A stretch of DNA of 64,000 bases. Origin: an uncultured Actinomycetota bacterium. Its GTDB lineage: Bacteria > Actinomycetota > Actinomycetes > Streptomycetales > Streptomycetaceae. Under the pieces are notes generated by a model. The model did not search any database. It saw nothing but the letters and a program-made list of their open reading frames with translations, and was not told where the DNA came from. Of this stretch, positions 1-64,000 are shown one piece after another. A program made the position numbers and the translations under genes. The first letter of the stretch is position 1; each line of letters opens with the position of its first letter. Location of the stretch: positions 385,773 to 449,772 of the forward strand of contig CAWGAU010000004.1 in the NCBI GenBank assembly GCA_963820715.1. Direction: 5' to 3'.

Positions 1-1306
<1,306 letters not shown>

Positions 1307-1429
1307 GGCTTGCTGCCTCTCGTTGCGGATGGAAACGCCAGGATCCGGACGGACCGTGCGGCCGCGTGCCGATCGGACCCGGCGTGCCCGGTCCGGCGGA
1401 CCGGGACGCGGGTCGCGGCTGTCGGGCTG

Positions 1430-2280
1430 TCAGGCCTCGTCGGGAAGCGGGGTGCGCCCGGGGGGCTCGGGTGCGGCATCGGGCAGGAAGCGGCCGACGA
1501 AGAGCTTGTACACGACACCGCCGACCAGACCGCCGACCAGCGGGCCGACGATGGGCACCCAGAAGTAGAGGTTGCCCCATTGGTCCCGCCAGGCCGTCTC
1601 GGTAGCCGGTGATGAAGCTGGCCAGCCGGGGGCCGAAGTCACGCGCCGGGTTGATCGCGTACCCGGCGTCCGTGCCGCACGCCATGCCGATCGCGACCAC
1701 GACCAGGCCGATGATGAACGGCCCGAGGTTGGCCCGGGGCGGGTTGTTGAGCATGTCGGTGAGCGCCAGGATCAGGATCAGCAGGATCGCGGTGCCGATG
1801 ACCTGGTCGCGGAAGGCGCCCCACTCGTGCACGCCGGCGGCCACGTTGCCGTTGCCGGGCAGGGTGGAGAAGACGATCTGGGTCTTGATGGTGTGGCCCG
1901 GGGTCGACCCTGGCCAGCACCTCGGTGTAGTTCCAGCGCACCAGCAGGGCCGCCACGAAGGCGCCGGCGGTCTGGGCGACGACGTACGGGGCGACCTTCT
2001 GCCAGGGGAAGCCCTTGAAGGCCGCCAGGGTGACGGTCACGGCCGGGTTGAGGTGGGCGCCGCTGAGCCGGGCGGCCAGGTAGACGCCCAGGGTGACGCC
2101 CAGGCCCCAGGCCCAGGCGATGCTGTCGTGGTTGCCGAGTCCGCCCGGCGGGTTGGTCAGAGCGCCGCCCGCGACCACCTGAGCCACCACGCCGACGCCG
2201 AAGAGGATCAGGATCATCGTCCCGGCGAATTCCGCTGACAGTTCGCCGATGAGTCCCGAGCCGCGTGCGCTTTTCGCCAT
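1430..2280 (-). CDS. glpF: glycerol uptake facilitator (MIP/aquaporin family), two frameshifts (~1640, ~1845)
   Basis: Three minus-strand frames carry consecutive GlpF segments. N-terminal: MAKSARGSGLIGELSAEFAGTMILILFGVG...SGAHLNPAVT. Middle: ...GYAINPARDFGPRL. C-terminal: ...NLYFWVPIVGPLVGG. It sits immediately upstream of glpK, the classic arrangement. Confidence 0.85.
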
Positions 2281-2853
2281 GGAATGCCTACTTCCTGCCG
2301 GTCGTACGACGGCCGCGTCGGAGCCCGGTGACCGTCGTGGTCCTTCACTGGAGGTGATTCTTCCTCCACACACGGAAGCACGCCTCGCGGAAAGTGGCGC
2401 CCGACGATGCGCCGTTCGGACGAAACCGGGCTTGCGGAGCGCCGGCCGGCCCGCGGGCCGCGGCGAACCGGTTCAGGCGGCCCGGCAGAGCCCGGACCGC
2501 ATCGGGCAAACGGGGCGGACCGGGCGGCATCGGGCAGGCCGGGCGGGCGCCGGCGCACGACGGTCGCGCACCGTGTCCCGGGTCTCCTCGGCCACCGGAT
2601 CGGCGTCGACCGCCGCTCCGGCCCGGCCGCGGACGGCCCGCGGCTCGCCTGGCGGGACGCCCTCGCGGCGCGGGCGGACGTGCCGCCGTCGGCGGGCGGC
2701 GCGGCACCCGGCGCCGACCGGCGGGACCGAACGCCGGGTGCCGGGCGGCGCCGCGCCTTGCCGCCCGCCGCCACGACCGGGTCCTCGCTGTCTCGTCGTC
2801 CATGACCTGTACCTCCCTCGCACCGGGAGACGACGACGGCCAGGTGCCGCCGC

Positions 2854-2890
2854 TTGACAAAGCGTTGTTGCCGAAACGGCAAATGGAACC
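2854..2890 (+). promoter_or_regulatory. candidate promoter (TTGACA at 2854-2859) with palindrome TTGCCGAAACGGCAA (2868-2882) abutting the start codon; possible leaderless transcript of the XRE regulator
   Basis: TTGACA -35-like hexamer lies 31 nt before the ATG at 2891. No Shine-Dalgarno sequence is present. A 6-bp-arm inverted repeat with a 3-nt spacer lies between them. Confidence 0.4.
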
Positions 2891-3489
2891 ATGGCCGAAC
2901 TCCACGAAGTCCTGACCGCCGTGGGCCCGCGGCTGCGCTCGCTGCGCCACGCCCGCGACACCACGCTCGCCCAGCTCGCCGAGGAGACCGGCATCTCGCT
3001 GAGCACCCTGTCGCGTCTGGAGTCGGGGCAGCGCAAACCGACCCTGGAGCTGCTGCTGCCGCTGGCGAAGGCGTACGGCGTCCCGCTCGACGAACTGGTC
3101 GGCGCCCCGGCCACCGGCGACCCCCGCATCCACCCGCGGCCCTTCACCCGGCACGGCCAGACGTTCATCCCGCTCACCCGCTACCTCGGCGGGCTGCACG
3201 CGTACAAGCAGATCCTCCCCGCGGTCCCGGACCGCCGACGAGCCCCGGCGAGCGCCCCGCCCAGCGCACGCACGAGGGGTACGAGTGGCTGTACGTGCTC
3301 TCCGGACGGCTACGGCTGGCGCTCGGCGACCGCGACCTCGTCCTGGGGGCCGGCGAGGCGGCCGAGTTCGACACGCGCACGCCGCACGGCTTCGCGAACG
3401 CGGGCGACCGCCCGGTGGAGTTCCTCGCCCTGTTCGGGCCGCAGGGGGAGCGCGTCCACCTGCGGGCCCGCGCGGGGCCCACCGGCTGA
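2891..3489 (+). CDS. XRE-family HTH transcriptional regulator with C-terminal cupin domain; one frameshift ~3235
   Basis: HTH_3: LRSLRHARDTTLAQLAEETGISLSTLSRLESGQRKPTLELLLPLAKAYGVPLDELV. The cupin continues in a second frame: YEWLYVLSGRLRLALGDRDLVLGAGEAAEFDTRTPHGFANAGDRPVEFLALFG. Confidence 0.8.
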
Positions 3490-3499
3490 CGGGAGTCCG

Positions 3500-5189
3500 T
3501 CAGTCCCCGGTGGCCGTCGGTCCGTTGGCCGGCGGCGGCCCCAGCGCCCCGTTCGTCAGGCCCTCGCGGGCCAGTGCGGCGGTCCGCGCCGCGAGGTCGG
3601 CCACCTCGCGCGACCCGCGTCCTCCAGCTCGCTGGAGCGCGCGGAACGCGCCGCCGTAGCGCCGCTGTTCGCCGAGGTCCATCTGCGGGACGCGCGCCCC
3701 GCGCGCGTCCAGCCGGAGGACGCCGCTGCCGGTCGCCGACCGCCGCTGTTCGACCGGACCGAGCAGGAAGCCGCGCAGGAAGTCGGTGTCGAGCCGGTCG
3801 CTGGTCGACACCAGGGCGCCGTCGGCGAACTCCACCAGGCCCGCCCGCGCCAGATCCGCCACGCCCACCGACGCGCTGTCCAGCGTGCCGGGCCCCGCGC
3901 CCGCGGCCAGGACCGGCAGCAGCGGTCCGCAGGGCGGTCAGGCGTCGACTCCAACTCGGCCCGCAGCGCTTCGTATTCGGCCGCGTAGTCCCGGTCGGCG
4001 CCGGTGAGACGTGGGTGGCCGGGGTCAGGTCGACCGTGTCGTCCAGCAGGTCGATCAGCGGCACCTCGGCCACCTGCGACGGGTCCGGATCGAGCGCGCC
4101 GTCGGGGGAGTTGCCCGTCAGGTCGACCATCCGCACGCACCGCGCGCCCTCGCGCACCGGCCGCAGCAGGAACCACAGATGGACCGGCAGCACGTGGCTG
4201 CCCGCCACCCCCGGCGGCAGCGCCACGACCTGGGTCAGGATGCCGCGCCTGACCAGCTCGGCCCGTATCCGGCGTCCCGCCTTGCGGTACGCCACGGACG
4301 CGGGCAGCACCAGCACCGCACGGCCGCCGGGCGCGGTGTGCGCGTACGCGTGCTGGAGCCAGGCGAGTTCGCTCTCGGCCCGCGAGGGGACGCCCAGCTC
4401 CCAGCGGGTGTCCAGGAGCAGGTCCTCCCGGCCCCAGTCAGGCACGGCCACCGGCGGGTCGCAGACGACCAGATCGGCTCTGAGCTGCGGCCAGCCGTCC
4501 TCGCGCAGGGCGTCGCCGCTGCGGATGTCGGCCCCGGCGCGGCCGGTCAGCCCGGCCCGCAGCCGGGCGAACTCCGCCATCGCCGGGTCGATCTCCTGCC
4601 CGTGCCTGACCGGCCCCGACGCCGGGCCGACCGACAGCAGCAGGGTGCCGATCCCGCAGGCCGGGTCGAGGACGGCCGCGTCCTTCGGCACGTCACCGGT
4701 GAAGTGCCGCACCGCCTCCACGATCCGCGCGGAGGTGATCTGGTCCGAGCCCGAGCGGCGGGAGGCCTCCGCGAAGCGCTCGGTCAGGCGGTCGATCAGC
4801 TCGGCGGCGGAGCCGGTGGCCGCGACCTCGGCCGTCCGCCGGGCGAGGTCCGCGCCCAGCCCCGGCGGCGGCCGCCCGTCGGTGAGCTGCCGCGCGACGG
4901 CCGCCAGCCCGCGCACGAGGTCGTCGCCGTACACCCCGCGCAGCAGTTGCCACAGCTCGGTCTCGCCGGAGGTCTCCCGGCCCTTGTGCTCGCGGGCGAG
5001 CCAGTCGCGCACCTCGGCGAGCCGGAAGAGCGGGCTGCTCGGACCGCCGCCGGCCGGTGCGGGGAAGTCGTCGTGGCGGCGCCGCCAGTTGGAGACGGCG
5101 GCTCGCGTCACCCCGGCCATCCGGGCGATCTCGGCGCCTGTGACCAGCGGATCAGCGGCTGAGCGGGCCTGGGCACTCATGGTCGTCAC
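3500..5189 (-). CDS. N6-adenine DNA methyltransferase with N-terminal MerR/excisionase-type HTH; two frameshifts (~3900, ~3990)
   Basis: N-terminal HTH: MTTMSAQARSAADPLVTGAEIARMAGVTRAAVSNWRRRHDDFPAP. SAM motif I: VLDPACGIGTLLL. Motif IV-like: LVVCDPPVAVPDW. The C-terminal ~230 aa is recovered from two other frames (...RLTGADRDYAAEYEALRAELE... then ...PLLPVLAAGAGPGTLDSASVGVADLARAGLVEFADGALVSTSDRLDTDFLRGFLLGPVEQRR...). No restriction endonuclease gene is adjacent. Confidence 0.75.
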
Positions 5190-5353
5190 CGTACACGGCC
5201 GGGCCGTGTCCCTCCAGGGTCGTGTGTGTTGGCGGCGTACACAGACGGGGAATTAGGGGTGTCGATTGTGTACGAGCTGTCCGGTTACGGACACGGGGTC
5301 CCCCACCGTCGGAAGACGGGAAAGAGCGCCCTCCGGTTCGGCCCGCGCCGAAT

Positions 5354-5369
5354 CGGAGAGCGCTCTCCG
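5354..5369. promoter_or_regulatory. perfect 16-bp palindrome CGGAGAGCGCTCTCCG (copy 1)
   Basis: It lies 46 bp downstream of the GH3 stop and 165 bp upstream of the methyltransferase start. An identical copy is at 9095-9110. Confidence 0.5.
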
Positions 5370-5405
5370 GTCATTCCGTTCCCTGCCGGCGGTGCGGCGG
5401 CAGGA

Positions 5406-8400
5406 TCAGTTCCAGCCGGTCAGCCCCGCTCCGTAGGGGTACAGCGGGTTGCCGTACGTGGTCGGCACCGTCTGGCCGGCGTCGATCTTCGCCCGGATGT
5501 CCGCCCGCTCGGCGGCGGTGGCGCCCAGGTCGTACGGCAGGTCCCAGTCCTCGTTCGCGTCGGCCAGGGTGTCGCCGCCGCCCGGCTTGAGGACCTGGTC
5601 CAGGCTGCGCGGCAGCTGCCAGGGCAGCTTGCCGCGCGGGGTGTAGTCGCCGAAGAGCAGGCTGGCGGTGGCCGGGCCCGACCTCCTCGCCGCCGCGGTA
5701 GGTCACCACGATGGCGTCGGCGAGGTTGTTCCAGTCGCTGATCACGATCGGGCGGGGCAGCGTCAGCACGCACCACCACCGGGATCCCCTGGTTCTTGAA
5801 GTTCTGGATGATGGCGAGCTGGTCGGCCGGCAGGTACGGCTGGGTGTCCGGCCAGGCGGTGGCGTGGGTGTACGACGGCTCGCCGACCGCGACGATCGCC
5901 AGCTTCGGCGATCGGGCCGGTGTCCTGGTAGACGTTGACCCCGGCGGTCGCGGCTCTCGCCTTGATCGCGTCGAGCATGTCCAGCGAACCGTAGTCCGGG
6001 TGGAAGTAGCTGGACCAGATGCAGCACGACGCGCCGTCGGTGGCCCGCGGGCCCGGCGACCACGATGTTGTCGCCCGCGTTCAGCTTGCACCGGCAGCAC
6101 GCCGTCGTTCTTCAGCAGCGTGTGCGACTCGCGCGCCGCCTGGTTGGCCAGCTGCGACGTAGCTCGGGCTGGTGGAACCGGTACGGGCCGTTGACCGGGT
6201 CGCCGTACGGGTGGTCGAAGACGCCCAGTTCGAACTTCAGCTTCAGGATCCGGGTCACCGCGTCGTTGATCCGGGCCAGCGGCACCTGCTGCTCGAAGCT
6301 CGCCATGGTGAAGCCGGTCGCGCCCGGGTCGGCGCCGCCCATCACGTCCGAGCCGGCGTTCGCCGCGTTGATCCACGGCGACCGGACGGCAGCCAGTCGG
6401 TGGTGATCAGACCGGTGTAGCCCAGGTTCTGCCGCAGGTAGGTGAGGATCTTCGCGCTGTCGCCCGCGCCGGGACCGCCCGGGTCCAGGTACGAGCTGCC
6501 CGCGTAGCCCGGCATGATGTTGACCGCGCCGGCCTCCATCGCCGCCTGGAACGGGATCATGTGGTACTTGATGGTGACCCCGTCGTAGACGATCCCGGCC
6601 TCGCCGCCGGCGCCCTCGCCCGGCCAGTGCTTGACGGTGGCCAGCACCGAGCCCGGGTTCAGCTCCGGACCGCCCTGCAGCCCGGCGACCAGCGCCCGCA
6701 GCTGGGCCGCCGCCACGTCGGCGTTCTCGCCGCCGCCCTCCTGGATGCGCGGGTAGAGCACCTTGGTGCCGACCTCGGCGAGCGGCGACGAGCGTGCCGC
6801 GCGCGCCGACCTCGAGCTCCTCCTTGCGCTGCATGTTGCCGAGCTGGTAGTCCAGCGGGTAGTCCTTGCCCGCCGCCAGCGTGCTCTGCAGCGGGTAGGT
6901 GGTCTGGTAGCCGGCCGTGGTGTCGCCGGCGGAGACCGGCGGGATGCCGAGCCGGGTGCCGCCGTGGACGAGCAGCACGTTGTTGAGGTCGGCGGGCTGC
7001 GCGGGACCGAAGTGCCAGCCCGGACATCGGGTACGCCTGGACGTTGTAGAACATCTGGTACGCCTTCTCCTCCAGCGTCATCCGGCCGAGCAGGTCGGTG
7101 ACCCGGGTGTCGACCGGCTAGCCGCCAGTCCTCGTACGGCTCGATCGTGCCGTCCTTGTTCAGGTCGCGGGCGCCGTTGATGACGTTGACGCCGTCGTCG
7201 ACCGTGCTCGATGTCCGGCAGGTACACGCTGAACGTGCGGATGTTCGAGGTGGTCCGTCGCCCCGGAGCCGGTCACCGCGACCACGTACCACTTGTACGT
7301 CCACCGGTCGGTGATGTCCCAGCTCGGCGTGTAGCTGGTGCCGGTCGGCTCGGCGACCTTGGTGTACAGGTCGAGCAGGTTGCCCGGAGGCGGTGAAGTC
7401 GTAGTCGGTGCGGCTGATGTTGATCCAGACCTCGTAGTGCGCGGCGCCCGGCGACGGCCGCCCAGGACAGCGCCGGCCGCGGGTGTTGGTGACCATCGCC
7501 TGGTCGGCCGGGCGCGGACAGCGCGAACTGCCCGGTGGTGGCCGGGGCCTTGGTCGGCCCGGACAGCAGCGGCGGGGTGGCGGTGGAGGTGTCGACCGTG
7601 CCGTAGACCTGGAACTCCCACAGCGAGTAGCCGTATCCGGTGGCGCGGGCGGTGCCGGTACAGCCGCACGTAGCGGCCGGTGCCGGTGACCGGCAGCGTC
7701 TCGACGCCGCCCTTGCCGGTGGTGGTGGTGTAGATCGGCGTCCAGGCGGTGCCGTTGTCGGACACGTCGATGTGGTACCCGGTGCCGTACGCGGACTCCC
7801 AGTTCAGCACGATGCCGCTGATCGTGCCGATGCCGCCGAGGTCGACCTGGAGCCACTGCGCGTCGGTGTACAGGCTCGACCAGCGGGTGGTGGTCCGGCC
7901 GTCGAGCGCGGCGGCCGGGGCGTTGCCGCCCTCGTACGAGGACGCGGAGACCTGCTTGAACGCGGAGATGACGGTACCGGAGAAGTCGCCGCCGCTCGCC
8001 GCCGGTGCCGCCGGTGGTGCCGCCGTCGTGCCGCCGGCCGGTGGTGCGCGCCGCCGGTGTGGACCTGCGAACTCCCACAGCGAGTAGCCGTATCCGGTGG
8101 CGCGGGCCGTGCCGTACATCCGCACGTACCGGCCGGTGCCGCTGACGTCGAGCGTCTGGGTGCCGCCGGTGCCGGTGGTGGTGGAGTAGATCGACGGTCC
8201 AGGTCTGCGGCGTCGCCGGAGACCTGGATCTGGAAGGCCGTCGCGTACGCGGACTCCCAGTTGAGGACGACCTGGCAGATCGGACGCCGAGGCGCCGAGG
8301 TCGACCTGGAGCCACTGCGGGTCGGTGGCCGCGCTCGACCAGCGGGTGCCGGCGTTGCCGTCGACCGCGGCCGAGGCCGGGGTGCCGGCGTTCTCGGTGG

Positions 8401-8985
8401 AGGAGGCGGTCGCCGGCCGGTCCTGAGCGCCGCGTTCGTGCGTGCCGCAGCCGGCCGCCGGCGGCGCCGGCCGTGCCGTAGACCTGGAACTCCCACAGGG
8501 AGTAGCCGTAGCCGGTGGCGCGGGCGGTGCCGTACATCCGGACATAGCGCCCGGAACCGTTTACGGTGAGCGTCTGCATGCCGCCGGTGCCGGTGGTGGT
8601 GGAGTAGATCGTCGGTCCAGGTCTGCGCGTCGTCGGAGACCTGGATCTGGAACGCCGTGCGCGTACGCGGTCTCCCAGTTGAGCGACCACCGAGCGTGAC
8701 GGTGGCCGTGGCGCCGAGGTCGACCTGGAGCCACTGCGGGTCGGCGACGGCGCTCGACCAGCGGGTGCCGGTGTCGCCGTCGACCGCGGCCGAGGCGGGC
8801 GTGCCGGCGTTCTCGGTCGACGAGGCGGTGGCCGGCTTGCCCTGGGAGAGCAGGGTGCCGGCGGCGTGCGCGGTGCCGGTCGTGGTGCCGACCAGGCCGC
8901 CGAGGGCGAGGGCCATCGCGGCGGCCGCGGCGACGGCCGGTCTGCGCCGTCTGATGAAGCCGAGGAGCGGAGACAGCAGGCTCAT
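5406..8985 (-). CDS. secreted multidomain glycoside hydrolase: signal peptide + 3x F5/8 type C (discoidin/CBM32) + GH3 catalytic domains; many frameshifts
   Basis: Start: RBS GGAG then ATG giving MSLLSPLLGFIRRRRPAVAAAAAMALALGGLVGTTTGTAHAAG. Three discoidin repeats (ASSTENAGTPASAAVDG.TGTRWSS...DPQWLQVDLGA). GH3 motifs: MTLEEKAYQMFYNVQAYPMSG, KHWPGEGAGG, GLITTDW, WINAANAGSDVMGGADP, KLAIVAVGEPSYTHA. Reconstructed C-terminus: ...LLFGDYTPRGKLPWQLP...GAGLTGWN stop at 5406-5408. Confidence 0.85.
7560..8880. repeat. three tandem ~430-450-bp nucleotide repeats encoding the discoidin domains
   Basis: The block gaactcccacagcgagtagccgtatccggtggcgcgggc recurs at ~7617, ~8068 and ~8490 (third copy gaactcccacagggagtagccgtagccggtggcgcgggcgg). 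Confidence 0.7.
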
Positions 8986-9094
8986 GGGCATCTCCTGGTG
9001 TGATGTCTGGTGCCGTCGCGGCTCGTCGCCCGGCCGGGCGGCCCCGCCGCTGAGGCTGGGGGGTGACTCGGACTCACAGGACCGGAAATCCGGT

Positions 9095-9110
9095 CGGAGA
9101 GCGCTCTCCG
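9095..9110. promoter_or_regulatory. perfect 16-bp palindrome CGGAGAGCGCTCTCCG (copy 2) in the divergent GH3/araB promoter region
   Basis: It is 110 bp upstream of the GH3 start (8985, minus strand) and 267 bp upstream of the araB start. It is flanked by the imperfect palindrome ACCGGAAATCCGGT. Confidence 0.5.
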
Positions 9111-9376
9111 AGGGGAGTCTGTGGGAGGGCCCGAGCACTGTCAACCCTTGCGGCGCGGGCCGCTTACCTGGCCACCTTGCCCGCTTCGGGGCCGCTCACG
9201 GCCTATCGTGCCCAGGTGCGGCGCGGCACGCCGCCCGTAGGGTGAACGCACAGTGACATCAGGGCGACCGCACAGTGCGCGCACAGCGGACCTACAGGCG
9301 CACCGTGCCGCCGCCCCACAGGTGTCCCTACAGGTTCCGTACCGGCCGCGGGCCGGAGATTCGGGAGTACGCCGAC

Positions 9377-11044
9377 GTGACCACCTCACCGCCCGCCGTC
9401 ACCGTGGGTGTCGACTTCGGGACGCTGTCCGGGCGCGCCGTCGTCGTCGCCGTGGCGGACGGCACCGAACTCGGCACCGCCGTCACCGACTACCGGCACG
9501 GCGTGGTGATCACGAACTCCCGGGCGACCGGCCGTGTGCCGCCGGACTGGGCGCTCCAGATCCCCGGCGACTGGCGCGAGGTGCTCACCGACGCGGTGCC
9601 CAGGGCGCTCGCGGCGGCCGGCGTACGGCCCCGGCCAGGTCCTCGGCATCGGCACCGACTTCACGTCCTGCACGGTGCTGCCGACCACCGCGGACGGAGT
9701 GCCGCTGTGCGAGCTGCCGCGAGTTCGCCGGACCGCCCGCACGCGTACCCCAAGCTGTGGCGGCACCACGCCGCGCAGCCCGAGGCCGACCTGATCGTGC
9801 GACCGGGCCGAGGAGTCCGGGCAGACCTGGCTGGCGGCCTACGGGGGCAAGGTCTCCAGCGAGTGGCAGCACCCCAAGGCGCTCCAGGTGCTCCGCGAGG
9901 ACCCGGAGGTCTACGCCGCCGCCGACCGCTGGATCGAGGCCGCCGACTGGATCGTGTGGCAGCTGACCGGCGCGGAGAACCGCACCCTGAGCACCGCCGG
10001 GTACAAGGGCCTGTACCAGCGGGGCAGCCACCCGGACGCCGGCCTTTCTCGGCTCCCTCCACCCGGACTTCGCCGGCTTCACCGCCAAGGTCGACCACCC
10101 GCTGTCCCGGCCCGGCACGCAGGCGGGCGTGCTGACCGCCGCGGGCGGCCGCGGCCACCGGGCTCCCGCAGGGGCTGCCCGTCGCCGTCGGCCACATCGA
10201 CGCGCACGTCACGGCCGCGGCGGCGCAGACCCTCGACCCCGGCCGGCTGCTGGCCATCATGGGCACCTCGACCTGCCTGATCGTCAACTCCGCGACCCAG
10301 GCGGACGTCCCCGGCATGTGCGGCGCCGTCCTCGACGGTGTCGTGCCCGGCCTGTGGGGATACGAGGCCGGGCAGAGCGGGGTCGGCGACATCTTCGCCT
10401 GGGCCGCCCGCACCGCCGTGCCCGAGGAGTACGCGCAGCGGGCCCGCGCCCGCGGCGTCGGCGTGCACGAACTCCTCACCGAGCTGGCCGCGGCCCAACC
10501 GGTGGGCGGGCACGGCCTGCTGGCCCTGGACTGGCACAGCGGCAACCGCTCCGTGCTGGTCGACCACCACCTGTCCGGCCTGCTCGTCGGCCTCACCCTC
10601 GACACCCGGCCCGAGGACATCTACCGCGCCCTGATCGAGGCCACCGCCTTCGGCACCCGCACGATCGTCGCCGCCTACGAGGACGCCGGGGTCGCCGTCA
10701 CCGAGGTCACGGCGGCGGGCGGCCTGCTGAAGAACCGCTTCCTGATGCAGACCTACAGCGACGTGCTGAACCGGCCGATCAACGTCATCGCCTCCGAGCA
10801 GGGGCCCGCCCTCGGCGCCGCCATCCACGCGGCCGTCGCCGCGGGCGCCCACCCGGACCTGCGCACCGCCTCGGCCGCGATGGGCCGCGTCCACCCCGCG
10901 GTGTACACGCCCGACCGGGCCCGGGCCGCCGCCTACGACGAGCTGTACGCCGAATACCAGGTCCTGCACGACCACTTCGGCCGCGGCGCCACCGATGTGA
11001 TGCACCGCCTGCGCGCCCTGCGCCGCCGCTCGACCGCGCGCTGA
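9377..11044 (+). CDS. araB: L-ribulokinase (FGGY family); frameshifted in the middle
   Basis: VTVGVDFGTLSGRAVVVAVADGTELG matches the AraB N-terminus. C-terminal segment: GTSTCLIV...LDWHSGNRSVLVDHHLSGLLVGLTLDTRPEDIYRALIEATAFGTRTIVAAYEDAGV...YSDVLNRPINVIASEQGPALGAAIHAAVAAG matches AraB. Confidence 0.85.
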
Positions 11045-11427
11045 GCCCCGCGCGGGCCGGCCCCCGCCCGCCGCCGGAGCGAGGGCCGGCCCGCGTCCGC
11101 CGCGGCCCTCCTCCGGCGGGTCCGGCCTGCTCATCGGCCCTGCGCTCGCCCCGCCGGTCCGCCCGTTCGCCGCCGTGCGTCCGCGCAACCGCCCCGCGCC
11201 GGCGCCCCGTTGATTGCCTGCTGCACGGGCCTTGTCAAAGCCGCGTCACGGCTCTTACGGTGTGGCCGCGAAAGAAAATGCTCGACTCTGTTTCATTACG
11301 TTGAATTGGCGTGCTGCGGGCCGTCGTCAGCCGGATCGATCGGCACAATTACGCACGCCTCATGGACCGACCTCGTCGCCGGTCCTGTTCTGTTCGGTTC
11401 TCCGACACCGCGAGCAGAGGAACCTCC

Positions 11428-13472
11428 ATGCCAAGATCCGTCCGCAGGCTGCTCGCCTGTGCGACCGCCGGCGCACTGTGGACCGGCGGCCTCGGCGCCG
11501 TCGCCGTGACCACCGAGGTGGCCGTCGCCGCGGCGCCCGCCGCGGCCCTCGACAACGGCCTGGCGCTGACCCCGCCGATGGGCTTCAACGACTGGAACGC
11601 CTTCGGCTGCAACGTCAGCGAGCAGCTCATCGAGCAGACCGCCGACTACCTGGTCAGCTCCGGCCTGAAGGACGCCGGCTACACCTACGTCAACATCGAC
11701 GACTGCTGGATGACGCACACCCGCGACGCCGACGGCAGCCTCGTCCCGGACCCGGTGAAGTTCCCCGACGGGATCAAGGGCACCGCCGACTACGTCCACT
11801 CCAAGGGCCTCAAGCTCGGCATCTACGAGGACGCGGGCACCGAAGACCTGCGCCGGGCTACCCCGGCAGCCTCGGCCACGAGACCACCGACGCGCAGACG
11901 TTCGCGGACTGGGGCGTGGACTACCTCAAGTACGACAACTGCAACAACCAGAGCGACGGCAGCCGCGCGGACTACGTCAACCGCTACACCGCGATGCGCG
12001 ACGCGCTGAAGGCGACCGGCCGCCCGATCGTCTACTCGCTGTGCGAGTGGGGCGCAGCAGAACCCGTGGGAGTGGGCCGGCGACGTCGGCAACTCCTGGC
12101 GCACCACCGGCGACATCAACGACACCTGGTCGAGCATGCTCAACATCGCCAAGCAGAACATGCCGCTGGCGGCGGACGCCGGGCCCGGGCCACTGGAACG
12201 ACCCGGACATGCTGGAGGTCGGCAACGGCGGCATGACCGACACCGAGTACCGCACGCCACTTCTCGCTGTGGTCGATGATGGACTCGCCGCTGCTCATCG
12301 GCACCGACCTGCGCAAGGCCACCCCGGCGACGCTGGCGATCCTCGGCAACAAGGACGTCATCGCCCTCGACCAGGACCCGCTGGGCTCGCAGGCCACCGT
12401 GGTCTCCTCCGACGGCGACGCGTACGTCCTGACCAAGCAGCTGGCCGACGGCGACCGGGCCGTCGCGCTGTTCAACGCGTCGCGACCAGGCCGCAGCGCA
12501 TCTCCACCACCGCCAAGGCCGCGGGCCTTCCGCAGCGCGGCAGCTACGCGGTGCGCGACCTGTGGAGCCACACCGACTACGACAGCGCCGGCACGCTGTC
12601 CGCGACCGTGCCCGCGCACGGCACCGTCCTGCTGCGGGTGAGCGGCAGCGCCGCCTCCGGCGCGGCGCGCCCTGCTCGACCCGCCGCTGCTCGACACCGG
12701 CGTGTCCAACGCGCCCGACCACATCGAGCCCGGCACGAGCGCGACGGTCGACACCTACGCCACCGACCTCGGCGCCCTGCCCGCCACCCGGGTCGGCGTC
12801 TCGCTCAGCGCCCCCGACGGCTGGACGGTCAAGGCCACCGGCGCCACCAGCGGCCTGGTGCTGCCCAAGGGCCACACGCTCACCACGCCCTGGACGGTCA
12901 CCGTCCCGGCCGGCACCAAGCCGGGCACGTACGCCCTGTCCGGCACGGTCGGCTACGACCAGCCGAGCGGGCGGCAGCCAGGTCACGCGTGCCGCTGGCG
13001 GGCAGCGTCACCGTCGAGGTGCCGCCGCCGTCCGGCACGAGCTACCTCAGCGACCTCGACTGGACCACGGCCACCAACGGCTGGGGGCCGGTCGAGAGGG
13101 ACCAGAGCAACGGTGAGACGGGGGCCGGCGACGGCAACCCGATCACCATCGGCGGCACCGTCTTCGCCAAGGGCCTGGGCACCAACGCGCCGAGCACCAT
13201 CACGTACTACCTCGGCGGCGGCTGCTCGACGCTGAGCGCGACCGTCGGCGTGGACGACGAGAAGAACGGCAAGGGCACGGTCGAGTTCGAGGTCGACGCC
13301 GACGGCACGCAGGTCGCCGACAGCGGAGTGCTGAAGAACGCCGACGGGCCCAAGCCGCTGCACGCCGACGTCACCGGCGCGCAGCAGCGTCCAGCTGATC
13401 GTCACCGACGGCGGCGACGGCAACGACAGCGACCACGCGGACTGGGCCGACGCCCAGGTCACCTGCTCCTGA
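11428..13472 (+). CDS. secreted alpha-galactosidase (GH27) with C-terminal carbohydrate-binding and NPCBM domains; multiple frameshifts
   Basis: Signal peptide [28 protein letters not shown]27 motifs: [66 protein letters not shown]: [26 protein letters not shown]...[33 protein letters not shown]. Ends ...VTCS. Confidence 0.85.
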
Positions 13473-13486
13473 CGACCGGTCACATC

Positions 13487-13526
13487 CCGTACGGCGGCGG
13501 CACGTCCACGTGCCGCCGCCGTACGG
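13487..13526. terminator. 19-bp perfect inverted repeat (CCGTACGGCGGCGGCACGT cc ACGTGCCGCCGCCGTACGG), 15 nt after the alpha-galactosidase stop
   Basis: Read directly from the sequence. A GC-rich hairpin without a U-tract is typical of actinomycete intrinsic terminators. Confidence 0.6.
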
Positions 13527-13780
13527 CGTGCTGCCCAGGGCGGCGCCGGCGCCGGTGCGTGCCGGCTCAGCACGGGGCGCCGCGCCGCGGGCCCGCACCG
13601 TACGGGGGTTTCCGGCGGTCGGCCGGGTGATCCGCGCGGGTGTCACGCGGACGGAGTACACGGAGGGGCGCGACCTTCGGCGCCCGCGCCCTCCCGGCAC
13701 CTCCGTACGCCGCTACCCGAGCGGCCGACCGCGCCGTTGACTGGGAGTTCGGCCCCGACCCGGGAGCGCACATGACCAAC

Positions 13781-14613
13781 AGCCGTAAGCCCGAGACCCC
13801 GGCCTGCGACCAGGCAGCAGCCCCCCACGCGTCAGCCCTGCAGTCCCGACCGCCGCCGTCCACCGGTCGTCTTCGACGCGCCGTTCTCCGACCGCTCGGC
13901 CTGGGCGGTGGGCCGCACCTCCGCCTACCCGCCGGACGGCCGCAACCCCGGCGACAACAAGCTCGACCAGATCGGCCCGGCCTCCGCCCCCACCGCCGAC
14001 GGCGTCTTCCGCGCCCGCCGCACCCGGGACGGCCTGTGGCACGCCGACCTGGTGTCCACCGAGTACGCCCCCGGCGGCTTCGAGCTGCTCCCCGGGCGAC
14101 GAGCTGAGCGCGACCTGCCGGGTGGAGGACGTCCGGGGCGCCTGGCCCGCGCTGTGGACCTGGGGGCGCGACACCGACTCGGGCCGCCCGCAGCCCGGGC
14201 ACGGCGAGATCGACGCCTTCGAGTACCACCCGGACAACCCGCGGATGCTGGAGCTGACCAACCACGTCCGCCGCGCCGCCCGCTACGCCGAGGGCGCGGT
14301 CACCCCCGGGCGGCCGTTCGCGCTGCGGGTCGTGCTCGGCGTGGACAGCGTGGTGTGGGAGGTCGACGGCGCGCGGGTCTTCGCCGACGGCCGGGGCGTC
14401 GGCCCGTCCTGGCGCGCCTGGCCGGTGGTCGGCATCAGCGTCTCCGCGGGGGCGTACGGCCATCTGCCGCCGGACGCCGGGGTGCACGAACTGCGCTGGC
14501 AGTGCACGGAGTCTGACGGTCCGCCGCCCGGTCCTCGACCTGCCCCGGCAGCAGGAGCTGACCGCACCAGTGGCCCCGCCGGCCCCAACTCTTCTTTGGT
14601 CCAGACCTATTGA
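13781..14613 (+). CDS. GH16-like (concanavalin-like glycoside hydrolase) protein; frameshifted, ends uncertain
   Basis: EIDAFEY fits the GH16 ExDxxE catalytic motif. Conserved stretches: RTSAYPPDGRNPGDNKLDQIGPASAPTADGVFRARRTRDGLWHADLVSTEYAPGGFEL and GAWPALWTWGRDT...GHGEIDAFEYHPDNP. Confidence 0.5.
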
Positions 14614-14638
14614 CGAGTGGTCGAGACCACTTTACGAT
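14610..14638 (+). promoter_or_regulatory. chitinase promoter: -35 TTGACG (14610-14615), 17-nt spacer, -10 TACGAT (14633-14638); spacer contains a DasR-type dre box AGTGGTCGAGACCACT (14616-14631)
   Basis: The dre consensus is ACTGGTCTAGACCAGT. The core TGGTCGAGACCA matches with one central mismatch. Streptomyces chitinase genes are classic DasR targets. Confidence 0.6.
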
Positions 14639-14754
14639 CCCGACCATCACCGTGCGTGATCCTCCAGCTTCTCCAACTCACCCGGAGCCGGGCTGCCACG
14701 GCCACCCCCATCGGCTCGGTGGCCGCCGTGCCCGCCGCGGGAAGGGAGCACAGC

Positions 14755-15890
14755 ATGATCGGTCGGAGACTACGGGTAGTGGGGGTCGGCCTGACCCTGG
14801 CCGCCCTCGCCCAACTTCCGGTCGCCGCGGCCGTCCACGCCGCGGCCCCCGGCCCACGAGCGGCGGCCGGCCCGGCCCGGCCGCCGCCGCCGTCACCGCG
14901 CGCCGTCCCGCACACGACCGCCGCCGACACCTGCGCGATCAAGCCGCCGCCCCTCGGGCAAGGTGCTCCAGGGCTACTGGGAGAACTGGGACGGCGCCGC
15001 CAACGGCGTGCACCCGCGGCTCGGCTGGATCCCGATCACCGACAGCCGGATCGCCGCAGCACGGCTACAACGTCATCAACGCGGCCTTCCCGGTCATCCA
15101 GTCCGACGGCACCGTGCTGTGGCAGGACGGCATGGACACCGGCGTCAAGGTGGCCACGCCGGCCGAGATGTGCCAGGCCAAGGCGGCCGGCGCGACGATC
15201 CTGATGTCGATCGGCGGCGCGGCGGCCGGCATCGACCTCAGCTCCAGCGACCGTCGCCGACCGCTTCGTGGCGACCATCGTGCCGATCCTGAAGGCGTAC
15301 AACTTCGACGGCATCGACATCGACATCGAGACCGGCCTGATCGGCAGCGGCAGCATCAGCACGCTGTCCACCTCGCAGGCCAACCTGGAGCGCATCATCG
15401 ACGGCGTGCTGGCCCAGATGCCCGCCGAACTTCGGCCTGACCATGGCGCCCGAGACGGCGTACGTCACCGGCGGCAGCATCACCTACGGCTCGATCTGGG
15501 GCGCGTACCTGCCGATCGTCAAGAAGTACGCCGACAACGGCCGGCTGTGGTGGCTGAACATGCAGTACTACAACGGCAGCATGTACGGCTGCTCCGGCGA
15601 CTCGTACGAGGCGGGCACGGTGGCCGGGCTTCACCGCGCAGACCGACTGCCTCAACAAGGGCCTGGTCGTCCAGGGCACCACGATCAAGGTGCCGTACGA
15701 CAAGCAGGTGCCCGGCCTGCCGGCCCAGTCCGGGCGCGGGCGGCGGCTACATGACGCCGACCCTGGTCTCCCAGGCGTGGAACGCACTACGGCAGCGGCG
15801 CTCAAGGGCCTGATGACCTGGTCGCTCAACTGGGACGGCTCGAAGGGCTGGACCTTCGGCGACAACGTGAAGTCGCTGCAGGGCCGCTGA
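14755..15890 (+). CDS. secreted GH18 chitinase; frameshifted
   Basis: Signal peptide MIGRRLRVVGVGLTLAALAQLPVAAAVHA after RBS GGGAAGGGAG. GH18 motifs: GYWENWDG, NVINAAF, ILMSIGG, FDGIDIDIE (DxxDxDxE), WWLNMQYYN, LMTWSLNWD. Confidence 0.85.
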
Positions 15891-15924
15891 CACGGGGTGC
15901 CGTCCCCGTGCCGCCCGACGGGCG

Positions 15925-15981
15925 CCCGCCGACTGCCCTCGGCGGGCGCCTGCCGTGTTTCCCCGGACCGAACCGGGGAAA
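15925..15981. terminator. two consecutive GC-rich hairpins after the chitinase gene
   Basis: GGCGCCCGCCGactgccctCGGCGGGCGCC and TTTCCCCGGaccgaaCCGGGGAAA. Confidence 0.4.
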
Positions 15982-16118
15982 TGGGCGGGCGCCCGGGCGT
16001 CAGGTCCGCGCAAAGATCACGGCACCCGGTGCCAATAATCCGTATCCGACAGGCGCCTTGGCGCCCGTGAAGCCGCACCCTGGGAGTCCCGAACACCGTT
16101 CCGGCCCCAGGAGGGCGC

Positions 16119-17994
16119 ATGTCCGCAGCCGTCACCGAGCAGTCCCCGGCGCCGGAGGCCGCCGAACCTCCCGATACGGGCGCGGCCACCGACCGGCACC
16201 GGCTCACCGCGCTGCAGGGACTGGCCGCGCTCTCGCTGGACGCGATGGCGTCCGTGGCCTACGGGCCGGAGGCGATCGTCCTGGTGCTGGCCGCGGCCGG
16301 CGCGCACGGCCTCGGCTTCACCCTGCCGGTGACGCTGGCCATCGCCGCGCTGCTCGCCGTGCTCGTCGCCTCCTACCGGCAGGTGATCGCGGCGTTCCCG
16401 GACGGCGGCGGCTCCTACGCGGTCGCCAAGACGCCACCTCGGCCGCCGCACCAGCCTGGTGGCGGCGGCCTCGCTGATCCTGGACTACGTGCTCAACGTC
16501 GCGGTGTCCGTCACCGCCGGCGTGGCCGCGCTCACCTCGGCCTTCCCCGGGCTCTACGGCGACCGGGTGTGGCTGTGCCTGGCCGTGCTCGCCCTGGTCA
16601 CCGCGGTGAACCTGCGCGGCATCGTCGACTCCGCGCGCGGCCTTCATGTACCGACCGCCGTGTTCGTCGCGCTCGATCCTCGCGATCATCGTCGTCGGGC
16701 TCTTCCGCGTCCGCCCCCGCCGCCACGGCCGCCGCCGCACGGCCACGCCTCCGGTCGTCGCGGTCAACGCCACCGGCGTCGGCGCGCTGCTGCTGCTCAA
16801 GGCGTTCGCGTCCGGCTGCTCGGCGCTGACCGGCGTGGAGGCGGTGGCCAACGCGGTGCCGTCCTTCCGCGCCCCGCGCCGTGCGCCGGGCCCAGCGCAC
16901 CGAGGTCGCGCTCGGCGGCGCTGCTCGGCGTGATGCTGATCGGCCTGGCGGTGCTCATCGGCCGCTTCCACCTCCGGCCGGTGCGAGGGCGTCGACCGTC
17001 CTCGCCCAGCTCGCGGACGCCTCGCTCGGCCACAACTGGGCCTTCTACGTGGTGCAGTTCGCCACCGTGGTGCTGCTGGCGCCTGGCCGCCAACACCTCC
17101 TTCGGCGGGCTGCCGGTGCTGATGCGGCCTGCTGGCCCGCGACAACTACCTGCCGCACGTGTTCGCCCTCAAGGCCGACCGCCAGGTGCACCGCTACGGC
17201 GTGCTCACGCTCGCCGGCGATCTCCGCGGTGCTGCTGGTCGCCTCCGGCGGCGACACCAACACCCTCGTCCCGCTCTTCGCGATCGGCGTGTTCGTCGGC
17301 TTCACCATCTGCCAGATCGGCATGGTCCGGCACTGGCGCGCGCGAGCGGGTGCCGCGCTGGCGGCGCAAGGCCGCTGCTCAACGGCTTCGGCGCGGTGCT
17401 CACCGGCGTCGCGGCGGTCGTGGTGACCGGCGACGAAGTTCATGGAGGGCGCCTGGCTGATCGTCGTCGCGCTGCCGCTGCTGGTGGCTGGCCTTCGAGG
17501 GCGTGCACCGGGCGTACGGGCGGATCGGCGCAGCGCCTGGGCCTCGGCCGGATGCCCGGAGCCGCCGCACCGCGGACCGCTCGCTGGTCGTCGTGCCCGG
17601 TCGTCGACCCTGTCCCGGCTGACCAGCGAGGCGCTCACCGCCGCCGTCTCGCTCGGCGACGAGGTGCGCGCGGTGACCGTCACCCACCCCGAGGAGGACC
17701 GGCGGCGACCGAGGCGCTGCGCCGCGACTGGGAGCTGTGGCACCCGGGCGTGCCGCTGACCGAGCTGCCCTCCCCGCACCGCTCGCTCGGCCGGCCGCTC
17801 GACCGCGTACGTCCGCGCGCTCGCCGCCGAGCGACCCGGCACCCGGATCACCGTGCTCGATCGCCGAGGTCGAACCCGTGCACGTCTGGCAGCGGCTGCT
17901 GCAGAACCAGCGCGGCGCGGTCGTCGCCCACGCGGTACGCCGCGACACCGACGCCGTCGTGTGCCGGCTGCGGTTCCGCCTCAGGTCCCTGTGA
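16119..17994 (+). CDS. APC-superfamily permease with ~200-aa C-terminal cytoplasmic domain (KimA-like architecture; substrate unknown); several frameshifts
   Basis: RBS AGGAGG. TM core: ALSLDAMASVAYGPEAIVLVLAAAG...AVLVASYRQVIAAFPDGGGSYAVAKT and LVPLFAIGVFVGFTICQIGMVRHWRA. Soluble tail: ATEALRRDWELWHPGVPLTELPSPHRSLGRPL...VVCRLRFRLRSL. Confidence 0.75.
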
Positions 17995-18034
17995 GCCCTT
18001 TCCCGTGGGCCGCGCCGGGTACAGGCGTCAACGG

Positions 18035-18111
18035 CACGTCAAGAGGGCGACCGGCCGCGCCAGGAAAGCGTTAACGCGCTGGCCGCGAAACGGCCGGGTC
18101 GGCTTGCGTAG
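18035..18111 (+). promoter_or_regulatory. conserved leader blocks upstream of kdpD (A CACGTCAA; B CAGGAAAGCGTTAACGCG; C ACGGCCGGGTCGGCTTGCGTAGG)
   Basis: The same three blocks recur in the same order and orientation upstream of the kdpF operon (23566-23648). Confidence 0.4.
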
Positions 18112-18157
18112 GGAGTGATCACCACGGAACACCGGCTCGGCCCCTGGAGACACGTCC

Positions 18158-20716
18158 ATGTCCGACCTCACGGGCCGTCCCGACGGCGCCCGACCGCTGC
18201 GCCCCGGCCCCGGGCCGCCGCGGGCGCCTGAAGGTGTTCCTCGGCGCGGCCCCGGGCGTCGGCAAGACGTACCGGATGCTCGACGAGGGACGGCGCAGGG
18301 CGGAGCGCGGCACCGACGTGGTCGTGGCCTTCGTCGAGTGCCACAACCGGCCGCACACCCTCGCCCGGCTGGACGGCATGGAGATCGTGCCCCGGCTGGA
18401 ACGGGAGTACCGGGGCTCGTACTTCGGCGAGATGGACCTGGAGGCGGTGCTGCTCAGAAGCCCCCGAGGTCGCGCTCGTGGACGAGCTGGCCCACTCCAA
18501 CCCGCCCGGCGGCCGCAACGACAAGCGCTGGCAGGACGTCGAGACGCTGCTCGCCGCCGGCATCGACGTGGTCACCACCGTCAACATCCAGCACCTGGAG
18601 TCCGTCAACGACGTCGTCGAGAAGATCACCGAGGTCCCGCAGCGCGAGACCGTCCCCGACGAGGTGGTCCGCCGCGCCTTCCAGATCGAACTGGTCGACA
18701 TGCCCGCCGAGGCGCTGCGCCGCCGGATGGCGCACGGCAACGTCTACACCGCCGAGAAGGTGGACGCGGCGCTCGCCAACTACTTCCGGATCGGCAACCT
18801 GACCGCGCTGCGGGAGCTGGCGCTGCTGTGGGTGGCCGGGCGGGTCGACGAGGCGCTGCACAAGTACCGCACCGAGCACGGCATCGGCCGGGTGTGGGAG
18901 ACCAAGGAGCGGGTCGTCGTCGGCCTGACCGGCGGCGCCGAGGGCGACACGCTGATCCGCCGCGCGGCCCGCATCGCCGACCGCTCGGCGGGCGGCGACC
19001 TGCTCGCCGTGCACGTGGCGCGCAGCGACGGGCTGGCCGTCGGCGCCTCACCGGCCGCGCTCGCCCGGCAGCGGCAGCTCGTGGAGAGCCTCGGCGGCAG
19101 CTACCACTCGGTGGTCGGCGACGACGTGGCCTCCGCCCTGCTCGACTTCGCCCGCGCCAACAGCGCCACCCAACTGGTGCTGGGCACGAGCCGCCGCAGG
19201 CGGCTGGAGCGGCTGCTGACCGGACGCGGCATCGGCGAGACCACGGTCGGCAGCTCCGAGGACATCGACGTCCACATGGTCACCCACGAACGGGCCGGCG
19301 GCGGCCGGCTGCCGCCGTCGCGCCGCCGCACGCTGACCACCTGGCGGCTGATCGCCGGTCCTGTCGCCGGACTGGTGCTGCCGCTCGCGCTGACCGCCGT
19401 CCTCGCCCACAACCGCGGCAGCCTCAACCTCACCAGCGAGGCGCTGCTCTTCGTGCTCGCGATCGTCGGCGTGGCGTGCTTCGGCGGGGTGGTCTCCGCC
19501 GTCGTCGCGTCCGTGACCGCGTCCTTGCTGCTCAACTACTACTTCATCCCGCCGGTCGGCCAGTTCACCATCGCCGAGCCCAACAACATCCTGGCGCTCG
19601 CGGTGTTCGCGGTCGTCGCCGGCACGGTCGCGGCGGTCGTGGACCGCTCGCTGCGGCTGTCCCGGCGCGCGGCCCGGGCCACCGCCGAGGCCGAGACGCT
19701 CTCGTCGCTGGCCGGGAGCATCGTCCGCGGCGGCGACATCCTGCCCACCCTGCTGGAGCGCGCCCGCGAGACGTTCGGCATGGACAGCGCCGAACTCGCC
19801 CCCGCCCCCACGGGCGACGCCGCCGACGACGACTTCGCGGTACGGGTGCCGACCGGCGACGGCATGGTGCTCGAACTGCGCGGCCGCTCCCTGTCCGCCT
19901 CCGACCAGCGCGTCCTGGCGGCCTTCGCCGCCCACGTCTCCGCCGCCGCGGAACGGGCCAGGCTCGCCGAGGCCGCCGCCGAGATAGAGCCCGTCAAGGC
20001 CGCCGACCGGATGCGCACCGCCCTGCTCGCCGCCGTCAGCCACGACCTGCGCACGCCGCTGGCCGTCGGCTGGGCCGCCGTCAGTTCGCTGCGCAGCCAG
20101 GACGTGTCCTTCTCCGAGGAGGACCGCGAGGAACTGCTCGCCACCGCCGAGGAGTCGCTGGCCCGCCTCAGCCGGCTCGTCGACAACCTCCTCGACATGA
20201 GCAGGCTCCAGGCCGGCGCGCTCGCCCTGCAACTGCGGGCCACCACCCTGGACGAGGTGCTGCCCGCGGCCCTGGAGGCGCTGCCCTCCGACGCGCCCCC
20301 GGTCGACGCGGCCGGATCTGGAGGAGGCGCCCGCCGTACGCGCCGACCCGCCGCTGCTGGAGCGGGTCATCGCCAACCTGCTCAACAACGCGGTCCGGCA
20401 CGCCCCGCCCGGCCGGCCCGTCGTGCTGACCGCCAGCGCGCTGGGGGACCGGGTCGAACTGCGGGTGGTGGACCGCGGCCCCGGGCTGTCCGCGCAGGAC
20501 CGCGAGCGCGCCTTCGAGCCCTTCCAGCGGATGGGCGACAACGACAACAGCACGGGGCTCGGCCTCGGACTCGCCCTGGCCCGCGGGCTGACCGAGGCGA
20601 TGCACGGCACCCTCACGCCTGAGGACACCCCTGGAGGAGGACTGACCATGGTGCTGTCCCTGCCCGCCGCGGTGGACGCGCGGCCGCCCGAACTCTGCGA
20701 GGGGATCGGATCGTGA
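18158..20716 (+). CDS. kdpD: K+-sensing histidine kinase KdpD (KdpD N-domain + USP + TM + HisKA/HATPase); 3 frameshifts
   Basis: KVFLGAAPGVGKTYRMLDEGRRRAERGTDVVV, TVNIQHLESVNDVVEKIT, H-box AVSHDLRTPL, N-box IANLLNNAVRHA, G-box DRGPGL...GLGLGLAL. Confidence 0.9.
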
Positions 20717-21396
20717 CGTGCGTACTGGTCGTGGACGACGACTCCCCGATGCTGCGGGTGATCGGCGCGGGCCTGCGCTCGTACGCCTTCGCGGTGGTCA
20801 CCGCCTGCGACGCCGGCACGGCGCTGGACCTCGCGGCCAAGCGGCGGCCCGACGCGGTGCTGCTCGACCTCGGACTGCCCGACCTCGACGGCCTCGACGT
20901 GCTGCGCTCGCTGCGCGCCTGGACCAGCGTGCCCGTCCTCGTCGTCTCCGGCCGCACCGGCGTCTCCACCCGGGTCGCCGCGCTCGACGCGGGCGCCGAC
21001 GACTACCTCACCAAGCCCTTCGCCCTGGAGGAACTCGCCGCCCGGCTGCGGGCGGTGCTGCGCAGGCCCGCCCTGCTGGAGCCGCCGGAACGGGTGGAGG
21101 TCGGCCCGCTCACCGTGGACCTGGGCACCTACCGGGTCAGCCGTGCGGACCGGGAGGGCGCCGACATCCACCTCACGCCGACCGAGTGGCGGCTGCTGGC
21201 CGTCCTGCTGCGCAACCCCGAGCGGCTGGTCACCGGCCGGGAGCTGCTCACCGAGGTGTGGGGCCGCGAGTACGTCAAACGCACCAACTACCTGCGGATC
21301 TACATGGCCGGCCTGCGGCAGAAGCTGGAGCCCGACCCGTCAGCGCCCCGCCATCTGATCACCGAACCGGGGCTCGGATACCGCTTCCAGCCGTAG
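20713..21396 (+). CDS. kdpE: OmpR-family response regulator KdpE (intact), 4-bp overlap with kdpD
   Basis: [16 protein letters not shown]...[14 protein letters not shown]...[23 protein letters not shown]...[33 protein letters not shown]. Confidence 0.9.
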
Positions 21397-23372
21397 CCCG
21401 CGGCGCCCGCACACGCGCTCAGCCCGCGTGCACCCGCGGCCGCAGCGGCCCGGTCCGGCTCGGCCTCGCGCAGCACCTCGCGGGTGACCGGCGCGACCTC
21501 GCCCTGCCCGAAGAGGAAGAACCGCAGGAAGTTCGCGAACGGGTTGCCCTCGGTCCACTCGAAGTAGATGTGCGGGGTGCAGCCGGTGGTGTCGCGGACG
21601 TGCAGCAGCAGCGCGGCCAGCGCGTTGGGGATGGAGGAGCTCTCCACCGTCAGCACCCGGTAGCGGCCGTGCATCACCTGCCCGCGCACGGTCAGCGCCG
21701 TCTCGAACTCCGACGGGTCCAGCACGGTCACCTCGACGAAGACCAGGTCGTCCTCGGCCGGGATGTCGTTGTCGGTACGGATCTGCCGCACCTTGTCGCG
21801 GTACTCGGCCTCGTCGCGGCGGTCCGGCTCGTTGGCGATGAAGCGCACCTTGCGGCTGGCCACGTCGCGCACGAACCGCTCCGCCATGCCGTCCAGCCGC
21901 ACGTCGGTGACCCGCAGCTCGAAGGCGCGGGCGAGCCGGGACAGCAGGGACACCAGGATGATCCCGGCGATGAAGCAGGCGCCGATCTTCACACCGTCGG
22001 GCCGCTCGAGCGATGTTGACGACCGTGGTGTAGAGGAAGACCACCGCGATGACGCCGAAGCCGATCGCCCAGTTGCGCTGCCGGGCCCGGCGGGCGGAGA
22101 TCGTCACGGCGATGGCCGCGGAGCTCATCAGGACCAGCACACCGGTGGCGTAGGCGCCGCCCTGCTTGTCGACGTTCGCGTCGAAGATCCAGGTGACCAG
22201 GAAGGCCGACCAGGGTGAAGACCAGCACCATCGGGCGCACCGCCCGCGCCCAGTGCGGCGCCATGCCGTAGCGCGGCAGGTAGCGCGGCATCAGGTTGAG
22301 CAGCCCGGCCATCGCGGAGGCGCCGGCGAACCACAGGATGGCGATGGTGGAGAAGTCGTAGACCGTGCCGAAGGCCGAGCCGAGGTACTCGTGCGCGAGG
22401 AAGGCCAGCGCGCGCCCGTTGGCCGGGCCGCCGGTCTGGAAGTCCTGCTTCGGGATGAGCACGGTGGTGATGAAGCTGGTCGCGACGAGGAAGACGCTCA
22501 TGATCAGGGCGGCCGTCGTCAGCAGCTTCTTGGTGTCCCGGATCCGCCCGGCGGGGTTCTCCTCGGTGTCGCCCGGGTCGCCCTGCACGTGCGGCATCAC
22601 CGCGACGCCGGTCTCGAAGCCGGACATGCCCAGCGCCAGCTTCGGGAAGATCACCAGGGACACGCCGATCATCACGAAGACGTTGCCGCGCTCGGCGGTC
22701 AGCGCCGTGCGACCAGTCGGTGACCAGGTGCGGGGCGGACGACCACCTGCCAGAGGCCGTCCACGACCACCACGACGTTCAGCGCCAGGTAGATCGCCGA
22801 CCAGCACCACCGCGACGCCGATGGCCTCCAGGAAGCCCTTGAGGAAGACCGCGCCGAGCAGCGCGACCAGCAGCAGCGTGATCAGCATCTGGTGGCCGTG
22901 CCAGAGCGCTGGCGAAGTGCGGGTTCTCGGTCAGGTGGGTGGAGGCGTCGGCCGCGGACAGGGTGATCGTGATCAGGAAGTCGGTCGCCGCGAAGCCCAG
23001 CAGCGTCAGGACGAAGAGCTTGCCCTTCCAGAAGGACAGCAGCCGCTCCAGCATCGCGATCGAGCCCTCGCCGCGCGGGCTCTCCTCCGCCACCCGCCGG
23101 TAGACCGGCAGCGCCCCGGCCAGCGTCACGATCACCAGCACGACCGTCGCGATCGGGGAGAGCAGTCCGGCGGCCAGGGCCGCGATGCCCGGCTGGTAGC
23201 CGAGGGTGGAGAAGTAGTCGACGCCGGTCAGGCACATCACCCGCCACCAGCGCTGCCCGCGGTGCGCGGGCTCGGCCGGCTTCACCGCCTGTCCCGGCCG
23301 CGGCCGGCCCATGTCCGACAGGCCCTCCAGCAGCCATGCCCGCAGGCGGTTGGTCGGGGCCTCGGCGGTCAC
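21300..23372 (-). CDS. second APC-superfamily permease with C-terminal cytoplasmic domain (paralogous architecture to 16119-17994); frameshifted; 3' end uncertain
   Basis: Start GTG at 23372 after RBS AGGAG ([22 protein letters not shown]...). TM segments: [53 protein letters not shown]. Soluble tail: [42 protein letters not shown]. Confidence 0.7.
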
Positions 23373-23565
23373 ACGTCTGCTCCTGTCCGTGCGGCGGTCT
23401 CTCCGTCCGCGGCGGCGCGCGCTCCGTACCGGCGGCAGGCCGTACGGGCACCCCCGGCAGGGCGGAATCCGGCCATCGCGGCGACGGCGAGGCAAGCGTA
23501 CGCAACCGGCCCGCGACCGGTCGGGGCAGGGGCGCCGCGACACGCGGCCATGTCCGCATCAAGAC

Positions 23566-23648
23566 CACGTCAAAGCCGCCGGTGGCCGCGTCAGGAAGGC
23601 GCTAACACGGACGGCGGTACGGGCACGGCCGGGTTTGTCTTGGTGAGG
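23566..23648 (+). promoter_or_regulatory. conserved leader blocks upstream of the kdpF operon (A CACGTCAA; B CAGGAAGGCGCTAACACG; C ACGGCCGGGTTTGTCTTGGTGAGG)
   Basis: Same blocks as the kdpD leader. Confidence 0.4.
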
Positions 23649-23732
23649 CCGACCTGTGAAGCGTCGGCGCCGGCCGCCCGACCGAGGGCGGGCGGCTTCG
23701 ATCTCCTCTGACCGTCCGGGGTGTGCCTTCCC

Positions 23733-23816
23733 ATGCCAGACCTAGTTTTCGTCGCCGTCACCGTCGTCGTGTTCGCCGTCATCGGCCTGGTGGCCAAGGG
23801 GGTGGAGCGGCTGTGA
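23733..23816 (+). CDS. 27-aa single-TM peptide MPDLVFVAVTVVVFAVIGLVAKGVERL, stop overlapping kdpF start (ctGTGAgc)
   Basis: Found by manual reading; too short for the ORF track. It is hydrophobic. The GTGA start/stop overlap with kdpF suggests translational coupling. No clear Shine-Dalgarno sequence. Confidence 0.35.
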   Translation: MPDLVFVAVTVVVFAVIGLVAKGVERL

Positions 23817-23902
23817 GCGCTGAAAACGTCGTCGGACTCGTCGTTGCCGTGGCCCTGGTCGGATACCTGGTGCTGGCACTGATCCACCCGGAGAAGTTCT
23901 AG
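23813..23902 (+). CDS. kdpF: KdpF subunit (29 aa) VSAENVVGLVVAVALVGYLVLALIHPEKF
   Basis: Matches mycobacterial and actinomycete KdpF (...VGL.IA.AL..YL..AL..PEKF). Its stop overlaps the kdpA GTG start. Confidence 0.7.
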   Translation: MSAENVVGLVVAVALVGYLVLALIHPEKF

Positions 23903-25568
23903 TGAACGACACCCTCGCGGGCTGGCTCCAGATCATCGCCCTGCTGGGCGTGCTGGCGCTGTCCTACCGGCCGCTGGGCGACTACATGGCCCACGTCCTG
24001 ACCTCCCCCAAACACTGGAGCGTCGAGCGCTTCCTCTACCGGCTCGGCGGGGTGGACGGCGAAGCCGACCAGCGCTGGCCGGTCTACCTGCGCAGCGTCC
24101 TCGCCTTCTCCGCCGTGTCCGTGCTCTTCCTCTACGCCTTCCAGCGGCTCCAGAGCCACCTGCTGCTGTCCGTCGGCATGAAGGCGGTGCCGCCGAACAC
24201 GGCGTTCAACACCGCGACTTCCTTCGTCACCAACACCAACTGGCAGTCGTACTCGGGTGAGTCCACGATGGGCCACCTGGTGCAGATGGCCGGGCTCGCG
24301 GTGCAGAACTTCGTGTCGGCCGCCGTCGGCATCGCGGTCGTCGCCGCCCTGATCCGCGGCTTCACCCGCAGGCGCACCGACCGCGTCGGCAACTTCTGGG
24401 TGGACCTCACCCGGATCGTGCTGCGCGTCCTGCTGCCCATGGCCTTCGTCTTCGCGATCATCCTGGTCGCGGGCGGCGCCGTGCAGAACTTCCACGGTGT
24501 GCAGTCGCTCTCCACGATCGCCGGCGACCACCAGAGCCTCACCGGCGGGCCGGTCGCCTCGCAGGAGGCGATCAAGGAACTCGGCACCAACGGCGGCGGC
24601 TTCTACAACGCCAACTCCGCGCACCCCTTCGAGAACCCCAACGCGTTCACCAACATCCTCGAGATCTACATGCTGCTGGTGATCTCCGTCTGCCTGCCGC
24701 GCACCTTCGGCAAGATGGTCGGCGACAAGCGCCAGGGCTACGCGATCCTCGCGGTGATGGGCCTGATCTGGGCCGCGTCGGTGGCGGCCATCACCGTCAG
24801 CGAACTGCACAGCTTCCACAGCGCGGCGGGCCACGCGGCCGGCGGCATGATGGAGGGCAAGGAACAGCGGTTCGGGATCTGGGGTTCGGCGCTGTTCGCC
24901 GTCGTCCACCACGCTGACCTCGACGCGGCGCCGTCAACTCCTTCCACGACTCGTTCTCGCCGCTCGGCGGCGGAACGACGATCTTCAACATGATGCTGGG
25001 CGAGATCGCGCCCGGCGGCACCGGCTCCGGGCTGTACGGCATCCTCATCCTGGCGATCATCACGGTCTTCGTGGCCGGTCTGATGGTCGGCCGCACCCCG
25101 GAGTACCTGGGCAAGAAGCTCGGCGGCCGGGAGATGAAGTTCGCCTCGCTCTACATCCTCACCACCCCGGCGATCGTGCTGGTCGGCGCGGGCGTGGCGA
25201 TGGCGCTGCCAGGTGAGCGGGCGAACATGCTCAACACCGGTGCGCACGGCTTCTCCGAGGTGCTGTACGCCTTCACCTCGGCCGCGAACAACAACGGTTC
25301 CGCGTTCGCCGGTATCACGGTGACCTCCAACTGGTGGAACACGGCGCTGGGCCTGGCGATGCTGCTGGGCCGCTTCCTGCCGATGGTGTTCGTGCTGGCC
25401 CTGGCCGGTTCGCTCGGCAGACAGCAGCCGGTACCCGCCACCGCGGGCACCCTGCCCACCCACCGGCCGCAGTTCGTCGGCCTGCTGACCGCGGTGGTCA
25501 TCATCGTCGTCGGTCTCACGTACTTCCCCGCGCTCGCGCTGGGTCCGCTCGCGGAAGGTCTCCACTGA
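23902..25568 (+). CDS. kdpA: K+-transporting ATPase subunit A; frameshift ~24900-24990
   Basis: [33 protein letters not shown]...[11 protein letters not shown]...[19 protein letters not shown], then second frame ...[29 protein letters not shown]... Confidence 0.9.
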
Positions 25569-27711
25569 TGTCGTCCCTGACCACCCTCGAACCCCCCGTC
25601 ACGCCGGGGGACTCCCCGGAGCCGCCCGAGCGGCACCGGATCTCCGGCGGCATGCTCGACCCGAAGCAGCTCCTCACGTCGCTTCCGGACGCGTGCCGGA
25701 AGCTCGACCCCCGGACGATGGTCAAGAACCCGGTCATGTTCGTGGTCGAGGTCGGCTCGGTGCTGACCACGCTGTCCGCGATCAAGGACCCGAGCGTCTT
25801 CGCCTGGGTGATCACCGCCTGGCTCTGGCTCACCGCGATCTTCGCCAACCTCTCCGAGGCCGTCGCCGAAGGACGCGGCAAGGCCCAGGCCGAGACGCTG
25901 CGCAAGACCAAGACCGACACCCTCGCCCGGCGGCTCGCCGACTGGCGGCCCGGCGACACGCACTCCCGCGAGGAGTCGGTGCCCGCCGCCGAACTGCGGC
26001 TGGCCGACCACGTGGTGGTCGAGGCCGGGCAGGTCATCCCCGGTGACGGCGACGTCGTCGAAGGCGTCGCCTCGGTGGACGAGTCGGCGATCACCGGCGA
26101 GTCGGCCCCCGTCATCCGCGAGTCCGGCGGCGACCGCAGCGCGGTGACCGGCGGCACGAAGGTGCTCTCGGACCGGATCGTCGTGAAGATCACCTCGAAG
26201 CCGGGCGAGACGCTTCATCGACCGGATGATCGCGCTGGTCGAGGGCGCGTCGCCGGCAGAAGACGCCGAACGAGATCGCGCTGAACATCCTGCTGGCGTC
26301 GATGACCATCATCTTCCTGCTGGCCGTCGTGACGCTCCAGCCGTTCGCGATCTACGCGGGCGCCGAGCAGACCATCGTGGTCCTGGTCGCGCTGATGGTC
26401 GCGCTGATACCGACCACGATCGGCGCCCTGCTGTCCGCCATCGGCATCGCGGGCATGGACCGGCTGGTGCAGCGCAACGTCCTGGCCATGTCCGGACGCG
26501 CCGTCGAAGCGGCGGGCGACGTCAACACCCTCCTGCTCGACAAGACCGGCACCATCACCCTCGGCAACCGCCAGGCCGCCGAGTTCCTGACCGCGGACGG
26601 CATCTCCATCGAGGAGTTGGCGGACGCCGCCCAACTGTCGTCGCTCGCCGACGAGACCCCCGAAGGCCGCTCCATCGTGGTGCTCGCCAAGGAGCGCTAC
26701 GGCCTGCGCGGCCGTCCCGAAGGCACCCTGGGGAACGCCGAGTTCGTCCCCTTCACCGCGCAGACCAGGATGAGCGGCGTCGACCTCGTCGAGGACGGCG
26801 ACCACCGCAGCCTGCGCAAGGGCGCCGCCACCGCCGTCATGCAGTGGATACGCGAGAACGGCGGCCACCCCACCGAGGAGGTGGGCCCGATGGTCGACGC
26901 CATCGCGGCCGCCGGCGGCACCCCGCTGGTCGTCGGCGAGGTCGTCCGCCGCGACGGGGACACCACCGCCACCGTGCTCGGCGTGATCAACCTCAAGGAC
27001 GTCGTCAAGGCCGGCATGCGCGACCGGTTCGACGAGCTGCGCCGGATGGGCATCCGCACCGTGATGATCACCGGCGACAACCCGATGACCGCCAAGGCCA
27101 TCGCGGACGAGGCGGGCGTGGACGACTTCCTCGCCGAGGCCACGCCCGAGGACAAGATGGCCCTCATCAAACGCGAGCAGGAGGGCGGGAAGCTGGTCGC
27201 GATGACCGGCGACGGCACCAACGACGCGCCCGCGCTGGCCCAGGCGGACGTCGGCGTGGCCATGAACACCGGCACCTCGGCCGCCAAGGAGGCCGGGAAC
27301 ATGGTGGACCTGGACTCCAACCCCACCAAGCTCATCGAGATCGTGGAGATCGGCAAGCAACTCCTCATCACCCGAGGGGCGCTGACCACCTTCTCCATCG
27401 CCAACGACGTCGCCAAGTACTTCGCGATCATCCCCGCGATGTTCGCCGGCGTCTACCCGGGCCTGCACCACCTCAACATCATGGGTCTGCACAGCCCGAC
27501 CTCGGCCATCACCTCCGCGATCGTCTTCAACGCGCTGATCATCGTCGCGCTGATCCCGCTCGCCCTGCGCGGTGTGCGCTACAAGCCGTCCTCGGCCTCG
27601 GCGCTGCTCAGCCGCAACATCTGGGTGTACGGCCTGGGCGGACTGGTGCTGCCGTTCGTCGGCATCAAACTCATCGACCTCGTCGTGCAGTTCGTCCCCG
27701 GTCTGAACTGA
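25567..27711 (+). CDS. kdpB: K+-transporting P-type ATPase subunit B; two single-base insertions (~26213, ~26253)
   Basis: [47 protein letters not shown]. The conserved [25 protein letters not shown] is recovered only by deleting the C at ~26213 and the C at ~26253. Confidence 0.9.
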
Positions 27712-27727
27712 GAAAGGTCACGTCATC

Positions 27728-28334
27728 GTGCGCAACTACCTGGCGGCCCTGCGAATGCTGCTGATCCTCACCGTCGTGACCGGCGTGGCCTATCCGCTGC
27801 TGGTCACCGGCGTCGCCCAGGCGGCGTTCTCCCACCAGGCCGACGGTTCACCGGTCAAGAAGAACGGCACCACCGTGGGCTCCAGCCTGATCGGCCAGAA
27901 CTTCGACCTGCCGAAGAAGAACCCCGCCGACGCCGACGAGGCGGCCAGGCCCGACCCCGGGTTCTTCCAGCCCCGCCCGTCCGCCGGCGACTACGACCCG
28001 CTCGCCAGCGGTGCGTCCAACCTGGGGCCCAACGACCCCACGCTGGTCAAGACCGTCAAGGAGCGCCGCGCCGCGGTCGCCGCCTTCGACGGGGTCGACC
28101 CGAAGGACGTGCCCGCCGACGCGGTCACCGCCTCCGGCTCCGGCCTCGACCCGGACATCTCCAAGGCGTACGCGGCCGAGCAGGTCGACCGCGTCGCCAA
28201 GGTCCGCGGGCTGAGCGCCGCGACCGTCCGCGGCCCTGGTCTCCGACAACACGCACAGCCGCTCGCTGGGCTTCCTCGGCGAGCCGTACGTGAACGTCGT
28301 CGACCTCAACCTGGCGCTGTCCAGGCTCAAGTGA
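27728..28334 (+). CDS. kdpC: K+-transporting ATPase subunit C; frameshift ~28230
   Basis: MRNYLAALRMLLILTVVTGVAYPLLVTGVAQAAF...ASGASNLGP...SGSGLDPDIS. C-terminus in another frame: ...NTHSRSLGFLGEPYVNVVDLNLALSRLK. Confidence 0.85.
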
Positions 28335-28427
28335 CGACGTTCACATGACCGACCGGCCCGTACCGCCGGCGGTGCGGGCTCCCCCCTGCGCCGCCGGCGG
28401 ACCGGGCCGCGGAAAGGGAGGGCCGGC

Positions 28428-29108
28428 ATGAGCCGAGTGCTCGTCGTCGACGACGAACCGCAGATCGTCCGGGCGCTGGTGATCAACCTGCGCGCCCGGC
28501 GGTACGAGGTCGACGCCGCCCACGACGGGGTCACCGCCCTGCGGATGGCCGCCGACCGGCACCCGGACGTCGTCCTGCTCGACCTCGGCCTGCCCGACAT
28601 GGACGGCGTCGACGTCATCACCGGGCTGCGCGGCTGGACCCGGGTGCCGATCATCGTCCTGTCCGCCCGCCACGCCTCCGACGAGAAGGTCCAGGCGCTC
28701 GACGCGGGCGCCGACGACTACGTCACCAAGCCGTTCGCCATGGACGAACTCCTGGCCCGGATGCGCGCCGCCGTCCGCCGCGCCGACGCGGGCCCCGACC
28801 CCGAGACCTCCACCCTGGAGACCGCGTCCTTCACCGTCGACCTGGCCGCCAAGAAGGTCAACAAGGACGGCACGGACGTCCGCCTCACCCCCACCGAGTG
28901 GCACCTGCTGGAGGTCCTCACCCGTAACGCGGGCCGCCTGATCAGCCAGAAGCAGCTGCTCCAGGACGTGTGGGGCCCCGGCTACGGCACCGAGACCAAC
29001 TACCTGCGGGTGTACATGGCGCAGCTTCGCCGCAAGCTCGAAGCCGACCCCACCCGGCCGCGGCACTTCATCACCGAGCCGGGCATGGGCTACCGGTTCG
29101 AGCCGTGA
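28428..29108 (+). CDS. kdpE: second KdpE-type response regulator (intact), no kinase gene follows it
   Basis: RBS GGAAAGGGAGG. MSRVLVVDDEPQIVRALVINLRARRYEV...NYLRVYMAQLRRKLEADPTRPRHFITEPGMGYRFEP. This is closer to canonical KdpE than the copy at 20713. Confidence 0.9.
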   Translation: MSRVLVVDDEPQIVRALVINLRARRYEVDAAHDGVTALRMAADRHPDVVLLDLGLPDMDGVDVITGLRGWTRVPIIVLSARHASDEKVQALDAGADDYVTKPFAMDELLARMRAAVRRADAGPDPETSTLETASFTVDLAAKKVNKDGTDVRLTPTEWHLLEVLTRNAGRLISQKQLLQDVWGPGYGTETNYLRVYMAQLRRKLEADPTRPRHFITEPGMGYRFEP

Positions 29109-29171
29109 CGGGCGGCCGGGACCGGCCGGATCCCGTCCGGACCGCCAGCCGTACGCGCTGTCGGACCGCCG

Positions 29172-29792
29172 TCAGGCGGCCGTCTCCAGGGTGAGCAGCA
29201 CGCGCTTGGCGTCCTCGCCGCCCGCGTAGCGGCCCATCGTGCCGTCGGAGCGGATCACCCGGTGGCAGGGGACGACGACGGGCAGCGGGTTGGTCGCGCA
29301 GGCCGTGCCGACGGCGCGGACCGCGCGGGGGCTGCCGGCGGCGGCGGCCACCTGCGCGTAGCTCTCGGTGCGGCCGTAGCCGATCTCCGGGAGGTGGGCC
29401 AGGACGTCGCGGCGGAAGCCCGTGGACAGCCGCCAGTCCAGCGGCAGTTCGAAGGTCCTGCGGCGCCCGGCGAAGTACTCGTCGAGCTGGCGGCCGGTCT
29501 CGTCCAGCCGGCCGGGCGCGTGCAGCACCCGCGGGCTGACCCGGTCGGCGAGCTGCTGGAGCACGGCGCTGTGGTCCTGCACCGCGAAGGCGACCTTGAC
29601 CAGGCCCTCGTCGGTGGCGGCCAGCAGCAGCGTGCCCACGGGCGTGTCGAGGGTGCGGTAGGCGACGTCGAGCAGGCCCTCGCGCGCGGCGCGCGCCGCC
29701 AGCCGCCCGTGCAGGCGGTCATCGTGGCGGCGTCGTCCTCGGGCAGGCCCGCGAACAGGCGCCCGCTGTCGGGTTCTCCGGATGGCGTTCAT
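29172..29792 (-). CDS. ogt: methylated-DNA-protein-cysteine methyltransferase (MGMT/Ogt), copy 1
   Basis: Internal RBS GGGAGGGAGAGG then ATG (MNAIRRT...). YRTLDTPVGTLLLAATDEGLVKVAF...ESYAQVAAAAGSPRAVRAVGTACATNPLPVVVPCHRVIRSDGTMGRYAGG (PCHR active site). Confidence 0.75.
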   Translation of the reverse strand: MNAIRRTRQRAPVRGPARGRRRHDDRLHGRLAARAAREGLLDVAYRTLDTPVGTLLLAATDEGLVKVAFAVQDHSAVLQQLADRVSPRVLHAPGRLDETGRQLDEYFAGRRRTFELPLDWRLSTGFRRDVLAHLPEIGYGRTESYAQVAAAAGSPRAVRAVGTACATNPLPVVVPCHRVIRSDGTMGRYAGGEDAKRVLLTLETAA

Positions 29793-30321
29793 GGTCGTCC
29801 TCTCCCTCCCGTCCGGCCGCTGCCGGACTCCGCGGCCACCGGTCCGGCGGCCGAGCGGGTAGGTCCGGCGCAGCGTCTTCATGCCGTCGGCCGCGGCCCG
29901 GCGGGCCGCGTCGGTGCTGCCGCCCGTGACGGCGGCGATGTCCTTGTAGGGGAGCCCGGCCAGGTAGTGGTAGGCCACCGCCTGGCGCTGCCGCTCCGGC
30001 AGTTCCTTCAGCGCCCGCCACAGGTCGGGGTCCCAGTCCTCGGGGCGGCCGGTGCGCGAGACCCGCTCCGGCAGTTCGCCGACCGGTGTGGCCCGGCGGG
30101 AGTTGCCGCGGGTCACGTCGATCGCCTTGCGGTGCGCGACCGTCACCAGCCACGCCTCGACGTTGGCGTCCGCCGGGCAGCTCCGGATACGCCCGCAGCG
30201 CCGCGAGGAACGTCTCCGACCAGGCGTCCTCCGCGTCGTGCGGCCCCAGCACGGCCCGTACGACGCGCAGCACCATCGGCCCGTGGTCGGTCACGATCTG
30301 TTCGAACGGCGGCTTGCTCAC
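29793..30321 (-). CDS. ECF (sigma-70 family) sigma factor; frameshift ~30150-30190; reads in frame into ogt with no stop codon
   Basis: Region 2: MSKPPFEQIVTDHGPMVLRVVRAVLGPHDAEDAWSETFLAALRAYPELP. Region 4 in second frame: WRALKELPERQRQAVAYHYLAGLPYKDIAAVTGGSTDAARRAAADGMKTLRRTY. Confidence 0.7.
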
Positions 30322-30399
30322 ACCCGGCAGACGCGCCCGGCCGCGCCGAACGTGAGACCGCCGCCGCGGACCTCGCCGCTGACTTCGCCGTGGGCGCCG

Positions 30400-30900
30400 T
30401 CAAAACAGCCGCGCCTCCTTCTCCTCCGCGGGCTCCTCCAGGTCGAGCAGGAACCGCTTGCGGTCCAGGCCGCCCGCGTAGCCGGTCAGGCTGCCGCCGG
30501 CGCCCACCACCCGGTGGCACGCCACGACCAGCGACAGCGGGTTGGCGCCCACCGCGGCGCCCACCGCCTGCGCCATCGACCGGTCGCCCAGATCGCCGGC
30601 CAGCTCGCCGTAGGTGCGGGTCCGCCCGTACGGGATCGCGGCGATCAGGTCCCACACCTGGCGCTGGAAGGCGTTGCCGGCCGGCGCCAGCGGCAGGTCG
30701 AACGTGTGCCGCAGGCCCGCGAAGTACTCCTTGAGCTGCTGCCGGACCGCCTCGAACCCGGTGTCCTCGCGCTCCCCGAACTCCTCGGGCGAGGGCCGGC
30801 CGCGGTGCCGGTGCGCGAAGTACAGGCCGGTCAGCGCCCCGTCCTCGGCGACCACCAGCAGATCCCCGAGGGGGGAGTCGACCACCGTGTGCGTCCTCAT
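30400..30900 (-). CDS. ogt: methylated-DNA-protein-cysteine methyltransferase (MGMT/Ogt), copy 2 (intact)
   Basis: MRTHTVVDSPLGDLLVVAEDGALTGLYFA...RTRTYGELAGDLGDRSMAQAVGAAVGANPLSLVVACHRVVGAGGSLTGYAGGLDRKRFLLDLE. Confidence 0.8.
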   Translation of the reverse strand: MRTHTVVDSPLGDLLVVAEDGALTGLYFAHRHRGRPSPEEFGEREDTGFEAVRQQLKEYFAGLRHTFDLPLAPAGNAFQRQVWDLIAAIPYGRTRTYGELAGDLGDRSMAQAVGAAVGANPLSLVVACHRVVGAGGSLTGYAGGLDRKRFLLDLEEPAEEKEARLF

Positions 30901-31022
30901 CAGCGTGCTCCCTTCGCCTCCGGCGGCCCCGTGCGGACCGCCGCCGACACCCCGTAGACGCCGGGCGGCCCGGAACGTGAGATCCGGGCCGCGAACGGTC
31001 CCCGGCCGGAGGAGCACGCGGC

Positions 31023-31829
31023 TCAGGCGGCGGCGGGCCGGAGGGCCACGCTCGCCTCGGAGGTGTGCACGAGGAAGGTCAGCGACTCCTGGAAGTAGAG
31101 CCGCACGCTGGTCGCGTCGTGGCCGAGGTAGCCGATGGACACGTCCTGGCCCAGCCGCAGTTCGAAGTCGCCGCCGCGGGTGGCCAGCAGGAACGCCCCG
31201 TCGATCGCGGGCGCCCACACGATGTCCCCGTCCAGCAGCCGGGCCAGGTGCTGGTGGATCGGGTAGCCGTGGTCGGAGGTCTCGCTGACCGCGGTGTACG
31301 CGTCCGCGCTGAGCGCGAGGGTGTACGCGCCGTCCACCCCGGCCAGCCGCAGCGCCGTGACGGCCTGGCTGACGGCGTCGGGATAGGCCCGGACGTCGGC
31401 GGGCAGCGTCAGCCCCGGGTTGGTGGAGGCGGCCCTGATACCGGTGATGCCCGCGGCCGGGTAGCCCTCGAAGACCGCCCGGTCCTCGGCGAAGGCGAGC
31501 TGCTTGGCGGCGTCCTTGACCGGCTGCCAGTCCGCGTCCTGCGCGCCGCGCTCCACGTCGTCGACCTGGCCGCGGTCCACGGTGAAGGGCACCCGCAGCT
31601 CCACCACGGGCTGGGAGCGGCGGGTCCTGGCGATCACCCCGTCGGCCGGCGCCGCCACGTCGTCCAGGTGCCCGGTCGGCACCGCGGACAGCTCGGCGCC
31701 GGCCGGCTCGGGTACGTCCACGATGCGGCGGGCGGCGACGTTGCGCGCGAAGGTGCGGCGCGCCTCGGCCTCCAGGTCGGCCCAGGCCGCGTCGGAGACG
31801 GGCGCCAGATCACGGTGCAGATTGTTCAC
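31023..31829 (-). CDS. family-1 encapsulin nanocompartment shell protein (intact)
   Basis: VNNLHRDLAPVSDAAWADLEAEARRTFARNVAARRIVDV...GYLGHDATSVRLYFQESLTFLV matches the linocin-M18/encapsulin fold family. GTG start overlaps the DyP stop (GTGA) after RBS AGGAG. Confidence 0.9.
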   Translation of the reverse strand: MNNLHRDLAPVSDAAWADLEAEARRTFARNVAARRIVDVPEPAGAELSAVPTGHLDDVAAPADGVIARTRRSQPVVELRVPFTVDRGQVDDVERGAQDADWQPVKDAAKQLAFAEDRAVFEGYPAAGITGIRAASTNPGLTLPADVRAYPDAVSQAVTALRLAGVDGAYTLALSADAYTAVSETSDHGYPIHQHLARLLDGDIVWAPAIDGAFLLATRGGDFELRLGQDVSIGYLGHDATSVRLYFQESLTFLVHTSEASVALRPAAA

Positions 31830-32944
31830 GAGGGCGTACTCCTGTTCAGGTTGCCGATGCCGAGGCTGCCGTCGGCGGGCCGGAGGACCGCGGGCACGGG
31901 GGAGCCGGCCGGGCACGCGACGGCCGGGGACGGGAGGGCCGAGGCCGAGGCGGGCGGGGCGGCGGTCTCGGCGCCGCCGGCCGCGGGACGGTCGGGCAGG
32001 TCGTCGAGGAAGTCCGCGGACGGGGTGTAGAAGAGCGTGCCGGTCACGGCGGTGGAGAAGTCCAGGATGCGGTCGTGCGACGCGTCCGGCGTGCCCGAGG
32101 AACATGTTCCGCAGCATCTGCTCGGTGACGTCGGGGGTGCGCGAGTAGCCGATGAAGTACGTGCCGAACTCGCCGCGCCCGGGGCTGCCGAACGGCATGT
32201 TGTCGCGCAGGATGTCGCGCTCCTCGCCGTCCGCCCCGGTGACCGTGTTCAGCGCGACGTGCGAGTCGTCCTCGTCCAGCTCGATGTTGGTCGCCTTGGT
32301 GCGGCCGATGATCCGCTCCTGGGCCTCGACCGGCAGTGCGTTCCAGGACCGCAGGTCGTGCAGGTACTTCTGCACGACCACGTAAGAACCGCCCGCGTGG
32401 CCGGGGTCCTCCGCGCCGATCAGCATGGCGTCCCGGGCGGCCGCGCCGACCGGGTTCTCCGTGCCGTCCACGAAGCCCAGCAGGTCGCGGACGTCGAGGT
32501 ACTTGAAACCCTGTACCTCGTCCTGGAGCGTCACCGCGCCGCGCAGCCGGGACATGATCTCGGCCGCGAGCCCGAAGCACAGGTCCAGCCGGGCGGCCCG
32601 CAGATGGAAGAGCAGGTCGCCGGGGGTGGCCACCGCGGTGTGCCGGGGCCCTTCGAGGGCGCGGAAGGGGTGCAGCCCGGCCGGCCTGGGGAAGTCGAAC
32701 AGCCGGTCCCACACGTCGGAGCCGACGGACGCGACGCAGCTCAGCCTGCCGTCGGGGGCGCCGAAGCCGAAGGCGCGCTCCAGGGAGCCGAGGTCGGCCA
32801 GGAGGGCGCGGGCCCCGTCCTCGCCACCGGGGTCGACGGTGACGACGAGGAAGATCGCGGCGACGGTCAGCGGGCTGAGCACCTGCTGCGGTTCCGGCCC
32901 TGCTGCGGGCGGCGGCTCGGCGGGCAATGCGTCCCTCCCGGTCT
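31826..32944 (-). CDS. DyP-type peroxidase encapsulin cargo with C-terminal cargo-loading peptide; frameshifts; start either TTG ~32944 or ATG 32996
   Basis: DyP core: SPLTVAAIFLVVTV...QGFKYLDVRDLLGFVDGTENP...YVVVQKYLHDL...FGTYFIGYSRTPDVTEQMLRNMFLG. C-terminus in another frame ends ...PADGSLGIGNLNRSTPS (cargo-loading peptide consensus SLGIGxL). Confidence 0.85.
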
Positions 32945-33142
32945 GTGCGGGTCCGCGCCGGGGCACGGTGGTGATCACGGCCAGTGCTGTGGACACTACT
33001 GCGAACCGGCGCCGCGGCGCTCAAGCCCCGGCGGTGTCCTCGCGGTCGTGGAACGGCTGCCCCGGCGGCCCCCGGCTACGCACCTGCCGCCTGCCGCCTG
33101 GCGCCGAGACCCGGCCGATCGCGTACGGCCCGGGGCCCGGGG

Positions 33143-34929
33143 CGGCTCACAGGTCCAGCACGGTGTCCCGGGCGGGCCGTGAGCAGCAGATCAGCGCGCT
33201 GCCGGCGGCGACCGGTTCGACGGGCTCGGGGTCGTAGGCGACCTCGCCGGACAGCAGCCCGGTGACGCACGTCTGGCACACGCCCGTACGGCAGGACCAG
33301 CGCACCGGCACGTCGCACGCCTCGGCCAGCTCCAGCAGGCTCCCGCCGCCCGGACCGCCACGGCACGGTGAGCCCGCTGCGGACGAAGGTGACGGCCGGA
33401 CCGGTGCCCGCCGGGCCGTCCGGGGCGTGCGGCGCGCGGGCCGCCGTCCCGGCGGCGATACCGGGGGTGAGGGCGGGGCCCGCGCCGAAGACCTCGCTGC
33501 GGATGCGCTCGGGCGGCAGCCCGCACCCGGCCAGGGCGGCGCCGACGTCGCTCATGAAGGCGGTCGGCCCGCACAGGTACGCCTCCGCGTCGGCGGGCAG
33601 GCCCAGACCGGACAGCAGCGCGCCGTCCAGGTGCCCGGTGTCGGTGTAGTCGGCGCCCCTGCGGTCCTGCGGGCGCGGCCGGCTGTAGCAGATCCGGGCC
33701 CGGCCGCGGGGGAGCCGCGCGAGCAGGCGCCGGCTCTCCTGCGCGAAGGCGTGGTCGGCCCCGTCCCGCGCCCCGTGCAGCCACCACACCTCGCGCCCCG
33801 AGCCGGCGTCGGCCAGCGCGGCCAGCATCGCCAGCACGGGCGTCGCGCCGACGCCCGCCGAGGCGAGGACCACCGGCGCCGGCGAATCGGCCGCCAGGGT
33901 GAAAGTGCCGCGCGGAGCCGCCGCCTGCAGGCGGTCGCCCACCTCGACGCGGGAGTGCAGCAGCGTGCTGGCCGCGCCCCGCTCCTCGCGCTTGACGCTG
34001 ATCCGGTACTGCTCGCCGCCCGGCCGGCCGGACAGGGAGTAGCTGCGTACGAGCGCGCCCCGCCCGGGCTCCGCGTCCAGGCGCACGGTGAGGTACTGGC
34101 CGGGGGCGGCCGCGGGGAGCGCCGCGCCGCCGGGGTCGGCCAGCCAGAAGGAGACGATGCCGCGGCTCTCCGGCTGGACGCGGGTCACCGTCAGCGGCCT
34201 GAAGCCCGGCCACGCCGGGCTCGGCTCGGCGGCCCGGGAGTTGAGCCCGGCGTTGCCCGCGGCGCCGTCCGTCCGGTCGGCCGGTCCCAGCAGGGCCTCG
34301 AACGAGGCGCGCCAGCCGGGGCTGAGGGCGTCGATGCGCAGGGCCGCCGCGATCCGGTCGGCGGGGTGGCCCGGCCGGTACAGCAGCGCGTCGATGTCGG
34401 CGACGGTCATCCGGCCGGGCCCCTCGGCGACCTTGACGATCTCCTGCCCGGCCTCGACCTCGCCCTCGTCGAGCACCCGGAAGTAGAAGCCAGGGCGTCC
34501 GTGGGCGACCAGCAGCGCGGGCATGCGCGGCTCGTCCATCCGCAGGCCCACCCGGTAGCACGTCACCCGGGGCTGGGTGACCTCGAAGACCGCGCCGCCG
34601 ATCCGGTAGCGGTCGCCGACGCACACCTCGTCGTCCGGCAGGCCCTCCACGGTGAAGTTCTCGCCGAACTGGCCGTGCGTGAAGTCCGAGCGGCCCAGCT
34701 CCTGCTGCCAGTACCGGTAGGAGTCGAGCTGGTAGACCATGACGGCCCGCATCTCGCCGCCGTGGCCCGCCAGGTCGCCCTGGCCGTCCCCGTCGACGTT
34801 GACCCGCCCGACCATGCGCGGGCCGGTCACCGGGCGCTTCCAGATGCCCGTGCGCACCGTCCGCCCGCGCCAGGAGACGTCCTTGGGCAGGCCGACGTTG
34901 ACCGAGACCAGCCTGCCCGCGACGCGCAT
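33143..34929 (-). CDS. MOSC domain protein fused to FNR-like FAD/NAD-binding and 2Fe-2S ferredoxin domains; frameshift ~33350
   Basis: MOSC: MRVAGRLVSVNVGLPKDVSWRGRTVRTGIWKRPV...VGDRYRIGGAVFEVTQPRVTCYRVG. FNR-like: RVEVGDRLQAAAPRGTF...VLASAGVGATPVLAML. 2Fe-2S recovered in another frame: TGVCQTCVTGLLSGEVAYDPEPVEP...LICCS. Confidence 0.8.
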
Positions 34930-35061
34930 CGCCCATCCTCCGGGTCTCGCCCCCGCGTGATGCGACCCAGGCTATCCGCGCCCGCCCCCCGGGGCCTCGC
35001 GTCAGGCTCGGCCCCGGGGTGTCCCAGAGGGGTGTCCCAGCGGGGTGCCCCAAGGAGCGCC

Positions 35062-35496
35062 TCAGGCGGGGACGGACGCCACGAAGGTGACGCAGAAGGC
35101 CACCACCGCGCCCATGAAGGCGAGGGTGAACAGTGCCTTCGCCTCGTTCGCCACCCCGCCCGGGGCTATCGCGGTGGCTCGGTGCGGACGGGCCGCGGTG
35201 TAGTGCACCACCACGATGTCGCCCTCCAGGACGGTGGCCGGCCCGCCCTTCTCCTCGAAGCGGACGGTCCGCCCGTCGCGGGGCGTGAACTCGTACACGT
35301 GGTGCTGGGTGCTGCCGGTGCTCCGGCCCTCCGTGTCGCGGTTCTGCGTGGTGTACGCCCGCAGGCAGCGGGCCTCCGCGGTCAGACCGCTGCGCCACGC
35401 GAGCCGCAGCTCGACCGTCCGCCGCACCACCCCGAAGGCGATGCACAGCGCCGTGACCGCGATCAGCGCCGGCACCGCATAGAACATGGCTGTCAT
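35062..35496 (-). CDS. DUF3592 membrane protein (intact)
   Basis: Two flanking TM helices around HHVYEFTPRDGRTVRFEEKGG...GDIVVVHY. Confidence 0.7.
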   Translation of the reverse strand: MTAMFYAVPALIAVTALCIAFGVVRRTVELRLAWRSGLTAEARCLRAYTTQNRDTEGRSTGSTQHHVYEFTPRDGRTVRFEEKGGPATVLEGDIVVVHYTAARPHRATAIAPGGVANEAKALFTLAFMGAVVAFCVTFVASVPA

Positions 35497-35610
35497 GACG
35501 TTCCCCCGAATGCCCCCGTGCGCCCCACCCAGTCGGTGCGGACGCTGTGCGCGGGAGCATACCCACGGCAGGCCGGGCCCCGGCTCAAGGAAAGCTCAGG
35601 CTTTTCCCGG

Positions 35611-36432
35611 TCAGGCGGCCGCGGGTCCGGCCGGGGCGTCCGGGCGCAGACCGAAGGCGTCCGCGAAGCCGGTACGGCCCGCCGCGGTGACCCGCACGGC
35701 CCGGCTGCCGTCCGAGGGCCGGACCCACTCCAGCGCGAGGAAGCGGTCCAGCAGGCCGCGGCCGAGCGCGCCGGCCAGATGGTGGCGCTGCTCGCTCCAG
35801 TCCACGCAGTAGCGCACCGGCCGGCGCCCCCGCGCCAGTGTCACGCCGAAGTCGTCGAGGAAGCCGCGCCCGGCGTCGGTCAGGGCGTAGTCCACGTCGT
35901 GGCCGTAGCCCGTGCGGTGGTCGAGCCGCGCGGTGGCCGGGTCGAACACGCCGTCGCCGCCGGTCAGGTGGCCGCGCGAGAGCAGGGTGCCCATGAGCCC
36001 GACGCCGAGCCGCCCGGCCAGGTGGTCGTAGCAGGTGCGGGCCTCGCGCAGCGCGCGGGCGCGGGTGTCCTGCCGCAGGGACGTCACGGGGGTGAGCGGC
36101 GCCAGCCGCTGGAGCGCCTCGATGAGGTCGCCGACCGCCGGTCCGGCCAGCCGGTAGTAGCGGTGCCGCCCGTGCGGCTCGACCGCCAGCAGGCCCGCCT
36201 CGGTGAGCCGGCCCAGATGGCTGGAGGCGGTGGCCGCGCTCACCCCCGCCTCGGCGGCGAGCCGGCCCGCGGGCAGCGCCCGCCCGTCGTCCAGGGCGAG
36301 CAGGATGCGGCAGCGGCCCGGGTCGGCGACCAGCGCGCCGACCGCGGCGATGTCCGTGTCGGCCCCCGCGCGGTGTTCGGACCCGCGGGCCCGGCCGCCG
36401 GGCCGCCTGGTCGCGTTCGCCGGAGGTTCCAT
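35611..36432 (-). CDS. ArsR/SmtB-family winged-helix transcriptional regulator with C-terminal extension (intact)
   Basis: ILLALDDGRALPAGRLAAEAGVSAATASSHLGRLTEAGLLAVEPHGRHRYYRL. Confidence 0.75.
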   Translation of the reverse strand: MEPPANATRRPGGRARGSEHRAGADTDIAAVGALVADPGRCRILLALDDGRALPAGRLAAEAGVSAATASSHLGRLTEAGLLAVEPHGRHRYYRLAGPAVGDLIEALQRLAPLTPVTSLRQDTRARALREARTCYDHLAGRLGVGLMGTLLSRGHLTGGDGVFDPATARLDHRTGYGHDVDYALTDAGRGFLDDFGVTLARGRRPVRYCVDWSEQRHHLAGALGRGLLDRFLALEWVRPSDGSRAVRVTAAGRTGFADAFGLRPDAPAGPAAA

Positions 36433-36561
36433 ACCGCCACGCTACGACCGGGACGCTTCGGCTGGCGTCGAAGCGTCCCGTGGTTACGGTGAGGACAGCC
36501 GGCGTGACAGCGAGCCGGACCGGTATCCCTGAAAGGGGACGGACGCGAGGAGCCGCGGGAA

Positions 36562-37335
36562 ATGACGTTCCGGGACCTGCACTACGGCGAGCGGCCGCTC
36601 GTCCTGCCCAACGCCTGGGACGTGCCCTCCGCGCTGGCCTTCGCCGCCGCCGGATTCCCGGCGATCGGCACCACCAGCTTCGGCGTCGCCTCCGGCCTCG
36701 GCCGCCCCGACGGCGGCCGCGCCACCAAGGACGCCAACCTCGCGCTCGCCCGGGCCCTGGCCGGCCTCTCGGTGCCCGTCAGCATGGACGTCGAGGACGG
36801 CTACAGCGACGACCCCGCCGAGGTCGCCGACTACACCGCCCGGCTCGGCGTGGCCGGCGTCAACATCGAGGACAGCACCGCGGAGCGGCTGATCGCGCCG
36901 GACGCGCACGCCGCCAAGGTCGCCGCGGTCAAGGAGCGCAGCCCCGACCTGTTCGTCAACGCCCGCGTCGACACGTACTGGCTCGGCCAGGACGCCACCG
37001 TCCACGCCACTTTGGAGCGGGCCCTCGCCTACGTCGACGCGGGCGCCGACGGCGTCTTCGTGCCCGGCGCCGCCGACCCCGGGGTGCTGCGGGAGATCAC
37101 CGCGCGGCTCCCGGTCCCGGTGAACGTCCTGGTGATCCCCGCCCTCGGCCTCGGCGAGCTGGCGGCCCTCGGTGTACGCCGGGTCAGCACCGGCTCCCTG
37201 CCCTACCGCGCCGCCGTGCACGCGGCCGTCCGCGTCGCCACCGCCGTCCGCGACGGCGACCCGGACCTGCCGCCCGCGACCCCGTACGCGGACCTCCAGG
37301 CCCGCCTGGCCGACTACGACCGCGCACACCACTGA
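36562..37335 (+). CDS. isocitrate lyase/PEP mutase family enzyme (methylisocitrate lyase / carboxyvinyl-carboxyphosphonate phosphorylmutase-like), intact
   Basis: LVLPNAWDVPSALAFAAAGFPAIGTTSFGVASGLG...VSMDVEDGYSDDP...AGVNIEDS...GADGVFVPG. Confidence 0.85.
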   Translation: MTFRDLHYGERPLVLPNAWDVPSALAFAAAGFPAIGTTSFGVASGLGRPDGGRATKDANLALARALAGLSVPVSMDVEDGYSDDPAEVADYTARLGVAGVNIEDSTAERLIAPDAHAAKVAAVKERSPDLFVNARVDTYWLGQDATVHATLERALAYVDAGADGVFVPGAADPGVLREITARLPVPVNVLVIPALGLGELAALGVRRVSTGSLPYRAAVHAAVRVATAVRDGDPDLPPATPYADLQARLADYDRAHH

Positions 37336-37363
37336 CCGCACCAGCGAACGGAGCGAATCCGCC

Positions 37364-37675
37364 ATGCCCGAACTGCAAGTCATCGCCCGCTACACGATGT
37401 CCGCCGGCCATGAGGACGAAGTCCTCGCCCTGCTGGAGGAGTTGGCCGAGGCCAGCCGCGCGGAGCCCGGCAACCGCTCCTTCGTCGCCTACCGGTCGCT
37501 CGACGACGCCCGCCAGGTCGTCCTGCTCGAACGCTACGCGTCCCGCGAGGCGTTCGCCGCCCACCGCGAGACGCCGCACTTCACGGACCTCGCGCTCGCG
37601 CGGATCGTCCCCCTGCTCGACGCGCGGGTCGTGGAGACCTACGACGTGGAGGACGCGGAGAGCTCCGCGCGGTAG
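37364..37675 (+). CDS. antibiotic-biosynthesis-monooxygenase (ABM) domain protein
   Basis: MPELQVIARYTMSAGHEDEVLALLEELAEASRAEPGNRSFVAYRSLDDARQVVLLERYASREAFAAHRETPHF. Confidence 0.75.
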   Translation: MPELQVIARYTMSAGHEDEVLALLEELAEASRAEPGNRSFVAYRSLDDARQVVLLERYASREAFAAHRETPHFTDLALARIVPLLDARVVETYDVEDAESSAR

Positions 37676-37768
37676 CCCGCCGGCCGGGCGGGCCGGGGCC
37701 GCGTTTGCGGCGCCCGGCACGGGCAAGACGCACCCTCGCCGCACCGCCCACCACGGCTGGAGGACCGC

Positions 37769-37987
37769 ATGCGCACGATGCTCGGCGTAGTGCTCGCACT
37801 GTGGGGGGTGTTCTTCGTCCTGTTCAGCGGCCGGGTGGCCCGGGCCCAGTACCCCAGGACCCGGATCGCGGCCCGGGAGGCGCAGGACGGCGGGGCCGGT
37901 CCGCACCGCCGCACCACCGCCTTCAACGTGCTGGTCGGCGCGGCACTGACCGCCTGCGGCGTGCTGGTCGCGGTGGGCGTCTTCTGA
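37769..37987 (+). CDS. small two-TM membrane protein (72 aa), hypothetical
   Basis: MRTMLGVVLALWGVFFVLFSG...AFNVLVGAALTACGVLVAVGVF. Supported only by hydrophobicity. Confidence 0.4.
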   Translation: MRTMLGVVLALWGVFFVLFSGRVARAQYPRTRIAAREAQDGGAGPHRRTTAFNVLVGAALTACGVLVAVGVF

Positions 37988-38063
37988 CCGCACCGGCCGG
38001 AGAGTTCACGTCTGCCGGAGCCACCTGCCGTACGGGGACGCGCGCCGCGCGCCCCCGTCGCCG

Positions 38064-40232
<2,169 letters not shown>

Positions 40233-40242
40233 TCCCGAGACC

Positions 40243-40605
40243 CTACTTTCGGTTCAGCGCCTCCCATTCGACATAACGGCCCGACTCGCGGACGAGACCC
40301 GTCAGGAACCACAGCACGACCGCGGAATCATCCGTCCAGCCCAGCACCGGGATGACATCGGGGATCGCGTCGAGCGGCGAGACCACGTAGACGGCGGCGA
40401 GCAGCGTGAAGGCCAGCAGCTTGCCCCGGGACAGCCCCGGGTAGCGGCGGCGCAGCACGGCGACCACCAGCCGGGGGGTCGAGAACAGGCGGCGCAGCAG
40501 TCCGGGCGCCCCCGGCCGCCGGGTCTCGCGGTACAGCCCCCACGCGGAGCGTCCCGTACTCAGCCGGGCCGGCACGGACGCCGGCCGCCGGGCGGTTCTG
40601 GCCAT
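40243..40605 (-). CDS. DUF1232 (YkvA-like) membrane protein
   Basis: RBS GGAGGAAACC then [44 protein letters not shown]. Confidence 0.7.
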
Positions 40606-40613
40606 GGTTTCCT

Positions 40614-40683
40614 CCGTCGTGGTCCGTGGTCCGTGGTCCGTGGTCCGTGGTCCGTGGTCCGTGCTCCGTGGTCCGTGGTGCGA
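40614..40683. repeat. heptanucleotide microsatellite (GGTCCGT)n, 5 perfect + ~4 degenerate units, directly upstream of the DUF1232 RBS
   Basis: gtggtccgtggtccgtggtccgtggtccgtggtccgtgctccgtggtccgtggtgcgaggtgcgag, read directly from the sequence. Confidence 0.8.
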
Positions 40684-40889
40684 GGTGCGAGATGTGTCGT
40701 GTACGGGTCGGGGGCGGCCGGGGCGTTGGGCCGTCCGGGGGCCGTTCCCGGCGGGTTGCGCCGGCCGGGGGTGCAACCCGCGCGGCGCCGCGGGCGTCCC
40801 GGGTAGGGCAAGGGCGTCCCCGCTCACCGCGGGCCGGGTCCGACCGCTTTCGTGAGGTGAACACCGTGGGAAGCAACGGGGCGCGAGGC

Positions 40890-41260
40890 GGCTCCTGATC
40901 TCGTCTGCCGGCCGGTGGCCGCCGCCGAGGCCAGAAGCGCCGCGCGGACCTTCCTCGACGGCCTGTCCCCCCAGGCGGGGTGCGGGTCGCCGAGAGCCTG
41001 CTGATCATGGTCTCGGAACTGGTGGCCAACGCCCTGCGACACGCGGGCGGAGTGCTCGAAGTGCGTTCAGCAGCACGCCGGTGAGCCTGCATGTCGCGGT
41101 GGACGACCCGAGCCCGGTGTGGCCGGGGCGGCGGACGCCCGACCTCACGGGGCGGACCGGCGGCTTCGGCCGGGCGATGGTCACCAAGCTCGCCGACGGC
41201 CTCGTCGTCCGGCCGCGCCGCGGTGGCGGCAAGACGGTGGCGGCCTTCCTGACCCGCTGA
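40890..41260 (+). CDS. HATPase_c anti-sigma-factor-like ATP-binding protein (RsbW-like); frameshifted, start uncertain
   Basis: N-box ESLLIMVSELVANALRHAGG. G-box region GRTGGFGRAMVTKLADGLVVRPRRGGGKTVAAFL. Confidence 0.5.
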
Positions 41261-41344
41261 GCCGTCCGGCCCGGGCCGGACCCGGGGGCCGGCGAAACGC
41301 CGCCCCGCGCGCGGCGGGACGGCGTCGCTCACGCGGGGACCGGC

Positions 41345-41611
41345 TCACCGGTGCCCGACCCTGCGCCGGTCGAGGGCCGCGATGCCGACCGCCGCCAGCG
41401 CGATCTGGATCAGCCACTCGATCCAGTCGACGCCGTGGGTGTGGGCCACGTGGAGACCGGAGGCGATGGCGGCGCCGACGAACGCCGCGACGATGCCGAT
41501 CAGGATCGTCCACACCACTCCGATGTGCTGGCGGCCCGGTACCACCAGGCGGCCCAGTACGCCGATGATCAGGCCGATGACGATGGCGCTGATGATCCCC
41601 GAGATCTCCAC
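41345..41611 (-). CDS. GlsB/YeaQ/YmgE-family small membrane protein
   Basis: RBS GGGAGG then [51 protein letters not shown]. Confidence 0.75.
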
Positions 41612-41889
41612 GACAACCTCCCTGTGTCTGTGACGTGCACTCGACACTCGCCTGCCCCGGCTTCCCGTGGACACGCGGGAGGTCCGCCCGTTTTGTTCAC
41701 CGGGTCCCCGCCGGACGCCCACGCAACTGCCCGCGGTCCCGGCGGTCTTCGGGTTCCGGGGAGCGCGGACGGCCGCTCCCGGGGGAACGGGGCGCGAAGG
41801 TCGGCGGAAGTCGGCGGCATCACCGGCCGACACGGGGGTAGACGGCACGCGTTCGCGAACCGGACGGCGGATGACGAGAGGCACGCGGG

Positions 41890-42355
41890 ATGAACGACAG
41901 CGAGACGGCCGTACGCGGCCGGCAGACCGCCTACGCGCCCGGCCCGCGGGCCACGGCGGCCTACGACGGCGGCACCGGCTCCATCGCGGTGGCCCGCGCG
42001 CTGGCCGCGCGAGTTCCTCGACCAGGCGCGCGACCGGTACGGCGTGACCGTACCGCCGCGGGTGCGGGCCGACGCGCAGCTCGTGGTGAGCGAGCTGGTG
42101 ACGAACGCGTCGAAGTACGCGCCCGGACCCTGCGTGCTCGACCTGGAGATCCGCGGGCCGTTCCTGGAGATCACGAGCTGGGACAGCGACGCCACACTGC
42201 CGATGGCCAGGGCGGCCGAGCCGGGCCGGATCGGCCAGCACGGCTTGGAGATCGTCTTCGCCCTCTGCGACGGATTCGACGTCCGGCGCGAACCGGTCGG
42301 CAAGCGCATCACCGCAACGCTGGCGCTGGCCCCGACCGGCCCGTTCGACATGTAG
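41890..42355 (+). CDS. HATPase_c anti-sigma-factor-like ATP-binding protein, paralog 2; frameshift ~42010
   Basis: [47 protein letters not shown]...[17 protein letters not shown]. Confidence 0.6.
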
Positions 42356-42644
42356 CGCCCGTCCGGGGCCCGCCCTCCGCCGGCGCGCCGAGAAACTTCC
42401 GCCCGGGGTGGCATGGAGCCCGGGGAGAGGGGCAGGCGCCCGATATCCCTTGCTGGGGACTCGCAAGGGACGAGGTACGGCCGGCGGCCCCCCGCCGTCG
42501 GTGAACCTCCGGCCGGCGGGCGCACCCCCCCTGCGCCCCCGGTCCGCGCCCGGCCGCCGAATTGCCCCCCAGCACGGCGGCCGGGCGCCCGACTTCCCCC
42601 GCGGCGCCCGGCCGGCCGGGGGACCGCGGGTCGGCCTGCGGCCG

Positions 42645-43515
42645 TCAGTCGACCGCGGCGGTCAGCCTCTCGAACTCCGCGTCCGTCAGCGTCAGTGCGG
42701 CCGCCGCGATGTTGTCCTCGACGTGCGCCACCGACGACGTGCCGGGGATCGGCAGCATCGCGGGGGAGCGGCGCAGCAGCCAGGCCAGGGCGAGCTGGGA
42801 GGCGCTGGCGCCGTGCTCGCGGGCGAGGGCGTCCAGCGGGCCGCCCGGCTTGGCCAGTTCGCCGGTGGCCAGCGGGAACCACGGGATGAAGGCGATGCCG
42901 TGCGCCTCGGCGTGGTCGAGCAGCTTCTCGGCGGAGCGGTTCGCCAGGTTGTACAGGTTCTGCACGGACACGATCTCCGCGATCGGCCCGCGCCTGCTCC
43001 AACTGGTCGACGTCCACCTCGGACAGGCCGATGTGGGCGATCTTCCCCTCCTCCTGGAGCAGCTTCAGCTCGCCGACCTGCTCCGCGAGCGGCACCTTCG
43101 GGTCGATCCGGTGCAGCTGGAAGAGGTCGATCCGCTCCAGGCCGAGGTGGCGCAGGCTCATCTCGGCCTGCTGCCGCAGGTACTCCGGGCGCCCCACCGG
43201 GCGCCAGTCGCCCGGCCCCGACCGGGTCAGCCCGGCCTTCGTGGCGATGACCAGGCCGTCCGGGTACGGGTGCAGCGCCTTCCTGATCAGCTCTTCGGCG
43301 ACCACCGGGCCGTAGGAGTCCGCGGTGTCGATGAAGTCCACCCCGAGCTCGACGGCGCGGCGCAGCACGCGGACCGCCTCGTCCGGGTCCGCCGGGTCGC
43401 CCCAGACGCCGGGACCGGTCAGCTGCATGGAGCCGAAGCCGAGACGGGTGACGGGCAGCCCGCCCCCGAGGGAGAAGGTCCCGGACGCCTTGGCCGGCTG
43501 GGTGTGCGTGGTCAC
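42645..43515 (-). CDS. aldo/keto reductase; frameshift ~42975
   Basis: RBS AGGAG then [48 protein letters not shown]...[10 protein letters not shown], then [12 protein letters not shown]... Confidence 0.85.
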
Positions 43516-43710
43516 GATGAACGCTCCTTCTGCGTAGGGGCGCAAGGACCGCCCGGGCCGGGGTGGACACCCCTCGACGGGCGGACCGCTCCCTTCGTAA
43601 ACTGTACGTCCGGTTCACTCGGCCGTACGGACGGTGGCAACCGCGCCGTCCGTACCCCGTATTCCCCATGATCCCCCATCACTTTCCGAGTTCTACGAGG
43701 AGGAGTCCGG

Positions 43711-44692
43711 ATGCGCTACACACGACTGGGAGCGACCGGTCTGGACGTGTCGGCCGTGAGCCTGGGCTGCATGAGCTTCGGCGAGCCGGCGCGCGGCACC
43801 CACCCGTGGACGCTGGACGAGGACGCGAGCCGCGCGCTCATCCGGCAGGCGCTCGACGCCGGGATCAACTTCTTCGACACCGCCAACGTCTACTCCGACG
43901 GCACGCAGCGAGGAGATCATCGGCCGGGCGCTGCGCGACTTCGCCGACCGCGACGAGGTCGTCATCGCCACCAAGGTGCACGGCCCGATGCGGCCGAGGG
44001 CCCAACGGCGGCGGCCTGTCCCGCAAGGCGATCCTCAGCGAGATCGACCACAGCCTGCGCCGGCTGGGCACCGACTACGTCGACCTCTACCAGATCCACC
44101 GCTGGGACCACGCGGACGCCGATCGAGGAGACCCTCGAGGCGCTGCACGACGTGGTCAAGGCCGGCAAGGCCCGCTACATCGGCGCGTCCTCGATGTACG
44201 CCTGGCAGTTCGCGAAGGCGCTGTACACCGCCGACCTGCACGGCTGGACCCGCTTCGTCTCGATGCAGAACCACTACAACCTGCTCTACCGCGAGGAGGA
44301 GCGCGAGATGCTGCCGCTCTGCGCCGACCAGGGCATCGGCGTCATCCCGTGGAGCCCGCTGGCCCGCGGCCGGCTCACCCGGCCCTGGGACGACGACCAC
44401 CGCCCGCACCGAGACCGACGAGTTCGGCCGCACGCTGTACCGCGACGACGACGAGCGATCATCGTCGAGCAGGTCGCCGCCGAGGTGGCCGAGCGCGCGG
44501 CGTCGCCCGCCGGCCCAGGTCGCGCTGGCCTGGCTGCTCCGCAACCCGGCGGTGACCGCCCCGATCGTCGGCGCCACCAAGGCCCAGCACCTCGACGACG
44601 CCGTGGCCGCCCTCGACGTGGAGCTGACCGCCGAGGAGATCGCCGCCCTCGAGGAGCCGTACGCCCCGCACGACGTCGCCGGATTCCGGTGA
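43711..44692 (+). CDS. aldo/keto reductase, paralog 2; frameshifts
   Basis: [36 protein letters not shown]...[12 protein letters not shown]...[10 protein letters not shown]...[14 protein letters not shown]. Confidence 0.85.
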
Positions 44693-45312
44693 GCGCGGTG
44701 CCCGGCGGGCAGCCGCGGCCACCGGGCGTCCTCGCCCACCCCACCACGCCCCGCAGCCTGCGCGTCCACGAGGCGGCGCTGCGCGCCGCCACCGAACTGC
44801 TGGCCGAGGGCGGGCTGCCCGCGGCCACCATGGACGCCGTGGTGGCCAGGTCCGGGGTGAGCAAGGCGACGCTCTACAAGCACTGGCCGTCCAGGACCGC
44901 GCTGGCCGCGGAGGCGTTCGGGCGGCGGATGGCCGACGCGGTGCCGCTGCCCGACACCGGCAGCGCCCGCGGTGACCTCACCGAGCAGGTCCGGCGGGTC
45001 AGCGCCTTCTTCGCCACCGCCGACGGCCGCGTCTTCGCCCAGCTTCTCGCCGCGAGCGTGACGGACCCCGGCGCCGGGGCGTACGTGCGCGCGTTCTTCC
45101 TGGGGGCCCGCCGGGAGGCCGTCGCCGAGCTGTGGCGGCGGGCGGTCCTGCGCGGCGAGGCGGCGCCGGGCGTGGACGCGGACACGGCCACCGACGTCCT
45201 GTTCGGCGCGCTGGTCTTCCGGCTGATGGCCGGCCATCAGCCGCTCGGCCCGGACGAGGCCGGGCGGATCGCCGGGGCGGCCCTGCTCGGACTGCTCGCC
45301 CCTCAGAACTGA
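44689..45312 (+). CDS. TetR-family transcriptional regulator (GTG overlapping the AKR stop)
   Basis: RSLRVHEAALRAATELLAEGGLPAATMDAVVARSGVSKATLYKHWPSRTAL. Confidence 0.75.
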   Translation: MSAVPGGQPRPPGVLAHPTTPRSLRVHEAALRAATELLAEGGLPAATMDAVVARSGVSKATLYKHWPSRTALAAEAFGRRMADAVPLPDTGSARGDLTEQVRRVSAFFATADGRVFAQLLAASVTDPGAGAYVRAFFLGARREAVAELWRRAVLRGEAAPGVDADTATDVLFGALVFRLMAGHQPLGPDEAGRIAGAALLGLLAPQN

Positions 45313-45412
45313 CGGACCGTCAACTCGCAACTCACGTGCGGGCAGCGGAACGCGGGGAGGGTGAGGCAGCCGAAGGCGGGCACACGCCTCATCGACAACC
45401 GAGGAGGCCGTC

Positions 45413-45604
45413 ATGCCCGTCACATTCCGCAAGTCCTTCCACATCCTGCCCGGCGTCCGGATCAACGTGAACCGCAAGTCCCTCTCCGTGACCCTGGGGC
45501 GCAGGGGAGGCGCGCACCGCACCTGGTCGACCACGGGCCGGCGCACCACGTCGGCCGACCTGCCGGGCCCCTTCGGCTACCGGCACACCGACCGGCGGGG
45601 CTGA
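45413..45604 (+). CDS. DUF4236 domain protein (63 aa)
   Basis: RBS GAGGAGG. MPVTFRKSFHILPGVRINVNRKSLSVTLGRRGG. Confidence 0.6.
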   Translation: MPVTFRKSFHILPGVRINVNRKSLSVTLGRRGGAHRTWSTTGRRTTSADLPGPFGYRHTDRRG

Positions 45605-45708
45605 ATCGGCCCGAGGCCGGCCCCGGCACCCCCTGTGACCTGCCCGGCGTCCGGTGCCCGACCCGAACTGCCCGGTGTGCCGGTGGAGTTCTTGGGCATA
45701 AGGCCGCC

Positions 45709-45981
45709 ATGGGAATCATTGGATGGATCATTCTGGGACTGCTCGCCGGAGCCGCCGCGAAGCTCCTGCTGCCGGGGCGCGACCCGGGCGGGCTGGTCGG
45801 CACCACGGTCATCGGCATCGTCGGGGCCTTCGTCGGCGGATGGCTGTCCGCCAAGCTGCTCAACCGGCCGGTGCCGCACCACTTCTTCGACGGCGACACC
45901 TGGCTGGCGGCCATCGGCGGCGCGCTGGTGCTGCTCATCGCCTACCGGCTGTTCTTCGGGGACTCGCGCAGCCGCCGATGA
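45709..45981 (+). CDS. GlsB/YeaQ/YmgE-family small membrane protein, paralog 2
   Basis: MGIIGWIILGLLAGAAAKLLLPGRDPGGLVGTTVIGIVGAFVGGWLS. Confidence 0.75.
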   Translation: MGIIGWIILGLLAGAAAKLLLPGRDPGGLVGTTVIGIVGAFVGGWLSAKLLNRPVPHHFFDGDTWLAAIGGALVLLIAYRLFFGDSRSRR

Positions 45982-46292
45982 CGGCTGCCGCTGATGCGGC
46001 GGGCGTCGATGATCGGCTGCGGCTGATCACCGCGGCCGTCGACGACGACACGCGCCGATGACCGCTGCCGCGGGGGCCGGCCGCCGGCCCGCGCGGTGAC
46101 CGCCGTCCGCCGACGGCCGGGGGTCCGCCCGGCCCCCGGGCCGGAGGCCGCCGGCCCGCGCCGCCCGTCCGCGCCGCCCGCGGACCCCGATCCCGCCCGC
46201 GGTCCCCGATCGGCGGCGGAGAGCGGGCCGCGGGTCCGTACGCCGCGCACAATGACCGGAGCGGCAATCGGACCTCTCCCCAGGAGCGGCAG

Positions 46293-47739
46293 ATGAGCGG
46301 ATCGGCAGACATCGGAGTGACCGGACTGGCCGTCATGGGCAGCAACCTCGCCCGCAACTTCGCCCGCAACGGCTTCACCGTGGCCGTGCACAACCGCACC
46401 GCCGCCAAGACCGAGCGCCCTGGTCGAGGAGCACGGCGACGAGGGCACCTTCGTCGCCGCGCGAGACGCCCGAGGAGTTCGTCGCCGCGCTGGAGCGCCC
46501 CCGGCGGCTGGTGATCATGGTGAAGGCGGGCGACCCGACCGACGCGGTGATCCGCGAGTTCGCCCCGCTGCTGGAGCAGGGCGACGTCGATCATCGACGG
46601 CGGCAACGCCCACTTCGAGGACACCCGGCGCCGCGAGAAGGAGCTGCGCGAGCAGGGCATCCACTTCGTCGGCACCGGCATCTCCGGCGGCGAGGAGGGC
46701 GCGCTCAACGGCCCGTCCATCATGCCCGGCGGCTCCGCCGAGTCCTACGAGTCGCTCGGCCCGCTGCTGGAACGTATCGCCGCCAAGGCCAAGGACGGCT
46801 CGCCCTGCACCACGCACATCGGCCCCGACGGCGCCGGCCACTTCGTGAAGATGGTGCACAACGGCATCGAGTACGCCGACATGCAGCTCATCGCCGAGGC
46901 GTACGACCTGCTGCGCGCGGTCGCCGGATACACCCCGCAGCAGATCAGCGAGACCTTCCGCACCTGGAACACCGGCCGCCTCGACTCCTACCTGATCGAG
47001 ATCACCGCCGAGGTGCTGGCGCACACCGACGCCGCGACCGGGCGGCCGTTCGTGGACGTCGTCGCCGACCGGGCCGAGCAGAAGGGCACCGGCCGCTGGA
47101 CCGTACAGACCGCGCTGGACCTCGGCGTGCCCGTCTCCGGCATCGCCGAGGCGGTCTTCGCCCGCTCGGTGTCCGGCCACGCCGACCTGCGCGCCGCCTC
47201 CCGCGGCCTGCCGGGCCCGCGGGCCACGGCGCTCGACGCGAAGGCGGCGGCCGCCTTCGCCGACCAGGTCGAGCAGGCGCTGTACGCGTCCAAGATCGTC
47301 TCCTACACGCAGGGCTTCCACCAGATCCAGGCCGGCAGCGACGCGTACGACTGGGGCGTCGACCTCGGGCGGATCGCGGCGATCTGGCGCGGCGGGTGCA
47401 TCATCAGGGCGGCCTTCCTCGACCGGATCACCGCCGCCTACGACGGCCGCCCCGACCTGCCGAGCCTGCTGTCCGACGAGCGGTTCGCCGAGGAGATCGG
47501 CGCCGCGCAGGACGACTGGCGGGAGGTCGTCGCGGCGGCGGTACGGCAACGGCGTGCCCGTCCCCGGCTTCTCGGCGGCGCTCGCCTACTACGACGCGCT
47601 GCGCGCCGAGCGGCTGCCGGCCGCCCTCACCCAGGGCCAGCGCGACTTCTTCGGCGCCCACACCTACCGGCGCGCCGACCGCGACGGCGTCTTCCACACC
47701 CTCTGGGGCGGGGACCGCAGCGAGGTCGTCGCCGGGTGA
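46293..47739 (+). CDS. gnd: 6-phosphogluconate dehydrogenase (decarboxylating); 3 frameshifts (~46420, ~46590, ~47545)
   Basis: [39 protein letters not shown]...[19 protein letters not shown]...[25 protein letters not shown]...[13 protein letters not shown]. Confidence 0.9.
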
Positions 47740-47828
47740 AGGAAAACCACCGGCGGGCGTATCGGCGCCCCGCCGGGGAAGACGTCCTTGCACAGGGCAC
47801 CGGACGCGCCACGGCAGAAGGGTTGGCC

Positions 47829-48185
47829 ATGATCGAACCCGCTGATCTGCGCGAGTGGCGCGACCACGACGTGGTCGACGAGGAAGACCACAAGATCGGT
47901 GTCCTGGAAGCGGTGTACGTGGACACCGGCACGGACCAGCCGGCCATGGCGACGGTCCGCACCGGACTGCCCACCCGGCACCGGCTGGTGTTCGTCCCCG
48001 TCGGCGACGCGGTCGCCGGCCCGGGCTACGTGCGCGTGCCGTACAACAAGGCGCTGGTCAAGTCGGCCCCCTCGATCGGGACGGACGACGTCCTCCCGGT
48101 CGAGGACGAGGAAGCGGTCTTCCAGCACTACGGCATGGCGTACGAACCCGGCGCGGACGGAGTACGCCGGCTCGCCCGCCGCTGA
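47829..48185 (+). CDS. PRC-barrel domain protein
   Basis: MIEPADLREWRDHDVVDEEDHKIGVLEAVYVDTGTDQPAMATVRTG...VFVPV. Confidence 0.6.
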   Translation: MIEPADLREWRDHDVVDEEDHKIGVLEAVYVDTGTDQPAMATVRTGLPTRHRLVFVPVGDAVAGPGYVRVPYNKALVKSAPSIGTDDVLPVEDEEAVFQHYGMAYEPGADGVRRLARR

Positions 48186-48270
48186 CACGGCAGCGCGGGG
48201 CCCGCGGCGGACGGCACACGCCCCGGACCCCGCACCGCCCGCCCCCTGTCCGCAGAAAGGAAGCCCGACC

Positions 48271-48435
48271 GTGAGCGTGTTCCTCCTTCTGATCATCGTG
48301 GCGATCGTGCTCGGCCTGATCGGCGCGGTCGCCGGGGGCCTGGGCTTCCTGCTGATCATCGGGATCGTCGTGTTCGCCGCGGACCTGGCCTACGGCTTCT
48401 GGCGGCTGCGCCGCCGGCCGCGCGTGGTCAGGTAA
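48271..48435 (+). CDS. small hydrophobic membrane protein (54 aa), hypothetical
   Basis: RBS GAAAGGAAG then GTG. VSVFLLLIIVAIVLGLIGAVAGGLGFLLIIGIVVFAADLAYGFWRLRRRPRVVR. Confidence 0.35.
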   Translation: MSVFLLLIIVAIVLGLIGAVAGGLGFLLIIGIVVFAADLAYGFWRLRRRPRVVR

Positions 48436-48450
48436 GGCGCCGGCGGCCCC

Positions 48451-49110
48451 ATGCACGCGATCACCGACTGGCTCGCGCGCTCCTCCGGGCTCGCGGTCTA
48501 CGCCGTCGTCGGCGCCCTCGTCTTCTGCGAGGACGCCCTCTTCTTCGGCTTCGTGCTGCCCGGCGAGACCGCCGCCGTCCTCGGCGGGGTCGTCGCCGAC
48601 CAGGGCGGTGTGTCCATCTACTGGATGTGCGCGGTCGTCGTGCTCGCCGCCGTGGCCGGCGACAGCGTCGGCTACGAGGTCGGCCGCCGCTTCGGCCCGC
48701 GCATCCTGGACACCCGGGCGCTGCAGCGGGCACCGCGAACGCATCGGCCGCGCCCAGGAGCTGATCCGCAAGCGCGGACCGGCCGCCGTCTTCCTCGGCC
48801 GCTTCATCGCCTTCTTCCGCGCCCTGATGCCCGCGCTGGCCGGGATCTCGCGGATGCCGTACCACGTCTTCCTGGCCTTCAACGCGGCCGGCGGCCTGGT
48901 CTGGGGCATCGGCTTCACGCTGCTCGGCTACTTCGCGGGCAACGCCTACAAGCGGGTGGAGAGCACCGCGGGGACCGCCGCCGCGATCGTGGTGGCGGTC
49001 GCCGTGGTCGCCGCCCTCGTCGTGTGGCACCTGCGCCGCAGGCGGCGCGAGGCCGAGCAGGAGCAGACCCGGCGGGGCGCCCCGGGACGACGCCCGGCGC
49101 TGATCGCCCC
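48451..49110 (+). CDS. DedA/SNARE-associated family membrane protein; frameshift ~48735; 3' end approximate (no in-frame stop seen)
   Basis: VVGALVFCEDALFFGFVLPGETAAVLGGVVADQG...LGRFIAFFRALMPALAGISRMPYHVFLAFNAAGGLVWGIGFTLLGYFAG. Confidence 0.75.
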
Positions 49111-49233
49111 TCGGGCCCCGACCGCCTCGCCGCGCCCCGACCGGTTCGAACGCCCCGCACAGAATGTGCGGGTACGGCAACAAACGCCGCCGCGGGGGTT
49201 CGAACCGGCCCCGGCTGAGAAGCCGGTAGGTAT

Positions 49234-49906
49234 GCGTACCTCGCCACTGCACAGCGGAAGCAAGACCGCCGGGCGCCGCCGCAGGACCACCGCTCGCCGC
49301 GGCCGCCGTCACCCTGCTGGCCCTCGCCGCGGCCGGCTGCGGCGGCGGGAGCGGCGGCATGGCGTCCACGGCGTCGCACTCCTCCGCCCCCGGCGGCGCC
49401 CCGGCCCCGGCGCCGCCGCGCCGACCGGCCGCTCCCGCCACCACGGCCCCGGCGGCGTCCGGCGCGCCGCGACGAGCGCCCCGGCGGGCGCCGCGGCTCC
49501 CCGGGCCGCGGACAGCCGGTGCACCGTCACCGAACTGCGGATGCGGCTCGGCGCCGGCAGCCCCGGCGCGGGCCAGGTGTACTACCCGCTGCGGTTCACC
49601 AACACCTCGCAGCACACCTGCGAGCTGAACGGCTTCCCCGGGGTGTCCCTGCTGCGCGGCGACGGGAGCGTCATCGGCAGGCCCGCCGCCCGCGAGGGCG
49701 CCGCGGGCGGCCCGGTGAAGCTCGCGCCGGGCGCGACCGTCGAGGCCGACCTGCACACCCTCGACCGGGGGATCAAGGGCGACGGCTGCTGGCGCACGCC
49801 CACACTGCTCAAGGCGTACCCGCCCGGGTCCAGGGACGCCATGACGCTGACCACCAGGAGCCCGGTGATCTGCGGCGACACCTTCGACGTGGGCACCGTC
49901 CACTGA
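49234..49906 (+). CDS. DUF4232 lipoprotein; frameshifts near N-terminus
   Basis: Lipobox signal ...AAAAVTLLALAAAGCGGGSGG. DUF4232: RCTVTELRMRLGAGSPGAGQVYYPLRFTNTSQHTCELNGFPGVSLL. Confidence 0.65.
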
Positions 49907-49924
49907 CCAGCGCAAAGGACCGCC

Positions 49925-50764
49925 ATGACCGTCAAGGGCATCGACGTCGCCTCCTACCAGAGCAGCACCTTCAGCACCGCGGGCCTCGGCTTCGTGATGG
50001 TCAAGGCCACCGAGGGCACCGGGTACGTCAACCCCCGGCACGCCGCCCAGGTCGCGCACGCGCGGGCCCAGGGGCTGGTCGTGGGCCACTACCACTTCGC
50101 CCGGCCCGGCTCGGTCACCGCGCAGGCCGCGTACTTCCTGGAGCACGCGGCCGCCCGAGGCGGGCGACGTGCTCGCCTACGACTGGGAGGACGCCGGGGT
50201 GCCCGGCGCGGACAAGGACGCCTGGATCAAGCACGTCCAGGCGTCCAGCCCCGTCGCACCGGGTGCTCCTCTACTGCAACCGCGACTTCTGGCTCAACCG
50301 CGACCACACCTCCTTCGCCGGCGACGGCCTGTGGATCGCCGACCCGGACGCCGCCGGCCGGGCACCCGCGGGTGACCCACGCCTGGACCGTCCACCAGTA
50401 CGGCACCTCGGGCGGCCTCGACCTCGACGTCGGGAACTTCGCGAGCGAGGCCGCATTACGCGCGTGGGCGGCCAAGGGCGGCCGGCCGGCGGCGTACGAG
50501 CCGTTCCCCGGCACGGCGTGGTTCACCATCGGCCGCACGCTCGCCGATCGTCGCGGCCATGCACGCACGGCTGGTCGCGGTCGGCTGCGACCACTACACG
50601 AGCAGCTCGCGGACAAGGACGTCATCGGGTCCGGCGACGTGGCCTCCTACGAGGCGTGGCAGCGCAAGTACAACGCCGACCACCACAAGGGCTGGACCGG
50701 CGCCCAGCTGAAGTGGCCGCCCGGCACGGAGACCTGGAACGCGCTGCACGTGCCGAACGTCTGA
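49925..50764 (+). CDS. GH25 muramidase (lysozyme); frameshifted in the middle
   Basis: MTVKGIDVASYQSSTFSTAGLGFVMVKATEGTGYVNPRHAAQVAHARAQGLVVGHYHFARPG. Confidence 0.8.
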   Translation: MTVKGIDVASYQSSTFSTAGLGFVMVKATEGTGYVNPRHAAQVAHARAQGLVVGHYHFARPGSVTAQAAYFLEHAAARGGRRARLRLGGRRGARRGQGRLDQARPGVQPRRTGCSSTATATSGSTATTPPSPATACGSPTRTPPAGHPRVTHAWTVHQYGTSGGLDLDVGNFASEAALRAWAAKGGRPAAYEPFPGTAWFTIGRTLADRRGHARTAGRGRLRPLHEQLADKDVIGSGDVASYEAWQRKYNADHHKGWTGAQLKWPPGTETWNALHVPNV

Positions 50765-50869
50765 GGCCGGCCGCGTCCGCGGGGCCCGGCGCGCGCCAGG
50801 GCGGCCGAGCGGGTGACGCGGGCCCGGCCGTCCGTTAGCCGGCGCCCGCGAGCGGGAAGAGCGCTGACC

Positions 50870-51919
50870 ATGGAGCCCATCGAGGCACTGGACCGCATCG
50901 CCTGCCTGCTGGAACGCGCCCTGGAGCCCGGCTACCGGGTCCGCGCCTTCCGCAACGCCGCCGACGTCGTCGCCGGCCTGCCCCGGGACGAGCTGGAGCG
51001 CCGGGCCGGCGCCCGGCGGCTCACCGACCTCAAGGGCATCGGGAAGACCACCGCCCAGGTCGTCACGGAGGCCCTCGCCGGCACGCATCCCCGCCTACCT
51101 GGCCGAGCTGGAGGAGCGGACCGCGCGCCGCTGGACGCCGACGGCGGCCGGGAGCTGCGGGCCGCGCTGCGCGGCGACTGCCATCTGCACTCCGACTGGT
51201 CCGACGGCGGCAGCCCGATCGCGGCCATGGCCGAGGCCGCCCGCGACCTCGGCCACGAATGGGCCGTGCTCACCGACCACAGCCCCCGGCTGAAGGTCGC
51301 CCGCGGCCTGACCGCCGAACGGCTGCTGCGCCAGCTCGACACCGTCGGCGGAGATCAACGCCGACCTCGCGCCCTTCCGGCTGCTCACCGGCATCGAGTG
51401 CGACATCCTGCTCCGACGGCTCGCTCGACCAGCGCGACGACCTGCTCGACCGGCTGGACGTCGTGGTCGCCTCCGCGCACTCCGAACTGCGCATGCCGGC
51501 CCGCGACTTCACCCGCCGCCTGGTCGCCGCCGTCGGCAACCCGCTGGTCGACGTGCTCGGCCACTGCACCAACCGGCTGATCGGCGGCGAAGCCGCGGCC
51601 CGAGTCGCAGTTCGACGCCGAGGCCGTCTTCGCCGCCTGCGCGCGGGCCGGCACCGCGGTCGAGATCAACAGCAGCCCGCACCGGCTCGACCCGCCGCGC
51701 CGCCTGCTCGCCCTCGCCCGCGACCTGGGCTGCCTCTTCGCGATCGACAGCGACGCCCACGCCCCCGGCCAGCTCGACTGGCAGTGGCACGGCTGCGCCC
51801 GCGCCGAGGAGGCCGGGCTGCCGCCCGAACGGATCGTCACCACCTGGACCGCGGACCAGGTGCTGACCTGGACGGCGACCCGCCGTCCGCCGGTCAGCCC
51901 CGCGCCCGCGCCGCGCTGA
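50870..51919 (+). CDS. PHP-domain phosphoesterase with N-terminal helix-hairpin-helix (PolX C-terminal-like); frameshifts
   Basis: LTDLKGIGKTTAQVVTEAL (HhH). GDCHLHSDWSDGGSPIAAMAEAARDLGHEWAVLTDHSP (PHP His motif)...FAIDSDAH. Confidence 0.7.
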
Positions 51920-52660
51920 GGATCTCCCGCGCGGCCAGCACCAGCGCCGTGTTGTCCGGCGGCCGCTGTCCCGTCCGGCAGCACGAGCACGTCCTCAAGG
52001 CCGATCCTGCGCGTCCAGGCCCCGGGCGGCCGCGACCTGGAGCACCGGCCAGGCGCCGCCCTCCTCGCCGTGCAGCAGCACCGGACGGCCGGGCGGCCTC
52101 CGCCAGGCCGTCCAGCGCGGCCAGTTCGGCCAGCAGCCGCTGCGCCGTGCCCGGGCGCCGTGGCCGGGTCGGTGTCGGTGACCTCGGCCAGCACCCGCAG
52201 CACCCGGTAGGCGTGCGGCCAGGCCCGCAGCCGGGCGGCCGCGTCCGTACCGGAGAACAGGCCCGCCTCGATCCCGACGCCCGTCTCCAGCAGCGCCGTG
52301 GCGACCAGACTCGGCGCCGTCCTCGTGCCAGTTCACCGAGGCGTGGTCGGGCAGCACCGACCAGGAGTGGACCAGGGCGGCCCGCCGCCGCGGGTCGGGC
52401 TCGGTCCACTCCCCGGTGGTCACCCCGATGGGCACCCCCGGCGCCGAGGCCCGTACGGCGGCGACCGCCGCGTCCACGTGCACGGCCGCCATGGTGTCCG
52501 CGCCGTCGGCGTCCTTCGGGTGGATGTGCACGGCGCGGGCCCCCGCCGCGACGGCTTCCGCGGCGGCGTCGCCGAGCTCCTGCGGGGTCACGGGCAGCAG
52601 CTCGCACTCGGTTCGTTGTCTCGCGCCGTTCAGGCATACCTGGAGCATGGTGGTGATCAT
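51894..52660 (-). CDS. 3-keto-5-aminohexanoate cleavage enzyme family (BKACE/DUF849); frameshifts
   Basis: MITTMLQVCLNGARQRTECELLPVTPQELGDAAAEAVAAGARAVHIHPKDADGADT...VPIGVTTGEW. Confidence 0.7.
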
Positions 52661-52928
52661 CGCAGTCCGGACGGTGTGCCCCCGCCGATGGCGGCGGCCC
52701 GTGGCGCGGGACAGGAAAGCCGGCGGGCCGAGCCCGGTGCGGACGGTGGCGCGGCCGGACACGGCCGTCCGGCGCGCGGACCGGGGCCGGTCGGCGGGGG
52801 CAGGCCGGCGCGGGGGGAGCGGAGGAGTGCCGGACGGGCGGGAGCGGGTTCAGCCCGAAAGGGGGGCAGGTCCGCTGTGCGCGCCGTTGACGCCACCGGG
52901 CCCGCCGTCCGCACCGGCCGCCACCGGG

Positions 52929-53570
52929 TCAGCCGTACGGACCGGCCAGACCCGAGGCGAGGAGGTCGAACGCGCGGTCGGCGTCCTCGGCGGCCCGGGG
53001 GAGGACGTCGCGGGCGGAGCTGCCGCCCGCCAGCCGGCGCCAGTTCTCGTGCGCCAGCACATGGTGGGCGGCGACGAGTTGGGCCGCGGCCAGCAGCGGG
53101 GTCACGTCGTCCGGCCGCGCGCCCGCCGCCTCGGCCAGCGCCTGCGCGAGGGCCTCCTCGTCCTGGGCGCGGTAGCCGACCAGGCTCGCCGCGAGCGTGG
53201 GCGTGGAGTACACGAGGCCGTGGAAGGCCAGCACCTCGGGGTCGTCGTTGAGCCCGGTGACCGGGTCGCGCTCGCGCAGCCCGTGGTGGAAGTGGCGGCG
53301 CAGCGCGGTCAGCGGCGGCTCGTCCGCCACCCGGTCGCGCACGACGCGGGCCGCCTCGCCCCGGTGGTCGGTGAACCGGTGCAGCACCAGGTCTTCCTTG
53401 GTGGGGAAGTACCGGAACAGCGTCGGCTTGGACACCTCGGCGGCGGCGGCGACCTCCGCGACGGAGACCCGGTCGTAGTCCTGGTCGAGGAAGAGCGCGA
53501 TGGCCGCGTCCGAAATCGCCTGGTGGGTCCGCCGTTTCTTGCGGGCCCGCAGTCCCGTCCGCTCCGTCAC
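52929..53570 (-). CDS. TetR-family transcriptional regulator (intact), divergent from the monooxygenase
   Basis: RKKRRTHQAISDAAIALFLDQDYDRVSVAEVAAAAEVSKPTLFRYFPTKEDLVL. Confidence 0.8.
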   Translation of the reverse strand: MTERTGLRARKKRRTHQAISDAAIALFLDQDYDRVSVAEVAAAAEVSKPTLFRYFPTKEDLVLHRFTDHRGEAARVVRDRVADEPPLTALRRHFHHGLRERDPVTGLNDDPEVLAFHGLVYSTPTLAASLVGYRAQDEEALAQALAEAAGARPDDVTPLLAAAQLVAAHHVLAHENWRRLAGGSSARDVLPRAAEDADRAFDLLASGLAGPYG

Positions 53571-53681
53571 GGCGATCACATTAGCACCGGGGTCGCAACC
53601 TTGTCTCATTCGTAATGGGGTTGCTTTTTTAACCCGGTTACGTTTTTCTGGATGATCTCACGTGATACAGGGGGAGTGCGC

Positions 53682-55218
53682 ATGACCAGTGTGCTGATCG
53701 TGGGGGCGGGGCCGACCGGGCTGACCCTGGCCTGTGACCTGGCCCGGAGCGGCGTCGCCGTACGGATCATCGAGAAGAGCCCGCGGTTCCCGCGCAGTTC
53801 GCGGGCGAAGGGGCCCAACCCGCGCACGCTGGAGGTCCTGGAGGACCTGGGCGTGCTGGAGGAGGTCCTCGACTCCGGCGCGCCGCCGCCGGTGATGCTC
53901 ACCTACCGCGACGGGCGGCCGGTCGCCCACACCGACCCGTTCGCCGGGTACATGCCGACGCCCGACGCGCCGTACGACCGGGCGTGGATGATTCCCCAGT
54001 GGCGGCTGGAGGAGATCCTTCGCGAGCGCCTCGCGTCGTACGGCGTGGAGGTCGAACTCGGCGCGGAACTGGCCGACTTGGAGCAGAGGGAGACGGGCGT
54101 GACCGCCGTCCTCGCCGACGGCCGGCGGATCGGGGCGCGGTACGCGGTGGGCTGCGACGGCGGGCACAGCACGGTGCGCAAGCTGCTCGGGCTTCCCTTC
54201 GAGGGGTCCACGACGGGGCTGGTCATGGTGCACGGGGACGTGGAGGCCGAGGGACCGGACCGGGCCTACTGGCACCAGTGGTTCGGCGAGGACGGCGGGC
54301 TGATGATGTGCCCGATCCCCGGCACGTGCGCGGGCTGGTGGTTCCAGTCGACGCCCGAACGCGACGCGGACGGCGCCCTGGTGGAGCCCTCGCAGGAGGG
54401 CTTCCGGCGGCTCTTCGACCGGTACGCGGGCAGGTCCGGCGTCCGGCTGGCCGACGCCACGCTGCTGTCGACGTACCGGGTGAACGTCCGGATGGTCGAC
54501 CGCTACCGGGTGGGCTCCGTCCTGCTGGCCGGCGACGCCGCGCACGTGCACTCCGTGGCGGGCGGCATGGGCATGAACACCGGCGTGCAGGACGCCCACA
54601 ACCTGGGGTGGAAGCTCGCCCTGGTGGTCGCCGGCCGGGCGGGGGAGGACCTGCTGGACACCTATCAGGAGGAGCGGCTGCCGGTGGCCGCCTGGACGCT
54701 GGATGTCACCTCGGACCGGTTGCGCGCCGCCCTGGAGGCGGTCAAGCAGCCGAACGGCGGTCTGGACGTGGTGGTCACCGCGGACACCACCGGGCTGGGC
54801 GTGGGCTACCGCTGGAGTTCGCTCGCCCGTGAACCGGAGGGCGGGGACGGCCGCGCCGGACGGCTGCGAGCCGGCGACCGGGCCCCGGACGCCCCCTGCC
54901 ACGACGTCGCGACGGGTACGCCGAAGCGGCTGTTCGAGGTGTTCGCCGGGCCGCACTTCACCCTGCTCGGCTTCGGCGCGGGCACCGGCCCGGCGTTGCG
55001 GGAGGTGGCCGCCTCCACCTGCCTCCGACCTGGTGCGGACCTGCCCGGTGGACGCCGGCGCCGAGGGGCTGTCCGACGAGAAGGGGTACGCCATGACGGC
55101 CTACGGAGCCGCGCGCGACCTGCTGGTGCTGGTCCGGCCCGACAACCACGTCGGGCTCGTCACCGGGCCGGGCGACGTCCGGTCGGTGCTGGACTGTCTG
55201 GAGTTCCGGCCCGGCTGA
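53682..55218 (+). CDS. FAD-dependent aromatic-ring monooxygenase (PHBH-fold); frameshift ~55015
   Basis: MTSVLIVGAGPTGLTLACDLARSGVAVRIIEK (GxGxxG)...GDAAHVHSVAGGMGMNTGVQDAHNLGWKLA. Confidence 0.8.
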
Positions 55219-55374
55219 GCCGGCGGCAAGACGTTCGGGGCGGCCACGGTGCCCCGGGCCGCCGACTCCCGTTCAGGGGGCCTGCGGACGCTCGGGGGCC
55301 GGCGCTCACCCCTCGGGCGTCCCGCAGCGCCGGCGCGGCCACGGGCCGGGCGACGGCCCGCCCGCGGGCGGCGG

Positions 55375-56784
55375 TCAGTCGCCGAGCCGGTCGATCTGCC
55401 GGATCTTGTTGGTCACGTCCAGCGCCGCCACCTTGTACGACTCCGCCAGCGTCGGGTAGTTGAACACCGCGTCCACCAGGTAGTCGACGGTGCCGCCGCA
55501 GCCCATCACCGCGTGCCCGATGTGGATCAGCTCGGTGGCGCCCGTGCCGAAGCAGTGCACGCCCAGCAGCTTGCGGTCGTCGGGGGAGACCAGCAGCTTG
55601 AGCATGCCGTGCGCGTCGCCGATGATCTGGCCGCGGGCCAGCTCGCGGTAGCGGGACACGCCGACCTCGAACGGCACGAGGCCGTCGGTGAGCTGGTCCT
55701 CGGTCCGGCCGATGAAGCTGATCTCGGGAATGGTGTAGATGCCGATCGGCTGGAGGTCGAGCAGGCCGTGCACCGGCTCGCCGAAGGCGTGGTAGGCGGC
55801 GGTGCGGCCCTGCTCCATCGAGGTCGCGGCCAGCGCGGGGAAGCCGATCACGTCGCCGACGGCGTAGATGTGCGGCACGTCCGTGCGGTAGTCGCCGTCG
55901 ACCGCGATCCGGCCGCGCCTGTCCGCGGTCAGGCCGGCCTTGTCCAGGTCGAGGGCCTCGGTGAGGCCCTGCCGCCCGGCGGAGTACATCACCGCGTCCG
56001 CCGCGATCTTCTTGCCGCTCTCCAGCACGGTCAGCGTGCCGTGCTCGTGCCGCTCGACGGCCGCGACCGTCTCGCCGAACCGGAAGGTCACCGCCAGGTC
56101 CCGCAGGTGGTAGCGGAGCGCCTCCACGATCTCGCCGTCGCAGAAGTCCAGCATCTTCTCGCGCTGTTCGACCACGGTGATCTTGCTGCCGAGGGCGGCG
56201 AACATCGAGGCGTACTCCATGCCGATCACCCCGGCGCCCACGATCACCATCGAGCGCGGCACCCGCTCCATGCTCAGCACGCTGTCGGAGTCGAGCACCG
56301 TGCGGTCGTCGAACTCCACGCTCGCCGGCCGGGCCGGCCGGGTGCCGGTGGCGATCACCACGAAGTCGGCGGTCACCACCCGGTCCTGGCCCGAGGCGTC
56401 CCGTACGGCCACCGTGTGCGGGTCGAGGAAGCGGCCGGTGCCGGGCAGCACCGCCACCTGGTTGCGGCTGAGCTGACTGCGGATCACGTCGACCTCGCGG
56501 CCGACCACGTGCTCGGTCCTGGCCGTCAGGTCGCCGATGGTGATGTCGTCCTTGAGCCGGTAGCTCTGGCCGTACAGATCCCGCTGGTTGAGGCCGGTGA
56601 GGTAGAGCACCGCCTCACGCAGGGTCTTGGACGGGATGGTGCCCGTGTGCAGGGAGACCCCGCCGAGGGTCTCCGGACGGTCGACGATCGCCGCCCGCCT
56701 GCCCAGTTTCGCCGCCGCTATCGCGGCCTTCTGGCCGCCAGGGCCCGATCCGATGACCAGTATGTCGTAGTCGCGCACCGGCAA
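55375..56784 (-). CDS. sthA: soluble pyridine-nucleotide transhydrogenase (intact)
   Basis: [35 protein letters not shown]...[16 protein letters not shown]...[14 protein letters not shown]...[17 protein letters not shown]. Confidence 0.9.
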
Positions 56785-56865
56785 AGCATGTCACCCCCGC
56801 CGCCGCCACCGTAAGCCCGCCGCCGGATCGGGCCGCAAGGGCAGGCAGCGGCGGGGGAGTCGGCG

Positions 56866-59267
56866 TCAGGGCGTGTCGGGGCCGGGCTCCGCGCCGTGCG
56901 CCGAACCCTGCTGGCCGCGCCGCCGCGGGGCCCGCCCCGGCGGCTGCTCCGGCTGCGGCAGGTGCGGGAACCGCGGCAGGTCGCGCACCACCGGCCGGTC
57001 CGTGGTGAGCGTGAACGGCTCCTCGTAGTGCAGGATTTCGAGCGGCGCGCCCTGCGCCAGCGTGTACGTCGCCGTGCTGTGCCGCACCTCCACCCTCAGC
57101 CGGCGGCCGCGGAAGAGCAGCCGGAAGGCGATCCGGCTCAGCGCGTGCGGCAGCCGCGGCGCGAAGCGGATCGAGTCGCCGTTGAACAGCCGCATCCCGC
57201 CCAGCCCCGCCACCAGCGCGGTCCAGGTGCCGGCCAGCGCCGCGATGTGCAGCCCGTCCCGCGCGTTGTTCTCCAGGTCCTCCAGGTCCATCATCGCCGA
57301 CTCGCCCAGGTAGTCGTACGCCAGCGACAGGTGCCCGACCTCCGCGGCGATCACCGACTGGCAGTACGCCGACAGCGAGGAGTCGCGCACGGTCAGCGGC
57401 TCGTAGTACGCGAAGTTGCGGGCCTTCTGCTCCGCGGTGAAGGCGTCCCCGCGCAGGTACATCGCCAGCACCAGGTCCGCCTGCTTGACCACCTGCTTGC
57501 GGTACAGGTCGAAGTACGGGTAGTTCAGCAGCAGCGGGTAGTGCTCGGGGTCGGTGGCGGCGAAGTCCCAGCGCTGGTGCCGGGTGTAGCCGTCGGACTG
57601 CTGGTGCACCCCGAGGTCCTCGTCGAACGGCAGGGTCATCGCCGCCGCCGCGTCCCGCCAGGCCGCCGTCTCCTCGTCGCTGACGCCGAGCGCGGCCGCG
57701 TGCCGCGGGTGGCGCTCGGCCGCGTCCGCCGCCGCCACCAGGTTCCCCTGCGCCATCAGGTTGGTGTACGACGTTGTCGTCGCTGACCGCGCTGTACTCG
57801 TCCGGCCCGGTCACGCCGTCGATGTGGAAGGCGCCGGCGTGGTCGTGGTGGCCCAGCGAACGCCACAACCGGGCGGTCTCCACCAGGAGTTCGAGCCCCA
57901 TGTCGACCTCGAACTGCTGGTCGCCGGTCGAGGCGACGTAGCGCACCACCGCGTCGGCGATGTCGGCGTTGATGTGGAAGGCGGCGGTGCCCGCCGGCCA
58001 GTAGCTCGACGCCTCCTCGCCGTTGATGGTCCGCCAGGGGAACGTCGGCGCCGCTCAGGCCCAGTTGGCGCGGCCCGCTCCCGGGCGGCGGGCAGCATGT
58101 TGTGCCGCCAGCGCAGCACCTCGGCCGCGGCCCGCGGCACGGTGAAGGACAGCAGCGGCAGCACGAACGTCTCGGCGTCCCAGAAGGTGTGGCCGTCGTA
58201 GCCGGAGCCGGTCAGGCCCTTGGCCGGGATGGCCCGCTCCTCGGCCCGGGCACCGGCCTGGAGCACGTGGAAGATCGCGAAGCGCACCGCCTGCTGGATC
58301 TCGGTGTCGCCGTCCACCTCGACGTCCGCGCGCTCCCAGAAGTCGTCCAGGTACGCGCGCTGCTGGTCGAGCAGGCCCTGCCAGCCGGTGTCGCGGGCGC
58401 CGACCAGCGCCGCGTCGGCCTGGTCGCGCAGCGCGGGCAGCGAGCGCGCCGCCGACCAGCCGTAGCGCGACGAACTTCTCCAGCCGCAGCCGCTGCCCCG
58501 GGTCCAGCACCGAGGTGACGGTCAGCCGGCTGACGTCGGCGCTCGACTCCGAGGACACCTGTGTGGTGCCCTGCGGGCCGTCCACCCGGTGGTCCGCGGC
58601 GGCCGCCAGCCGCAGCTTGCTGCGCACGGTGGAGTGGATCAGCCCCAGCCGGGTGCCGTTCGCCGCGTGCTCCTCGCCGTGCAGCGGCGACTCCAGCGCG
58701 GCCGCCACCCGCGGGTCGCCCAGCGTGCGGGCGATCTCCTCGTTGGCGACCAGTTCGGACTGCACCACCACCCGCACCTGCTCGTCCAGCGGCTCCACCT
58801 CGTAGGCGATCGCGGCCACCGCCCGCTGCTGGAAGGACACCATCCGGGTCGAGCGCACCCGCACCGCCCGCCCGGCCGGCGACACCCACTCGCACTCCCG
58901 GCGCAGCACCCCGGCCCGCATGTCCAGCTCCCGCTCGTGCGAGCGGATCGTGCCGTAGCGCAGGTCGAACGGCTCGTCGTCGACCAGCAGCCGGATCAGC
59001 TTGCCGTTGGTGACGTTGATGACCGTCTGGCCGGACTCGGGATAGCCGTAGCCGGCCTCGGCGTACGGCAGCGGGTGCAGTTCGTGCAGGCCGTTGAGGT
59101 ACGAGCCCGGGCAGGCCGTTCGGCTCGCCCTCGTCGAGGTTGCCGCGCCAGCCGATGTGCCCGTTGGACAGGGCGAACACCGACTCGCTCTGCGGCAGCA
59201 GCGTCGAGGTTCAGCTCGGACTCGCGCAGCGACCAGGGGGCGACCTCGTAGGCGGGGTGGGTGATCA
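56866..59267 (-). CDS. GH65 family alpha-glucoside phosphorylase (maltose/trehalose/kojibiose phosphorylase-like); many frameshifts; 5' boundary with pgmB uncertain
   Basis: N-terminus: HPAYEVAPWSLRESEL...GLPGSYLNGLHELHPLPYAEAGYGYPESGQTVINVTNGK. Catalytic: GYDGHTFWDAETFVLPLL. C-terminus: NYPYFDLYRKQVVKQADLVLAMYL...GLHIAALAGTWTALVAGLGG. Confidence 0.8.
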
Positions 59268-60009
59268 CGCGCTCCACCCCGATCAGGTCGGCCAGGTCCT
59301 GCACGACGGTGTCCGCGCCGTGCCGGCGCAGCTCCTCGGCCTGGCCGACCCGGTCCACCCCGACCACGTAGCCGAACCGGCCCTCGCGCCCCGCGTCCAT
59401 CCCGACCAGCGCGTCCTCGAAGACGGCCGCCTGCCCCGGCTCGACGCCCAGCTCCTGCGCCGCCGTCAGGAAGGTGTCCGGCTTCGGCTTGCCGCGCAGG
59501 CCGCGCTCCAGGGCGACCGTGCCGTCGACCCGTACGTCCATCAGGTGCTCGATGCCCGCGGAGACCAGCACGTCGCGGCAGTTCGCGCTGGACGACACGA
59601 CGGCCGTGCGCAGTCCCGCGGCGCGCACCGCCTCCACGTAGCGGACCGAGCCGGGATAGGCGGCCACGCCCTCCTCGCGGATCTTCTCCAGCACCAGGTC
59701 GTTCTTGCGGTTGCCCAGTCCGTGCACGGTGCTCGCCGTCGGCGGGTCGTCCTCCTCGCCCTCGGGGAGCTGGATGTCCCGCGAGGCCAGGAAGGTCCGC
59801 ACCCCGTCCGCGCGCGGCCGGCCGTCCACGTAGGCGTCGTAGTCGTCCTTGCCGTCGAACGGCCGGAATCCGTCGCCCTCCAGGCCGCGCAGGAAGTCGT
59901 CGAACGTCTCCTTCCAGGCCGCGGCGTGCACCAGGGCGGTCGGTGTCAGCACCCCGTCGAGGTCGAACAGGCAGGCACGTACTCCGTCGGGCAGGCCGAT
60001 CTGCGTCAT
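59268..60009 (-). CDS. pgmB: beta-phosphoglucomutase (HAD superfamily)
   Basis: MTQIGLPDGVRACLFDLDGVLTPTALVHAAAWKETFDDFL...AVVSSSANC...LRGKPKPDTFLTAAQELGVEPGQAAVFEDALVGMDAGREGRFGYVVGV. Confidence 0.75.
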
Positions 60010-60084
60010 AGCCGACCTTGTGCCCGCAACGCCCGGCCCGCATGCCCCCGGGCGGTGAAGTCCCCCCGACTCGCCGAACGCCGG

Positions 60085-60751
60085 TCAGCCGCCGAGCCGG
60101 TTGATCTCCGTGCTGTGCAGGATGTGCGGCCCCGCGCCCTCCAGCCCCACCACCGCCAGCATCGCCCGGCCCAGCGCCTGTGTGGTCGTCACATGGCCGG
60201 GCGCCACCCGGCGCAGCACCGGGTACAGCCATGACGCGGCCGCGTACATCGTCCGGTACCAGCCGGTGCGCGACCGCTCGCCGTGCAGCGGCTGGACCCA
60301 GCCGGGACGGAACATGTACGCCCGCATGTCCATGGCCAGCAGCGCGTTCTCGGTGCGGCCCTTGACCCGGGCCCAGCCGGAGCGGCCGTGCTCGGTGCTG
60401 TCGGTGCCCTCGCCCGAGACGTAGGTGAAGGTCAGCCCGGGGTTGCCGGCGGCGACGGTGCGGGCGGCGGCCAGCGTGCAGTCGTAGGTGATCCGGGTGT
60501 AGTCCTCTGGGCTGTGGCCCGGCGGTGGACACGCCCAGGCAGTAGAAGCACGCGGCGGCGCCGGACAGTTCGGCGGCGACCGCGGAGAAGTCCGTGAAGT
60601 CGTCGTGGAACACCTGGCGCAGCTTGGGGTCGGAGCGCTCCAGCGGACTGCGGGCGACCGCGACCACCTCGGTCACGTCCGCGTCGCGCAGGCACTCGCG
60701 CAGCACGCCCTGCCCGACCATCCCCGAGGCACCGAAGAGGATCACCTTCAT
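60085..60751 (-). CDS. NAD(P)H-binding (NmrA/epimerase-like) protein; frameshift ~60520
   Basis: MKVILFGASGMVGQGVLRECLRDADVTEVVAVARSPL. C-terminus in another frame: MDMRAYMFRPGWVQPLHGERS... Confidence 0.65.
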
Positions 60752-61022
60752 CGCCGGCCGTCGCCGCCTTCCCGTCGTCGGTGTCCCCGCGTACGCGGGG
60801 AACCACCGGGACAGTGTGCCCCAGACGGGGTGGCCCGGAGCGCACGCCCCGGGCCGTGCGGTCCGGCGCCGGCGTCCGCGATCCCACTCACCGGCCCAAG
60901 AGCGGGCCGGCGCAACGGGGTCGGGTCATCCCCCGGGCGACCTGCCGGCCTGCCGGATGGGCGCGGGCGGCGCCGCCGGACAGGCTGGGAGGGAGCCGCC
61001 CGCACCCACCAGGGAGTCCGCC

Positions 61023-61295
61023 TTGCCCACACGCCGAGCCGCCCTCGTATCGGCCGCCGCCGTCACCCTCCTCGCCCTGCCCGGACGGGCCGCCGCCGCG
61101 GCCGCGCCGGGCACGCCCGCCGCTCCCGGGGAGCGGCTGCGGCTGGGACTGCCGGAGCCGAGCGGGCCGTACGCCGTCGGCGCCGACCGGGCCGTGCTGG
61201 CCGCCTTCTTCGACCGCTTCCTGCGCGGGCGCGACGACCGCGGAGTGCTCGACGGACCGTCACCCCGTCTGCCGGACGTGCGGTTCTTCTCCTGA
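61023..61295 (+). pseudogene. remnant of a secreted alpha/beta-hydrolase (signal peptide + extreme C-terminus only; internal deletion)
   Basis: RBS AGGGAG then TTG. LPTRRAALVSAAAVTLLALPGRAAAAAAP...LPEPSGPYAVG joined directly to ...VLAAFFDRFLRGRDDRGVLDG. The ~200-aa catalytic core is absent. Confidence 0.35.
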
Positions 61296-61377
61296 GCGGG
61301 CGCCCTTGCGGACCGGGCGGGAGCCCCGCGGTGCGGCGGACCGGAGCGCTGGCCTCCGCCGCCCGCGTTCCGGCAGG

Positions 61378-61791
61378 ATGGCCGCCATGGTCTTCATGGT
61401 GTTCTCGGCGGTGATGCTGGTCATCGGCGTCGTCGCGGCGGTCGGGTCCGGACGGAAGGAGCTCGCCTTCCAGCGGGCCAAGCGCCAAGGCGTCGAACTC
61501 CAGGCCGAGGTCATGGACAACGCCCCCTCGCCCTCGGGCAACAAAGGCGCCTACTACCTGACCCCCGTCGTGCGCTACCGCCTGGAGGGACACACCTACA
61601 CGGCCGAACTCGCCAACGCCTCCGCCACACCGGGCATCGCGCGCGGCAGCGGCGTGACGATAGTCGTCCACCCCGACCACCCGTACGAGCCGTTCGACCG
61701 CTACGGCGGGATGGGCGCGATGGCCCGCGGCTCGCTGCTCTTCCTGCCGCTGTCCCTCGTGCTGGTCGCGATGGCGGCCGCCCGCCTCTGA
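61378..61791 (+). CDS. DUF3592 membrane protein, paralog 2 (intact)
   Basis: MAAMVFMVFSAVMLVIGVVAAVGSG...AYYLTPVVRYRLEGHTYTAEL...GVTIVVHPDHP...SLLFLPLSLVLVAMAAA. Confidence 0.65.
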   Translation: MAAMVFMVFSAVMLVIGVVAAVGSGRKELAFQRAKRQGVELQAEVMDNAPSPSGNKGAYYLTPVVRYRLEGHTYTAELANASATPGIARGSGVTIVVHPDHPYEPFDRYGGMGAMARGSLLFLPLSLVLVAMAAARL

Positions 61792-61823
61792 CCGGCGGGA
61801 CGCCCGGCCGGCCCGGCGGCGCT

Positions 61824-62872
61824 CAGCGGGTCAACTCCGCGCGGGTGGGCGGGTCCGCGCCCTCGCGGGCACAGGTCAGCGAGGCCGCGCGGGCGGCCAG
61901 CGCGAGGGCGTCGGCCACGGCCGCCGGAAGCGTGCCCGGCGCCGGTCGCCGCGCGCAGCGCCGCCCGGGCCGGTCCGGCCGGGCCCAGCAGCCCGGCCCG
62001 CAGCAGCCCGCTGAGCAGCCCCGCGGTGAACGCGTCCCCGGCGCCGACGGTGTCCACCACCTTGACCGGCGGCGGCGTCACCTCGGTGCTGCCGCCGCGC
62101 CACCAGGCGCGGGCGCCGCGCGCGCCGAGCGTGAGCACCACCAGCGAAGGGCCGCCGTCCTGCCGCGCCCAGCCCGCCGCGACCTTGCCGGCGTCCTGCC
62201 CGGGGTACAGCCACGCCAGGTCCTCGTCGCTGGCCTTCACCACATCGCTGGCCGCCACCAGCCGCTCCACCCGGGCCCGTTCGCGCTCGGGCGGACCCAG
62301 CAGCGCGGGCCGCAGGTTCGGGTCGTACGACACGGTCACCGCCTGCCGCGCGGCCTCCACCGCGGCCAGCACCGTGTCCGCGCCCGGCGGCAGGGCGGTC
62401 GCGATCGACCCGGTGTGCAGGTGCGCGGGCGCTCCCGCGCCGATCGCGGCGACCGTCGCGGCCGACAGCTCCCACGCGAGGTCGAAGTCGTACGTCGCCG
62501 CGCCGCGCGCGTCCAGCACCGCCGTCGCCGTGGACGTCGGCGTGTCGTCGGCGCAGCCGGGCAGCAACTCCACGCCGCTGCCGCGCAGATGCGCGGCCAG
62601 CCGGCCGCCGAGCCGGTCCCGGCCGATCCGCGTGGCGAACCGCACCGGGTGGCCGAGGCGGCCCAGGCCCAGCGCCACGTTGGCCGGGCTGCCGCCGGGC
62701 ACCTCGCGGCCGCGGCCGTCCGGGCCGACCATCACGTCGGTCAGCGCCTCGCCGATGACGAGCGCGGCCCGGGCGGGTCCGACGGCTGCGCGGGCCCGAC
62801 GGCGGCGGGCTGGACGGGTGTGACGGGCTCGAACGGCCTGCCGGGCTCGACGGGCTCGACGGGCTCCGCCAT
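61824..62872 (-). CDS. PfkB-family carbohydrate kinase (fructokinase-like) with Pro-rich N-terminal extension; frameshifted
   Basis: RBS GGCAGAGGAG then ATG. ALVIGEALTDVMVGPDGRGREVPGGSPANVALGLGRLGHPVRFAT...VVDTVGAGDAFTAGLLSGLL. Confidence 0.75.
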
Positions 62873-62953
62873 GTGAACTCCTCTGCCGTGGAACGGGGCT
62901 TCGTACCGCACGCGCCACCGCACCGGGCCGGATGCCGCGCGCAGGTCCCAGAT

Positions 62954-63953
62954 CTACGGCACGACCTGGATCTTCCGCCCCTGCCCCGCCTGGAACCGCT
63001 GCAGCGCCGCGGCGTAGTCGCACCAGCGGCAGCCGGTCGCTGATGAACACCTCCGGGTCGAGCACGCCGCCCGCGAACAGCTCGGCGGCCCGCTCGTAGC
63101 TGTGCAGCACGGCCATCGAGCCGGTGATGGTGATCTCCTGGTTGTAGATCCGGTACGGCTCGATGGTGGCCCGCGCCGCGTAGTCGGCGACGCCGAACTG
63201 GAGGAAGGTGCCGCCCTTGCCGACCCGGCCGAGCGCCGTCCTGGATGGCCTGCGGCGTTGCCGGTGGCGTCGATGACCACGTCCCAGCCGCGCGGCCGTT
63301 CGATCGCGTCGGCGCTGGTGGCCGTGGCGGAGCAGCCGAGCGTGCGGGCGGTGGCCAGCCGCTCCTCGTTGATGTCCACCATGTCGACGGTGGCGGCGCC
63401 GGTGCGCTTGGCCAGTTCCAGCATCATCAGGCCCATGGTGCCGGAGCCGTAGATCAGGACGTGCGCGGCCAGCTGGGCGCGCAGGATGTCGTAGCCGCGC
63501 ACCGCGCAGGACAGCGGCTCGATCAGCGCCGCGTCCTCGGGTGCGCGACGTGCTCGGGCAGCTTGACGCAGTTGGCGGCCGGGCGCGGCCGCGTACTCGG
63601 CGGCGCCGCCCGGCACGGTGACGCCGATCGCGGCCCACCGCTCGCACAGGTTGTTGCGGCCGATCCGGCAGTAGTGGCACTCGTGGCAGTACAGCGACGG
63701 GTCGACCGCGACCCGGTCGCCGATCGCGCAGCTCGGCGCACCTGCGGCGCCGACCGCGACGACCTCGCCGGCGAACTCGTGGCCCGGCACGATCGGCAGG
63801 GTCGGCGCGAACTCGCCCTGCAGGATGTGCAGATCGGTGCCGCACAGACCGCACGCGGCGACCTGCGACCACCACCTCGCGCGGGCCCGGCGCCGGGTCG
63901 TCCACGGTCTCGACGCCGACCACGCCGGGCGAGCTGATGACGGCTGCTTTCAC
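62954..63953 (-). CDS. Zn-dependent alcohol/polyol dehydrogenase (MDR family); frameshifts
   Basis: GTG start after GGAG. MKAAVISSPGVVGVETVDDPAPGPREVVV. Second frame: GHEFAGEVVAVGAAG...CHECHYCRIGRNNLCE...IYGSGTMGLMMLELAK. Confidence 0.8.
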
Positions 63954-64000
63954 TTGACGGCTCCAAGGGAGAGGCCCTGGACGAGCTTGTCCTGGGCGGC

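What the first reader, a model, noticed from the sequence alone, without database searches (positions are those of the whole stretch)
2854..5189. Orphan-like HTH-fused N6-adenine methyltransferase convergent with an XRE-cupin regulator
The ~560-aa methyltransferase carries an N-terminal MerR/excisionase-type HTH. It has a ~130-aa linker of unknown function, a gamma-class catalytic core (motif I LDPACGIGTLL, motif IV CDPPV) and a ~230-aa C-terminal domain with no obvious target-recognition-domain similarity. No endonuclease, helicase or BREX/DISARM partner is within 10 kb. An HTH-tethered solitary methyltransferase fits an epigenetic regulator or an atypical defence component rather than classical R-M. 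The XRE-cupin regulator's stop is 10 bp from the methyltransferase stop.
Basis: partly seen in the sequence, partly recalled or inferred. Interest (0 to 1): 0.55.

Follow-up and report, generated by a model that had tools for sequence, protein, structure and literature searches.

The report
Methylase-like gene stranded without partners
A DNA-methylase-like gene that in most Streptomyces relatives sits in a four-gene cassette with a helicase and a McrBC nuclease stands alone here, and its catalytic motif lacks the aromatic residue such enzymes normally need, so it may not be a standard methylase.

Summary
A 557-aa HTH-fused N6_Mtase gene (5180->3500, minus strand) ends 10 bp from a convergent XRE-cupin gene (2891-3489). 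Both carry frameshifts, but every neighbouring gene does too, so this is sequencing noise and not decay.

The gene is not a lone oddity. It belongs to a ~550-aa Streptomycetaceae family. In 23 of 31 other loci that family is convergent with a UvrD-like helicase, McrC and McrB. The window copy lies in a monophyletic sub-clade that lost those partners and sits near kdpD. The XRE-cupin is a widespread regulator with its own conserved partner, so the adjacency looks incidental.

The family derives from an HTH-HsdM-TRD protein that leads two-M (PacII-like) Type I operons. It has lost about 70 aa of the HsdS-type recognition domain. Its motif IV is (D/E)PP[V/A/T/S] and is never aromatic, while the SAM-binding motifs are intact. 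A palindromic operator-like element (GTGTAC-N3-GCCAAC, 5228-5242) and two more GTGTAC boxes travel with the gene in all loci, which suggests HTH autoregulation.

Best reading: an orphaned, autoregulated, SAM-binding HsdM-like protein of doubtful catalytic competence. It is a new variant of a known kind, of moderate interest.

The parts
3500..5180 (-). HTH-HsdM-like methyltransferase-fold gene, 557 aa after correcting five indels near 4009, 3945, 3920, 3631 and 3614. An alternative GTG start lies at 5189.
   Evidence: ORF list. tblastn with P0001. Frameshift-aware alignment, 516 of 557 residues identical to P0001. Pfam N6_Mtase E=7e-26.
4980..5147 (-). N-terminal winged helix-turn-helix (residues 12-67), excisionase/AlpA/MerR-like; proposed autoregulatory DNA-binding domain.
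   Evidence: HTH_17 E=0.01-0.02, below the Pfam cut-off. PADLOC mad1 and PDC-M06B hits. AF2 secondary structure is strand-helix-helix-strand-strand-helix, pLDDT 73-88. Translation checked. Nearly invariant across the family.
4752..4967 (-). It occupies the position of the HsdM N-terminal helical domain.
   Evidence: AF2 helices 72-84, 88-101, 110-122 and 125-143. Foldseek aligns about 400 columns to HsdM/PacII M chains. The phmmer alignment starts at chain residue 153 of PacII M1. Correspondence is inferred, not shown residue by residue.
4101..4733 (-). Rossmann-fold SAM-dependent methyltransferase core (residues 150-360).
   Evidence: Pfam N6_Mtase. Best PDB hits are PacII M1 7vru_A at 8e-18 and HsdM chains. 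pLDDT mostly above 90.
4647..4667 (-). Motif I DPACGIG (SAM binding), conserved family-wide.
   Evidence: Translation. Conservation.
4449..4460 (-). Motif IV DPPV, non-canonical: the aromatic fourth residue is absent.
   Evidence: Translation. Among the 120 closest hits: 113 DPPV, 5 DPPA, 1 DPPI, 1 EPPV. 50%-cluster representatives show DPPA/M/T/S/R, EPPA/V, APPV, HPPA. The canonical form is NPP(Y/F/W), whose aromatic residue stacks on the flipped base (PMC3874165).
3503..4028 (-). C-terminal module (residues ~385-557): helix, a small low-confidence domain, then a long helix. It is the remnant of an HsdS-type target-recognition domain plus its conserved helix. All five frameshifts lie in this part.
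   Evidence: AF2. The 620-750-aa relatives carry about 71 extra residues at position ~450. Their C-terminal profile hits HsdS chains 5ybb_D and 3okg_A at 2e-7. That profile aligns to this family's C-terminus at 98.8% probability. The direct comparison to HsdS is not significant.
5228..5242 (-). Imperfect palindrome GTGTAC-GCC-GCCAAC (family consensus GT[G/T][T/G]AC-N3-G[T/C]CAAC), ending 47 nt before the ATG; proposed operator.
   Evidence: Present at 45-50 nt from the ATG in all 32 loci examined, amid otherwise unalignable upstream DNA. It is a perfect palindrome in L004 and L039. It is the only exact match in the 64-kb window.
5190..5196 (-). Proximal GTGTACG box overlapping a putative -10 hexamer (TACGGT) 7 nt upstream of the ATG. 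This implies a leaderless transcript.
   Evidence: GTGTAC lies at the same position in nearly all loci. The promoter reading is inferred from the TAnnnT form and the spacing. The sigma-70 consensus scan found nothing.
5268..5274 (+). Distal GTGTACG box, inverted relative to the gene (GTACAC on the gene strand), about 90 nt upstream of the ATG.
   Evidence: Present in the window, L029, L031, the pre-IS segment of L026 and about 10 cassette loci.
2891..3489 (+). XRE-family HTH plus cupin regulator (194 aa in L001), with two indels near 3230 and 3240. A convergent neighbour, probably not a functional partner.
   Evidence: Pfam HTH_3 4.5e-16 and Cupin_2 8.5e-18. Frameshift alignment. 76-89% identical orthologues occur in many actinomycete genera. 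Elsewhere it has a different conserved context and no methyltransferase next to it.
3478..3516 (.). Inverted repeat spanning both stop codons (core CTGACGG-GAGT-CCGTCAG at 3486-3503); possible bidirectional terminator without a T-tract.
   Evidence: Sequence. RNA fold -30.3 kcal/mol, z=-2.06, 5 of 200 shuffles as good. The gap between the two genes is 7 to 76 bp in relatives, so conservation is not shown.

Best explanation
The gene encodes a full-length HTH-HsdM-like, SAM-binding methyltransferase-fold protein. The frameshifts in it are sequencing noise.

Origin (shown):
- It belongs to a ~550-aa Streptomycetaceae family.
- That family descends from the HTH-HsdM-TRD fusion protein that is the first gene of two-M (PacII-like) Type I R-M operons.
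- The family has lost about 70 aa of the HsdS-type recognition domain and the aromatic residue of catalytic motif IV.
- Its normal setting is a four-gene cassette: the M-like gene convergent with UvrD-like helicase <- McrC <- McrB.
- The window copy sits in a monophyletic sub-clade that lost the helicase and nuclease genes and lies near kdpD, beside an unrelated conserved XRE-cupin regulator.
- This sub-clade is still under purifying selection, though relaxed.

How it works (inferred):
- The N-terminal winged HTH binds a palindromic operator (5228-5242) and two further GTGTAC boxes in its own, probably leaderless, promoter. It thereby autoregulates, as C-proteins and HTH-fused modification enzymes do.
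- The HsdM-like core still binds SAM.
- With (D/E)PP-aliphatic in place of NPP-aromatic and a truncated TRD, it is more likely than not (about 55-60%) a poor or non-canonical methyl-transferase. In the cassette it would then serve as a SAM-binding DNA-recognition or licensing subunit rather than a sequence-specific m6A modification enzyme.
- On its own in this genome it cannot restrict. It most likely persists as an autoregulated DNA-binding, SAM-binding protein with at most weak methylating activity.
For: Identity and integrity:
- N6_Mtase at E about 1e-26.
- Five frameshifts here against 5-22 in every neighbouring gene.
- Intact 97%, 84%, 83% and 74% homologues exist.

Cassette:
- UvrD + McrC + McrB lie next to the gene in 23 of 31 loci. 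McrCB alone is present in 2, no partners in 2, and XRE-cupin in 4.
- The same four genes occur in a different arrangement in L028 and across Streptomyces, Kitasatospora, Actinacidiphila and Amycolatopsis.
- Distance matrices of the four genes correlate at r=0.88-0.97, with 0 of 2000 Mantel permutations reaching the observed value.
- The partners keep Walker A/B, the NxxD signature, the PD..DxK nuclease motif and the DEAQ helicase motif.
- Complete cassettes were also recovered when anchoring on McrB in metagenomes: L047 and L049.

Derived loss:
- The solo clade is monophyletic and nested, sister to cassette-bearing Kitasatospora/Actinacidiphila sequences.
- Its flanks (kdpD and sugar-utilisation genes) are absent from cassette loci.
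- dN/dS is 0.36-0.49 in the solo clade against 0.21-0.27 in the sister clade. The catalytic core is the best conserved part.
- Other independent orphans exist: L013, L022 and plasmid L039.

Ancestry:
- The best structural matches are PacII M1/M2 and HsdM chains.
- The 677-737-aa relatives are the first gene of HTH-M / HsdM / HsdS / HsdR operons.
- Their C-terminus matches HsdS chains at 2e-7 and aligns to this family's C-terminus at 98.8% probability.
- The family lacks about 71 residues at position ~450.

Catalysis:
- Motif IV is never aromatic in the family, whereas relatives have NPPF/NPPY/DPPF.
- The aromatic residue stacks on the flipped base (PMC3874165).
- Motif I, the motif II acidic residue and motif III GD are intact.

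Autoregulation:
- The operator and boxes sit at fixed positions in all 32 loci regardless of genomic context.
- The operator is unique in the window.
Against: - No activity was measured. D-P-P, the motif VIII tyrosine (Y298, invariant) and all SAM-binding motifs are conserved. The catalytic core has the lowest dN/dS. The protein may therefore still methylate, with valine packing against the base.
- The link between the HTH and the operator rests only on co-conservation. The boxes could be promoter elements or sites for a host factor.
- Linkage to UvrD/McrBC is not obligatory in either direction. Several M-like genes lack McrBC, and one close McrBC locus (L046) lacks both the M-like gene and UvrD within 5-8 kb.
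- Correlated distances could simply reflect shared vertical descent.
- Only 3.5 kb is visible on one side of the gene in the window. Absence of partners beyond that relies on synteny with L001, L029 and L031.
- Partners or an HsdS could be encoded elsewhere in the genome.
- The AF2 model is poor for residues 428-500, and TRD ancestry is transitive only.
Confidence: 0.58

Rival explanations
1. It is an active solitary N6-adenine DNA methyltransferase that works as an epigenetic regulator. The HTH or the residual TRD directs methylation to a short motif, possibly GTGTAC-like, and the methylation changes gene expression.
For: - SAM-binding motifs, D-P-P and the motif VIII tyrosine are conserved.
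- The gene is under purifying selection after losing its partners, with core dN/dS of 0.24-0.35.
- It is intact in four lineages that diverged to 74% identity.
- Orphan methyltransferases that outlive their restriction partners are common (general knowledge).
Against: - Motif IV lacks the aromatic residue in every family member, and the position varies freely among V, A, T, S, M and R.
- All well-studied amino-methyltransferases I can recall have Y, F, W or H there. The one non-aromatic case I recall, METTL14 (EPPL), is inactive (memory).
- The TRD is truncated by about 70 aa, and no HsdS is nearby.
- In one of the five solo loci an IS110 separates the gene from its promoter, which suggests dispensability.
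Confidence: 0.25
2. It is still a working component of a defence system whose other parts are encoded elsewhere in the genome. Those parts could be a UvrD-McrBC module, or a Type I HsdM/HsdS/HsdR set onto which its C-terminal helices dock.
For: - The family is normally cassette-linked.
- Relatives act inside multi-subunit Type I operons.
- Several genomes carry both the 550-aa and the 700-aa paralogues (organism names).
- The long C-terminal helix is retained.
Against: - There is no partner in the 64-kb window or in 20-kb syntenic contigs.
- dN/dS is relaxed most in the C-terminal and linker regions that would mediate such contacts, at 0.44-0.88.
- In cassette loci the partners are always immediately adjacent.
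Confidence: 0.1
3. The gene is a decaying pseudogene. On this reading the five frameshifts are real and the ORF is a relic of a lost cassette.
For: - There are five frame disruptions, all in the last 500 nt.
- Selection in the clade is relaxed.
- L026 is disrupted by an IS element.
Against: - Frameshifts are as dense or denser in every neighbouring housekeeping gene, including the kdp-linked permease, glpF and glpK.
- The 97%-identical homologue is intact.
- dN/dS is well below 1.
Confidence: 0.04
4. The methyltransferase-like protein and the XRE-cupin regulator form a functional two-gene unit, for example a controller-plus-methylase pair or mutual regulation by convergent transcription.
For: - The pair is kept in all five solo-clade loci even where the far flank differs, as in L026.
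- The stops lie 10 bp apart inside a hairpin.
Against: - The XRE-cupin is far more widespread than the solo clade, at 76-89% identity across many genera.
- In S. coffeae, which keeps its M-like gene in a cassette elsewhere (L006), the regulator sits beside a FAD/Pyr_redox gene and a 79-aa gene.
- That same FAD-methyltransferase gene is its divergent neighbour in L026.
- The gap between the two genes varies from 7 to 76 bp.
- The methyltransferase carries its own conserved promoter and operator.
Confidence: 0.03

Closest known systems
HsdM, the modification subunit of Type I restriction-modification systems (EcoKI, EcoR124I; Pfam N6_Mtase PF02384)
   Same: - Gamma-class fold and motif order.
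- SAM-binding motifs I-III.
- A helical N-terminal region and a C-terminal helix.
- Best sequence and fold matches in the PDB.
   Different: - It fails the NCBIfam hsdM equivalog, scoring 24.5 against a cut-off of 242.75 bits.
- No HsdM_N Pfam hit.
- It has an extra N-terminal HTH.
- A TRD remnant is fused in cis.
- Motif IV is DPPV, not NPPF.
- No hsdS or hsdR nearby.
Two-methyltransferase ('non-canonical') Type I systems such as PacII M1M2S (PMC9613975, PMC5100572)
   Same: - PacII M1 is the top PDB hit by sequence and by fold.
- The 677-737-aa actinomycete relatives sit in operons with a second HsdM, an HsdS and an HsdR. That is the same two-M layout.
   Different: - The actinomycete first gene also carries an HTH and its own HsdS-type TRD.
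- The family in the window has left that operon and lost most of the TRD and the motif IV aromatic residue.
- It is instead paired with UvrD and McrBC, or, as here, with nothing.
McrBC systems associated with predicted DNA methyltransferases (noted but not described in Bell et al. 2024, eLife, PMC11090510), and LlaJI/BsuMI-type R-M systems whose restriction subunits are McrB/McrC homologues (from memory)
   Same: - The family's usual cassette couples an M-like gene with an NxxD-type McrB GTPase and a PD-DxK McrC.
- The McrB's best PADLOC hits are 'REase_II' models.
- Bell et al. call this association prevalent and surprising.
   Different: - The cassette adds a UvrD-like helicase with an unassigned 250-aa N-terminal domain.
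- Its M-like protein has a degenerate catalytic motif.
- No paper in the searched library describes this cassette.
- The window copy has none of the partners.
Modification enzymes and controller (C) proteins that autoregulate through an HTH and a palindromic operator, such as M.SsoII, M.EcoRII and the C-boxes (from memory)
   Same: - An N-terminal HTH is fused to a methyltransferase fold.
- A palindromic element lies at a fixed position in the gene's own promoter and travels with the gene.
   Different: - Binding is not shown.
- The HTH is of the excisionase/AlpA type rather than XRE type.
- There are three boxes, one of which overlaps the putative -10 of a leaderless promoter.
Catalytically inactive methyltransferase paralogues such as METTL14 (motif EPPL; from memory)
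   Same: The aromatic residue of motif IV is lost, and in some family members Asp is replaced by Glu, Ala or His, in a protein that works alongside partners.
   Different: - This family keeps all its SAM-binding motifs, whereas METTL14 does not bind SAM.
- The resemblance is an analogy, not homology at family level.
- Inactivity here is unproven.
MADS mad2 / mad1 (PADLOC models)
   Same: The core hits mad2 at 80 bits and the HTH hits mad1 weakly.
   Different: - The matches cover only the generic methyltransferase core and the HTH.
- No other mad genes are present.
- The best PADLOC model is MTase_I PDLC03037 at 266 bits.

Membership tests
Gamma-class amino (N6-adenine) DNA methyltransferases | Rossmann SAM-binding fold with motif I (FxGxG-type) N-terminal to motif IV, and the recognition domain C-terminal | tested here: met
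   N6_Mtase at E about 1e-26. DPACGIG at residues 172-178 precedes DPPV at 241-244. The TRD remnant is C-terminal.
Gamma-class amino (N6-adenine) DNA methyltransferases | Motif IV (N/D)PP followed by an aromatic residue (Y/F/W) that stacks on the flipped base | tested here: not met
   DPPV in the window. No aromatic residue at this position in the 120 closest hits or in the family's 50%-cluster representatives. Definition taken from PMC3874165.
Gamma-class amino (N6-adenine) DNA methyltransferases | Demonstrated methyl transfer to adenine N6 at a defined motif | not testable with these tools
   Needs a methylome or an enzyme assay.
Type I R-M HsdM (NCBIfam TIGR00497 equivalog) | Score above the curated equivalog cut-off, and an HsdM_N domain | tested here: not met
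   24.5 bits against a cut-off of 242.75. No PF12161 hit even at E<=1.
Type I R-M HsdM (NCBIfam TIGR00497 equivalog) | Adjacent hsdS and hsdR genes | tested here: not met
   None in the window or in syntenic contigs. They are present only next to the 677-737-aa relatives.
HTH-M-like / UvrD / McrC / McrB cassette family of Streptomycetaceae (unnamed) | Sequence membership: ~550 aa, 60-84% identity, shared (D/E)PP-aliphatic motif and truncated TRD, shared promoter boxes | tested here: met
HTH-M-like / UvrD / McrC / McrB cassette family of Streptomycetaceae (unnamed) | Adjacent UvrD-like helicase, McrC and McrB genes | tested here: not met
   No tblastn hit in the 64-kb window. Also absent from the other solo-clade loci L001, L026, L029 and L031.
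BREX PglX / DISARM DrmMI | A protein of roughly 1200 aa (size from memory) matching the PglX or DrmMI profiles, with brx/pgl or drm partner genes | tested here: not met
   The full-length protein is 557 aa. No PglX or DrmMI model appears among the PADLOC hits. No partners are present.
MADS (mad1-mad8) | mad2 methyltransferase together with the other mad genes | tested here: not met
   mad2 matches at 80 bits over the core only, and the MTase_I model scores 266 bits. No mad partners are present.
Excisionase/MerR-type HTH (Pfam HTH_17) | Score above the Pfam gathering threshold | tested here: inconclusive
   15.5-16.6 bits against a cut-off of 27. The AF2 winged-helix topology and the JGI 'AlpA' labels are consistent with it.
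HsdS-type target recognition domain (Pfam Methylase_S) | Detectable homology to HsdS TRDs | tested here: inconclusive
   Direct comparison: no Pfam or PDB hit, and hhalign gives 1% probability. Transitive comparison: this family against the 700-aa relatives gives 98.8%, and those relatives hit HsdS chains at 2e-7. Only about the last third of the TRD and the helix are retained.
Autoregulated HTH-methyltransferases / C-protein control | Palindromic operator in the gene's own promoter | tested here: met
   GT[G/T][T/G]AC-N3-G[T/C]CAAC lies 45-50 nt from the ATG in all 32 loci and is unique in the window.
Autoregulated HTH-methyltransferases / C-protein control | The HTH binds the operator and changes transcription | not testable with these tools
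   Needs EMSA or footprinting and reporter assays.

The most novel reading that the evidence does not exclude
The ~550-aa family are SAM-binding pseudo-methyltransferases. They would be HsdM-derived base-inspecting or licensing subunits that have given up methyl transfer and sequence-specific recognition, and that steer a UvrD-helicase/McrBC-nuclease machine. That would be a restriction logic distinct from both classical R-M and Type IV systems. In the solo clade represented in the window, the protein would have been exapted as a SAM-responsive, autoregulated HTH transcription factor.
Probability: 0.15. Interest if true: 0.75.

Novelty: new variant of a known kind. Interest (0 to 1): 0.5.

Why it matters
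For the window itself the result is sobering. The 'orphan epigenetic methylase' is a stranded member of a defence-cassette family. Its XRE-cupin neighbour is incidental, and its frameshifts are noise.

At family level three things are worth a specialist's attention.
1. There is a very common, uncharacterised Streptomycetaceae cassette that joins an HsdM-derived protein to a UvrD-like helicase and McrBC. It is a concrete and abundant example of the McrBC-methyltransferase association that a recent census called surprising and left for later.
2. The M-like protein keeps SAM binding but never has the aromatic residue of motif IV, and its recognition domain is truncated. This makes the question 'modification enzyme or SAM-binding sensor?' directly testable.
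3. A conserved palindromic operator travels with the gene, which gives a simple handle on its regulation.

Streptomyces are hard to transform and are major phage hosts, so knowing what this widespread cassette restricts has practical value for strain engineering.

Tried and rejected
- PglX/BREX or DISARM fragment: rejected. The length matches the family norm and there are no matching PADLOC models.
- Pseudogene: rejected. Frameshifts are window-wide.
- Mobile-element insertion upstream of the gene: rejected. The 3.9 kb absent from L001 encodes a GH3/discoidin glycosidase fragment also seen in L026, not an IS element.
- Direct annotation of the C-terminal domain: Pfam and a PDB profile search gave only noise. 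It succeeded only through the longer relatives.
- Restriction-like asymmetry (M-like gene without McrBC, but never the reverse), tested by anchoring on McrB in metagenomes: inconclusive. Few contigs were long enough. Two had the complete cassette, two were variants, and L046 had McrBC without the M-like gene or UvrD.
- GTGTAC boxes upstream of the McrB operon, which would indicate co-regulation: only conserved coding-sequence matches inside mcrB were found.
- Sigma-70 consensus scan of the promoter region: no hit.
- Literature on the cassette, on Streptomyces m6A methylomes and on SCO3261/3262: nothing specific to this family.
- AFDB fold search: the library was not available.
- Phage records hold no full-length homologue. 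Plasmid records hold two full-length homologues on large Streptomyces replicons; the one examined is solitary.

Full report
**1. What is in the sequence**

The window is about 72-77% G+C in this region.

On the minus strand an ORF starts at 5189 (GTG) or 5180 (ATG) and reads MSAQARSAADPLVTGAEIARMAGVTRAAVSNWRRRHDDFP.... Pfam finds N6_Mtase (E=7e-26) and a sub-threshold HTH_17. NCBIfam gives only a far-sub-threshold hsdM match.

- The raw ORF (3174-5189, 671 aa) turns into low-complexity nonsense after about 390 codons.
- tblastn with the 97%-identical intact homologue P0001 (558 aa) shows that the true reading continues in other frames.
- A frameshift-aware alignment needs five corrections, near 4009, 3945, 3920, 3631 and 3614. 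It then yields 557 aa ending at the stop at 3500-3502.
- The XRE-cupin gene (2891-3489, plus strand) likewise needs two corrections.
- Its stop at 3487-3489 is 10 bp from the methyltransferase stop. The two stops lie within an inverted repeat.

**2. The frameshifts are noise**

I aligned the proteins of the syntenic contig L001 (92.7-96.1% DNA identity over the three aligned stretches) to the window. Every neighbouring gene has many frameshifts:

| Gene | Frameshifts |
|---|---|
| amino-acid permease | 22 |
| melibiase | 17 |
| GH18 | 8 |
| FGGY_C | 8 |
| GlpK | 8 |
| MIP | 5 |

. The methyltransferase, with five, is not specially degraded. I therefore treat the gene as intact.

**3. The gene belongs to a large family with a conserved cassette**

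More than 2,400 homologues were found. The best 120 are ~550-aa 'N-6 DNA methylases' of Streptomyces, Kitasatospora and Actinacidiphila at 64-97% identity.

Context was examined in 31 distinct loci outside the window. They came from a scan of one genome per species and from contig look-ups.

| Context | Loci |
|---|---|
| UvrD-like helicase + McrC + McrB present | 23 |
| McrC + McrB kept, UvrD lost | 2 |
| None of the partners | 2 |
| Convergent XRE-cupin instead | 4 (5 counting the window) |

.

- In the common arrangement the gene is followed, convergently and within about 10-25 bp, by the ~711-aa UvrD-like helicase, then McrC (PF10117, 1e-48), then a DUF4357/AAA_5 McrB.
- In Actinacidiphila the same four genes occur in another arrangement, with UvrD divergent upstream.
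- The cassette is found as far away as Amycolatopsis.
- The partners look functional. McrB has GPPGTGKT, DEINRAN and an NxxD signature. McrC has PD...DAKYK. The helicase has GGPGTGKT and DEAQ.
- Pairwise distances of the four genes correlate at r=0.88-0.97, with 0 of 2000 Mantel permutations reaching the observed value. This fits co-inheritance as a unit, but shared vertical descent would produce the same pattern.
- The flanks vary: Wadjet-like genes, DUF6119, or a sigma-70-like protein plus a DrmA/YprA-like helicase.
- A census anchored on McrB in metagenomes recovered complete cassettes (L047, L049) and a UvrD-less one (L052). It also found a variant with a 700-aa-type M-like gene (L045) and one McrBC with neither UvrD nor the M-like gene (L046).
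- PADLOC has no model for the cassette as such.
- A recent McrBC census notes a prevalent and 'surprising' association of McrBC with predicted methyltransferases and defers it to a later paper (PMC11090510). I found no paper that describes this cassette.

**4. The window copy is a derived orphan**

- In a neighbour-joining tree the five XRE-cupin-linked sequences (window, L001, L029, L031, L026) form one clade. It is nested in the family and sister to cassette-bearing Kitasatospora/Actinacidiphila sequences.
- Their shared surroundings are kdpD, glycosidases and glpF/glpK. These are absent from all cassette loci.
- The 64-kb window contains no homologue of the partners and otherwise encodes housekeeping functions.
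- dN/dS within the solo clade is 0.36-0.49, against 0.21-0.27 in the sister clade. The catalytic core is best preserved (0.24-0.35, one pair 0.49). The linker and C-terminus are the most relaxed.
- The gene is therefore still under selection, but less tightly than when it sits in the cassette.
- Orphaning has happened repeatedly: L013, L022 and a Streptomyces fungicidicus megaplasmid.
- In L026 an IS110 element sits between the gene and its promoter.

**5. The XRE-cupin neighbour**

- Its orthologues are 76-89% identical across many actinomycete genera and far outnumber the solo clade.
- In S. coffeae the M-like gene lies in a cassette elsewhere (L006). There, and in another Streptomyces, the regulator lies between a FAD/Pyr_redox gene and a 79-aa gene, with no methyltransferase.
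- The same FAD-methyltransferase gene is its divergent neighbour in L026.
- The simplest reading is that the M-like gene came to lie downstream of a conserved regulator gene. The spacing between them ranges from 7 to 76 bp among relatives.

**6. Anatomy and ancestry**

The AlphaFold2 model has mean pLDDT 78.5.

| Residues | Feature |
|---|---|
| 12-67 | winged HTH |
| 72-143 | helical domain |
| ~150-360 | Rossmann core |
| 398-419 | helix |
| 439-497 | small, poorly predicted domain |
| 501-540 | long helix |

- The best solved relatives, by sequence and by fold, are PacII M1/M2 and HsdM subunits.
- An all-against-library search found 419 cluster representatives at E<=1e-30. Most are 620-750-aa proteins with the same HTH and core.
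- Two of these were looked up. Each is the first gene of an operon HTH-M-like / HsdM (with HsdM_N) / HsdS / HsdR. That is the two-methyltransferase Type I layout known from PacII (PMC9613975, PMC5100572).
- Relative to them, the family in the window lacks about 24 residues near position 105, about 25 near 365 and about 71 near 450.
- A profile of the longer proteins' C-termini hits HsdS chains (5ybb_D and 3okg_A at 2e-7, PacII S at 0.04). It aligns with this family's C-terminus at 98.8% probability over the last 92 columns.
- The direct comparison of this family's C-terminus with HsdS is not significant.
- So the C-terminal domain is a remnant of an HsdS-type recognition domain plus its helix, with the central part deleted.

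**7. The catalytic motif**

- In gamma-class enzymes motif IV is NPP followed by Y, F or W. The aromatic ring stacks on the flipped base (PMC3874165).
- In this family the fourth residue is V in 114 of the 120 closest hits (113 DPPV, 1 EPPV), A in 5 and I in 1.
- In the more divergent members the motif is DPPA/M/T/S/R, EPPA/V, APPV or HPPA. L029 has EPPV.
- The longer Type I-operon relatives mostly keep F or Y, as in NPPF, NPPY and DPPF. Many also vary the first residue, as in HPPF and APPF.
- By contrast, motif I, the motif II acidic residue, motif III GD, the two prolines and the motif VIII tyrosine are conserved.
- From memory: mutating the aromatic residue to small residues strongly reduces catalysis in M.TaqI and EcoKI, and the inactive METTL14 has EPPL.
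- I conclude that SAM binding is retained but canonical adenine methylation is doubtful. I put the chance of a robust, sequence-specific m6A activity at roughly 30-40%.

**8. A conserved operator**

Upstream sequences do not align between loci, apart from three elements.

- The first is an imperfect palindrome GT[G/T][T/G]AC-N3-G[T/C]CAAC that ends 45-47 nt before the ATG in all 32 loci (50 nt in the pre-IS segment of L026). Several positions are invariant.
- It is a perfect inverted repeat in L004 and on the S. fungicidicus plasmid.
- The second is a GTGTAC box at about -16. It overlaps a TAnnnT hexamer 6-8 nt from the ATG, which suggests a leaderless transcript.
- The third, present in many loci, is an inverted GTACAC at about -90.
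- In the window these lie at 5228-5242, 5190-5196 and 5268-5274.
- The palindrome is the only exact match in 64 kb.
- The elements accompany the gene through every genomic context. The most economical regulator is therefore the protein's own HTH, as in C-protein or M.SsoII-type control (memory). This is an inference; no binding was tested.

**9. Mechanism**

Shown:
- family membership;
- the usual cassette and its loss in this clade;
- Type I ancestry;
- TRD truncation;
- the motif IV change;
- conserved promoter elements;
- purifying but relaxed selection.

Inferred:
- The HTH autoregulates.
- The core binds SAM.
- In the cassette the protein acts as a recognition or licensing subunit, or a weak modification subunit, for a UvrD/McrBC translocase-nuclease.
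- In the window it persists alone, without any restriction capacity.

Rivals are an active orphan epigenetic methylase (0.25), a component whose partners lie elsewhere in the genome (0.10), a pseudogene (0.04) and a functional pair with the XRE-cupin (0.03).

**10. Verdict**

- The feature is a new variant of a known kind: an HsdM-derived, HTH-fused, S-less M-like protein with a degenerate motif IV.
- In this window it occurs as an orphan.
- Interest is moderate (0.5). It is low for the orphan copy itself and higher for the family-level questions it opens.

Noticed in passing
window 1-20000 (whole window likely): The window is riddled with single-base indels relative to the 92.7-96.1%-identical contig L001. 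Every gene checked has 2-22 frameshifts, so ORF-based annotation of this window is unreliable without a reference protein.
   Followed up: yes
window 5409-9250 (minus strand): About 3.9 kb present here but absent from L001 encodes fragments of a glycoside hydrolase with F5/F8 type C (discoidin) repeats. It resembles the GH3-discoidin gene upstream of the methyltransferase in L026. A ~90-bp segment of L001 (9710-9800) matches the window a second time at 9145-9235.
   Followed up: partly
L026 8428-10000: In Streptomyces sp. CP108109 an IS110-family transposase gene (8541-9761) sits between the complete conserved promoter/operator (8428-8527, followed by ATGAGT) and the methyltransferase start at 10001. 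The gene is therefore cut off from its native promoter.
   Followed up: partly
window 3478-3516: An extended hairpin covers both convergent stop codons (-30.3 kcal/mol, z=-2.06, 5 of 200 shuffles as stable) and has no T-tract. Its conservation in relatives was not established.
   Followed up: partly
L003, L005, L006, L011, L015, L016, L023, L024 (about 17000-21650); L002 1206-9761: Cassettes are often followed by a 520-580-aa sigma-70-like protein (regions 2-4; PADLOC MzaA hit, 143 bits) and a ~980-aa DrmA/YprA-like helicase (642 bits to DrmA). This may be the DISARM-like/ARMADA array described next to McrBC operons (PMC12458937). In S. ambofaciens a DUF2397/DUF2398/1434-aa/DUF2399 (Wadjet-like) operon lies directly upstream. 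DUF6119 is a frequent upstream neighbour.
   Followed up: partly
L035 10001-18664; L036 10001-18785; proteins P0132-P0270: Actinomycete Type I operons have an extra first gene encoding HTH + HsdM-like core + its own HsdS-type TRD, ahead of a normal HsdM, HsdS and HsdR. Many of these proteins replace the catalytic N/D of motif IV with H, A, T, V or R (HPPF, APPF...), which suggests that some are also non-catalytic.
   Followed up: partly
L008 11694-13832 and orthologues: The cassette's UvrD-like helicase has a strongly conserved ~250-aa N-terminal region (e.g. DKGLHLE, FWRgVVLAPDDG) with no Pfam or PADLOC match.
   Followed up: no
L045 and L046 (metagenome contigs): L045 has the order McrB, McrC, then a 700-aa-type M-like gene and a distant UvrD-like gene on the opposite strand. 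L046 has close McrB/McrC (67% and 72%) with neither UvrD nor the M-like gene within 5 kb downstream or 8 kb upstream.
   Followed up: no
window 31294/31321 and 35292/35351: GTGTACG occurs 15 times in the window against 5.4 expected (0 of 100 shuffles reach 15). Besides the four at the methyltransferase gene there are two close pairs elsewhere. They lack the full palindrome and are unexplained.
   Followed up: partly
window 31023-33020 and 29172-30290 (minus strand): A single ORF carries both a DyP-type peroxidase and an encapsulin (Linocin_M18) domain. Another joins sigma-70 region 4 to an O6-methylguanine methyltransferase. Given the indel noise, these may be artefactual fusions of adjacent genes.
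   Followed up: no
L039 (S. fungicidicus plasmid p1, record 37779-39437): A further solitary family member lies on a 927-kb plasmid, next to a DUF5682/AAA/VWA gene set. It has a perfect GTTGACG-T-CGTCAAC palindrome in its promoter.
   Followed up: partly

What the first reader, a model, noticed from the sequence alone, without database searches (positions are those of the whole stretch)
5354..9110. Identical perfect 16-bp palindrome CGGAGAGCGCTCTCCG in the promoter regions of the GH3 gene and the methyltransferase gene
Two exact copies lie at 5354-5369 and 9095-9110. The second is in the divergent GH3/araB promoter region, 110 bp upstream of the GH3 start. The first is 165 bp upstream of the HTH-methyltransferase start. 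A GC-rich 16-mer occurring twice by chance in 64 kb is very unlikely. Even-length perfect palindromes with a central GCGC are typical LacI/ROK-type operators (compare the CebR box TGGGAGCGCTCCCA). Co-regulation of a DNA methyltransferase with a glycan-degrading enzyme by one repressor would be unusual. Alternatively the element is a REP-like hairpin.
Basis: seen in the sequence. Interest (0 to 1): 0.6.

Follow-up and report, generated by a model that had tools for sequence, protein, structure and literature searches.

The report
Sugar-repressor binding site flanking a glucosidase gene
The repeated 16-base palindrome is the binding site of a widespread but unstudied LacI-type sugar repressor that switches off secreted beta-glucan-degrading enzymes in actinomycetes; one copy controls the GH3 gene here, the other is an orphan copy inside a hairpin and probably does not control the DNA methyltransferase.

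Summary
CGGAGAGCGCTCTCCG occurs exactly at 5354-5369 and 9095-9110 and nowhere else in the window. Both copies flank one gene, a secreted GH3 glycosidase with CBM32 domains (8985 to 5406, minus strand).

Copy 2 lies just downstream of a TTGACA-17-CAGACT promoter. The same 14-bp core (GGAGAGCGCTCTCC) sits in the same position in all seven GH3 orthologue loci examined. In 67 actinomycete loci carrying the 16-mer, 55 copies are intergenic. Thirty-seven of those adjoin CBM32/GH3-type glycosidases (GH64, GH16, GH3) or a LacI-family regulator, most of them one conserved orthologue with the palindrome in its own promoter. So this is a CebR/CelR-like operator of a beta-glucan regulon. It was noted in silico once (Anderson 2012), and I found no experimental study.

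Copy 1 is different. It lies 36 nt past the GH3 stop and outside the conserved methyltransferase promoter. It has no promoter context, and it forms one arm of a 20-bp-stem hairpin found only in this lineage. A 93-96% identical relative lacks the GH3 unit but keeps copy 1. Methyltransferase co-regulation is unlikely, and the REP reading is rejected.

This is an ordinary regulatory site with one odd orphan copy.

The parts
9095..9110 (.). Copy 2 (PAL2): operator of the GH3-CBM32 gene. The core GGAGAGCGCTCTCC is at 9096-9109. The 18-bp perfect palindrome spans 9094-9111.
   Evidence: Exact match. It lies 5 nt downstream of the -10 hexamer, over the expected transcription start. The same placement is seen in GH3 orthologues L035, L074 and L126-L130 and in many other glycosidase promoters.
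9139..9144 (-). -35 hexamer TTGACA of the GH3 promoter. It is also the exact upstream edge of the GH3 unit that relative L120 lacks.
   Evidence: Read from the sequence. TTGACA sits 23-39 nt (mostly 23-29) upstream of the palindrome in 16 of the 26 glycosidase promoters compared. The homology breakpoint with L120 and L074 is at 9144.
9116..9121 (-). -10-like hexamer CAGACT, 17 nt after the -35.
   Evidence: Read from the sequence. It is identical in L074 and L129.
5406..8985 (-). Secreted GH3 glycosidase with three or four F5/8-type-C (CBM32) domains. It is frameshifted many times in this assembly.
   Evidence: GC3 frame plot and Viterbi reconstruction. Pfam finds F5_F8_type_C, Glyco_hydro_3 and Glyco_hydro_3_C. 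There are 73-81% identical full-length orthologues of 1150-1190 aa. The best NCBIfam hit, below threshold, is exo-beta-1,3/1,6-glucosidase.
5354..5369 (.). Copy 1 (PAL1): an orphan consensus copy of the operator. It lies 36 nt past the GH3 stop and 173 nt upstream of the methyltransferase ATG.
   Evidence: Exact match. It has no TTGACA/-10 upstream and no TGCTATAAAT downstream in either orientation. It is retained in L120, which lacks GH3.
5321..5334 (.). Degenerate operator-like site AAAGAGCGCCCTCC (3 mismatches to the core), 34 bp centre to centre from copy 1.
   Evidence: Such a close pair occurs only in the window and L120.
5322..5367 (-). Composite hairpin: 20-nt arms at 5323-5342 and 5347-5366, 90% complementary, with a 4-nt loop. 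Weaker pairing extends to about 5310-5379. Copy 1 is the 5' arm on the GH3 mRNA strand.
   Evidence: the repeat finder. The RNA fold of 5290-5415(-) is -73.3 kcal/mol, z = -4.76, with 0 of 200 shuffles as stable. The hairpin is present in L120. It is unique among 124 palindrome sites examined.
5382..5404 (-). Short GC hairpin (CCTGCCG...CGGCAGG) immediately after the GH3 stop codon.
   Evidence: RNA fold.
3500..5180 (-). HTH plus N6-adenine DNA methyltransferase (about 558 aa). It is a conserved Streptomycetaceae gene and is most probably not part of the regulon.
   Evidence: Pfam N6_Mtase. Orthologues of 65-97% identity occur across Streptomyces, Kitasatospora and Actinacidiphila. Contexts are shown.
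5191..5285 (-). The methyltransferase's own conserved upstream region, with GTACAC/GTGTAC boxes at 5191-5196, 5237-5242 and 5268-5273. Conservation stops about 65 nt before copy 1.
   Evidence: Alignment of six orthologous upstream regions. blastn breakpoints fall at 5285-5292.
9377..11044 (+). Ribulokinase araB, divergent from GH3. Copy 2 is 266 nt upstream of its GTG. No evidence places it in the regulon.
   Evidence: The clean orthologue passes the NCBIfam ribulokinase equivalog models above cut-off. No araB neighbours the palindrome in other genomes.

Best explanation
The palindrome, whose conserved core is the 14-mer GGAGAGCGCTCTCC, is the operator of a conserved and experimentally uncharacterised LacI-family repressor. 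This repressor is a paralogue of CebR/CelR. In actinomycetes it controls secreted beta-1,3/1,6-glucan-degrading enzymes (GH64, GH16, GH3, GH5 and CBM32-bearing proteins), a sugar ABC transporter, and its own gene.

In this window, copy 2 is the working operator of the GH3-CBM32 gene. It starts 5 nt after the -10 hexamer of a TTGACA-17-CAGACT promoter, so a bound repressor dimer would block initiation. A beta-glucan-derived oligosaccharide would presumably release it; this inducer is inferred by analogy. The repressor gene is not in the window, so it must act in trans.

Copy 1 is a second consensus copy that lies outside the GH3 unit, 36 nt past its stop codon. With a degenerate partner it forms a 20-bp-stem hairpin. 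It has no promoter around it and is not part of the conserved methyltransferase promoter. It is most likely a displaced or relic operator that now serves, if anything, as a terminator or insulator hairpin between GH3 and the methyltransferase. It may also act as an extra repressor-binding (decoy) site.

Shown here: sequence, positions, conservation, linkage and the indel history. Inferred: protein binding, repression, the inducer and termination.
For: Positional bias: of 67 actinomycete loci carrying the exact 16-mer, 55 have it in non-coding DNA (p = 2e-37 against 13% expected).

Neighbours: 37 of those 55 adjoin either a CBM32/GH3-type glycosidase (30) or a LacI regulator (18).

The regulator: the LacI proteins have the Pfam LacI HTH plus Peripla_BP_3. 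Most form one orthologous group, 55-85% identical, with an invariant AGVSRATVSRV-NG-RNV recognition region. In 17 of 18 loci the palindrome is 22-176 bp upstream of the gene. Eleven of the 17 loci compared show a fixed layout, PAL-4nt-TGCTATAAAT-about 6nt-ATG, across five genera. S. griseus shows it too.

Target genes are GH64, GH16, GH3, GH5-CBM2, DUF1996, CBM32/CBM6/ricin proteins and sugar-binding proteins.

Promoter layout: glycosidase promoters share TTGACA, about 17 nt, a -10, then the palindrome.

Orthologues: all seven GH3 orthologue loci have exactly one core palindrome in that position and none downstream.

Literature: Anderson et al. 2012 (PMC3377646) independently reported GGAGAGCGCTCTCC in Streptosporangium roseum. 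They found it upstream of an ABC operon and of a cluster with a LacI regulator, two CBM32 proteins and a GH3.

Copy 1: hairpin evidence is. It lies outside the conserved methyltransferase upstream region. It is absent from the 83% methyltransferase orthologue loci L121/L122; the 84% loci L123/L124 carry only a degenerate remnant of copy 2. Relative L120 lacks window 5392-9144 but keeps copy 1.
Against: No LacI gene is present in the window, so the cognate regulator in this organism is assumed rather than seen. A LacI gene just beyond the left edge in relatives is a different paralogue with no palindrome.

No binding or expression data exist.

Copy 1 is a perfect consensus site, which is unexpected for a functionless relic. 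However, the only comparison genome (L120) is too close for conservation to be informative.

The hairpin lacks a canonical U-tract, so terminator function is uncertain.

Confidence: 0.75

Rival explanations
1. Both copies are working operators and one repressor co-regulates the GH3 gene and the DNA methyltransferase.
For: Copy 1 is a perfect consensus site 165-173 nt upstream of the methyltransferase start, on the same strand direction, with a second degenerate site beside it. In L120 it persists in the methyltransferase-araB intergenic region after GH3 was lost.
Against: Copy 1 lies beyond the roughly 105-bp upstream region conserved among methyltransferase orthologues. That region carries its own GTACAC/GTGTAC boxes. 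Orthologues at 83% identity have no palindrome; the 84% ones carry only a degenerate remnant of copy 2. Neither real-site promoter architecture is present. No other palindrome locus has a methyltransferase neighbour. A site about 65 nt or more upstream of a promoter is a poor position for a LacI-type repressor.
Confidence: 0.1
2. The two flanking consensus sites cooperate: a repressor bound at both loops the 3.7-kb GH3 gene to tighten repression, as LacI does with O1 and O2.
For: Two perfect sites bracket the gene. Several Streptomyces loci also show operator, GH3, operator, then lacI (L020, L046, L052, L088).
Against: In those loci the downstream site is simply the lacI promoter operator. The regulators match only profile positions up to about 330 of 358 in the NCBIfam LacI family model and end right after the core domain. 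The missing part is what I take to be the tetramerisation tail, so they are probably dimers. The spacing is 3741 bp. The seven other GH3 orthologue loci have no downstream site.
Confidence: 0.07
3. Copy 1 matters only as RNA or DNA structure, as an intrinsic terminator of GH3, and its identity to the operator is incidental or historical.
For: A 20-bp stem begins 36 nt after the stop, with z = -4.76. The one substitution in L120's 3' arm keeps pairing (A-U becomes G-U) while making the degenerate site less operator-like.
Against: An exact 17-nt identity with the regulon consensus cannot be chance, so an operator origin is needed anyway. No U-tract was found by the scan. In L120 the hairpin sits between divergent genes, where a terminator has no role.
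Confidence: 0.3
4. The palindrome is a REP-like dispersed element, or the pair are terminal or target repeats of a mobile GH3 cassette.
For: The copies flank a gene that is present or absent between close relatives and sits in unrelated contexts in other genomes. In some non-actinomycete genomes the same 16-mer lies between convergent genes like a terminator (L029, L032, L078).
Against: There are only two copies in 64 kb. The 119 hit rows came from about 115 different genomes rather than many rows per genome. The indel boundaries (5392 and 9144; 5293 and 9024 in L123) do not fall at the palindromes. Copy 1 is outside the unit and copy 2 inside it. Other GH3 units carry a single copy.
Confidence: 0.03

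Closest known systems
CebR/CelR box (TGGGAGCGCTCCCA) of the cellobiose-responsive LacI repressors of Streptomyces and Thermobifida
   Same: It is also a 14-bp perfect palindrome with the same GAGCGCTC centre. The regulator is likewise a LacI-family protein, the targets are secreted polysaccharide hydrolases, and the regulator gene carries the site (own knowledge plus PMC3377646).
   Different: There are two base differences per half-site (GGAGAGC versus TGGGAGC). The regulator is a different orthologous group. The targets are beta-1,3/1,6-glucanase-type enzymes and CBM32 proteins, not cellulases. No binding has been demonstrated.
The GGAGAGCGCTCTCC site predicted in Streptosporangium roseum (Anderson et al. 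2012, PMC3377646)
   Same: The core sequence is identical and the gene company is the same: a LacI regulator, CBM32 proteins, a GH3 and an ABC transporter.
   Different: That report covers one genome and is purely in silico. Here the site is traced across more than 15 genera, with promoter architecture, autoregulatory layout and a beta-glucan enzyme set.
GlyR3 of Clostridium thermocellum, a LacI-family repressor of the celC operon (PMC5483248)
   Same: It is an autoregulated LacI-family repressor controlling a glycoside-hydrolase operon (seen here only as the title and abstract start). That the operon includes a beta-1,3-glucanase and that laminaribiose is the inducer are from my own knowledge.
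   Different: The phylum, operator sequence and operon organisation are all unrelated. It is only a functional analogy for the likely inducer.
E. coli lac O1/O2 auxiliary operators
   Same: A second operator lies downstream of the promoter-proximal one.
   Different: lac O2 is 401 bp away and works through a tetrameric repressor. Here the spacing is 3.7 kb, the regulator appears to lack a tetramerisation tail, and orthologous genes have no downstream copy.

Membership tests
LacI-family operator | Even-length palindrome of 14-20 bp with a central CG step | tested here: met
   CGGAGAGC|GCTCTCCG is a perfect 16-mer (18-mer for copy 2) with a central C|G.
LacI-family operator | Overlaps the core promoter or transcription start of the regulated gene | tested here: met
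   Met for copy 2: TTGACA-17-CAGACT-5 nt-palindrome, conserved in orthologues. Not met for copy 1: no promoter-like hexamers on either side.
LacI-family operator | The same site recurs upstream of orthologous target genes in other genomes (phylogenetic footprint) | tested here: met
   All 7 GH3 orthologue loci have one core palindrome upstream. About 25 further glycosidase promoters also carry it.
LacI-family operator | Recurrent genomic linkage to a LacI-family regulator gene, typically autoregulated | tested here: met
   18 loci have a LacI gene beside the palindrome, 17 of them upstream of the gene. A conserved PAL-TGCTATAAAT-ATG layout is seen, and Pfam confirms LacI plus Peripla_BP_3.
LacI-family operator | A cognate regulator is encoded in the same genome | tested here: inconclusive
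   No LacI-like gene in the 64-kb window (tblastn). The rest of the genome is not available. The neighbouring LacI in relatives is another paralogue.
LacI-family operator | Sequence-specific binding by the repressor, relieved by a sugar inducer | not testable with these tools
   Needs EMSA, DAP-seq or ChIP and induction experiments.
CebR/CelR box proper | Match to TGGGAGCGCTCCCA | tested here: not met
   Two mismatches per half-site. Anderson et al. treat it as a distinct CelR-like palindrome.
REP or dispersed palindromic element | Tens to hundreds of copies per genome at extragenic positions | tested here: not met
   Two copies in 64 kb even allowing mismatches. The 119 hit rows are spread over about 115 genomes. 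The scan was truncated, so this is not a full census.
Intrinsic terminator (copy 1 only) | Stable GC-rich hairpin shortly after a stop codon | tested here: met
   A 20-bp stem begins 36 nt after the GH3 stop, z = -4.76.
Intrinsic terminator (copy 1 only) | U-rich tract following the stem | tested here: not met
   The terminator scan found none. The tail is CUCUUUCCCGUCUUCC. Actinomycete terminators often lack U-tracts (own knowledge).
Terminal or target-site repeats of a mobile cassette | Presence/absence breakpoints coincide with the repeats | tested here: not met
   Breakpoints are at 5391/5392 and 9144/9145 (L120) and at 5292/5293 and 9024/9025 (L123). The palindromes are not at the junctions.

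The most novel reading that the evidence does not exclude
Copy 1 could be an operator built into a terminator hairpin, making termination or a roadblock repressor-dependent. In that case the beta-glucan-sensing LacI repressor would gate read-through from the strongly induced GH3 gene into the conserved orphan HTH-N6 DNA methyltransferase. That would couple genome methylation to nutrient sensing.
Probability: 0.07. Interest if true: 0.55.

Novelty: new member of a known kind. Interest (0 to 1): 0.3.

Why it matters
The result gives a concrete, testable regulon for an unnamed LacI repressor that is conserved from Streptomyces to Micromonosporaceae and Streptosporangiales. Its targets are enzymes that attack beta-1,3/1,6-glucans, such as fungal cell walls and laminarin. 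The operator, promoter layouts and a model-organism handle (the S. griseus orthologue P0321) are now defined. That is useful for annotation, for mycolytic enzyme expression and for designing inducible promoters. It is an extension of the well-known CebR/CelR paradigm, not a new principle. The eye-catching idea of a methyltransferase under sugar control is probably an accident of gene neighbourhood.

Tried and rejected
Plain ORF listing failed because the assembly is frameshifted every 100-300 bp. I replaced it with a GC3 Viterbi reconstruction.

The shuffle test with 3 mismatches was uninformative.

I searched the window for a LacI gene and found none. A LacI gene just outside the window in relatives looked promising. 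It is a 32-38% identical paralogue with no palindrome.

I tested whether the two palindromes are recombination or target-duplication ends of the GH3 unit. The breakpoints do not match.

I tested whether copy 1 belongs to a lacI-type promoter remnant. There is no TGCTATAAAT.

A crude MFE measure of whether the palindrome pairs outside itself was not discriminating in GC-rich DNA. I replaced it with an explicit inverted-repeat test.

An Rfam scan of 5100-9500 found nothing relevant.

Full report
OBSERVATION. The 16-mer CGGAGAGCGCTCTCCG occurs exactly at 5354-5369 and 9095-9110 and nowhere else in the window, even with three mismatches. The 14-bp core with two mismatches also gives only these two sites. 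No exact match arose in 100 dinucleotide shuffles. The shared string is 17 bp, and copy 2 is an 18-bp perfect palindrome. In this 73% GC window, perfect 16-bp palindromes are not enriched (6 seen, 5.5 expected). Repeated 16-mers are frequent, and 2 of 100 Markov simulations produced some repeated palindromic 16-mer. Local statistics are therefore only moderately convincing, and the case rests on comparative data.

GENE CONTEXT. The window is a Streptomycetaceae-like sequence whose coding frame, read from third-position GC, shifts every 100-300 bp. Against a clean relative there are 54 gap openings in 6.7 kb. It is therefore an indel-rich assembly, and ORF lists mislead. A frameshift-tolerant reconstruction with Pfam and NCBIfam gives the following map:

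- glpK and glpF;
- an XRE-cupin regulator (2900-3463, +);
- an HTH-N6 DNA methyltransferase (3500-5180, -);
- one long secreted GH3 glycosidase with CBM32 (F5/8 type C) domains (8985 to 5406, -);
- ribulokinase araB (9377-11044, +);
- a GH27-NPCBM enzyme and a GH18.

Both palindromes therefore flank the same GH3 gene. Copy 2 is 109 nt upstream of its ATG. Copy 1 is 36 nt downstream of its stop and 165-173 nt upstream of the methyltransferase start.

WHAT THE MOTIF IS. Sixty-seven of these came from actinomycetes of more than 15 genera. In those 67, the site is non-coding in 55, against about 13% expected (p = 2e-37).

Clustering the flanking proteins gave two dominant families:

- 33 CBM32/GH3-type proteins, mostly with the palindrome upstream;
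- 18 LacI-family regulators of about 335-350 aa, 17 of them with the palindrome 22-176 bp upstream.

Thirty-seven of the 55 intergenic sites adjoin one or both families. Pfam identifies the targets as GH64 and GH16 beta-1,3-glucanases, GH3, GH5-CBM2, GH2-like TIM barrels, DUF1996, CBM32/CBM6/ricin modules and sugar-binding proteins. This enzyme set points to beta-1,3/1,6-glucan degradation.

Most of the regulators form one orthologous group. They are 55-85% identical from Streptomyces to Asanoa, Actinoplanes and Microbispora, with an invariant recognition region AGVSRATVSRV-NG-RNV. They carry the Pfam LacI HTH plus Peripla_BP_3 and match no NCBIfam equivalog. Public sources name them only generically.

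Additional perfect 14-bp cores with different flanking bases occur in the same loci. The conserved unit is therefore GGAGAGCGCTCTCC.

PROMOTER ARCHITECTURE. Two architectures recur.

- At glycosidase genes, a TTGACA -35 lies 23-39 nt (mostly 23-29) upstream of the palindrome. The site therefore begins just after the -10 and covers the start point.
- At the regulator gene the layout is palindrome, 4 nt, TGCTATAAAT, about 6 nt, ATG. This is an operator over the -35/spacer of a leaderless promoter. S. griseus shows it too.

Copy 2 fits the first architecture exactly: TTGACA at 9144-9139, 17 nt, CAGACT at 9121-9116, 5 nt, then the palindrome. The seven GH3 orthologue loci (L035, L074, L126-L130) each have one core palindrome in this position and none downstream.

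Anderson et al. 2012 (PMC3377646) had already noted GGAGAGCGCTCTCC in Streptosporangium roseum. They found it upstream of an ABC-transporter operon and of a cluster with a LacI regulator, two CBM32 proteins and a GH3, and called it CelR-like. I found no experimental work on the regulator.

The half-site differs from the CebR/CelR box at two positions, so this is a paralogous system, not a CebR box.

COPY 1 IS DIFFERENT. Several observations separate it from copy 2.

- It has neither promoter architecture in either orientation, and the promoter scan finds nothing.
- Alignment of methyltransferase upstream regions from five orthologous loci shows conservation, including three GTACAC/GTGTAC boxes, only for about 105 bp before the ATG. 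Copy 1 lies beyond that.
- The 83% orthologues have no palindrome. The 84% ones carry only a degenerate remnant of copy 2.
- The methyltransferase is a widely conserved Streptomycetaceae gene. No other palindrome locus has it as a neighbour.
- Copy 1 pairs with a degenerate operator-like site (5321-5334) across a symmetric spacer. Together they form a hairpin with 20-nt arms, 90% complementary, and a 4-nt loop.
- The RNA fold gives -73.3 kcal/mol and z = -4.76. The hairpin is preceded by a shorter one directly after the stop codon.
- Among 124 palindrome sites examined, only this one and its L120 homologue are embedded in such an inverted repeat. The 34-bp site pair is likewise unique.

LOCUS HISTORY. 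A 93-96% identical relative (L120) has araB and the methyltransferase as direct divergent neighbours. It lacks window 5392-9144, which runs exactly from the -35 hexamer to 14 nt past the stop. It keeps copy 1 and its hairpin.

More distant relatives (L123/L124) lack 5293-9024. They retain the GH3 promoter, a degenerate copy 2 (CGCAGGGCGCTCTCCG) and most of the 5'UTR, fused to the methyltransferase upstream region.

The simplest reading is that the GH3 unit was ancestral at this spot and was lost twice, with different breakpoints. An 11-nt microhomology lies at the L120 junction. The breakpoints do not coincide with the palindromes, so the copies are not recombination ends.

In other genomes the same GH3 unit sits in unrelated neighbourhoods.

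MECHANISM. A dimeric LacI-family repressor encoded elsewhere in the genome binds copy 2 and blocks initiation at the GH3 promoter. A beta-glucan-derived oligosaccharide presumably relieves it. The inducer is inferred by analogy with CebR and cellobiose, and with the laminaribiose-responsive GlyR3; both are from my own knowledge (GlyR3 paper listed).

The dimer inference rests on the proteins ending right after the core domain. They match the NCBIfam LacI family model only to about position 330 of 358.

Copy 1 would also be bound, being a perfect site. It has no promoter to act on. Its most plausible present role is structural, as part of a terminator or insulator hairpin between GH3 and the methyltransferase. 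It could also simply be a relic or decoy site.

Looping, methyltransferase co-regulation and a regulated terminator remain possible but lack support.

VERDICT. The operator interpretation is right for the motif and for copy 2. Methyltransferase co-regulation and the REP alternative are not supported. This is a new, well-delineated member of the CebR/CelR type of LacI regulons, previously glimpsed in silico, with one lineage-specific orphan copy. Interest is modest.

Noticed in passing
whole window, e.g. 5400-9000 and 9364-17000: The assembly is riddled with frameshifts. The coding frame judged by GC3 switches every 100-300 bp, and there are 54 gap openings in 6.7 kb against a clean relative. 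Genes do not appear as intact ORFs.
   Followed up: yes
window 5191-5285 (boxes at 5191-5196, 5237-5242, 5268-5273): The methyltransferase has its own conserved upstream region with three GTACAC/GTGTAC boxes, shared by orthologues at 83-97% identity. It may be a binding site for its N-terminal HTH domain (autoregulation).
   Followed up: partly
window 5392-9144 versus L120 9790-9800; window 5293-9024 versus L123/L124: The GH3 unit, from the -35 hexamer to 14 nt past the stop, is precisely absent from a 93-96% identical relative. Its coding part was deleted independently in another lineage, leaving the promoter and 5'UTR. An 11-nt microhomology CCCT(T)GC(C)GGCG sits at both ends (5381-5391 and 9145-9155).
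   Followed up: yes
window 9063-9077 (minus strand GTGAGTCCGAGTCAC): A conserved motif lies in the GH3 5'UTR. It is shared with L074 and with the L123 remnant. Its function is unknown, and there is no Rfam match.
   Followed up: partly
L121 15510-16526, L123 6749-7765, L120 18206-18859 (just beyond the window's left edge): Relatives encode a different LacI paralogue next to a GH30-CBM32 gene beyond glpK. It is 32-38% identical to the cognate group and has no GGAGAGCGCTCTCC site. In L120 only a 217-aa fragment is called.
   Followed up: partly
window 40618-40652: A 7-bp tandem repeat, CGGACCA, is present in five copies.
   Followed up: no
window 7596-8800: Long internal direct repeats lie within the GH3 gene. 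They correspond to the tandem CBM32 (F5/8 type C) domains and account for most of the repeated 16-mers in the window.
   Followed up: partly
L029, L032, L066, L078, L089 (non-actinomycete loci): In unrelated phyla the same 16-mer sits 23-75 nt from the ends of convergent genes, like a small terminator hairpin. The sequence alone therefore does not imply the actinomycete operator role.
   Followed up: no
L006 3328 and 6007; L039 1044 and 5108: Two loci carry two exact copies, all within coding sequence. In L006 the whole 8 kb is one reading frame. They are probably repeated protein modules and unrelated to regulation.
   Followed up: no

Follow-up and report, generated by a model that had tools for sequence, protein, structure and literature searches.

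The segment from 14595 to 14638 of the 64,000-nucleotide stretch of actinobacterial DNA analyzed here (the window) is most probably the core promoter of a secreted GH18 chitinase gene, with two 16-bp DasR-responsive elements (dre) arranged as a tandem operator. The downstream element, box B, occupies the spacer between the -35 and -10 hexamers and had been singled out in the original prediction; the upstream element, box A, runs into the -35 hexamer itself (Table 1). The flagged element proved to be real, but it is only half of a pair, the stronger partner just upstream having been missed. The paired dre chitinase promoter is an already known arrangement, described since the 1990s and met here in a new genome, and the finding is an ordinary one because paired boxes are well known and are conserved across Streptomyces relatives. 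It allows the chitinase gene to be assigned to the host's chitin/GlcNAc (DasR) regulon with the promoter fixed to the base, and its importance beyond annotation is small.

Table 1. Coordinates of the two boxes, the promoter hexamers and the chitinase gene in the window
Feature	Position	Strand	Sequence	Basis or remark
Box A, dre-like	14595-14610	+	TTTGGTCCAGACCTAT	Top weight-matrix score in the window
-35 hexamer	14610-14615	+	TTGACG	Read from sequence and consensus scan
Box B, dre-like	14616-14631	+	AGTGGTCGAGACCACT	Fills the promoter spacer
-10 hexamer, TAnnnT type	14633-14638	+	TACGAT	Read from sequence and consensus scan
Ribosome-binding site	14740-14748	+	GGAAGGGAG	6 nt 5' of the ATG; read from sequence
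GH18 chitinase gene, secreted, without carbohydrate-binding module	14755-15890	+		Pfam PF00704, tblastn

Across the promoter the window reads ...CTTCTTTGGTCCAGACCTATTGACGAGTGGTCGAGACCACTTTACGATCCC..., and both direct reading of the sequence and a consensus scan bear out the claim that a dre-type box lies between TTGACG and TACGAT with 17 nt separating the two hexamers. The spacer consists of AGTGGTCGAGACCACT plus one T, and box B ends one base 5' of the -10 hexamer, while the final T of box A is also the first T of the -35 hexamer. Boxes A and B start 160 and 139 nt upstream of the chitinase ATG, respectively, and their centers are 21 bp apart. In a consensus scan of positions 14300-16200, the TTGACG-17-TACGAT combination was the sole promoter-like site, where shuffled sequences lead one to expect 0.1. 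The hexamers have the form of a housekeeping promoter of the HrdB/sigma-70 type, that is, TTGACN and TAnnnT located 16-18 nt apart, and this form is kept in relatives. Judging from the position of the -10 hexamer, transcription would start at about 14644-14646. The promoter shows no indels when compared to its intact relatives, and the spacings agree; further downstream, the sequence GAAGGGAGCA(C/G)AGCATG is kept in four homologous loci (L008, L027, L081 and L082).

The possibility of an RNA element in the leader was dropped because the 5' leader folds no better than shuffled sequences (z = -0.99). A search of positions 14400-14900 against Rfam returned nothing credible, the sole match being a chance snoRNA with E = 0.49. 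An inverted repeat, ATCAC-CGTGC-GTGAT, is found at 14646-14660, right at the predicted transcription start, and is kept in L081 and L082 with one change in the loop. This repeat could form a hairpin at the 5' terminus of the mRNA or could be a further protein site.

Box B departs from the literal dre consensus ACTGGTCTAGACCAGT at three positions and so matches it at 13 of 16, rather than at the 14 of 16 first reported; the published degenerate consensus, A(G/C)TGGTCTAGACCA(G/C)T, accepts 15 of its 16 positions. The core had also been described as fully palindromic. This description is right for the 7-nt arms, AGTGGTC and GACCACT, which form a perfect inverted repeat, but it fails for the central GA, which is not self-complementary. 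A search with the consensus alone, allowing three mismatches, is expected to give 0.10 matches per window, and at least one match was found in 10 of 100 shuffles. Because this consensus-only evidence for box B is weak, a symmetrised weight matrix was built from 40 distinct S. coelicolor dre sites that have ChIP and/or EMSA support (Table 1 of PMC4398421), and these training sites score between 17.0 and 25.4.

Box A scores 23.2 with this matrix, above the median of the 40 validated sites. Box B scores 17.5, inside the validated range as a DasR site should, although it would rank only third to sixth lowest among the 40. The third-best site in the entire window scores 8.55 with an AT-weighted background, and a uniform background leaves the order unchanged, with 18.8 for box A, 15.5 for box B and 9.17 for the third-best site; the claim that the window holds no other comparable dre can thus be retained. 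The number of sites expected by chance in 64 kb is 0.0007 at the level of box A and about 0.034 at the level of box B. A similar picture emerged from 82 related loci, where the 109 kb of chitinase upstream zones contain 108 matches scoring at least 17 and the 450 kb of flanking DNA outside those zones contain none. Both boxes are therefore 16-bp near-palindromes with scores in the validated range, and they are located upstream of a gene for chitin/GlcNAc utilization, the GH18 chitinase. The significance of box B comes from the weight matrix, from the presence of box A 21 bp away and from the conserved arrangement described below, and the consensus by itself would make only a modest case. One further exact match to the core TGGTCNAGACC occurs inside coding sequence at 28044-28054 (TGGTCAAGACC), and was rejected as a dre because, taken over all 16 positions, it stays under a score of 6.

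Box A has the half-sites TTGG-TCCAGA-CCTA, with GG doublets flanking a 6-nt center, and box B has the half-sites GTGG-TCGAGA-CCAC, both of them perfect and likewise with 6 nt between the GG doublets. Box A also contains the classical 12-bp chitinase repeat, TGGTCCAGACCT, at 14597-14608, and box B contains TGGTCGAGACCA at 14618-14629, which is identical to that repeat at 10 of 12 positions and lies 21 bp away in the same orientation. The promoter region accordingly carries two copies of about 12 bp that resemble TGGTCCAGACCT. Just 5' of box A, the sequence CCCCAAC(T/C)C (14583-14591) is shared by the window and the loci L008, L012, L081 and L082, and some paralogous promoters (L002, L006, L052 and L057) have a further full dre 15-16 bp upstream of box A. 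The sequence at 14583-14591 may be a decayed third box, and does not score as a dre on the weight matrix.

Conservation was assessed at 80 homologous loci, obtained from one scan of a genome collection with the chitinase. A dre scoring at least 12 is found upstream of the gene in 74 of these loci, and at least two dre within 32 bp of each other are found in 43, with most of the pairs exactly 21 bp apart. Box A is present in the same orientation in 64 of the 80 loci and is directly continued by TTGAC in every one of the 64; the complete TTGACG occurs in 59 of these promoters, and a TAnnnT hexamer is located 17 nt from the -35 in 37. A box scoring at least 12 at the +21 offset is found in 38 loci, and 17 loci combine all parts of the layout: box A, the -35 hexamer, box B and, 17 nt from the -35, a TAnnnT hexamer. 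The -10 hexamer of the window, TACGAT, is identical in L081, L082, L006 and L008. Promoters that lack box B, which belong mostly to paralogs with an N-terminal binding module, retain the -35 hexamer and a -10 of the TACGAT type, and this conservation of the hexamers independently of box B supports the promoter call. The nearest relatives of the window, L081 and L082, are metagenome contigs that are syntenic with it, the chitinase gene standing between the gene for a 258-residue protein and kdpD. They read TTTGGTCCAGACCTATTGACGGGTGGTTGAGACCACTTTACGATCCC across the promoter, with an identical box A and with both hexamers and the register unchanged. The combination of an invariant box A/-35 junction with an optional box B appears from these comparisons to be something that is not already textbook. 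A comparative table of these promoters may help in modeling dre sites, since it records box A as always fused to TTGAC, box B as optional at +21, and a lineage variant in which box B has a G in its center.

The central G is at position 8 of box B, where the matrix column contains only T or C and G is seen in none of the 80 symmetrised validated sites; box B reads GTGGTCGAGACCAC, and the common form is AGGTCTGGACCA. L081 and L082 carry GGTGGTTGAGACCACT at the place of box B, which differs at two positions and retains the central G, arguing that this base is a feature of the lineage and not a sequencing error. This small variant is likewise not already textbook. A useful comparison is provided by NagR of Bacillus subtilis, a homologous repressor of the GntR/HutC family, which was crystallized on an operator (GTGGTCTAGACCAC) that matches the 14-nt core of box B except for one base in the center. 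Bacillus belongs to a different phylum, and the natural sites of its NagR are not palindromic and control nag genes. The structure of NagR on DNA shows that, in each half-site, only GTGG (positions -7 to -4) is recognized in a base-specific way: two arginines read the two guanines, the wing enters the minor groove at G-7, and over the central six bases the protein touches only the backbone. The arginines that contact DNA in NagR are conserved and essential in DasR. Because GTGG-N6-CCAC is intact in box B and only one central base differs from the crystallized operator, we expect that box B would bind DasR, possibly more weakly than a consensus site.

The gene downstream of the promoter encodes, when reconstructed, a chitinase of 371 residues that is 87-91% identical to annotated chitinases of Actinacidiphila, Streptomyces and relatives and resembles solved bacterial family-18 chitinases; its closest homologs come from Actinacidiphila and Streptomyces. 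The claim that a dre is located in the core promoter of a GH18 chitinase gene thus holds up on the weight matrix, on the Pfam match and this level of identity, and on the layout kept in relatives. The reading frame as it stands in the window is broken. Alignment to four orthologs revealed eight one-base insertions (14946, 15056, 15250, 15428, 15626, 15732, 15786 and 15797) and no deletions, and tblastn gave 90-97% residue identity in the stretches between the breaks. Furthermore, third-position GC and the translations show frame switching every few hundred bases across the whole window, which suggests an insertion-biased, unpolished and error-prone assembly. A pseudogene was rejected as the main reading because the breaks are exclusively one-base insertions, identity between them is 90-97%, and the frame switching extends throughout the window. 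The frequency of one-base insertions calls for caution with gene calls and with single-base features in this DNA.

In the work of Delic 1992, Miyashita and Fujii 1993, and Ni and Westpheling 1997, the repeats of Streptomyces chitinase genes are reported to overlap the -35 and -10 regions. Short repeats of this kind attracted notice as soon as chitinase promoters were sequenced, and expression becomes deregulated when they carry point mutations; specific binding to the repeats has been shown for DasR alone, and they were then renamed dre (PMC6097792). The chitinase genes of S. plicatus and chiA of S. lividans have paired repeats of the TGGTCCAGACCT type within the promoter, as does the window, and these genes are chitin-inducible and glucose-repressible (PMC6097792). 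A close parallel is chiJ of S. coelicolor (SCO2503), where the dre pair cttggtccagacctct (at -99) and aaaggtctggaccaca (at -78) shows the same 21-bp spacing as the window and where the promoter was bound by DasR in four ChIP-on-chip experiments (PMC4398421). The core of box A in chiJ is also the same as in the window, TGGTCCAGACCT, and Streptomyces loci with the chiJ pattern (e.g. L035 and L060) likewise have TTGACG between the boxes. A difference is found downstream of box B, where the chiJ-like Streptomyces group has GAGCACTGTCATGCC... and the window has TACGAT at 17 nt. From promoter similarity alone, we infer that the window gene may be orthologous to chiJ. Other S. coelicolor genes (chiD, chiH, chiI, SCO6345 and SCO7225) have dre pairs 16-22 bp apart that are bound by DasR in EMSA (PMC4398421).

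The dre of the nag, pts and das genes share the 16-bp motif and the regulator family with the window and are likewise located near or inside core promoters; nagE2, for example, has two, at -49 and -32 (PMC4398421). GlcN-6-P and GlcNAc-6-P release DasR in vitro (PMC6167110). GlcNAc induces the nag, pts and das genes, and mutation of dasR clearly derepresses them; for the chi genes, by contrast, the inducer is chitin or chitobiose, GlcNAc is repressing, and deletion of dasR has a different effect (PMC6167110).

The best-supported model of the tandem operator begins with a DasR ortholog of the GntR/HutC family, which would bind each box as a dimer by way of the GG doublets in the half-sites. Since the centers are 21 bp apart, corresponding to two helical turns, both dimers would lie on the same face of the DNA, where they would cover the -35 region and the spacer up to one base before the -10 hexamer. 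The bound dimers would keep RNA polymerase out until a chitin-derived signal appears. GlcNAc-6-P or GlcN-6-P, formed from imported chitobiose or GlcNAc, would then bind to the effector domain of DasR and lower its affinity for DNA, and the resulting release would free the promoter. The sequence, its geometry and rarity, the identity of the gene and the conserved layout are observed directly, and DasR as the binding protein, repression as its action and these compounds as its ligands are proposed by homology. A dasR gene is assumed from taxonomy to be present in the genome; no GntR/HutC gene was recognized by eye in the translated 64-kb window. The promoter is probably also subject to further controls that are specific for chitin or depend on glucose, as are other chi genes of Streptomyces, where inputs such as induction by chitobiose and repression by glucose must be at work too.

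The layout had been called textbook repression geometry. The geometry itself is as described, but the phrase is an oversimplification, in that the chi genes of S. coelicolor reportedly require DasR to reach maximal expression (PMC6167110). In the same organism, DasR is still bound at chi dre sites after the addition of GlcNAc in minimal medium (PMC6167110), and a dasR mutant shows only minor changes in chi transcripts (PMC6097792). These three observations contradict simple repression for the chi genes of S. coelicolor. In Saccharopolyspora erythraea, on the other hand, the chi genes are repressed by DasR (PMC6167110).

How much of the regulation depends on box B can be asked from its history in related genomes. 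At its place, L081 and L082 have an element scoring 11.2 and Actinacidiphila polyblastidii (L027) has one scoring 5.1, while A. acidipaludis (L008) and the paralogs with carbohydrate-binding modules have none; to judge from these sequences, box B is clearly the less constrained of the two boxes. It could be that box A works alone, with a single DasR dimer at the -35 and with box B as a weak or decaying copy, a reading that gains from this degradation or loss in close relatives, from the unprecedented G at position 8 together with the low rank among validated sites, and from roughly 26 homologous promoters that have box A without box B at +21. We consider it unlikely nonetheless. The GTGG/CCAC half-sites of box B are perfect, its odd base falls in the center, where NagR makes no base-specific contacts, and poorer validated sites are known to be positive in EMSA, such as aatggtccgaaccatt with a central CG (PMC4398421). 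In addition, L081 and L082 still show the +21 register together with the GAGACCACT half, and a strong box persists at the +21 offset in the 38 loci already mentioned. That the resemblance to dre arose by chance in an intergenic region might be argued from the consensus matches in shuffled windows, but its probability is close to nil: sites expected only 0.0007 and 0.034 times per 64 kb stand 21 bp apart before a chitinase gene, the 450 kb of control DNA has no match, and the layout is kept in dozens of genomes. The comparative data have in effect already refuted chance resemblance.

The remaining alternatives keep both boxes and change the protein or its mode of action. DasR might be an activator or a dual regulator, with box A centered about 42 bp upstream of the predicted start in a class-II-like position and box B repressing from near -21. 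Its requirement for maximal chi expression and its continued presence on chi dre in the presence of GlcNAc in S. coelicolor (PMC6167110) are in line with this, and the pattern seen, a box A/-35 junction that is invariant in 64 of 64 promoters and a box B that is optional, is the one expected if contact with RNA polymerase were strictly positional. The junction may equally reflect shared ancestry and overlapping constraints, and the -42 figure is an estimate from the predicted transcription start; moreover, the deregulation caused by point mutations in the repeats is the behavior of an operator (PMC6097792), and in Saccharopolyspora erythraea DasR represses the chi genes (PMC6167110). On balance an activating or dual role is quite improbable here, although the invariant junction and the optional box B leave some room for it. 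The more specific proposal, that the fusion of box A to the -35 lets DasR touch and activate RNA polymerase in the class II manner while box B at about -21 represses, is a speculation with slightly poorer prospects again. If it were true, one protein would switch chitinase promoters on and off according to the box occupied, and this would account for a paradox of long standing: DasR occupies sites within the core promoters of chi genes, although S. coelicolor requires it for their full expression. Finally, the boxes might be read mainly by a regulator other than DasR, either a chitin-specific factor or another GntR/HutC paralog. Other regulators of chitinase genes have been proposed (Reg1, Cpb1 and the ChiS/ChiR system), and the chi changes in the dasR mutant transcriptome are minor (PMC6097792), but specific binding to the repeats has been shown by EMSA and ChIP for DasR and for none of the others (PMC6097792, PMC4398421), and both boxes score as typical dre sites. 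We regard this reading as very improbable, and continue to favor a tandem operator for DasR.

Several features of the surrounding DNA were recorded along the way. The perfect 16-bp palindrome CGGAGAGCGCTCTCCG occurs twice, at 5354-5369 and at 9095-9110; one lies close to where a GH3-like gene of the minus strand begins and the other is upstream of a sugar-kinase/alpha-galactosidase block, with the genes in both cases read by eye. A second palindrome, GACCGGAAATCCGGTC, at 9080-9095, adjoins the copy upstream of the sugar-kinase/alpha-galactosidase block. CGGAGAGCGCTCTCCG resembles an operator of the LacI family, and is probably the other palindrome system to which the original prediction referred. 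The gene block upstream of the promoter includes an alpha-galactosidase (Melibiase_2) at about 11200-12500 and ends with an NPCBM domain (Pfam PF08305) at 13231-13430. Between this block and the promoter, the gene at about 13640-14561 has a 258-residue homolog in L081 without a Pfam family, and its product resembles, by eye, a concanavalin-like/GH16 fold.

Downstream, the window differs in spacing from its relatives. In the syntenic metagenome contigs (L081, 2625-2784), a gap of about 160 nt separates the chitinase gene from the start of kdpD, whereas in the window the two genes are about 2.3 kb (about 15900-18200) apart. This segment appears to encode a membrane permease-like protein, and the fragment tested had no Pfam match. 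Reading by eye, the region at about 17900-29100 contains a kdpD/kdpE pair followed by kdpA, kdpB, kdpC and a second response regulator, and the minus strand at about 33000-35500 contains a gene for a Dyp-type peroxidase beside an encapsulin-like gene.

Follow-up and report, generated by a model that had tools for sequence, protein, structure and literature searches.

A K+-acquisition island in an Actinacidiphila-like member of the Streptomycetaceae, with a Kdp system and two predicted KimA-like transporters

The 64,000-nucleotide stretch of DNA analysed here (the window) comes from an Actinacidiphila-like bacterium of the family Streptomycetaceae and contains an island of genes for K+ acquisition. 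These genes run in the order P1, kdpD, kdpE1, P2 (on the opposite strand), a 27-aa open reading frame (ORF), kdpFABC and kdpE2 (Table 1). This order and its strands had been proposed in a sequence-only reading, and are borne out by ORF calls and by Pfam and NCBIfam searches. The island is a variant of known systems, and its best lead is the family to which the permease P2 belongs.

Table 1. Features of the island and of the gene beyond it, in window coordinates
Feature	Position	Strand	Basis or remark
P1, KimA-family K+/H+ symporter gene (predicted)	16119-17994	+	corrected product 619 aa
operator/promoter-like module 1	18027-18075	+	between P1 stop and kdpD start
kdpD, sensor histidine kinase	18158-20716	+	Pfam on fragments; L001 alignment
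kdpE1, OmpR/PhoB-type response regulator, 227 aa, uninterrupted	20713-21396	+	Pfam, NCBIfam
P2, KimA-like APC-fold transporter (predicted), C-terminal soluble domain, ~650 aa	21419-23372	-	
operator/promoter-like module 2	23558-23606	+	inside P2/kdpF divergent intergenic region
27-aa hydrophobic ORF, conserved, MPDLVFVAVTVVVFAVIGLVAKGVERL	23733-23816	+	
kdpF, 29 aa	23813-23902	+	Pfam Potass_KdpF, E 5.1e-10
kdpA	23902-25568	+	Pfam KdpA on both fragments
kdpB, P-type ATPase subunit	25565-27711	+	Pfam E1-E2_ATPase, Hydrolase
kdpC	27728-28348	+	Pfam KdpC, E 2.1e-55
kdpE2, response regulator, 226 aa, uninterrupted	28428-29108	+	Pfam, NCBIfam
sigma-70 region 4 / Ada-Ogt-type methyltransferase fusion gene	29172-30146	-	next gene past kdpE2

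Results

A complete Kdp pump in a rearranged gene order

All four pump subunits are present and in order (Pfam Potass_KdpF, KdpA, E1-E2_ATPase/Hydrolase and KdpC), and neighbouring kdpFABC genes overlap or almost touch. Once the frameshifts described below are corrected, KdpA and KdpB each share 92.4% identity, and KdpC 83%, with the proteins of the closest genome (L001) in our comparison set of 80 related kdp loci. The corrected KdpD is 87.5% identical to the intact L001 protein with no stop codons, and its fragments match the Pfam families KdpD, Usp, DUF4118, HisKA and HATPase_c. The stop codon of the 27-aa ORF overlaps the kdpF start. In roughly half of the 80 loci a motif search places this peptide ahead of kdpF; it has no Pfam or NCBIfam match, and a literature search on it gave nothing usable.

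The sequence-only reading had measured this arrangement against a canonical kdpFABC-kdpD-kdpE order, which proves too simple a reference. At least four gene orders occur among the 80 related loci, and kdpD lies upstream of the pump in the closest genomes too. The order of kdp genes is very plastic in the Streptomycetaceae, a point absent from the sequence-only reading, so that a rearranged order here is unsurprising. Two or three kdp operons per related genome are also common (L009 and L067; L031 and L058; L032). The earlier statement that no kinase follows kdpE2 holds, the next gene being the methyltransferase fusion.

Two KdpE lineages

Both response regulators are intact and KdpE-type, as had been claimed: each is uninterrupted, matches Pfam Response_reg and Trans_reg_C, and has KdpE as its top NCBIfam match (252.9 bits for KdpE2, 233.5 bits for KdpE1), with the next-best family, MtrA, 55-60 bits lower. 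Both scores lie below the 325-bit equivalog cut-off of the KdpE model NF007820, which was built on enterobacterial sequences. The phospho-acceptor Asp and the DD, T/S and K receiver residues are kept in both copies, as is a TKPF motif. The two proteins are 54% identical with an almost identical recognition helix, and their paralogy is the sole repeat returned by a DNA repeat search.

A KdpE tree groups KdpE2 with the kdpE products of L001, L004 and L005, each encoded directly after kdpC, and KdpE1 with the divergent kdpE of L009, L018, L022 and L027, four other Actinacidiphila genomes in which the KdpE1 clade provides the sole local kdpE. KdpE2 shares 94% identity with the single KdpE of L001 and 81-83% with the KdpE proteins of L004 and L005, and its gene starts 79 nt past kdpC. 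By these relationships the standard kdpE of this lineage is kdpE2, which is co-linear with kdpC, and kdpE1 is the rarer partner. The description of kdpE2 as an orphan is thus not upheld: in the closest genomes, which likewise have kdpD ahead of the pump, its orthologue is the only kdpE. Nor does a duplicated regulatory pair that lost one kdpD describe the locus, which, judged from the tree, keeps two KdpE lineages around a single KdpD. DHp helix 1 of KdpD is almost identical between E1-associated and E2-associated kinases.

The TGA stop of kdpD overlaps the GTG start of kdpE1 (GTGA). In L001, what is left of kdpE1 is ~48 bp from its 5' end, the GTGA overlap included, after which the sequence resumes at the 3' end of P2: this genome, the closest, has since lost kdpE1 by deletion. 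It keeps kdpD, P2, kdpFABC and kdpE2, and L005 reads kdpD-kdpFABC-kdpE2, likewise lacking kdpE1. These two genomes speak for kdpE1 being a redundant leftover that plays no separate part, the relic of an older kdpD-kdpE pair nearing deletion beside a functional kdpD...kdpFABC-kdpE2 circuit. We consider this unlikely: the kdpE1 of the window is intact, with a third-position GC as high as that of adjoining genes; it retains all catalytic receiver residues, the recognition helix and the stop/start overlap with kdpD; and its clade supplies the only local kdpE of four other genomes.

A repeated operator-like module

The sequence-only reading had invoked a shared leader, and one does exist, as a 49-bp module before kdpD and again before the 27-aa ORF and kdpF. 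Module 1 reads GTCAACggcacGTCAAG, 15 nt, then GCCAGGAAAGCGTTAAC; module 2 reads ATCAAGaccacGTCAAA, 15 nt, then GTCAGGAAGGCGCTAAC. The common build is two RTCAAR direct repeats, whose starts are 11 bp apart, followed after 15 nt by GYCAGGAANGCGYTAAC. An 11-bp repeat spacing is typical for OmpR/PhoB-family regulators. The module came to light by aligning upstream regions, the repeat search having missed so short a shared element. The composite occurs exactly twice in the 64 kb, against chance expectations of 0.05 and 0.11 matches in the pattern searches, and P1 has no module upstream in the window. A third match to the direct repeats, a partial one at 11234-11250 upstream of an alpha-galactosidase gene, does not extend to the module's second half and was regarded as chance.

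Module 2 is conserved in an alignment of 11 kdpF upstream regions, and 16 related loci have the module ahead of kdpF. It also stands before the upstream kdpD in L001, L002 and L005, and before the divergent E1-type kdpE in L009. We label the direct repeats as KdpE boxes from position, spacing and conservation only; the duplicated module suggests two KdpE-controlled transcription units.

Searches for other signals were negative. Rfam reported no families in the window at gathering thresholds; at E<=1 over 15.4-29.4 kb it gave two sub-threshold matches, judged to be chance, and a ydaO/c-di-AMP riboswitch before P1, P2 or kdpF was rejected, Rfam offering no supporting match. A scan for sigma-70 consensus promoters found none, as expected in a high-GC actinomycete, and terminator-like matches were no more frequent than chance.

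P1 belongs to the KimA family

The pieces of P1 and P2 called as raw ORFs were too short for Pfam and NCBIfam, so intact orthologues from related loci were used instead. Corrected P1 aligns with its intact orthologue in L022 at 84.6% identity over 619/619 residues with no stops. That orthologue matches Pfam AA_permease_2 and aligns with KimA (YdaO) of Bacillus subtilis, a member of the KUP family (PDB 6s3k, 8b70), at E 5.5e-116 (residues 26-599 against 18-588 of 6s3k), the likeness extending over the full length and into the cytoplasmic domain. Residues D36, Y43, T121, Y377 and E233 of KimA serve in K+ binding, gating and proton coupling, and mutation of Y377 raises the apparent KS ~100-fold (PMC6994465). 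P1 keeps KimA D36, Y43, D117, S125, T230 and E233; P1 of the window and its closest relatives differ from KimA in having N in place of T121 and F in place of Y377, and the window gene also differs in the lack of an upstream ydaO riboswitch (Rfam). On the full-length alignment P1 is a true KimA homologue, placed within the KimA family. In 11 of the 80 loci a KimA-family gene is present no more than 10 kb from kdpA.

P2 may represent a large KimA-like family

The P2 family has no matches in Pfam (AA_permease_2 included), NCBIfam or a PDB sequence search, and a P2-family profile HMM found none among PDB sequences. P2 was detected solely by profile-profile comparison (98% probability, E 1.7e-13, 372 columns). 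Its predicted structure has the LeuT/APC fold of KimA, with a 12-TM core and a C-terminal cytoplasmic domain, and KimA is the nearest structure at ~15% identity. The expectation that both permeases are KimA-type accordingly stands for P1, with its full-length match, and divides for P2, where sequence searches do not return the relationship and the model does. To call the two paralogous was an overstatement: BLASTP aligns only ~200 residues of P1 and P2 at 27% identity, and hhalign relates them at 98% probability with 17% identity, a remote kinship and not that of close paralogues.

Equivalents of several KimA site residues are kept in P2. D54, equivalent to KimA D36 and at the TM1 break, is present in 30 of 30 family members; Y61 (KimA Y43), T137 (T121), S141 (S125) and Y408 (Y377) are each kept in 29 of 30. 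P2 differs from KimA at the E233 column, which by hhalign holds G or A, with an invariant E254 nearby in the TM6 region, where the alignment is of low confidence.

More than 4,000 cluster representatives at 50% identity make up the family. Each of the four Streptomycetaceae P2 proteins sampled has kdp genes adjoining or within two genes; conversely, 7-8 of the 80 loci have a P2 gene near kdp, and a distant family member has no kdp neighbours. The names given to P2 at NCBI are 'amino acid transporter' and 'APC family permease'. TCDB holds a 'Putative Amino Acid Permease' family (PAAP, 2.A.120) of uncharacterised actinobacterial APC-superfamily proteins similar in size to P2. P2 may belong there, an assumption that we carry as a lead only; a literature search on PAAP gave passing mentions and nothing usable.

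P2 could be a transporter of amino acids or other organic solutes whose place beside kdp reflects synteny without common function. This is unlikely, given the lack of any amino-acid-permease match in Pfam or NCBIfam, the Asp kept without exception where KimA has D36, together with Y43, T121 and Y377 equivalents in 29-30 of 30 members, and a kdp adjacency that recurs in several differing arrangements across Streptomyces and Actinacidiphila; such recurrence points to selection rather than inherited synteny. It is possible, though we stop short of calling it probable, that the P2 proteins form a large and as yet unnamed transporter family, KimA-like and acting on cations, most likely K+, which has no Pfam or NCBIfam model and keeps the KimA K+ site but relies on another invariant carboxylate, E254; that it is a fixed Kdp partner in the Streptomycetaceae and may share a KdpE-controlled divergent promoter; and that the 27-aa ORF could encode a fifth, lineage-specific Kdp micro-subunit.

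Frameshifts are sequence errors

Frameshift-aware alignment places 22 frameshifts in P1, 2 in kdpD, 2 in kdpA, 2 in kdpB, 1 in kdpC and 9 in P2, at least 6 of these last within the gene and the other 3 contributed by the aligner at or beyond the gene ends. The kdpD frameshifts lie near 18462 and 20320, and visual inspection of the raw sequence suggests an extra frame change near 18200; inserted bases lie near 24907 and 24929 in kdpA, near 26216 and 26256 in kdpB, and near 28235 in kdpC. These broken long genes were not mentioned in the sequence-only reading.

The interruption of every long island gene (> ~600 bp: P1, kdpD, P2, kdpA, kdpB and kdpC) would be the mark of real pseudogenes, with kdp, kimA and P2 inactivated in the host. 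Genetic decay is expected to leave a mixture of indels together with stop codons and a relaxed codon bias. Here 37 of the 38 lesions insert 1 or 2 bases, and multi-base deletions are absent; the corrected frames have no stop codons, 83-92% identity to orthologues and a third-position GC of 0.95-1.0; and the alpha-galactosidase gene, unrelated to the island, carries 13 further +1 insertions. Decay is thus very improbable. From the insertion bias, the absence of stops, the orthologue identity and the same pattern in an unrelated gene, the frameshifts are sequence errors, and we take the genes as intact.

That the double kdpE arose as an assembly chimera of two kdp loci of one genome, as an error-rich assembly and the frequency of multiple kdp operons in related genomes might suggest, is scarcely credible, for L001 and the window are collinear over everything from the 3' half of P1 up to and including kdpE2, and the 5' vestige of kdpE1 in L001 sits precisely at the stop of kdpD, which makes the kdpD-kdpE1-P2 junctions ancestral rather than artefactual.

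Discussion

The island resembles known Kdp systems in its KdpFABC, in the domain set of KdpD, in its OmpR-type KdpE and in the direct-repeat site before kdpF, where one would be looked for with KdpE. It departs from them in having the sensor upstream of the pump, two KdpE lineages (one coupled to kdpD, one after kdpC), a second operator-like module before kdpD, and the extra 27-aa ORF coupled to kdpF. In M. tuberculosis, unlike the island, kdpDE is divergent. The E. coli order, kdpFABCDE, also differs, as given in a 2023 review (PMC10117811).

As the best explanation of the whole we favour, with moderate confidence, two KdpE-driven units behind the same module, both KdpEs being served by one KdpD, and P1 and P2 acting as K+ importers. 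Unit 1 would comprise kdpD-kdpE1, with overlapping stop and start, and unit 2 the 27-aa ORF, kdpF, kdpA, kdpB, kdpC and kdpE2, each behind a copy of the 49-bp module, whose direct repeats would be the KdpE binding site. At low K+, KdpD would phosphorylate KdpE, and KdpE~P would activate both units, giving positive feedback on sensor, regulators and pump. KdpE1 and KdpE2, with all phospho-acceptor residues kept and recognition helices almost identical, probably both receive phosphate from the one KdpD and recognise the same boxes. Within this scheme kdpE2 would be the standard partner and kdpE1 a second, dispensable lineage, already lost from the closest genome. P1 and P2 may be importers driven by the proton-motive force that serve under less extreme K+ limitation, P1 as a KimA orthologue and the P2 family being a putative large, unnamed sister family of KimA in which K+-coordinating and gate residues are kept. 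P2 and kdpF diverge from a common intergenic region, so the module 2 operator may influence P2 as well. The sequence-only view of the locus as one integrated K+ island agrees with the repeated kdp linkage of both permease types and the module common to kdpD and kdpF.

K+ homeostasis in Streptomyces is almost without experimental study. According to the 2023 review, Streptomyces has no characterised KdpDE system or KimA-like protein; for Streptomyces venezuelae it lists two that are KimA-like, Vnz_27465 and Vnz_15480 (PMC10117811). These belong to the same family as P1 and are likewise uncharacterised. As far as consulted, its table of putative S. venezuelae K+ transporters includes no P2-type protein, and its text does not discuss kdp linkage of KimA-type or P2-type genes.

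For the family, the locus supplies a candidate KdpE operator, and its one KdpD with two KdpE lineages, set against a sister genome missing one, is useful for questions of partner specificity and regulator turnover. P2 stands for a very widespread transporter family, at present probably mislabelled 'amino acid transporter', for which predicted structure, key residues and gene neighbourhood point to K+ uptake.

Island layout and sequence errors

The gene order of the island is as the sequence-only reading gave it, with each gene identity now tested (see table), but that reading overlooked sequence errors. An α-galactosidase and a GH18-like gene lie upstream and Ada/Ogt-type genes downstream; all are unrelated, so the island is bounded as had been stated. 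Two of the neighbouring genes encode Ada/Ogt-type O6-methylguanine methyltransferases, one of them fused to a sigma-70 region 4 helix-turn-helix domain. The best relative of kdpA (window G+C 74%) is that of soil MAG L001 (CAVWOS010000010.1, 90% amino-acid identity; L numbers denote loci of related genomes), followed by Actinacidiphila species (84–89%), which indicates an Actinacidiphila-like member of the Streptomycetaceae as source.

Positions of island genes and neighbouring features in the window
Feature	Position	Strand	Remarks
α-Galactosidase gene	11.3–13.4 kb
Imperfect direct repeat	11234–11250		upstream of α-galactosidase gene
P1 (permease)	16119–17994	+
Operator-like module, first copy	18027–18075		P1/kdpD gap
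kdpD	18158–20716	+	domains KdpD, Usp, DUF4118, HisKA, HATPase_c
kdpE1	20713–21396	+	GTG start overlaps kdpD TGA stop
P2 (permease)	21419–23372	-
Operator-like module, second copy	23558–23606		5′ of 27-aa ORF/kdpF
27-aa ORF	23733–23816	+	stop codon overlaps kdpF start
kdpF	23813–23902	+	PF09604
kdpA, kdpB, kdpC		+	after kdpF, in that order
kdpE2	28428–29108	+
Methyltransferase gene	29172–30146	-	fused to sigma-70 region 4 domain
Methyltransferase gene	30400–31218	-

A third-position GC plot reveals frame changes in nearly all long genes. Using a purpose-written, frameshift-aware protein-to-DNA aligner with intact orthologues as references, we counted 38 frameshifts: 22 for P1, 9 in the alignment of P2 (of which three fall at or slightly beyond the ends of the gene), 2 each for kdpD, kdpA and kdpB, and 1 for kdpC. 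Of these 38, 37 are one- or two-base insertions in the window. Corrected frames contain no in-frame stops, and their full-length products share 83–92% identity with orthologues. The α-galactosidase gene, unrelated to the island, has 13 more +1 insertions and likewise no stops. Because the spectrum is one-sided and codon bias intact, gene decay is rejected; the frameshifts are of the kind left by an unpolished assembly rich in insertions, and we take the genes to be intact in the organism. Single-base insertions are scattered window-wide (for example, 5.4–6.1, 11.3–18 and 21.4–28.3 kb) at very uneven density (~1 per 85 bp in P1 versus ~1 per 1.3 kb in kdpD), and some stretches (30–40 and 53–60 kb) hold long unbroken ORFs. 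ORF-based reading of the window needs frameshift-tolerant methods.

Plastic gene order and two KdpE lineages

Mapping all island genes onto 80 kdpA-centred loci from species-representative genomes shows that kdp order is very plastic, and the single canonical order assumed earlier is an oversimplification. Orders include kdpFABC-kdpD-kdpE (for example, L010, L015, L064 and L072), kdpFABC-kdpE with kdpD sometimes following (for example, L004, L074 and S. scabiei L089), kdpD-kdpFABC-kdpE in the closest relatives of the window (L001 and L005), and a divergent kdpE upstream of kdpFABC-kdpD (L009, L018, L022 and L027). Several related genomes contain more than one kdp operon, with two or three per genome (S. 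chiangmaiensis L032, three within 21 kb; A. acidipaludis L009 and L067; S. polygonati L031 and L058); such paralogous loci are common in Streptomycetaceae and complicate orthology calls. Many Streptomyces genomes also encode a KdpD-like protein (~50% identical, ~2.1 kb matched) directly upstream of kdpFABC (for example, L036, L041, L047, L048 and L050, at about 7100–9260), with no kdpE seen within 10 kb; possibly this protein is a K+ sensor of a divergent or non-canonical type.

Both window regulators are intact and KdpE-type, as first read: KdpE is the top NCBIfam match of each, though both score below the equivalog cut-off, which is enterobacterial. In a neighbour-joining protein tree, kdpE2 groups with the kdpC-adjacent kdpE of L001 (94% identical), L004 and L005, and kdpE1 with the divergent kdpE of L009, L018, L022 and L027 (72–75% identical). 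This grouping identifies kdpE2 as the ordinary kdpE of its lineage, not the orphan it had been called, and kdpE1 as a member of a second lineage.

From the 3′ half of P1 up to and including kdpE2, L001 and the window are collinear, except that L001 lacks window 20757–21399. At its kdpD stop the GTGA overlap is kept, together with ~48 bp reading VNGALPVDPDCPVLRR, the counterpart of the window kdpE1 start, and the sequence then runs straight into the P2 3′ end. This remnant, with the collinearity, leads us to reject an assembly chimera, and indicates that the kdpD-kdpE1/P2/kdpFABC-kdpE2 arrangement is older than the window–L001 split and that kdpE1 was lost in L001. Also lost there is P1's 5′ half together with the ~2.6 kb preceding it: some 3.5 kb of the window (13472–16978, against L001 3724–3824), holding two unknown or GH18-like genes plus the P1 5′ half, is missing, and L001 retains a truncated KimA remnant (residues 288–581). 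The recognition helices of KdpE1 and KdpE2 are nearly identical (that of KdpE2 reads TNYLRVYMAQLRRKLE), and the KdpD kinases associated with one or the other regulator type show only conservative differences in DHp helix 1, which makes it plausible that one KdpD serves both regulators at the same boxes.

A duplicated operator-like module and a conserved short ORF

An alignment of the DNA preceding the 27-aa ORF in 11 genomes uncovered a conserved block, in which a direct repeat of RTCAAR (two copies, the second beginning 11 bp after the first) is followed by ~15 nt and then by GYCAGGAANGCGYTAAC. Between this block and the ORF's ATG come ~125 nt of variable leader and the conserved CCGGGGTG. 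The window holds three direct-repeat matches (0.05 expected by chance) and two perfect matches to the second element (0.11 expected), and only the two sites in the table combine both; the ‘shared leader’ noted earlier presumably corresponds to these. The third repeat, an imperfect copy (GTCAAAGCCGCGTCACG), lacks the second half and was rejected as a module, being probably a chance match. Elsewhere the composite pattern occurs upstream of kdpF in 16 loci, before the upstream kdpD in L001, L002 and L005, and before the divergent, KdpE1-type kdpE in L009. Direct repeats spaced by a single helical turn are consistent with a regulator of the OmpR/PhoB type, and we infer a putative KdpE box. Were this so, kdpD-kdpE1 would form one KdpE-activated, positively autoregulated unit and the 27-aa ORF through kdpE2 a second.

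The 27-aa ORF itself is hydrophobic (MPDLVFVAVTVVVFAVIGLVAKGVERL) and has no Pfam or NCBIfam match. A motif search picks it up 5′ of kdpF at roughly half the 80 loci, spanning Actinacidiphila, Streptomyces, Kitasatospora, Streptacidiphilus and Peterkaempfera; in S. scabiei L089 its counterpart is annotated as a gene of 53 aa. The product may be a leader peptide or an additional micro-subunit of Kdp.

P1, P2 and their linkage to kdp

An intact P1 orthologue (L022) matches the Bacillus subtilis K+/H+ symporter KimA over its full length (E = 5.5e-116), and corrected P1 retains KimA D36, Y43, D117, S125, T230 and E233 (residue roles from PMC6994465), marking it by homology as a KimA-family K+/H+ symporter. 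At T121 and Y377, P1 and its nearest relatives carry N and F, as do 4 and 7, respectively, of 11 aligned KimA-family sequences. Because the apparent KS of B. subtilis KimA goes up from 0.09 to 11 mM with Y377A, affinity is perhaps altered in P1, and its N121/F377 subgroup may have a modified ion site or low affinity.

P2 belongs to an unnamed family (4,142 representatives at 50% identity, E ≤ 0.001); P2 itself shows 82–88% identity across Streptomyces and is annotated at source as ‘amino acid transporter’ or ‘APC family permease’. Its L001 orthologue P0001, used as query, has no match in Pfam, NCBIfam or PDB sequences, nor does the family profile match PDB sequences. A confident AlphaFold2 model (30-sequence alignment, pLDDT 85.6, pTM 0.80) has an all-helical membrane core, about residues 44–483, followed by an alpha/beta tail of ~170 residues. 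Aligning the two families with hhalign (98% probability, E = 1.7e-13, 372 columns) equates KimA D36, Y43, D117, T121, S125 and Y377 with P2 D54 (conserved in 30/30), Y61 (29/30), D133 (22/30), T137, S141 and Y408 (29/30 each). No P2 glutamate aligns with the proton-coupling E233 of KimA; an invariant E254 lies in the same TM6 break. P1 and P2, at ~17% identity in the profile alignment and 27% over ~200 residues by BLASTP, are remote homologues and not close paralogues.

Among the 80 loci, kdpA has a P2-type gene within 10 kb in L001, L008, L017, L024, L026, L045 and L063 (partial match, L021) and KimA-type genes within that distance in 11 loci, with tandem pairs in Kitasatospora L064 and L066. 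For each of four further Streptomycetaceae P2 proteins looked up in public assemblies, kdp genes are direct neighbours or no more than two genes away. P2 is divergent from kdpFABC in L082 (a lone kdpC remnant alone is left beside it in sister genomes L081 and L083), from a kdpD, kdpA, kdpB unit in S. hygroscopicus L088 and from the 53-aa ORF, kdpFABC, kdpE and kdpD in S. scabiei L089; in A. paucisporea L090 it is two genes from kdpC. That linkage survives several different arrangements argues for functional coupling; since kdp genes are missing around P0130, a distant member of the P2 family, this linkage may be specific to Streptomycetaceae. As far as computation allows, the sequence-only interpretation holds for ‘KimA-type’ permeases and an integrated K+ regulon, and fails for an orphan kdpE2 and paralogous permeases.

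Pump, sensor, regulators and P1 all belong to known families. According to a 2023 review (PMC10117811), no KdpDE system of Streptomyces had been analysed; it gives S. venezuelae two uncharacterised KimA-like proteins, and the consulted part of its table of putative K+ transporters shows no P2-type protein. New in detail are two KdpE lineages co-existing alongside a single KdpD, the presence of the operator-like module in two copies, a conserved 27-aa ORF coupled to kdpF, and the P2 family as candidate K+ transporters; should P2 indeed be a K+ transporter family, the locus would gain in interest.

Follow-up and report, generated by a model that had tools for sequence, protein, structure and literature searches.

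The window, i.e., the whole 64-kb stretch of DNA analysed here, contains a kdp locus preceded by a gene for a KimA-type K+ importer of the APC superfamily (positions 16119–17994; this and all other features lie on the forward strand unless stated), which is broken by frameshifts in the assembly. An intact orthologue (L019:2691-4517), which is 82% identical to the window gene over the N-terminus, encodes a product that matches KimA over its full length (PDB 6s3k, E = 6e-119) and the Pfam family AA_permease_2. The sensor kinase gene kdpD follows at 18158–20716 with three frameshifts in the assembly, and its three-frame translation is 87–90% identical to KdpD of two related genomes, L001 and L002. 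It is adjoined by the response regulator gene kdpE (20713–21396), the product of which contains the Pfam domains Response_reg and Trans_reg_C and has KdpE as its best NCBIfam match, at a score under the cut-off of that model. On the reverse strand, a frameshifted gene (21300–23372) is divergently transcribed, encodes a membrane protein of about 650 aa and shares its intergenic region with kdpF. The intact L002 orthologue of this protein gave no Pfam or PDB sequence match, and it is a distant KimA/APC relative with 23% identity to the KimA-type permease over 436 aa (E = 3e-6). A 27-codon open reading frame for a small membrane peptide (23733–23816, MPDLVFVAVTVVVFAVIGLVAKGVERL), which is conserved in the kdpF loci compared, overlaps with its stop the start of kdpF (23813–23902, VSAENVVGLVVAVALVGYLVLALIHPEKF), and kdpA (from 23902), kdpB and kdpC (27728–28348) come next. 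Directly 3′ of kdpC lies kdpE2 (28428–29108), a second KdpE-type response regulator gene assigned by Pfam, whose product has E. coli KdpE as its best PDB match (4kny, E = 1e-65) and whose orthologues, 81–94% identical, occupy the same position in L001 and L002. Thus, the locus encodes a cognate KdpD together with two KdpE-type regulators.

A sequence-only reading of this DNA had noticed three ordered blocks, A, B and C, upstream of both kdpD and kdpF, and both copies were confirmed at the coordinates it gave. The blocks shared by the kdpD-upstream (18025–18113) and kdpF-upstream (23556–23643) regions were matched in none of 1000 shuffles: local alignment of 18000–18160 with 23480–23737 scored 34, which none of the 1000 dinucleotide shuffles reached (mean 20.2, maximum 33), and global alignment of the two copies, each taken from its first repeat up to the start codon, gave z = 5.9. 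Although the window is rich in frameshifts, the likeness does not stem from assembly errors, since both copies are also found in three related genomes, i.e., L001 (A. yanglinensis), L074 (A. guanduensis) and the MAG L002. Some spacer bases, e.g., GGCCGCG, are also common to the two window copies. The same reading had pointed to a copy of the kdpD start region, GACACG..CCATGTCCG, in the kdpF leader. This copy is present (23540–23556 vs. 18150–18164), but it is not collinear with the module and is absent from L002, the closest relative, and is therefore treated as chance or lineage noise. The window contains four occurrences of the motif CCATGTCCG, where 0.82 would be expected.

Blocks A and B, together with one more unit upstream, resolve into four 11-bp direct-repeat units that make up an array: one pair, a 10-bp spacer and a second pair. 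Training a unit matrix on the regions upstream of 62 orthologous kdpF genes, with the window left out, gave the consensus GCGTCAaGGcC, in which the information is highest over CGTCA (unit core CGTCAA), and the unit-to-unit distances in these promoters peak sharply at 11 (48), 21 (52), 32 (60) and 43 bp (40). The kdpD-upstream array (18025–18078) reads GCGTCAACGGC ACGTCAAGAGG, spacer GCGACCGGCC, GCGCCAGGAAA GCGTTAACGCG, with units starting at 18025, 18036, 18057 and 18068, and the kdpF-upstream array (23556–23609) reads GCATCAAGACC ACGTCAAAGCC, spacer GCCGGTGGCC, GCGTCAGGAAG GCGCTAACACG, with units starting at 23556, 23567, 23588 and 23599. With this independently trained matrix, the first pair of the kdpF array is the top dimer match in the 64-kb window (20.9 bits) and that of the kdpD array the third best (18.4 bits), compared with a mean maximum of 11 bits in shuffled windows. 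The complete arrays score 26.4 (kdpF) and 24.6 (kdpD), with third or fourth units that are weak in places (−0.6 in the kdpD array, −4.3 in the kdpF array). A further pair at 11232, before an unrelated alpha-galactosidase gene, scores 19.7 bits, so specificity is incomplete for single pairs.

The KimA-type permease gene had been linked to the module through its leader, the last stretch of which (16091–16113, GAACACCGTTCCGGCCCCAGGAG) resembles that of kdpD (18127–18149, GAACACCGGCTCGGCCCCTGGAG), each ending in a ribosome-binding site. This likeness is real, with 20 of 23 positions identical, yet exceeds chance only marginally, with 19 of 1000 shuffles scoring as high in local alignment and 7 of 1000 in global alignment (z = 3.4). 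A UUCC..GGAG stem in both leaders could cover the GGAG. The sequence-only reading missed a degenerate four-unit array before the permease gene (15997–16050; GCGTCAGGTCC GCGCAAAGATC, spacer ACGGCACCCG, GTGCCAATAAT CCGTATCCGAC), which is a stronger tie than the leader. Its units score 4.6, 0.4, 0.3 and −2.8 bits (array score 2.5), and it lies 122 nt before the ATG, in the same position as the strong arrays of orthologous genes.

Downstream of the arrays, the kdpD copy of block C (18090–18122) consists of ACGGCCGGGTCGGCTTGCG, TAGGGA (a candidate −10 element) and the palindrome GTGATCAC, and it aligns both with the kdpF copy and with a GCGTAGCGTCAGTGCTGAC box that follows an equivalent array 3′ of kdpE in Kitasatospora. 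The kdpF copy (23625–23643, ACGGCCGGGTTTGTCTTGG), the counterpart of a conserved Kitasatospora box GGCTGGTT(T/G)GCT, keeps a constant spacing to the final repeat unit, lies about 90–100 nt before the kdpF start, and is likely to be a promoter-proximal (−10-like) element. About 7 variable nt and then a hairpin follow the conserved box, and RNAfold predicts two hairpins in what is presumably the 5′ UTR of kdpF (23648–23696; GCCGAC..GTCGGC and GGCCGCCCG..CGGGCGGC). Other genera have hairpins of different sequence at the equivalent positions, and the stability of the leader hairpins goes modestly beyond that of shuffles (mean z = −0.72). A search for canonical sigma-70 (HrdB-type) promoters with TTGACA-N16-18-TATAAT-like hexamers found no site in 15900–18200 or 23300–23800, as expected if the promoter is activator-dependent. 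This result is also consistent with an alternative-sigma promoter, an earlier proposal that may apply to block C alone.

The same array is found before kdpF, stand-alone kdpD and KimA-type permease genes in Actinacidiphila, Kitasatospora and Streptomyces, with the four-unit layout at a fixed distance from the gene in each of the three classes. Most of the 64 kdpF loci examined carry it at a fixed distance from kdpA, 33 loci have strong arrays (15–40 bits) before orthologous permease genes, which lay outside the matrix training set, and the kdpD array recurs in L001, L002, L074 and L003; such counts overstate the independent evidence because the orthologous sequences are phylogenetically related. 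Altogether, 160 arrays of at least 20 bits occur in 3.3 Mb of sampled kdp loci, 92 of them directly before kdpF, a KimA-type gene or a stand-alone kdpD, and the remainder are mostly one further conserved site just 3′ of kdpE. Gene order varies, with kdpFABC-kdpDE in Kitasatospora vs. kdpD upstream of kdpFABC in the window, L001, L002 and L074. Where kdpD directly follows kdpC it has no array, and where it stands apart from kdpC it has an array or a single pair. In Kitasatospora, the kdpF array contains up to six units, and the units before a second permease gene are inverted. The proposal of a common cis-regulatory element of K+ genes is thus supported, and the element extends to many genomes.

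What this element does is best explained, with a probability of roughly 80%, by a DNA rather than an RNA function, i.e., a KdpE operator combined with an activator-dependent promoter. The half-sites are spaced by about 11 bp, the place before kdpFABC is conserved, the sequence matches a defined KdpE site, and cognate KdpD and KdpE are encoded alongside. What was observed directly is how the repeats are built and phased, that they are conserved before three gene classes and that they match a footprinted KdpE site; from this we infer KdpE as the binding protein here and as an activator. Because the two adjacent pairs are 10 bp apart, all four cores fall on one face of the helix. Upon K+ limitation, KdpD would phosphorylate a KdpE-type regulator (the product of kdpE at 20713, of kdpE2 at 28428 or of both), the array would be bound by two regulator dimers arranged head to tail, and RNA polymerase would be recruited to the weak promoter. 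The kdpF copy would thereby switch on kdpF-kdpABC-kdpE2 under K+ limitation, and the kdpD copy would switch on kdpDE, providing positive autoregulation of a kdpDE pair that has been parted from kdpFABC. In genomes with kdpDE 3′ of kdpC, read-through from kdpFABC would give the same autoregulation. The decayed array before the KimA-type importer gene would be a third copy. The module is most likely a KdpE-operator cassette of an ordinary kind that was previously undescribed for this bacterial family: no published KdpE binding or K+-dependent control data for Streptomycetaceae kdp promoters were found in the literature, and KdpDE has been called unstudied in Streptomyces (PMC10117811).

Among the mechanisms offered by the sequence-only reading, the KdpE operator fits, the 11-bp-phased repeats matching the actinobacterial KdpE site, and the riboswitch or structured leader does not. 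The case for a 5′ leader RNA, of the c-di-AMP ydaO class or another, serving kdpD, kdpF and the KimA-type gene starts from the Firmicutes, in which kimA and kdp genes are under the control of c-di-AMP riboswitches; in Streptomyces, however, the ydaO elements known so far are found before genes for cell-wall hydrolases rather than K+ genes (PMC10117811). Rfam, with RF00379 included, returned no cis-regulatory RNA match at E ≤ 10 in 15500–24500 or at the gathering score in the whole window. A covariation check with RNAalifold on 11 module copies found no consensus structure (−1.0 kcal/mol, 3 pairs) and no compensatory changes, and the conserved positions are the 11-bp-phased repeat cores rather than paired columns. 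Speaking for an RNA are real hairpins 3′ of the module, namely those of the kdpF leader and a small stem that could cover the GGAG in the kdpD and permease leaders; against it, blocks A and B precede block C, the sole conserved promoter-like box. The inverted units of Kitasatospora also fit a DNA site better than an RNA. The RNA reading is largely refuted by the Rfam, RNAalifold, core-phasing and inversion results taken together, and is extremely improbable; since blocks A to C appear to resolve to a KdpE operator, it also fails on the very ground that its proposer had named. Within the wider, rather doubtful regulon reading given below, a second, post-transcriptional layer formed by the GGAG stem and the kdpF 5′ UTR hairpins is possible. 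In Kitasatospora, an unclassified structured leader lies behind the same cassette and could be part of such a layer.

That the two copies are a neutral, functionless relic of the duplication or rearrangement that parted kdpDE from kdpFABC is very unlikely. Rearrangement of the kdp locus is evident, the kdpD region seems to be a mosaic, with an array and block C like those upstream of kdpF and a last 35 nt like the permease leader, and the window copies share spacer bases; however, the architecture is kept before kdpF, kdpD and KimA-type genes in three genera, and the cores persist while spacers and flanks diverge freely, which points to the cores being under selection. The operator reading would also accommodate an origin by duplication, through which kdpD may have acquired its operator. 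Somewhat less remote, yet still unlikely, is binding by another OmpR/PhoB-family regulator (e.g., MtrA-, AfsQ1-, GlnR- or PhoP-like), instead of or in competition with KdpE. Direct repeats spaced by 11 bp are generic for this family, other actinomycete OmpR-family regulators recognise GTnAC-like direct repeats whose cores resemble the array, cross-recognition may occur, and the strong pair at 11232 precedes a non-K+ gene. Against this, the array is nearly identical to the KdpE site footprinted in M. smegmatis, there is always a KdpE-type gene adjacent, and four-unit arrays with high scores cluster in kdp loci, though these were the only loci sampled. A wider extension of the operator reading, in which Streptomycetaceae KdpE controls a small K+-uptake regulon through a portable two-dimer cassette of about 54 bp copied between promoters during rearrangement, is tentative and rather doubtful at present. 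If true, this regulon would comprise the Kdp pump, KimA-type K+/H+ symporters, the system's own kinase gene and possibly the divergent distant-KimA protein, and the copying would have kept autoregulation after kdpDE split from kdpFABC.

Among known systems, the ydaO/kimA c-di-AMP riboswitch (RF00379), an RNA whose fold is large and pseudo-symmetric, resembles the module in preceding genes for K+ uptake (kimA, kdp) in some Gram-positives and differs from it in that the module lacks conserved pairing and nothing in the window matches the family. The PHO boxes of Streptomyces PhoP share the design of 11-nt direct repeat units, which vary in number and can overlap the −35 region or take its place; however, they have a GTTCACC-type core and serve another regulator and regulon. 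E. coli KdpE, to which the window KdpE2 is clearly homologous, recognises a pair of 6-bp direct repeats with 5 bp between them, TTTATA-N5-TTTACA (Narayanan et al. 2012, PMC3264566), an operator that, unlike the window arrays, is AT-rich, unrelated in sequence and limited to a single pair. A close counterpart is the 22-bp minimal KdpE site of the M. smegmatis kdpFABC promoter, CCGTAAAGAAACCATCAAGGCC, defined by DNase footprinting and EMSA (Ali et al. 2017, PMC5401905), which scores 18.8 bits as a pair with the Streptomycetaceae matrix vs. 18.4 and 20.9 bits for the window pairs. Its half-sites CGTAAA and CATCAA (vs. CGTCAA) are likewise spaced by 11 bp upstream of kdpF, and a non-canonical promoter and a long 5′ UTR likewise come after it, the latter mapped at 120 nt and comparable to the roughly 90–100 nt from block C to the kdpF start in the window. 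M. smegmatis KdpE is a positive regulator that did not bind the kdpD promoter, kdpDE being read through from kdpFABC (PMC5401905), so autoregulation via a dedicated site has no precedent there. In contrast to this single 22-bp pair, the window arrays have two pairs and four units, the separated kdpDE has its own array copy, and KimA-type genes also carry one.

Blocks A, B and C, the three ordered segments described upstream of kdpD and kdpF in the sequence-only reading, were found in both copies where that reading had placed them. The likeness of the two upstream regions exceeds chance: aligned locally they score 34, a value reached by 0 of 1000 dinucleotide shuffles (mean 20.2, maximum 33), and aligned globally, between the first repeat and the start codon, they give z = 5.9. 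The resemblance also claimed between the last 35 nt before kdpD and those before the KimA-type APC permease gene is present but weaker (19 of 1000 shuffles locally, z = 3.4 globally). The reported 'GACACG..CCATGTCCG' copy exists, but it lacks collinearity with the module and does not occur in L002, a MAG locus and the closest relative, and was therefore set aside; CCATGTCCG is over-represented in the window (4 occurrences vs. 0.82 expected). The two-copy arrangement recurs in L002 and in the loci of A. yanglinensis (L001) and A. guanduensis (L074), and the similarity is therefore not an assembly artefact.

The window derives from a high-GC actinomycete near Actinacidiphila, with a KdpD 87–90% identical to those of A. 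yanglinensis, A. guanduensis and a soil MAG. On the forward strand, the permease gene (16119–17994) is followed by kdpD (18158–20716), kdpE (20713–21396), a 27-codon ORF (23733–23816), kdpF (23813–23902), kdpA (from 23902) and then kdpB, kdpC (27728–28348) and kdpE2, a second KdpE-type gene (28428–29108). The permease is a KimA homologue, as its intact Kitasatospora orthologue matches PDB 6s3k over the full length (E = 6e-119). The two-component genes are unusually split in the window, L001 and L002, with a KdpE-type kdpE2 after kdpC and kdpD upstream of kdpF; an additional kdpE adjoins kdpD in the window, and a search of L001 for a kdpE-like match between kdpD and the kdpF operator found none. 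Directly downstream of kdpE2, a reverse-strand gene (29172–30146) encodes an uncommon fusion of sigma-70 region 4 with two O6-methylguanine-DNA methyltransferase domains. Indel errors are abundant in the assembly, and repeated frame changes affect many genes, several each in kdpD, the permease gene and kdpA/B (e.g., 16119–17994, 18158–20716 and 23902–27700). These are typical of an unpolished long-read assembly rather than of pseudogenes, because the genes are intact in close relatives. Short non-coding indels are therefore also possible, e.g., in the spacing of 33 nt vs. 29 nt from the last repeat unit to a −10-like box.

To describe the module, 80 KdpD loci were fetched from Streptomycetaceae genomes, and kdpA, kdpC, kdpD, kdpE and the permease gene were located in each. 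All kdpF upstream regions contain CGTCAA-like cores at regular intervals. An 11-bp unit matrix built on 62 of these regions, with the window left out, converged on GCGTCAaGGcC, with nearly all information within CGTCA. The inter-unit distances peak at 11 bp (48 cases), 21 bp (52), 32 bp (60) and 43 bp (40), and the gaps between the peaks are almost empty. Blocks A and B, together with one unit upstream of block A that had been missed before, thus make up four units in two pairs. On the forward strand, the kdpD copy spans 18025–18078 (GCGTCAACGGC and ACGTCAAGAGG, 10 nt, then GCGCCAGGAAA and GCGTTAACGCG) and the kdpF copy spans 23556–23609 (GCATCAAGACC and ACGTCAAAGCC, 10 nt, then GCGTCAGGAAG and GCGCTAACACG). 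When the whole window was scanned on both strands with the independent matrix, the kdpF and kdpD sites ranked first and third (20.9 and 18.4 bits), and the maximum score in shuffled windows averages 11 bits. The second-best pair in the window, TTGTCAAAGCCGCGTCACGGCT (11232–11253, forward strand, 19.7 bits), falls within intergenic DNA of unusual AT-richness, about 200 nt ahead of the start (near 11429) of a GH27 alpha-galactosidase-like gene. It is kept in L002, too close a relative to be informative, and could be a chance match, a further regulon member or the site of another regulator.

This layout of two pairs separated by 10 nt precedes three gene classes: kdpF, the KimA-type permease gene and kdpD. 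The kdpF array was found in Actinacidiphila, Kitasatospora and Streptomyces, with one or two extra units in Kitasatospora, and permease orthologues carry the array in 33 loci (15–40 bits) in sequences that lay outside the matrix training. Before kdpD, the array occurs wherever kdpD does not directly follow kdpC, in full in the window, L001, L002, L074 and a further locus, L003, and as a single GTCAGnnnnGCGTCAAyGT pair before the detached kdpD of several Streptomyces; no array precedes kdpD in Kitasatospora, where it follows kdpC. In about 25 Kitasatospora loci, block-B-like matches around position 9500 were considered as a conserved kdpC–kdpD junction element but proved to be coincidental kdpC 3′ coding sequence (..LGFLGQxGVNVVL..). 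A scan of 3.3 Mb of loci centred on kdp gave 160 arrays with scores of 20 bits or more; 92 of them directly precede kdpF, the permease gene or kdpD, and most of the others represent a single additional conserved site that immediately follows kdpE in Kitasatospora. The window's own permease copy (15997–16050) lies as far from the start codon as the arrays of the orthologues do but is degenerate, its units scoring 4.6, 0.4, 0.3 and −2.8 bits, and has either decayed or been distorted by the error-prone assembly; L002 lacks the 5′ half of the permease gene and offers no check on this promoter. The shared module is a real, conserved cis-regulatory element of potassium genes, as the sequence-only reading had proposed.

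Spacing of direct repeats by one helical turn is the hallmark of operators for OmpR/PhoB-family response regulators. E. coli KdpE recognises TTTATA-N5-TTTACA (PMC3264566), and in M. smegmatis DNase footprinting and EMSA placed the KdpE site of the kdpFABC promoter at CCGTAAAGAAACCATCAAGGCC (Ali et al., PMC5401905). The latter contains CGTAAA and CATCAA 11 bp apart and scores 18.8 bits with the Streptomycetaceae matrix, on par with the window sites. Both response regulators of the window are KdpE-type, with KdpE as the best NCBIfam match of each and a common recognition-helix sequence, NYLR(V/I)YMA.LR.KLE; the best PDB match of kdpE2 is E. coli KdpE (4kny, E = 1e-65). No published analysis of KdpE sites in Streptomycetaceae was found in the literature, and KdpDE and K+ uptake have been described as unstudied in Streptomyces and relatives (PMC10117811).

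The lead favoured earlier, a c-di-AMP (ydaO-class) riboswitch or structured leader, would predict an Rfam match or compensatory base changes, and neither was seen. Rfam returned nothing relevant at E ≤ 10 over 15500–24500 and nothing at the gathering score in the window, and RNAalifold on 11 module copies (7 kdpF and 4 kdpD) gave 3 pairs at −1.0 kcal/mol with no compensatory change, the conserved columns being the repeat cores. In addition, a second KimA paralogue in Kitasatospora (e.g., L066, ~2600–2640) is preceded by three inverted units, TCTTGACGATG, TCTTAACGGCC and CCCTTAACG, the reverse complement of the CGTCAAG core, an inversion that suits a DNA site bound by protein but would be unnatural in an RNA motif. 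Some leader structure does occur. The presumed kdpF 5′ UTR contains two GC-rich hairpins (23648–23696, forward strand), and their positions, not their sequences, recur across genera (GCCGAC/GTCGGC, CCGACC/GGTCGG or GCCGGC/GCCGGC, with a second stem of GCCGCG/CGCGGC vs. GCCGTG/CACGGC); their stability beyond shuffles is modest (mean MFE z = −0.72) and the RNAalifold consensus weak. The permease (16080–16113) and kdpD (18109–18149) leaders, both on the forward strand, have GGGAGT, GAACACCG and CGGCCCC(A/T)GGAG in common, and their shared (C/U)UC(C/G)-GGCCCC(A/U)-GGAG could form a short (U/C)UC(C/G)..GGAG stem over the ribosome-binding site. Taken together, the module is best explained, from sequence comparison, as a KdpE operator array with its promoter and not as a riboswitch.

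Block C is read as the putative core-promoter region. In the kdpF copy, it corresponds to a conserved Kitasatospora box, GGCTGGTT(T/G)GCT, followed by about 7 variable bases and then a hairpin, and in the kdpD copy it ends in TAGGGA, in alignment with the TAGCGT box that stands behind the corresponding post-kdpE array of Kitasatospora. A scan for canonical sigma-70 consensus promoters found none at the window's modules, consistent with dependence on an activator; in M. smegmatis, the kdpFABC promoter is likewise non-canonical, with a 120-nt 5′ UTR (PMC5401905). As for an alternative-sigma promoter, also offered earlier, inspection by eye did not reveal the SigF/SigB-type GTTT-N-GGGTA pattern proposed for M. 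smegmatis.

Two conserved RNA-like elements without an Rfam match were observed in Kitasatospora loci, and neither was found in the window. The first (L019, 2455–2560, and 21 other loci) lies upstream of the permease operator and consists of a promoter-like box, TTGCAA-N17-CAGAGT, followed by GGGGGTGGG, a 35-nt invariant core GCTGATCGTCTTCCCAACCGGCGCCCGCCGGGAC and CCCACCCCC; it also has a variable insertion and an outer helix that appears to covary. This element, neither a tRNA nor a tmRNA, may be an unclassified small RNA or leader bordering the K+ locus. The second (L012, 13024–13230, and about 35 other loci) directly follows kdpE and comprises a full four-unit array, the TAGCGT −10 box and a conserved leader of about 90–125 nt with a long covarying hairpin (CUCC..GGAG apex), a GCCGCCG hairpin and GGGGAGGGG, possibly a ribosome-binding site or terminator. 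It ends at a terminator without a gene or ahead of a ~530-aa membrane protein and a second kdpD. An Rfam search up to E = 10 gave no match, and a ydaO riboswitch was accordingly rejected for this leader, which could be a cis-regulatory RNA or small RNA driven by KdpE. A covariance model of this element, R1, matches only Kitasatospora, finding nothing in 20 Actinacidiphila and Streptomyces loci and at best a hit of E 0.58 in coding sequence of the window. Since it finds nothing at 18100–18160, the kdpD leader was rejected as a truncated remnant of this structured leader.

Two further genes adjoin the kdpF control region. The three apparent reverse-strand ORFs between kdpE and kdpF (21300–23372), divergent from the kdpF operator region, are a single long gene split by frameshifts, intact at L002:12302–14254, for a ~650-aa polytopic membrane protein. 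The protein has no Pfam or PDB sequence match and is distantly related to the KimA-type permease (23% identity over 436 aa, E = 3e-6), and may be an uncharacterised K+-related transporter. In locus L008, its counterpart faces another kdpD-like gene with a repeat pair in between. The hydrophobic 27-codon ORF (23733–23816, forward strand; MPDLVFVAVTVVVFAVIGLVAKGVERL), whose stop overlaps the kdpF start (GTGA), is kept upstream of kdpF in the loci displayed (Kitasatospora form MSDLIYVGVTVAVFAVIALIARGVEKL), and may encode an extra small subunit or leader peptide of the Kdp operon.

In the proposed mechanism, phosphorylated KdpE and/or KdpE2 would bind the array as two dimers on one DNA face, and the bound regulator would activate a weak promoter. 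The kdpF copy would mediate the classical Kdp response. In M. smegmatis, a kdpFABCDE transcript arises by read-through from kdpFABC (PMC5401905), and the kdpD copy may bring back the positive feedback for which other bacteria rely on such read-through; the comparative pattern, in which only a kdpD detached from kdpC has its own operator, supports this. The kdpD control region itself looks mosaic, its array and block C resembling the kdpF copy and its last ~35 nt the permease leader, which suggests assembly by copying during rearrangement. Duplication is therefore a likely origin of the kdpD copy and not a rival to its function.

The analysis thus supplies an operator model with exact coordinates (consensus GCGTCAaGGcC, two phased pairs), a predicted regulon of kdpFABC, stand-alone kdpD and KimA-type importers, and an evolutionary rule by which kdpD has its own operator only where kdpC no longer precedes it, and it removes a tempting riboswitch annotation as unsupported. 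It should help in annotating K+ regulation in Streptomycetaceae and is mildly surprising, though to a specialist more useful than surprising, because such elements are familiar from E. coli and M. smegmatis.
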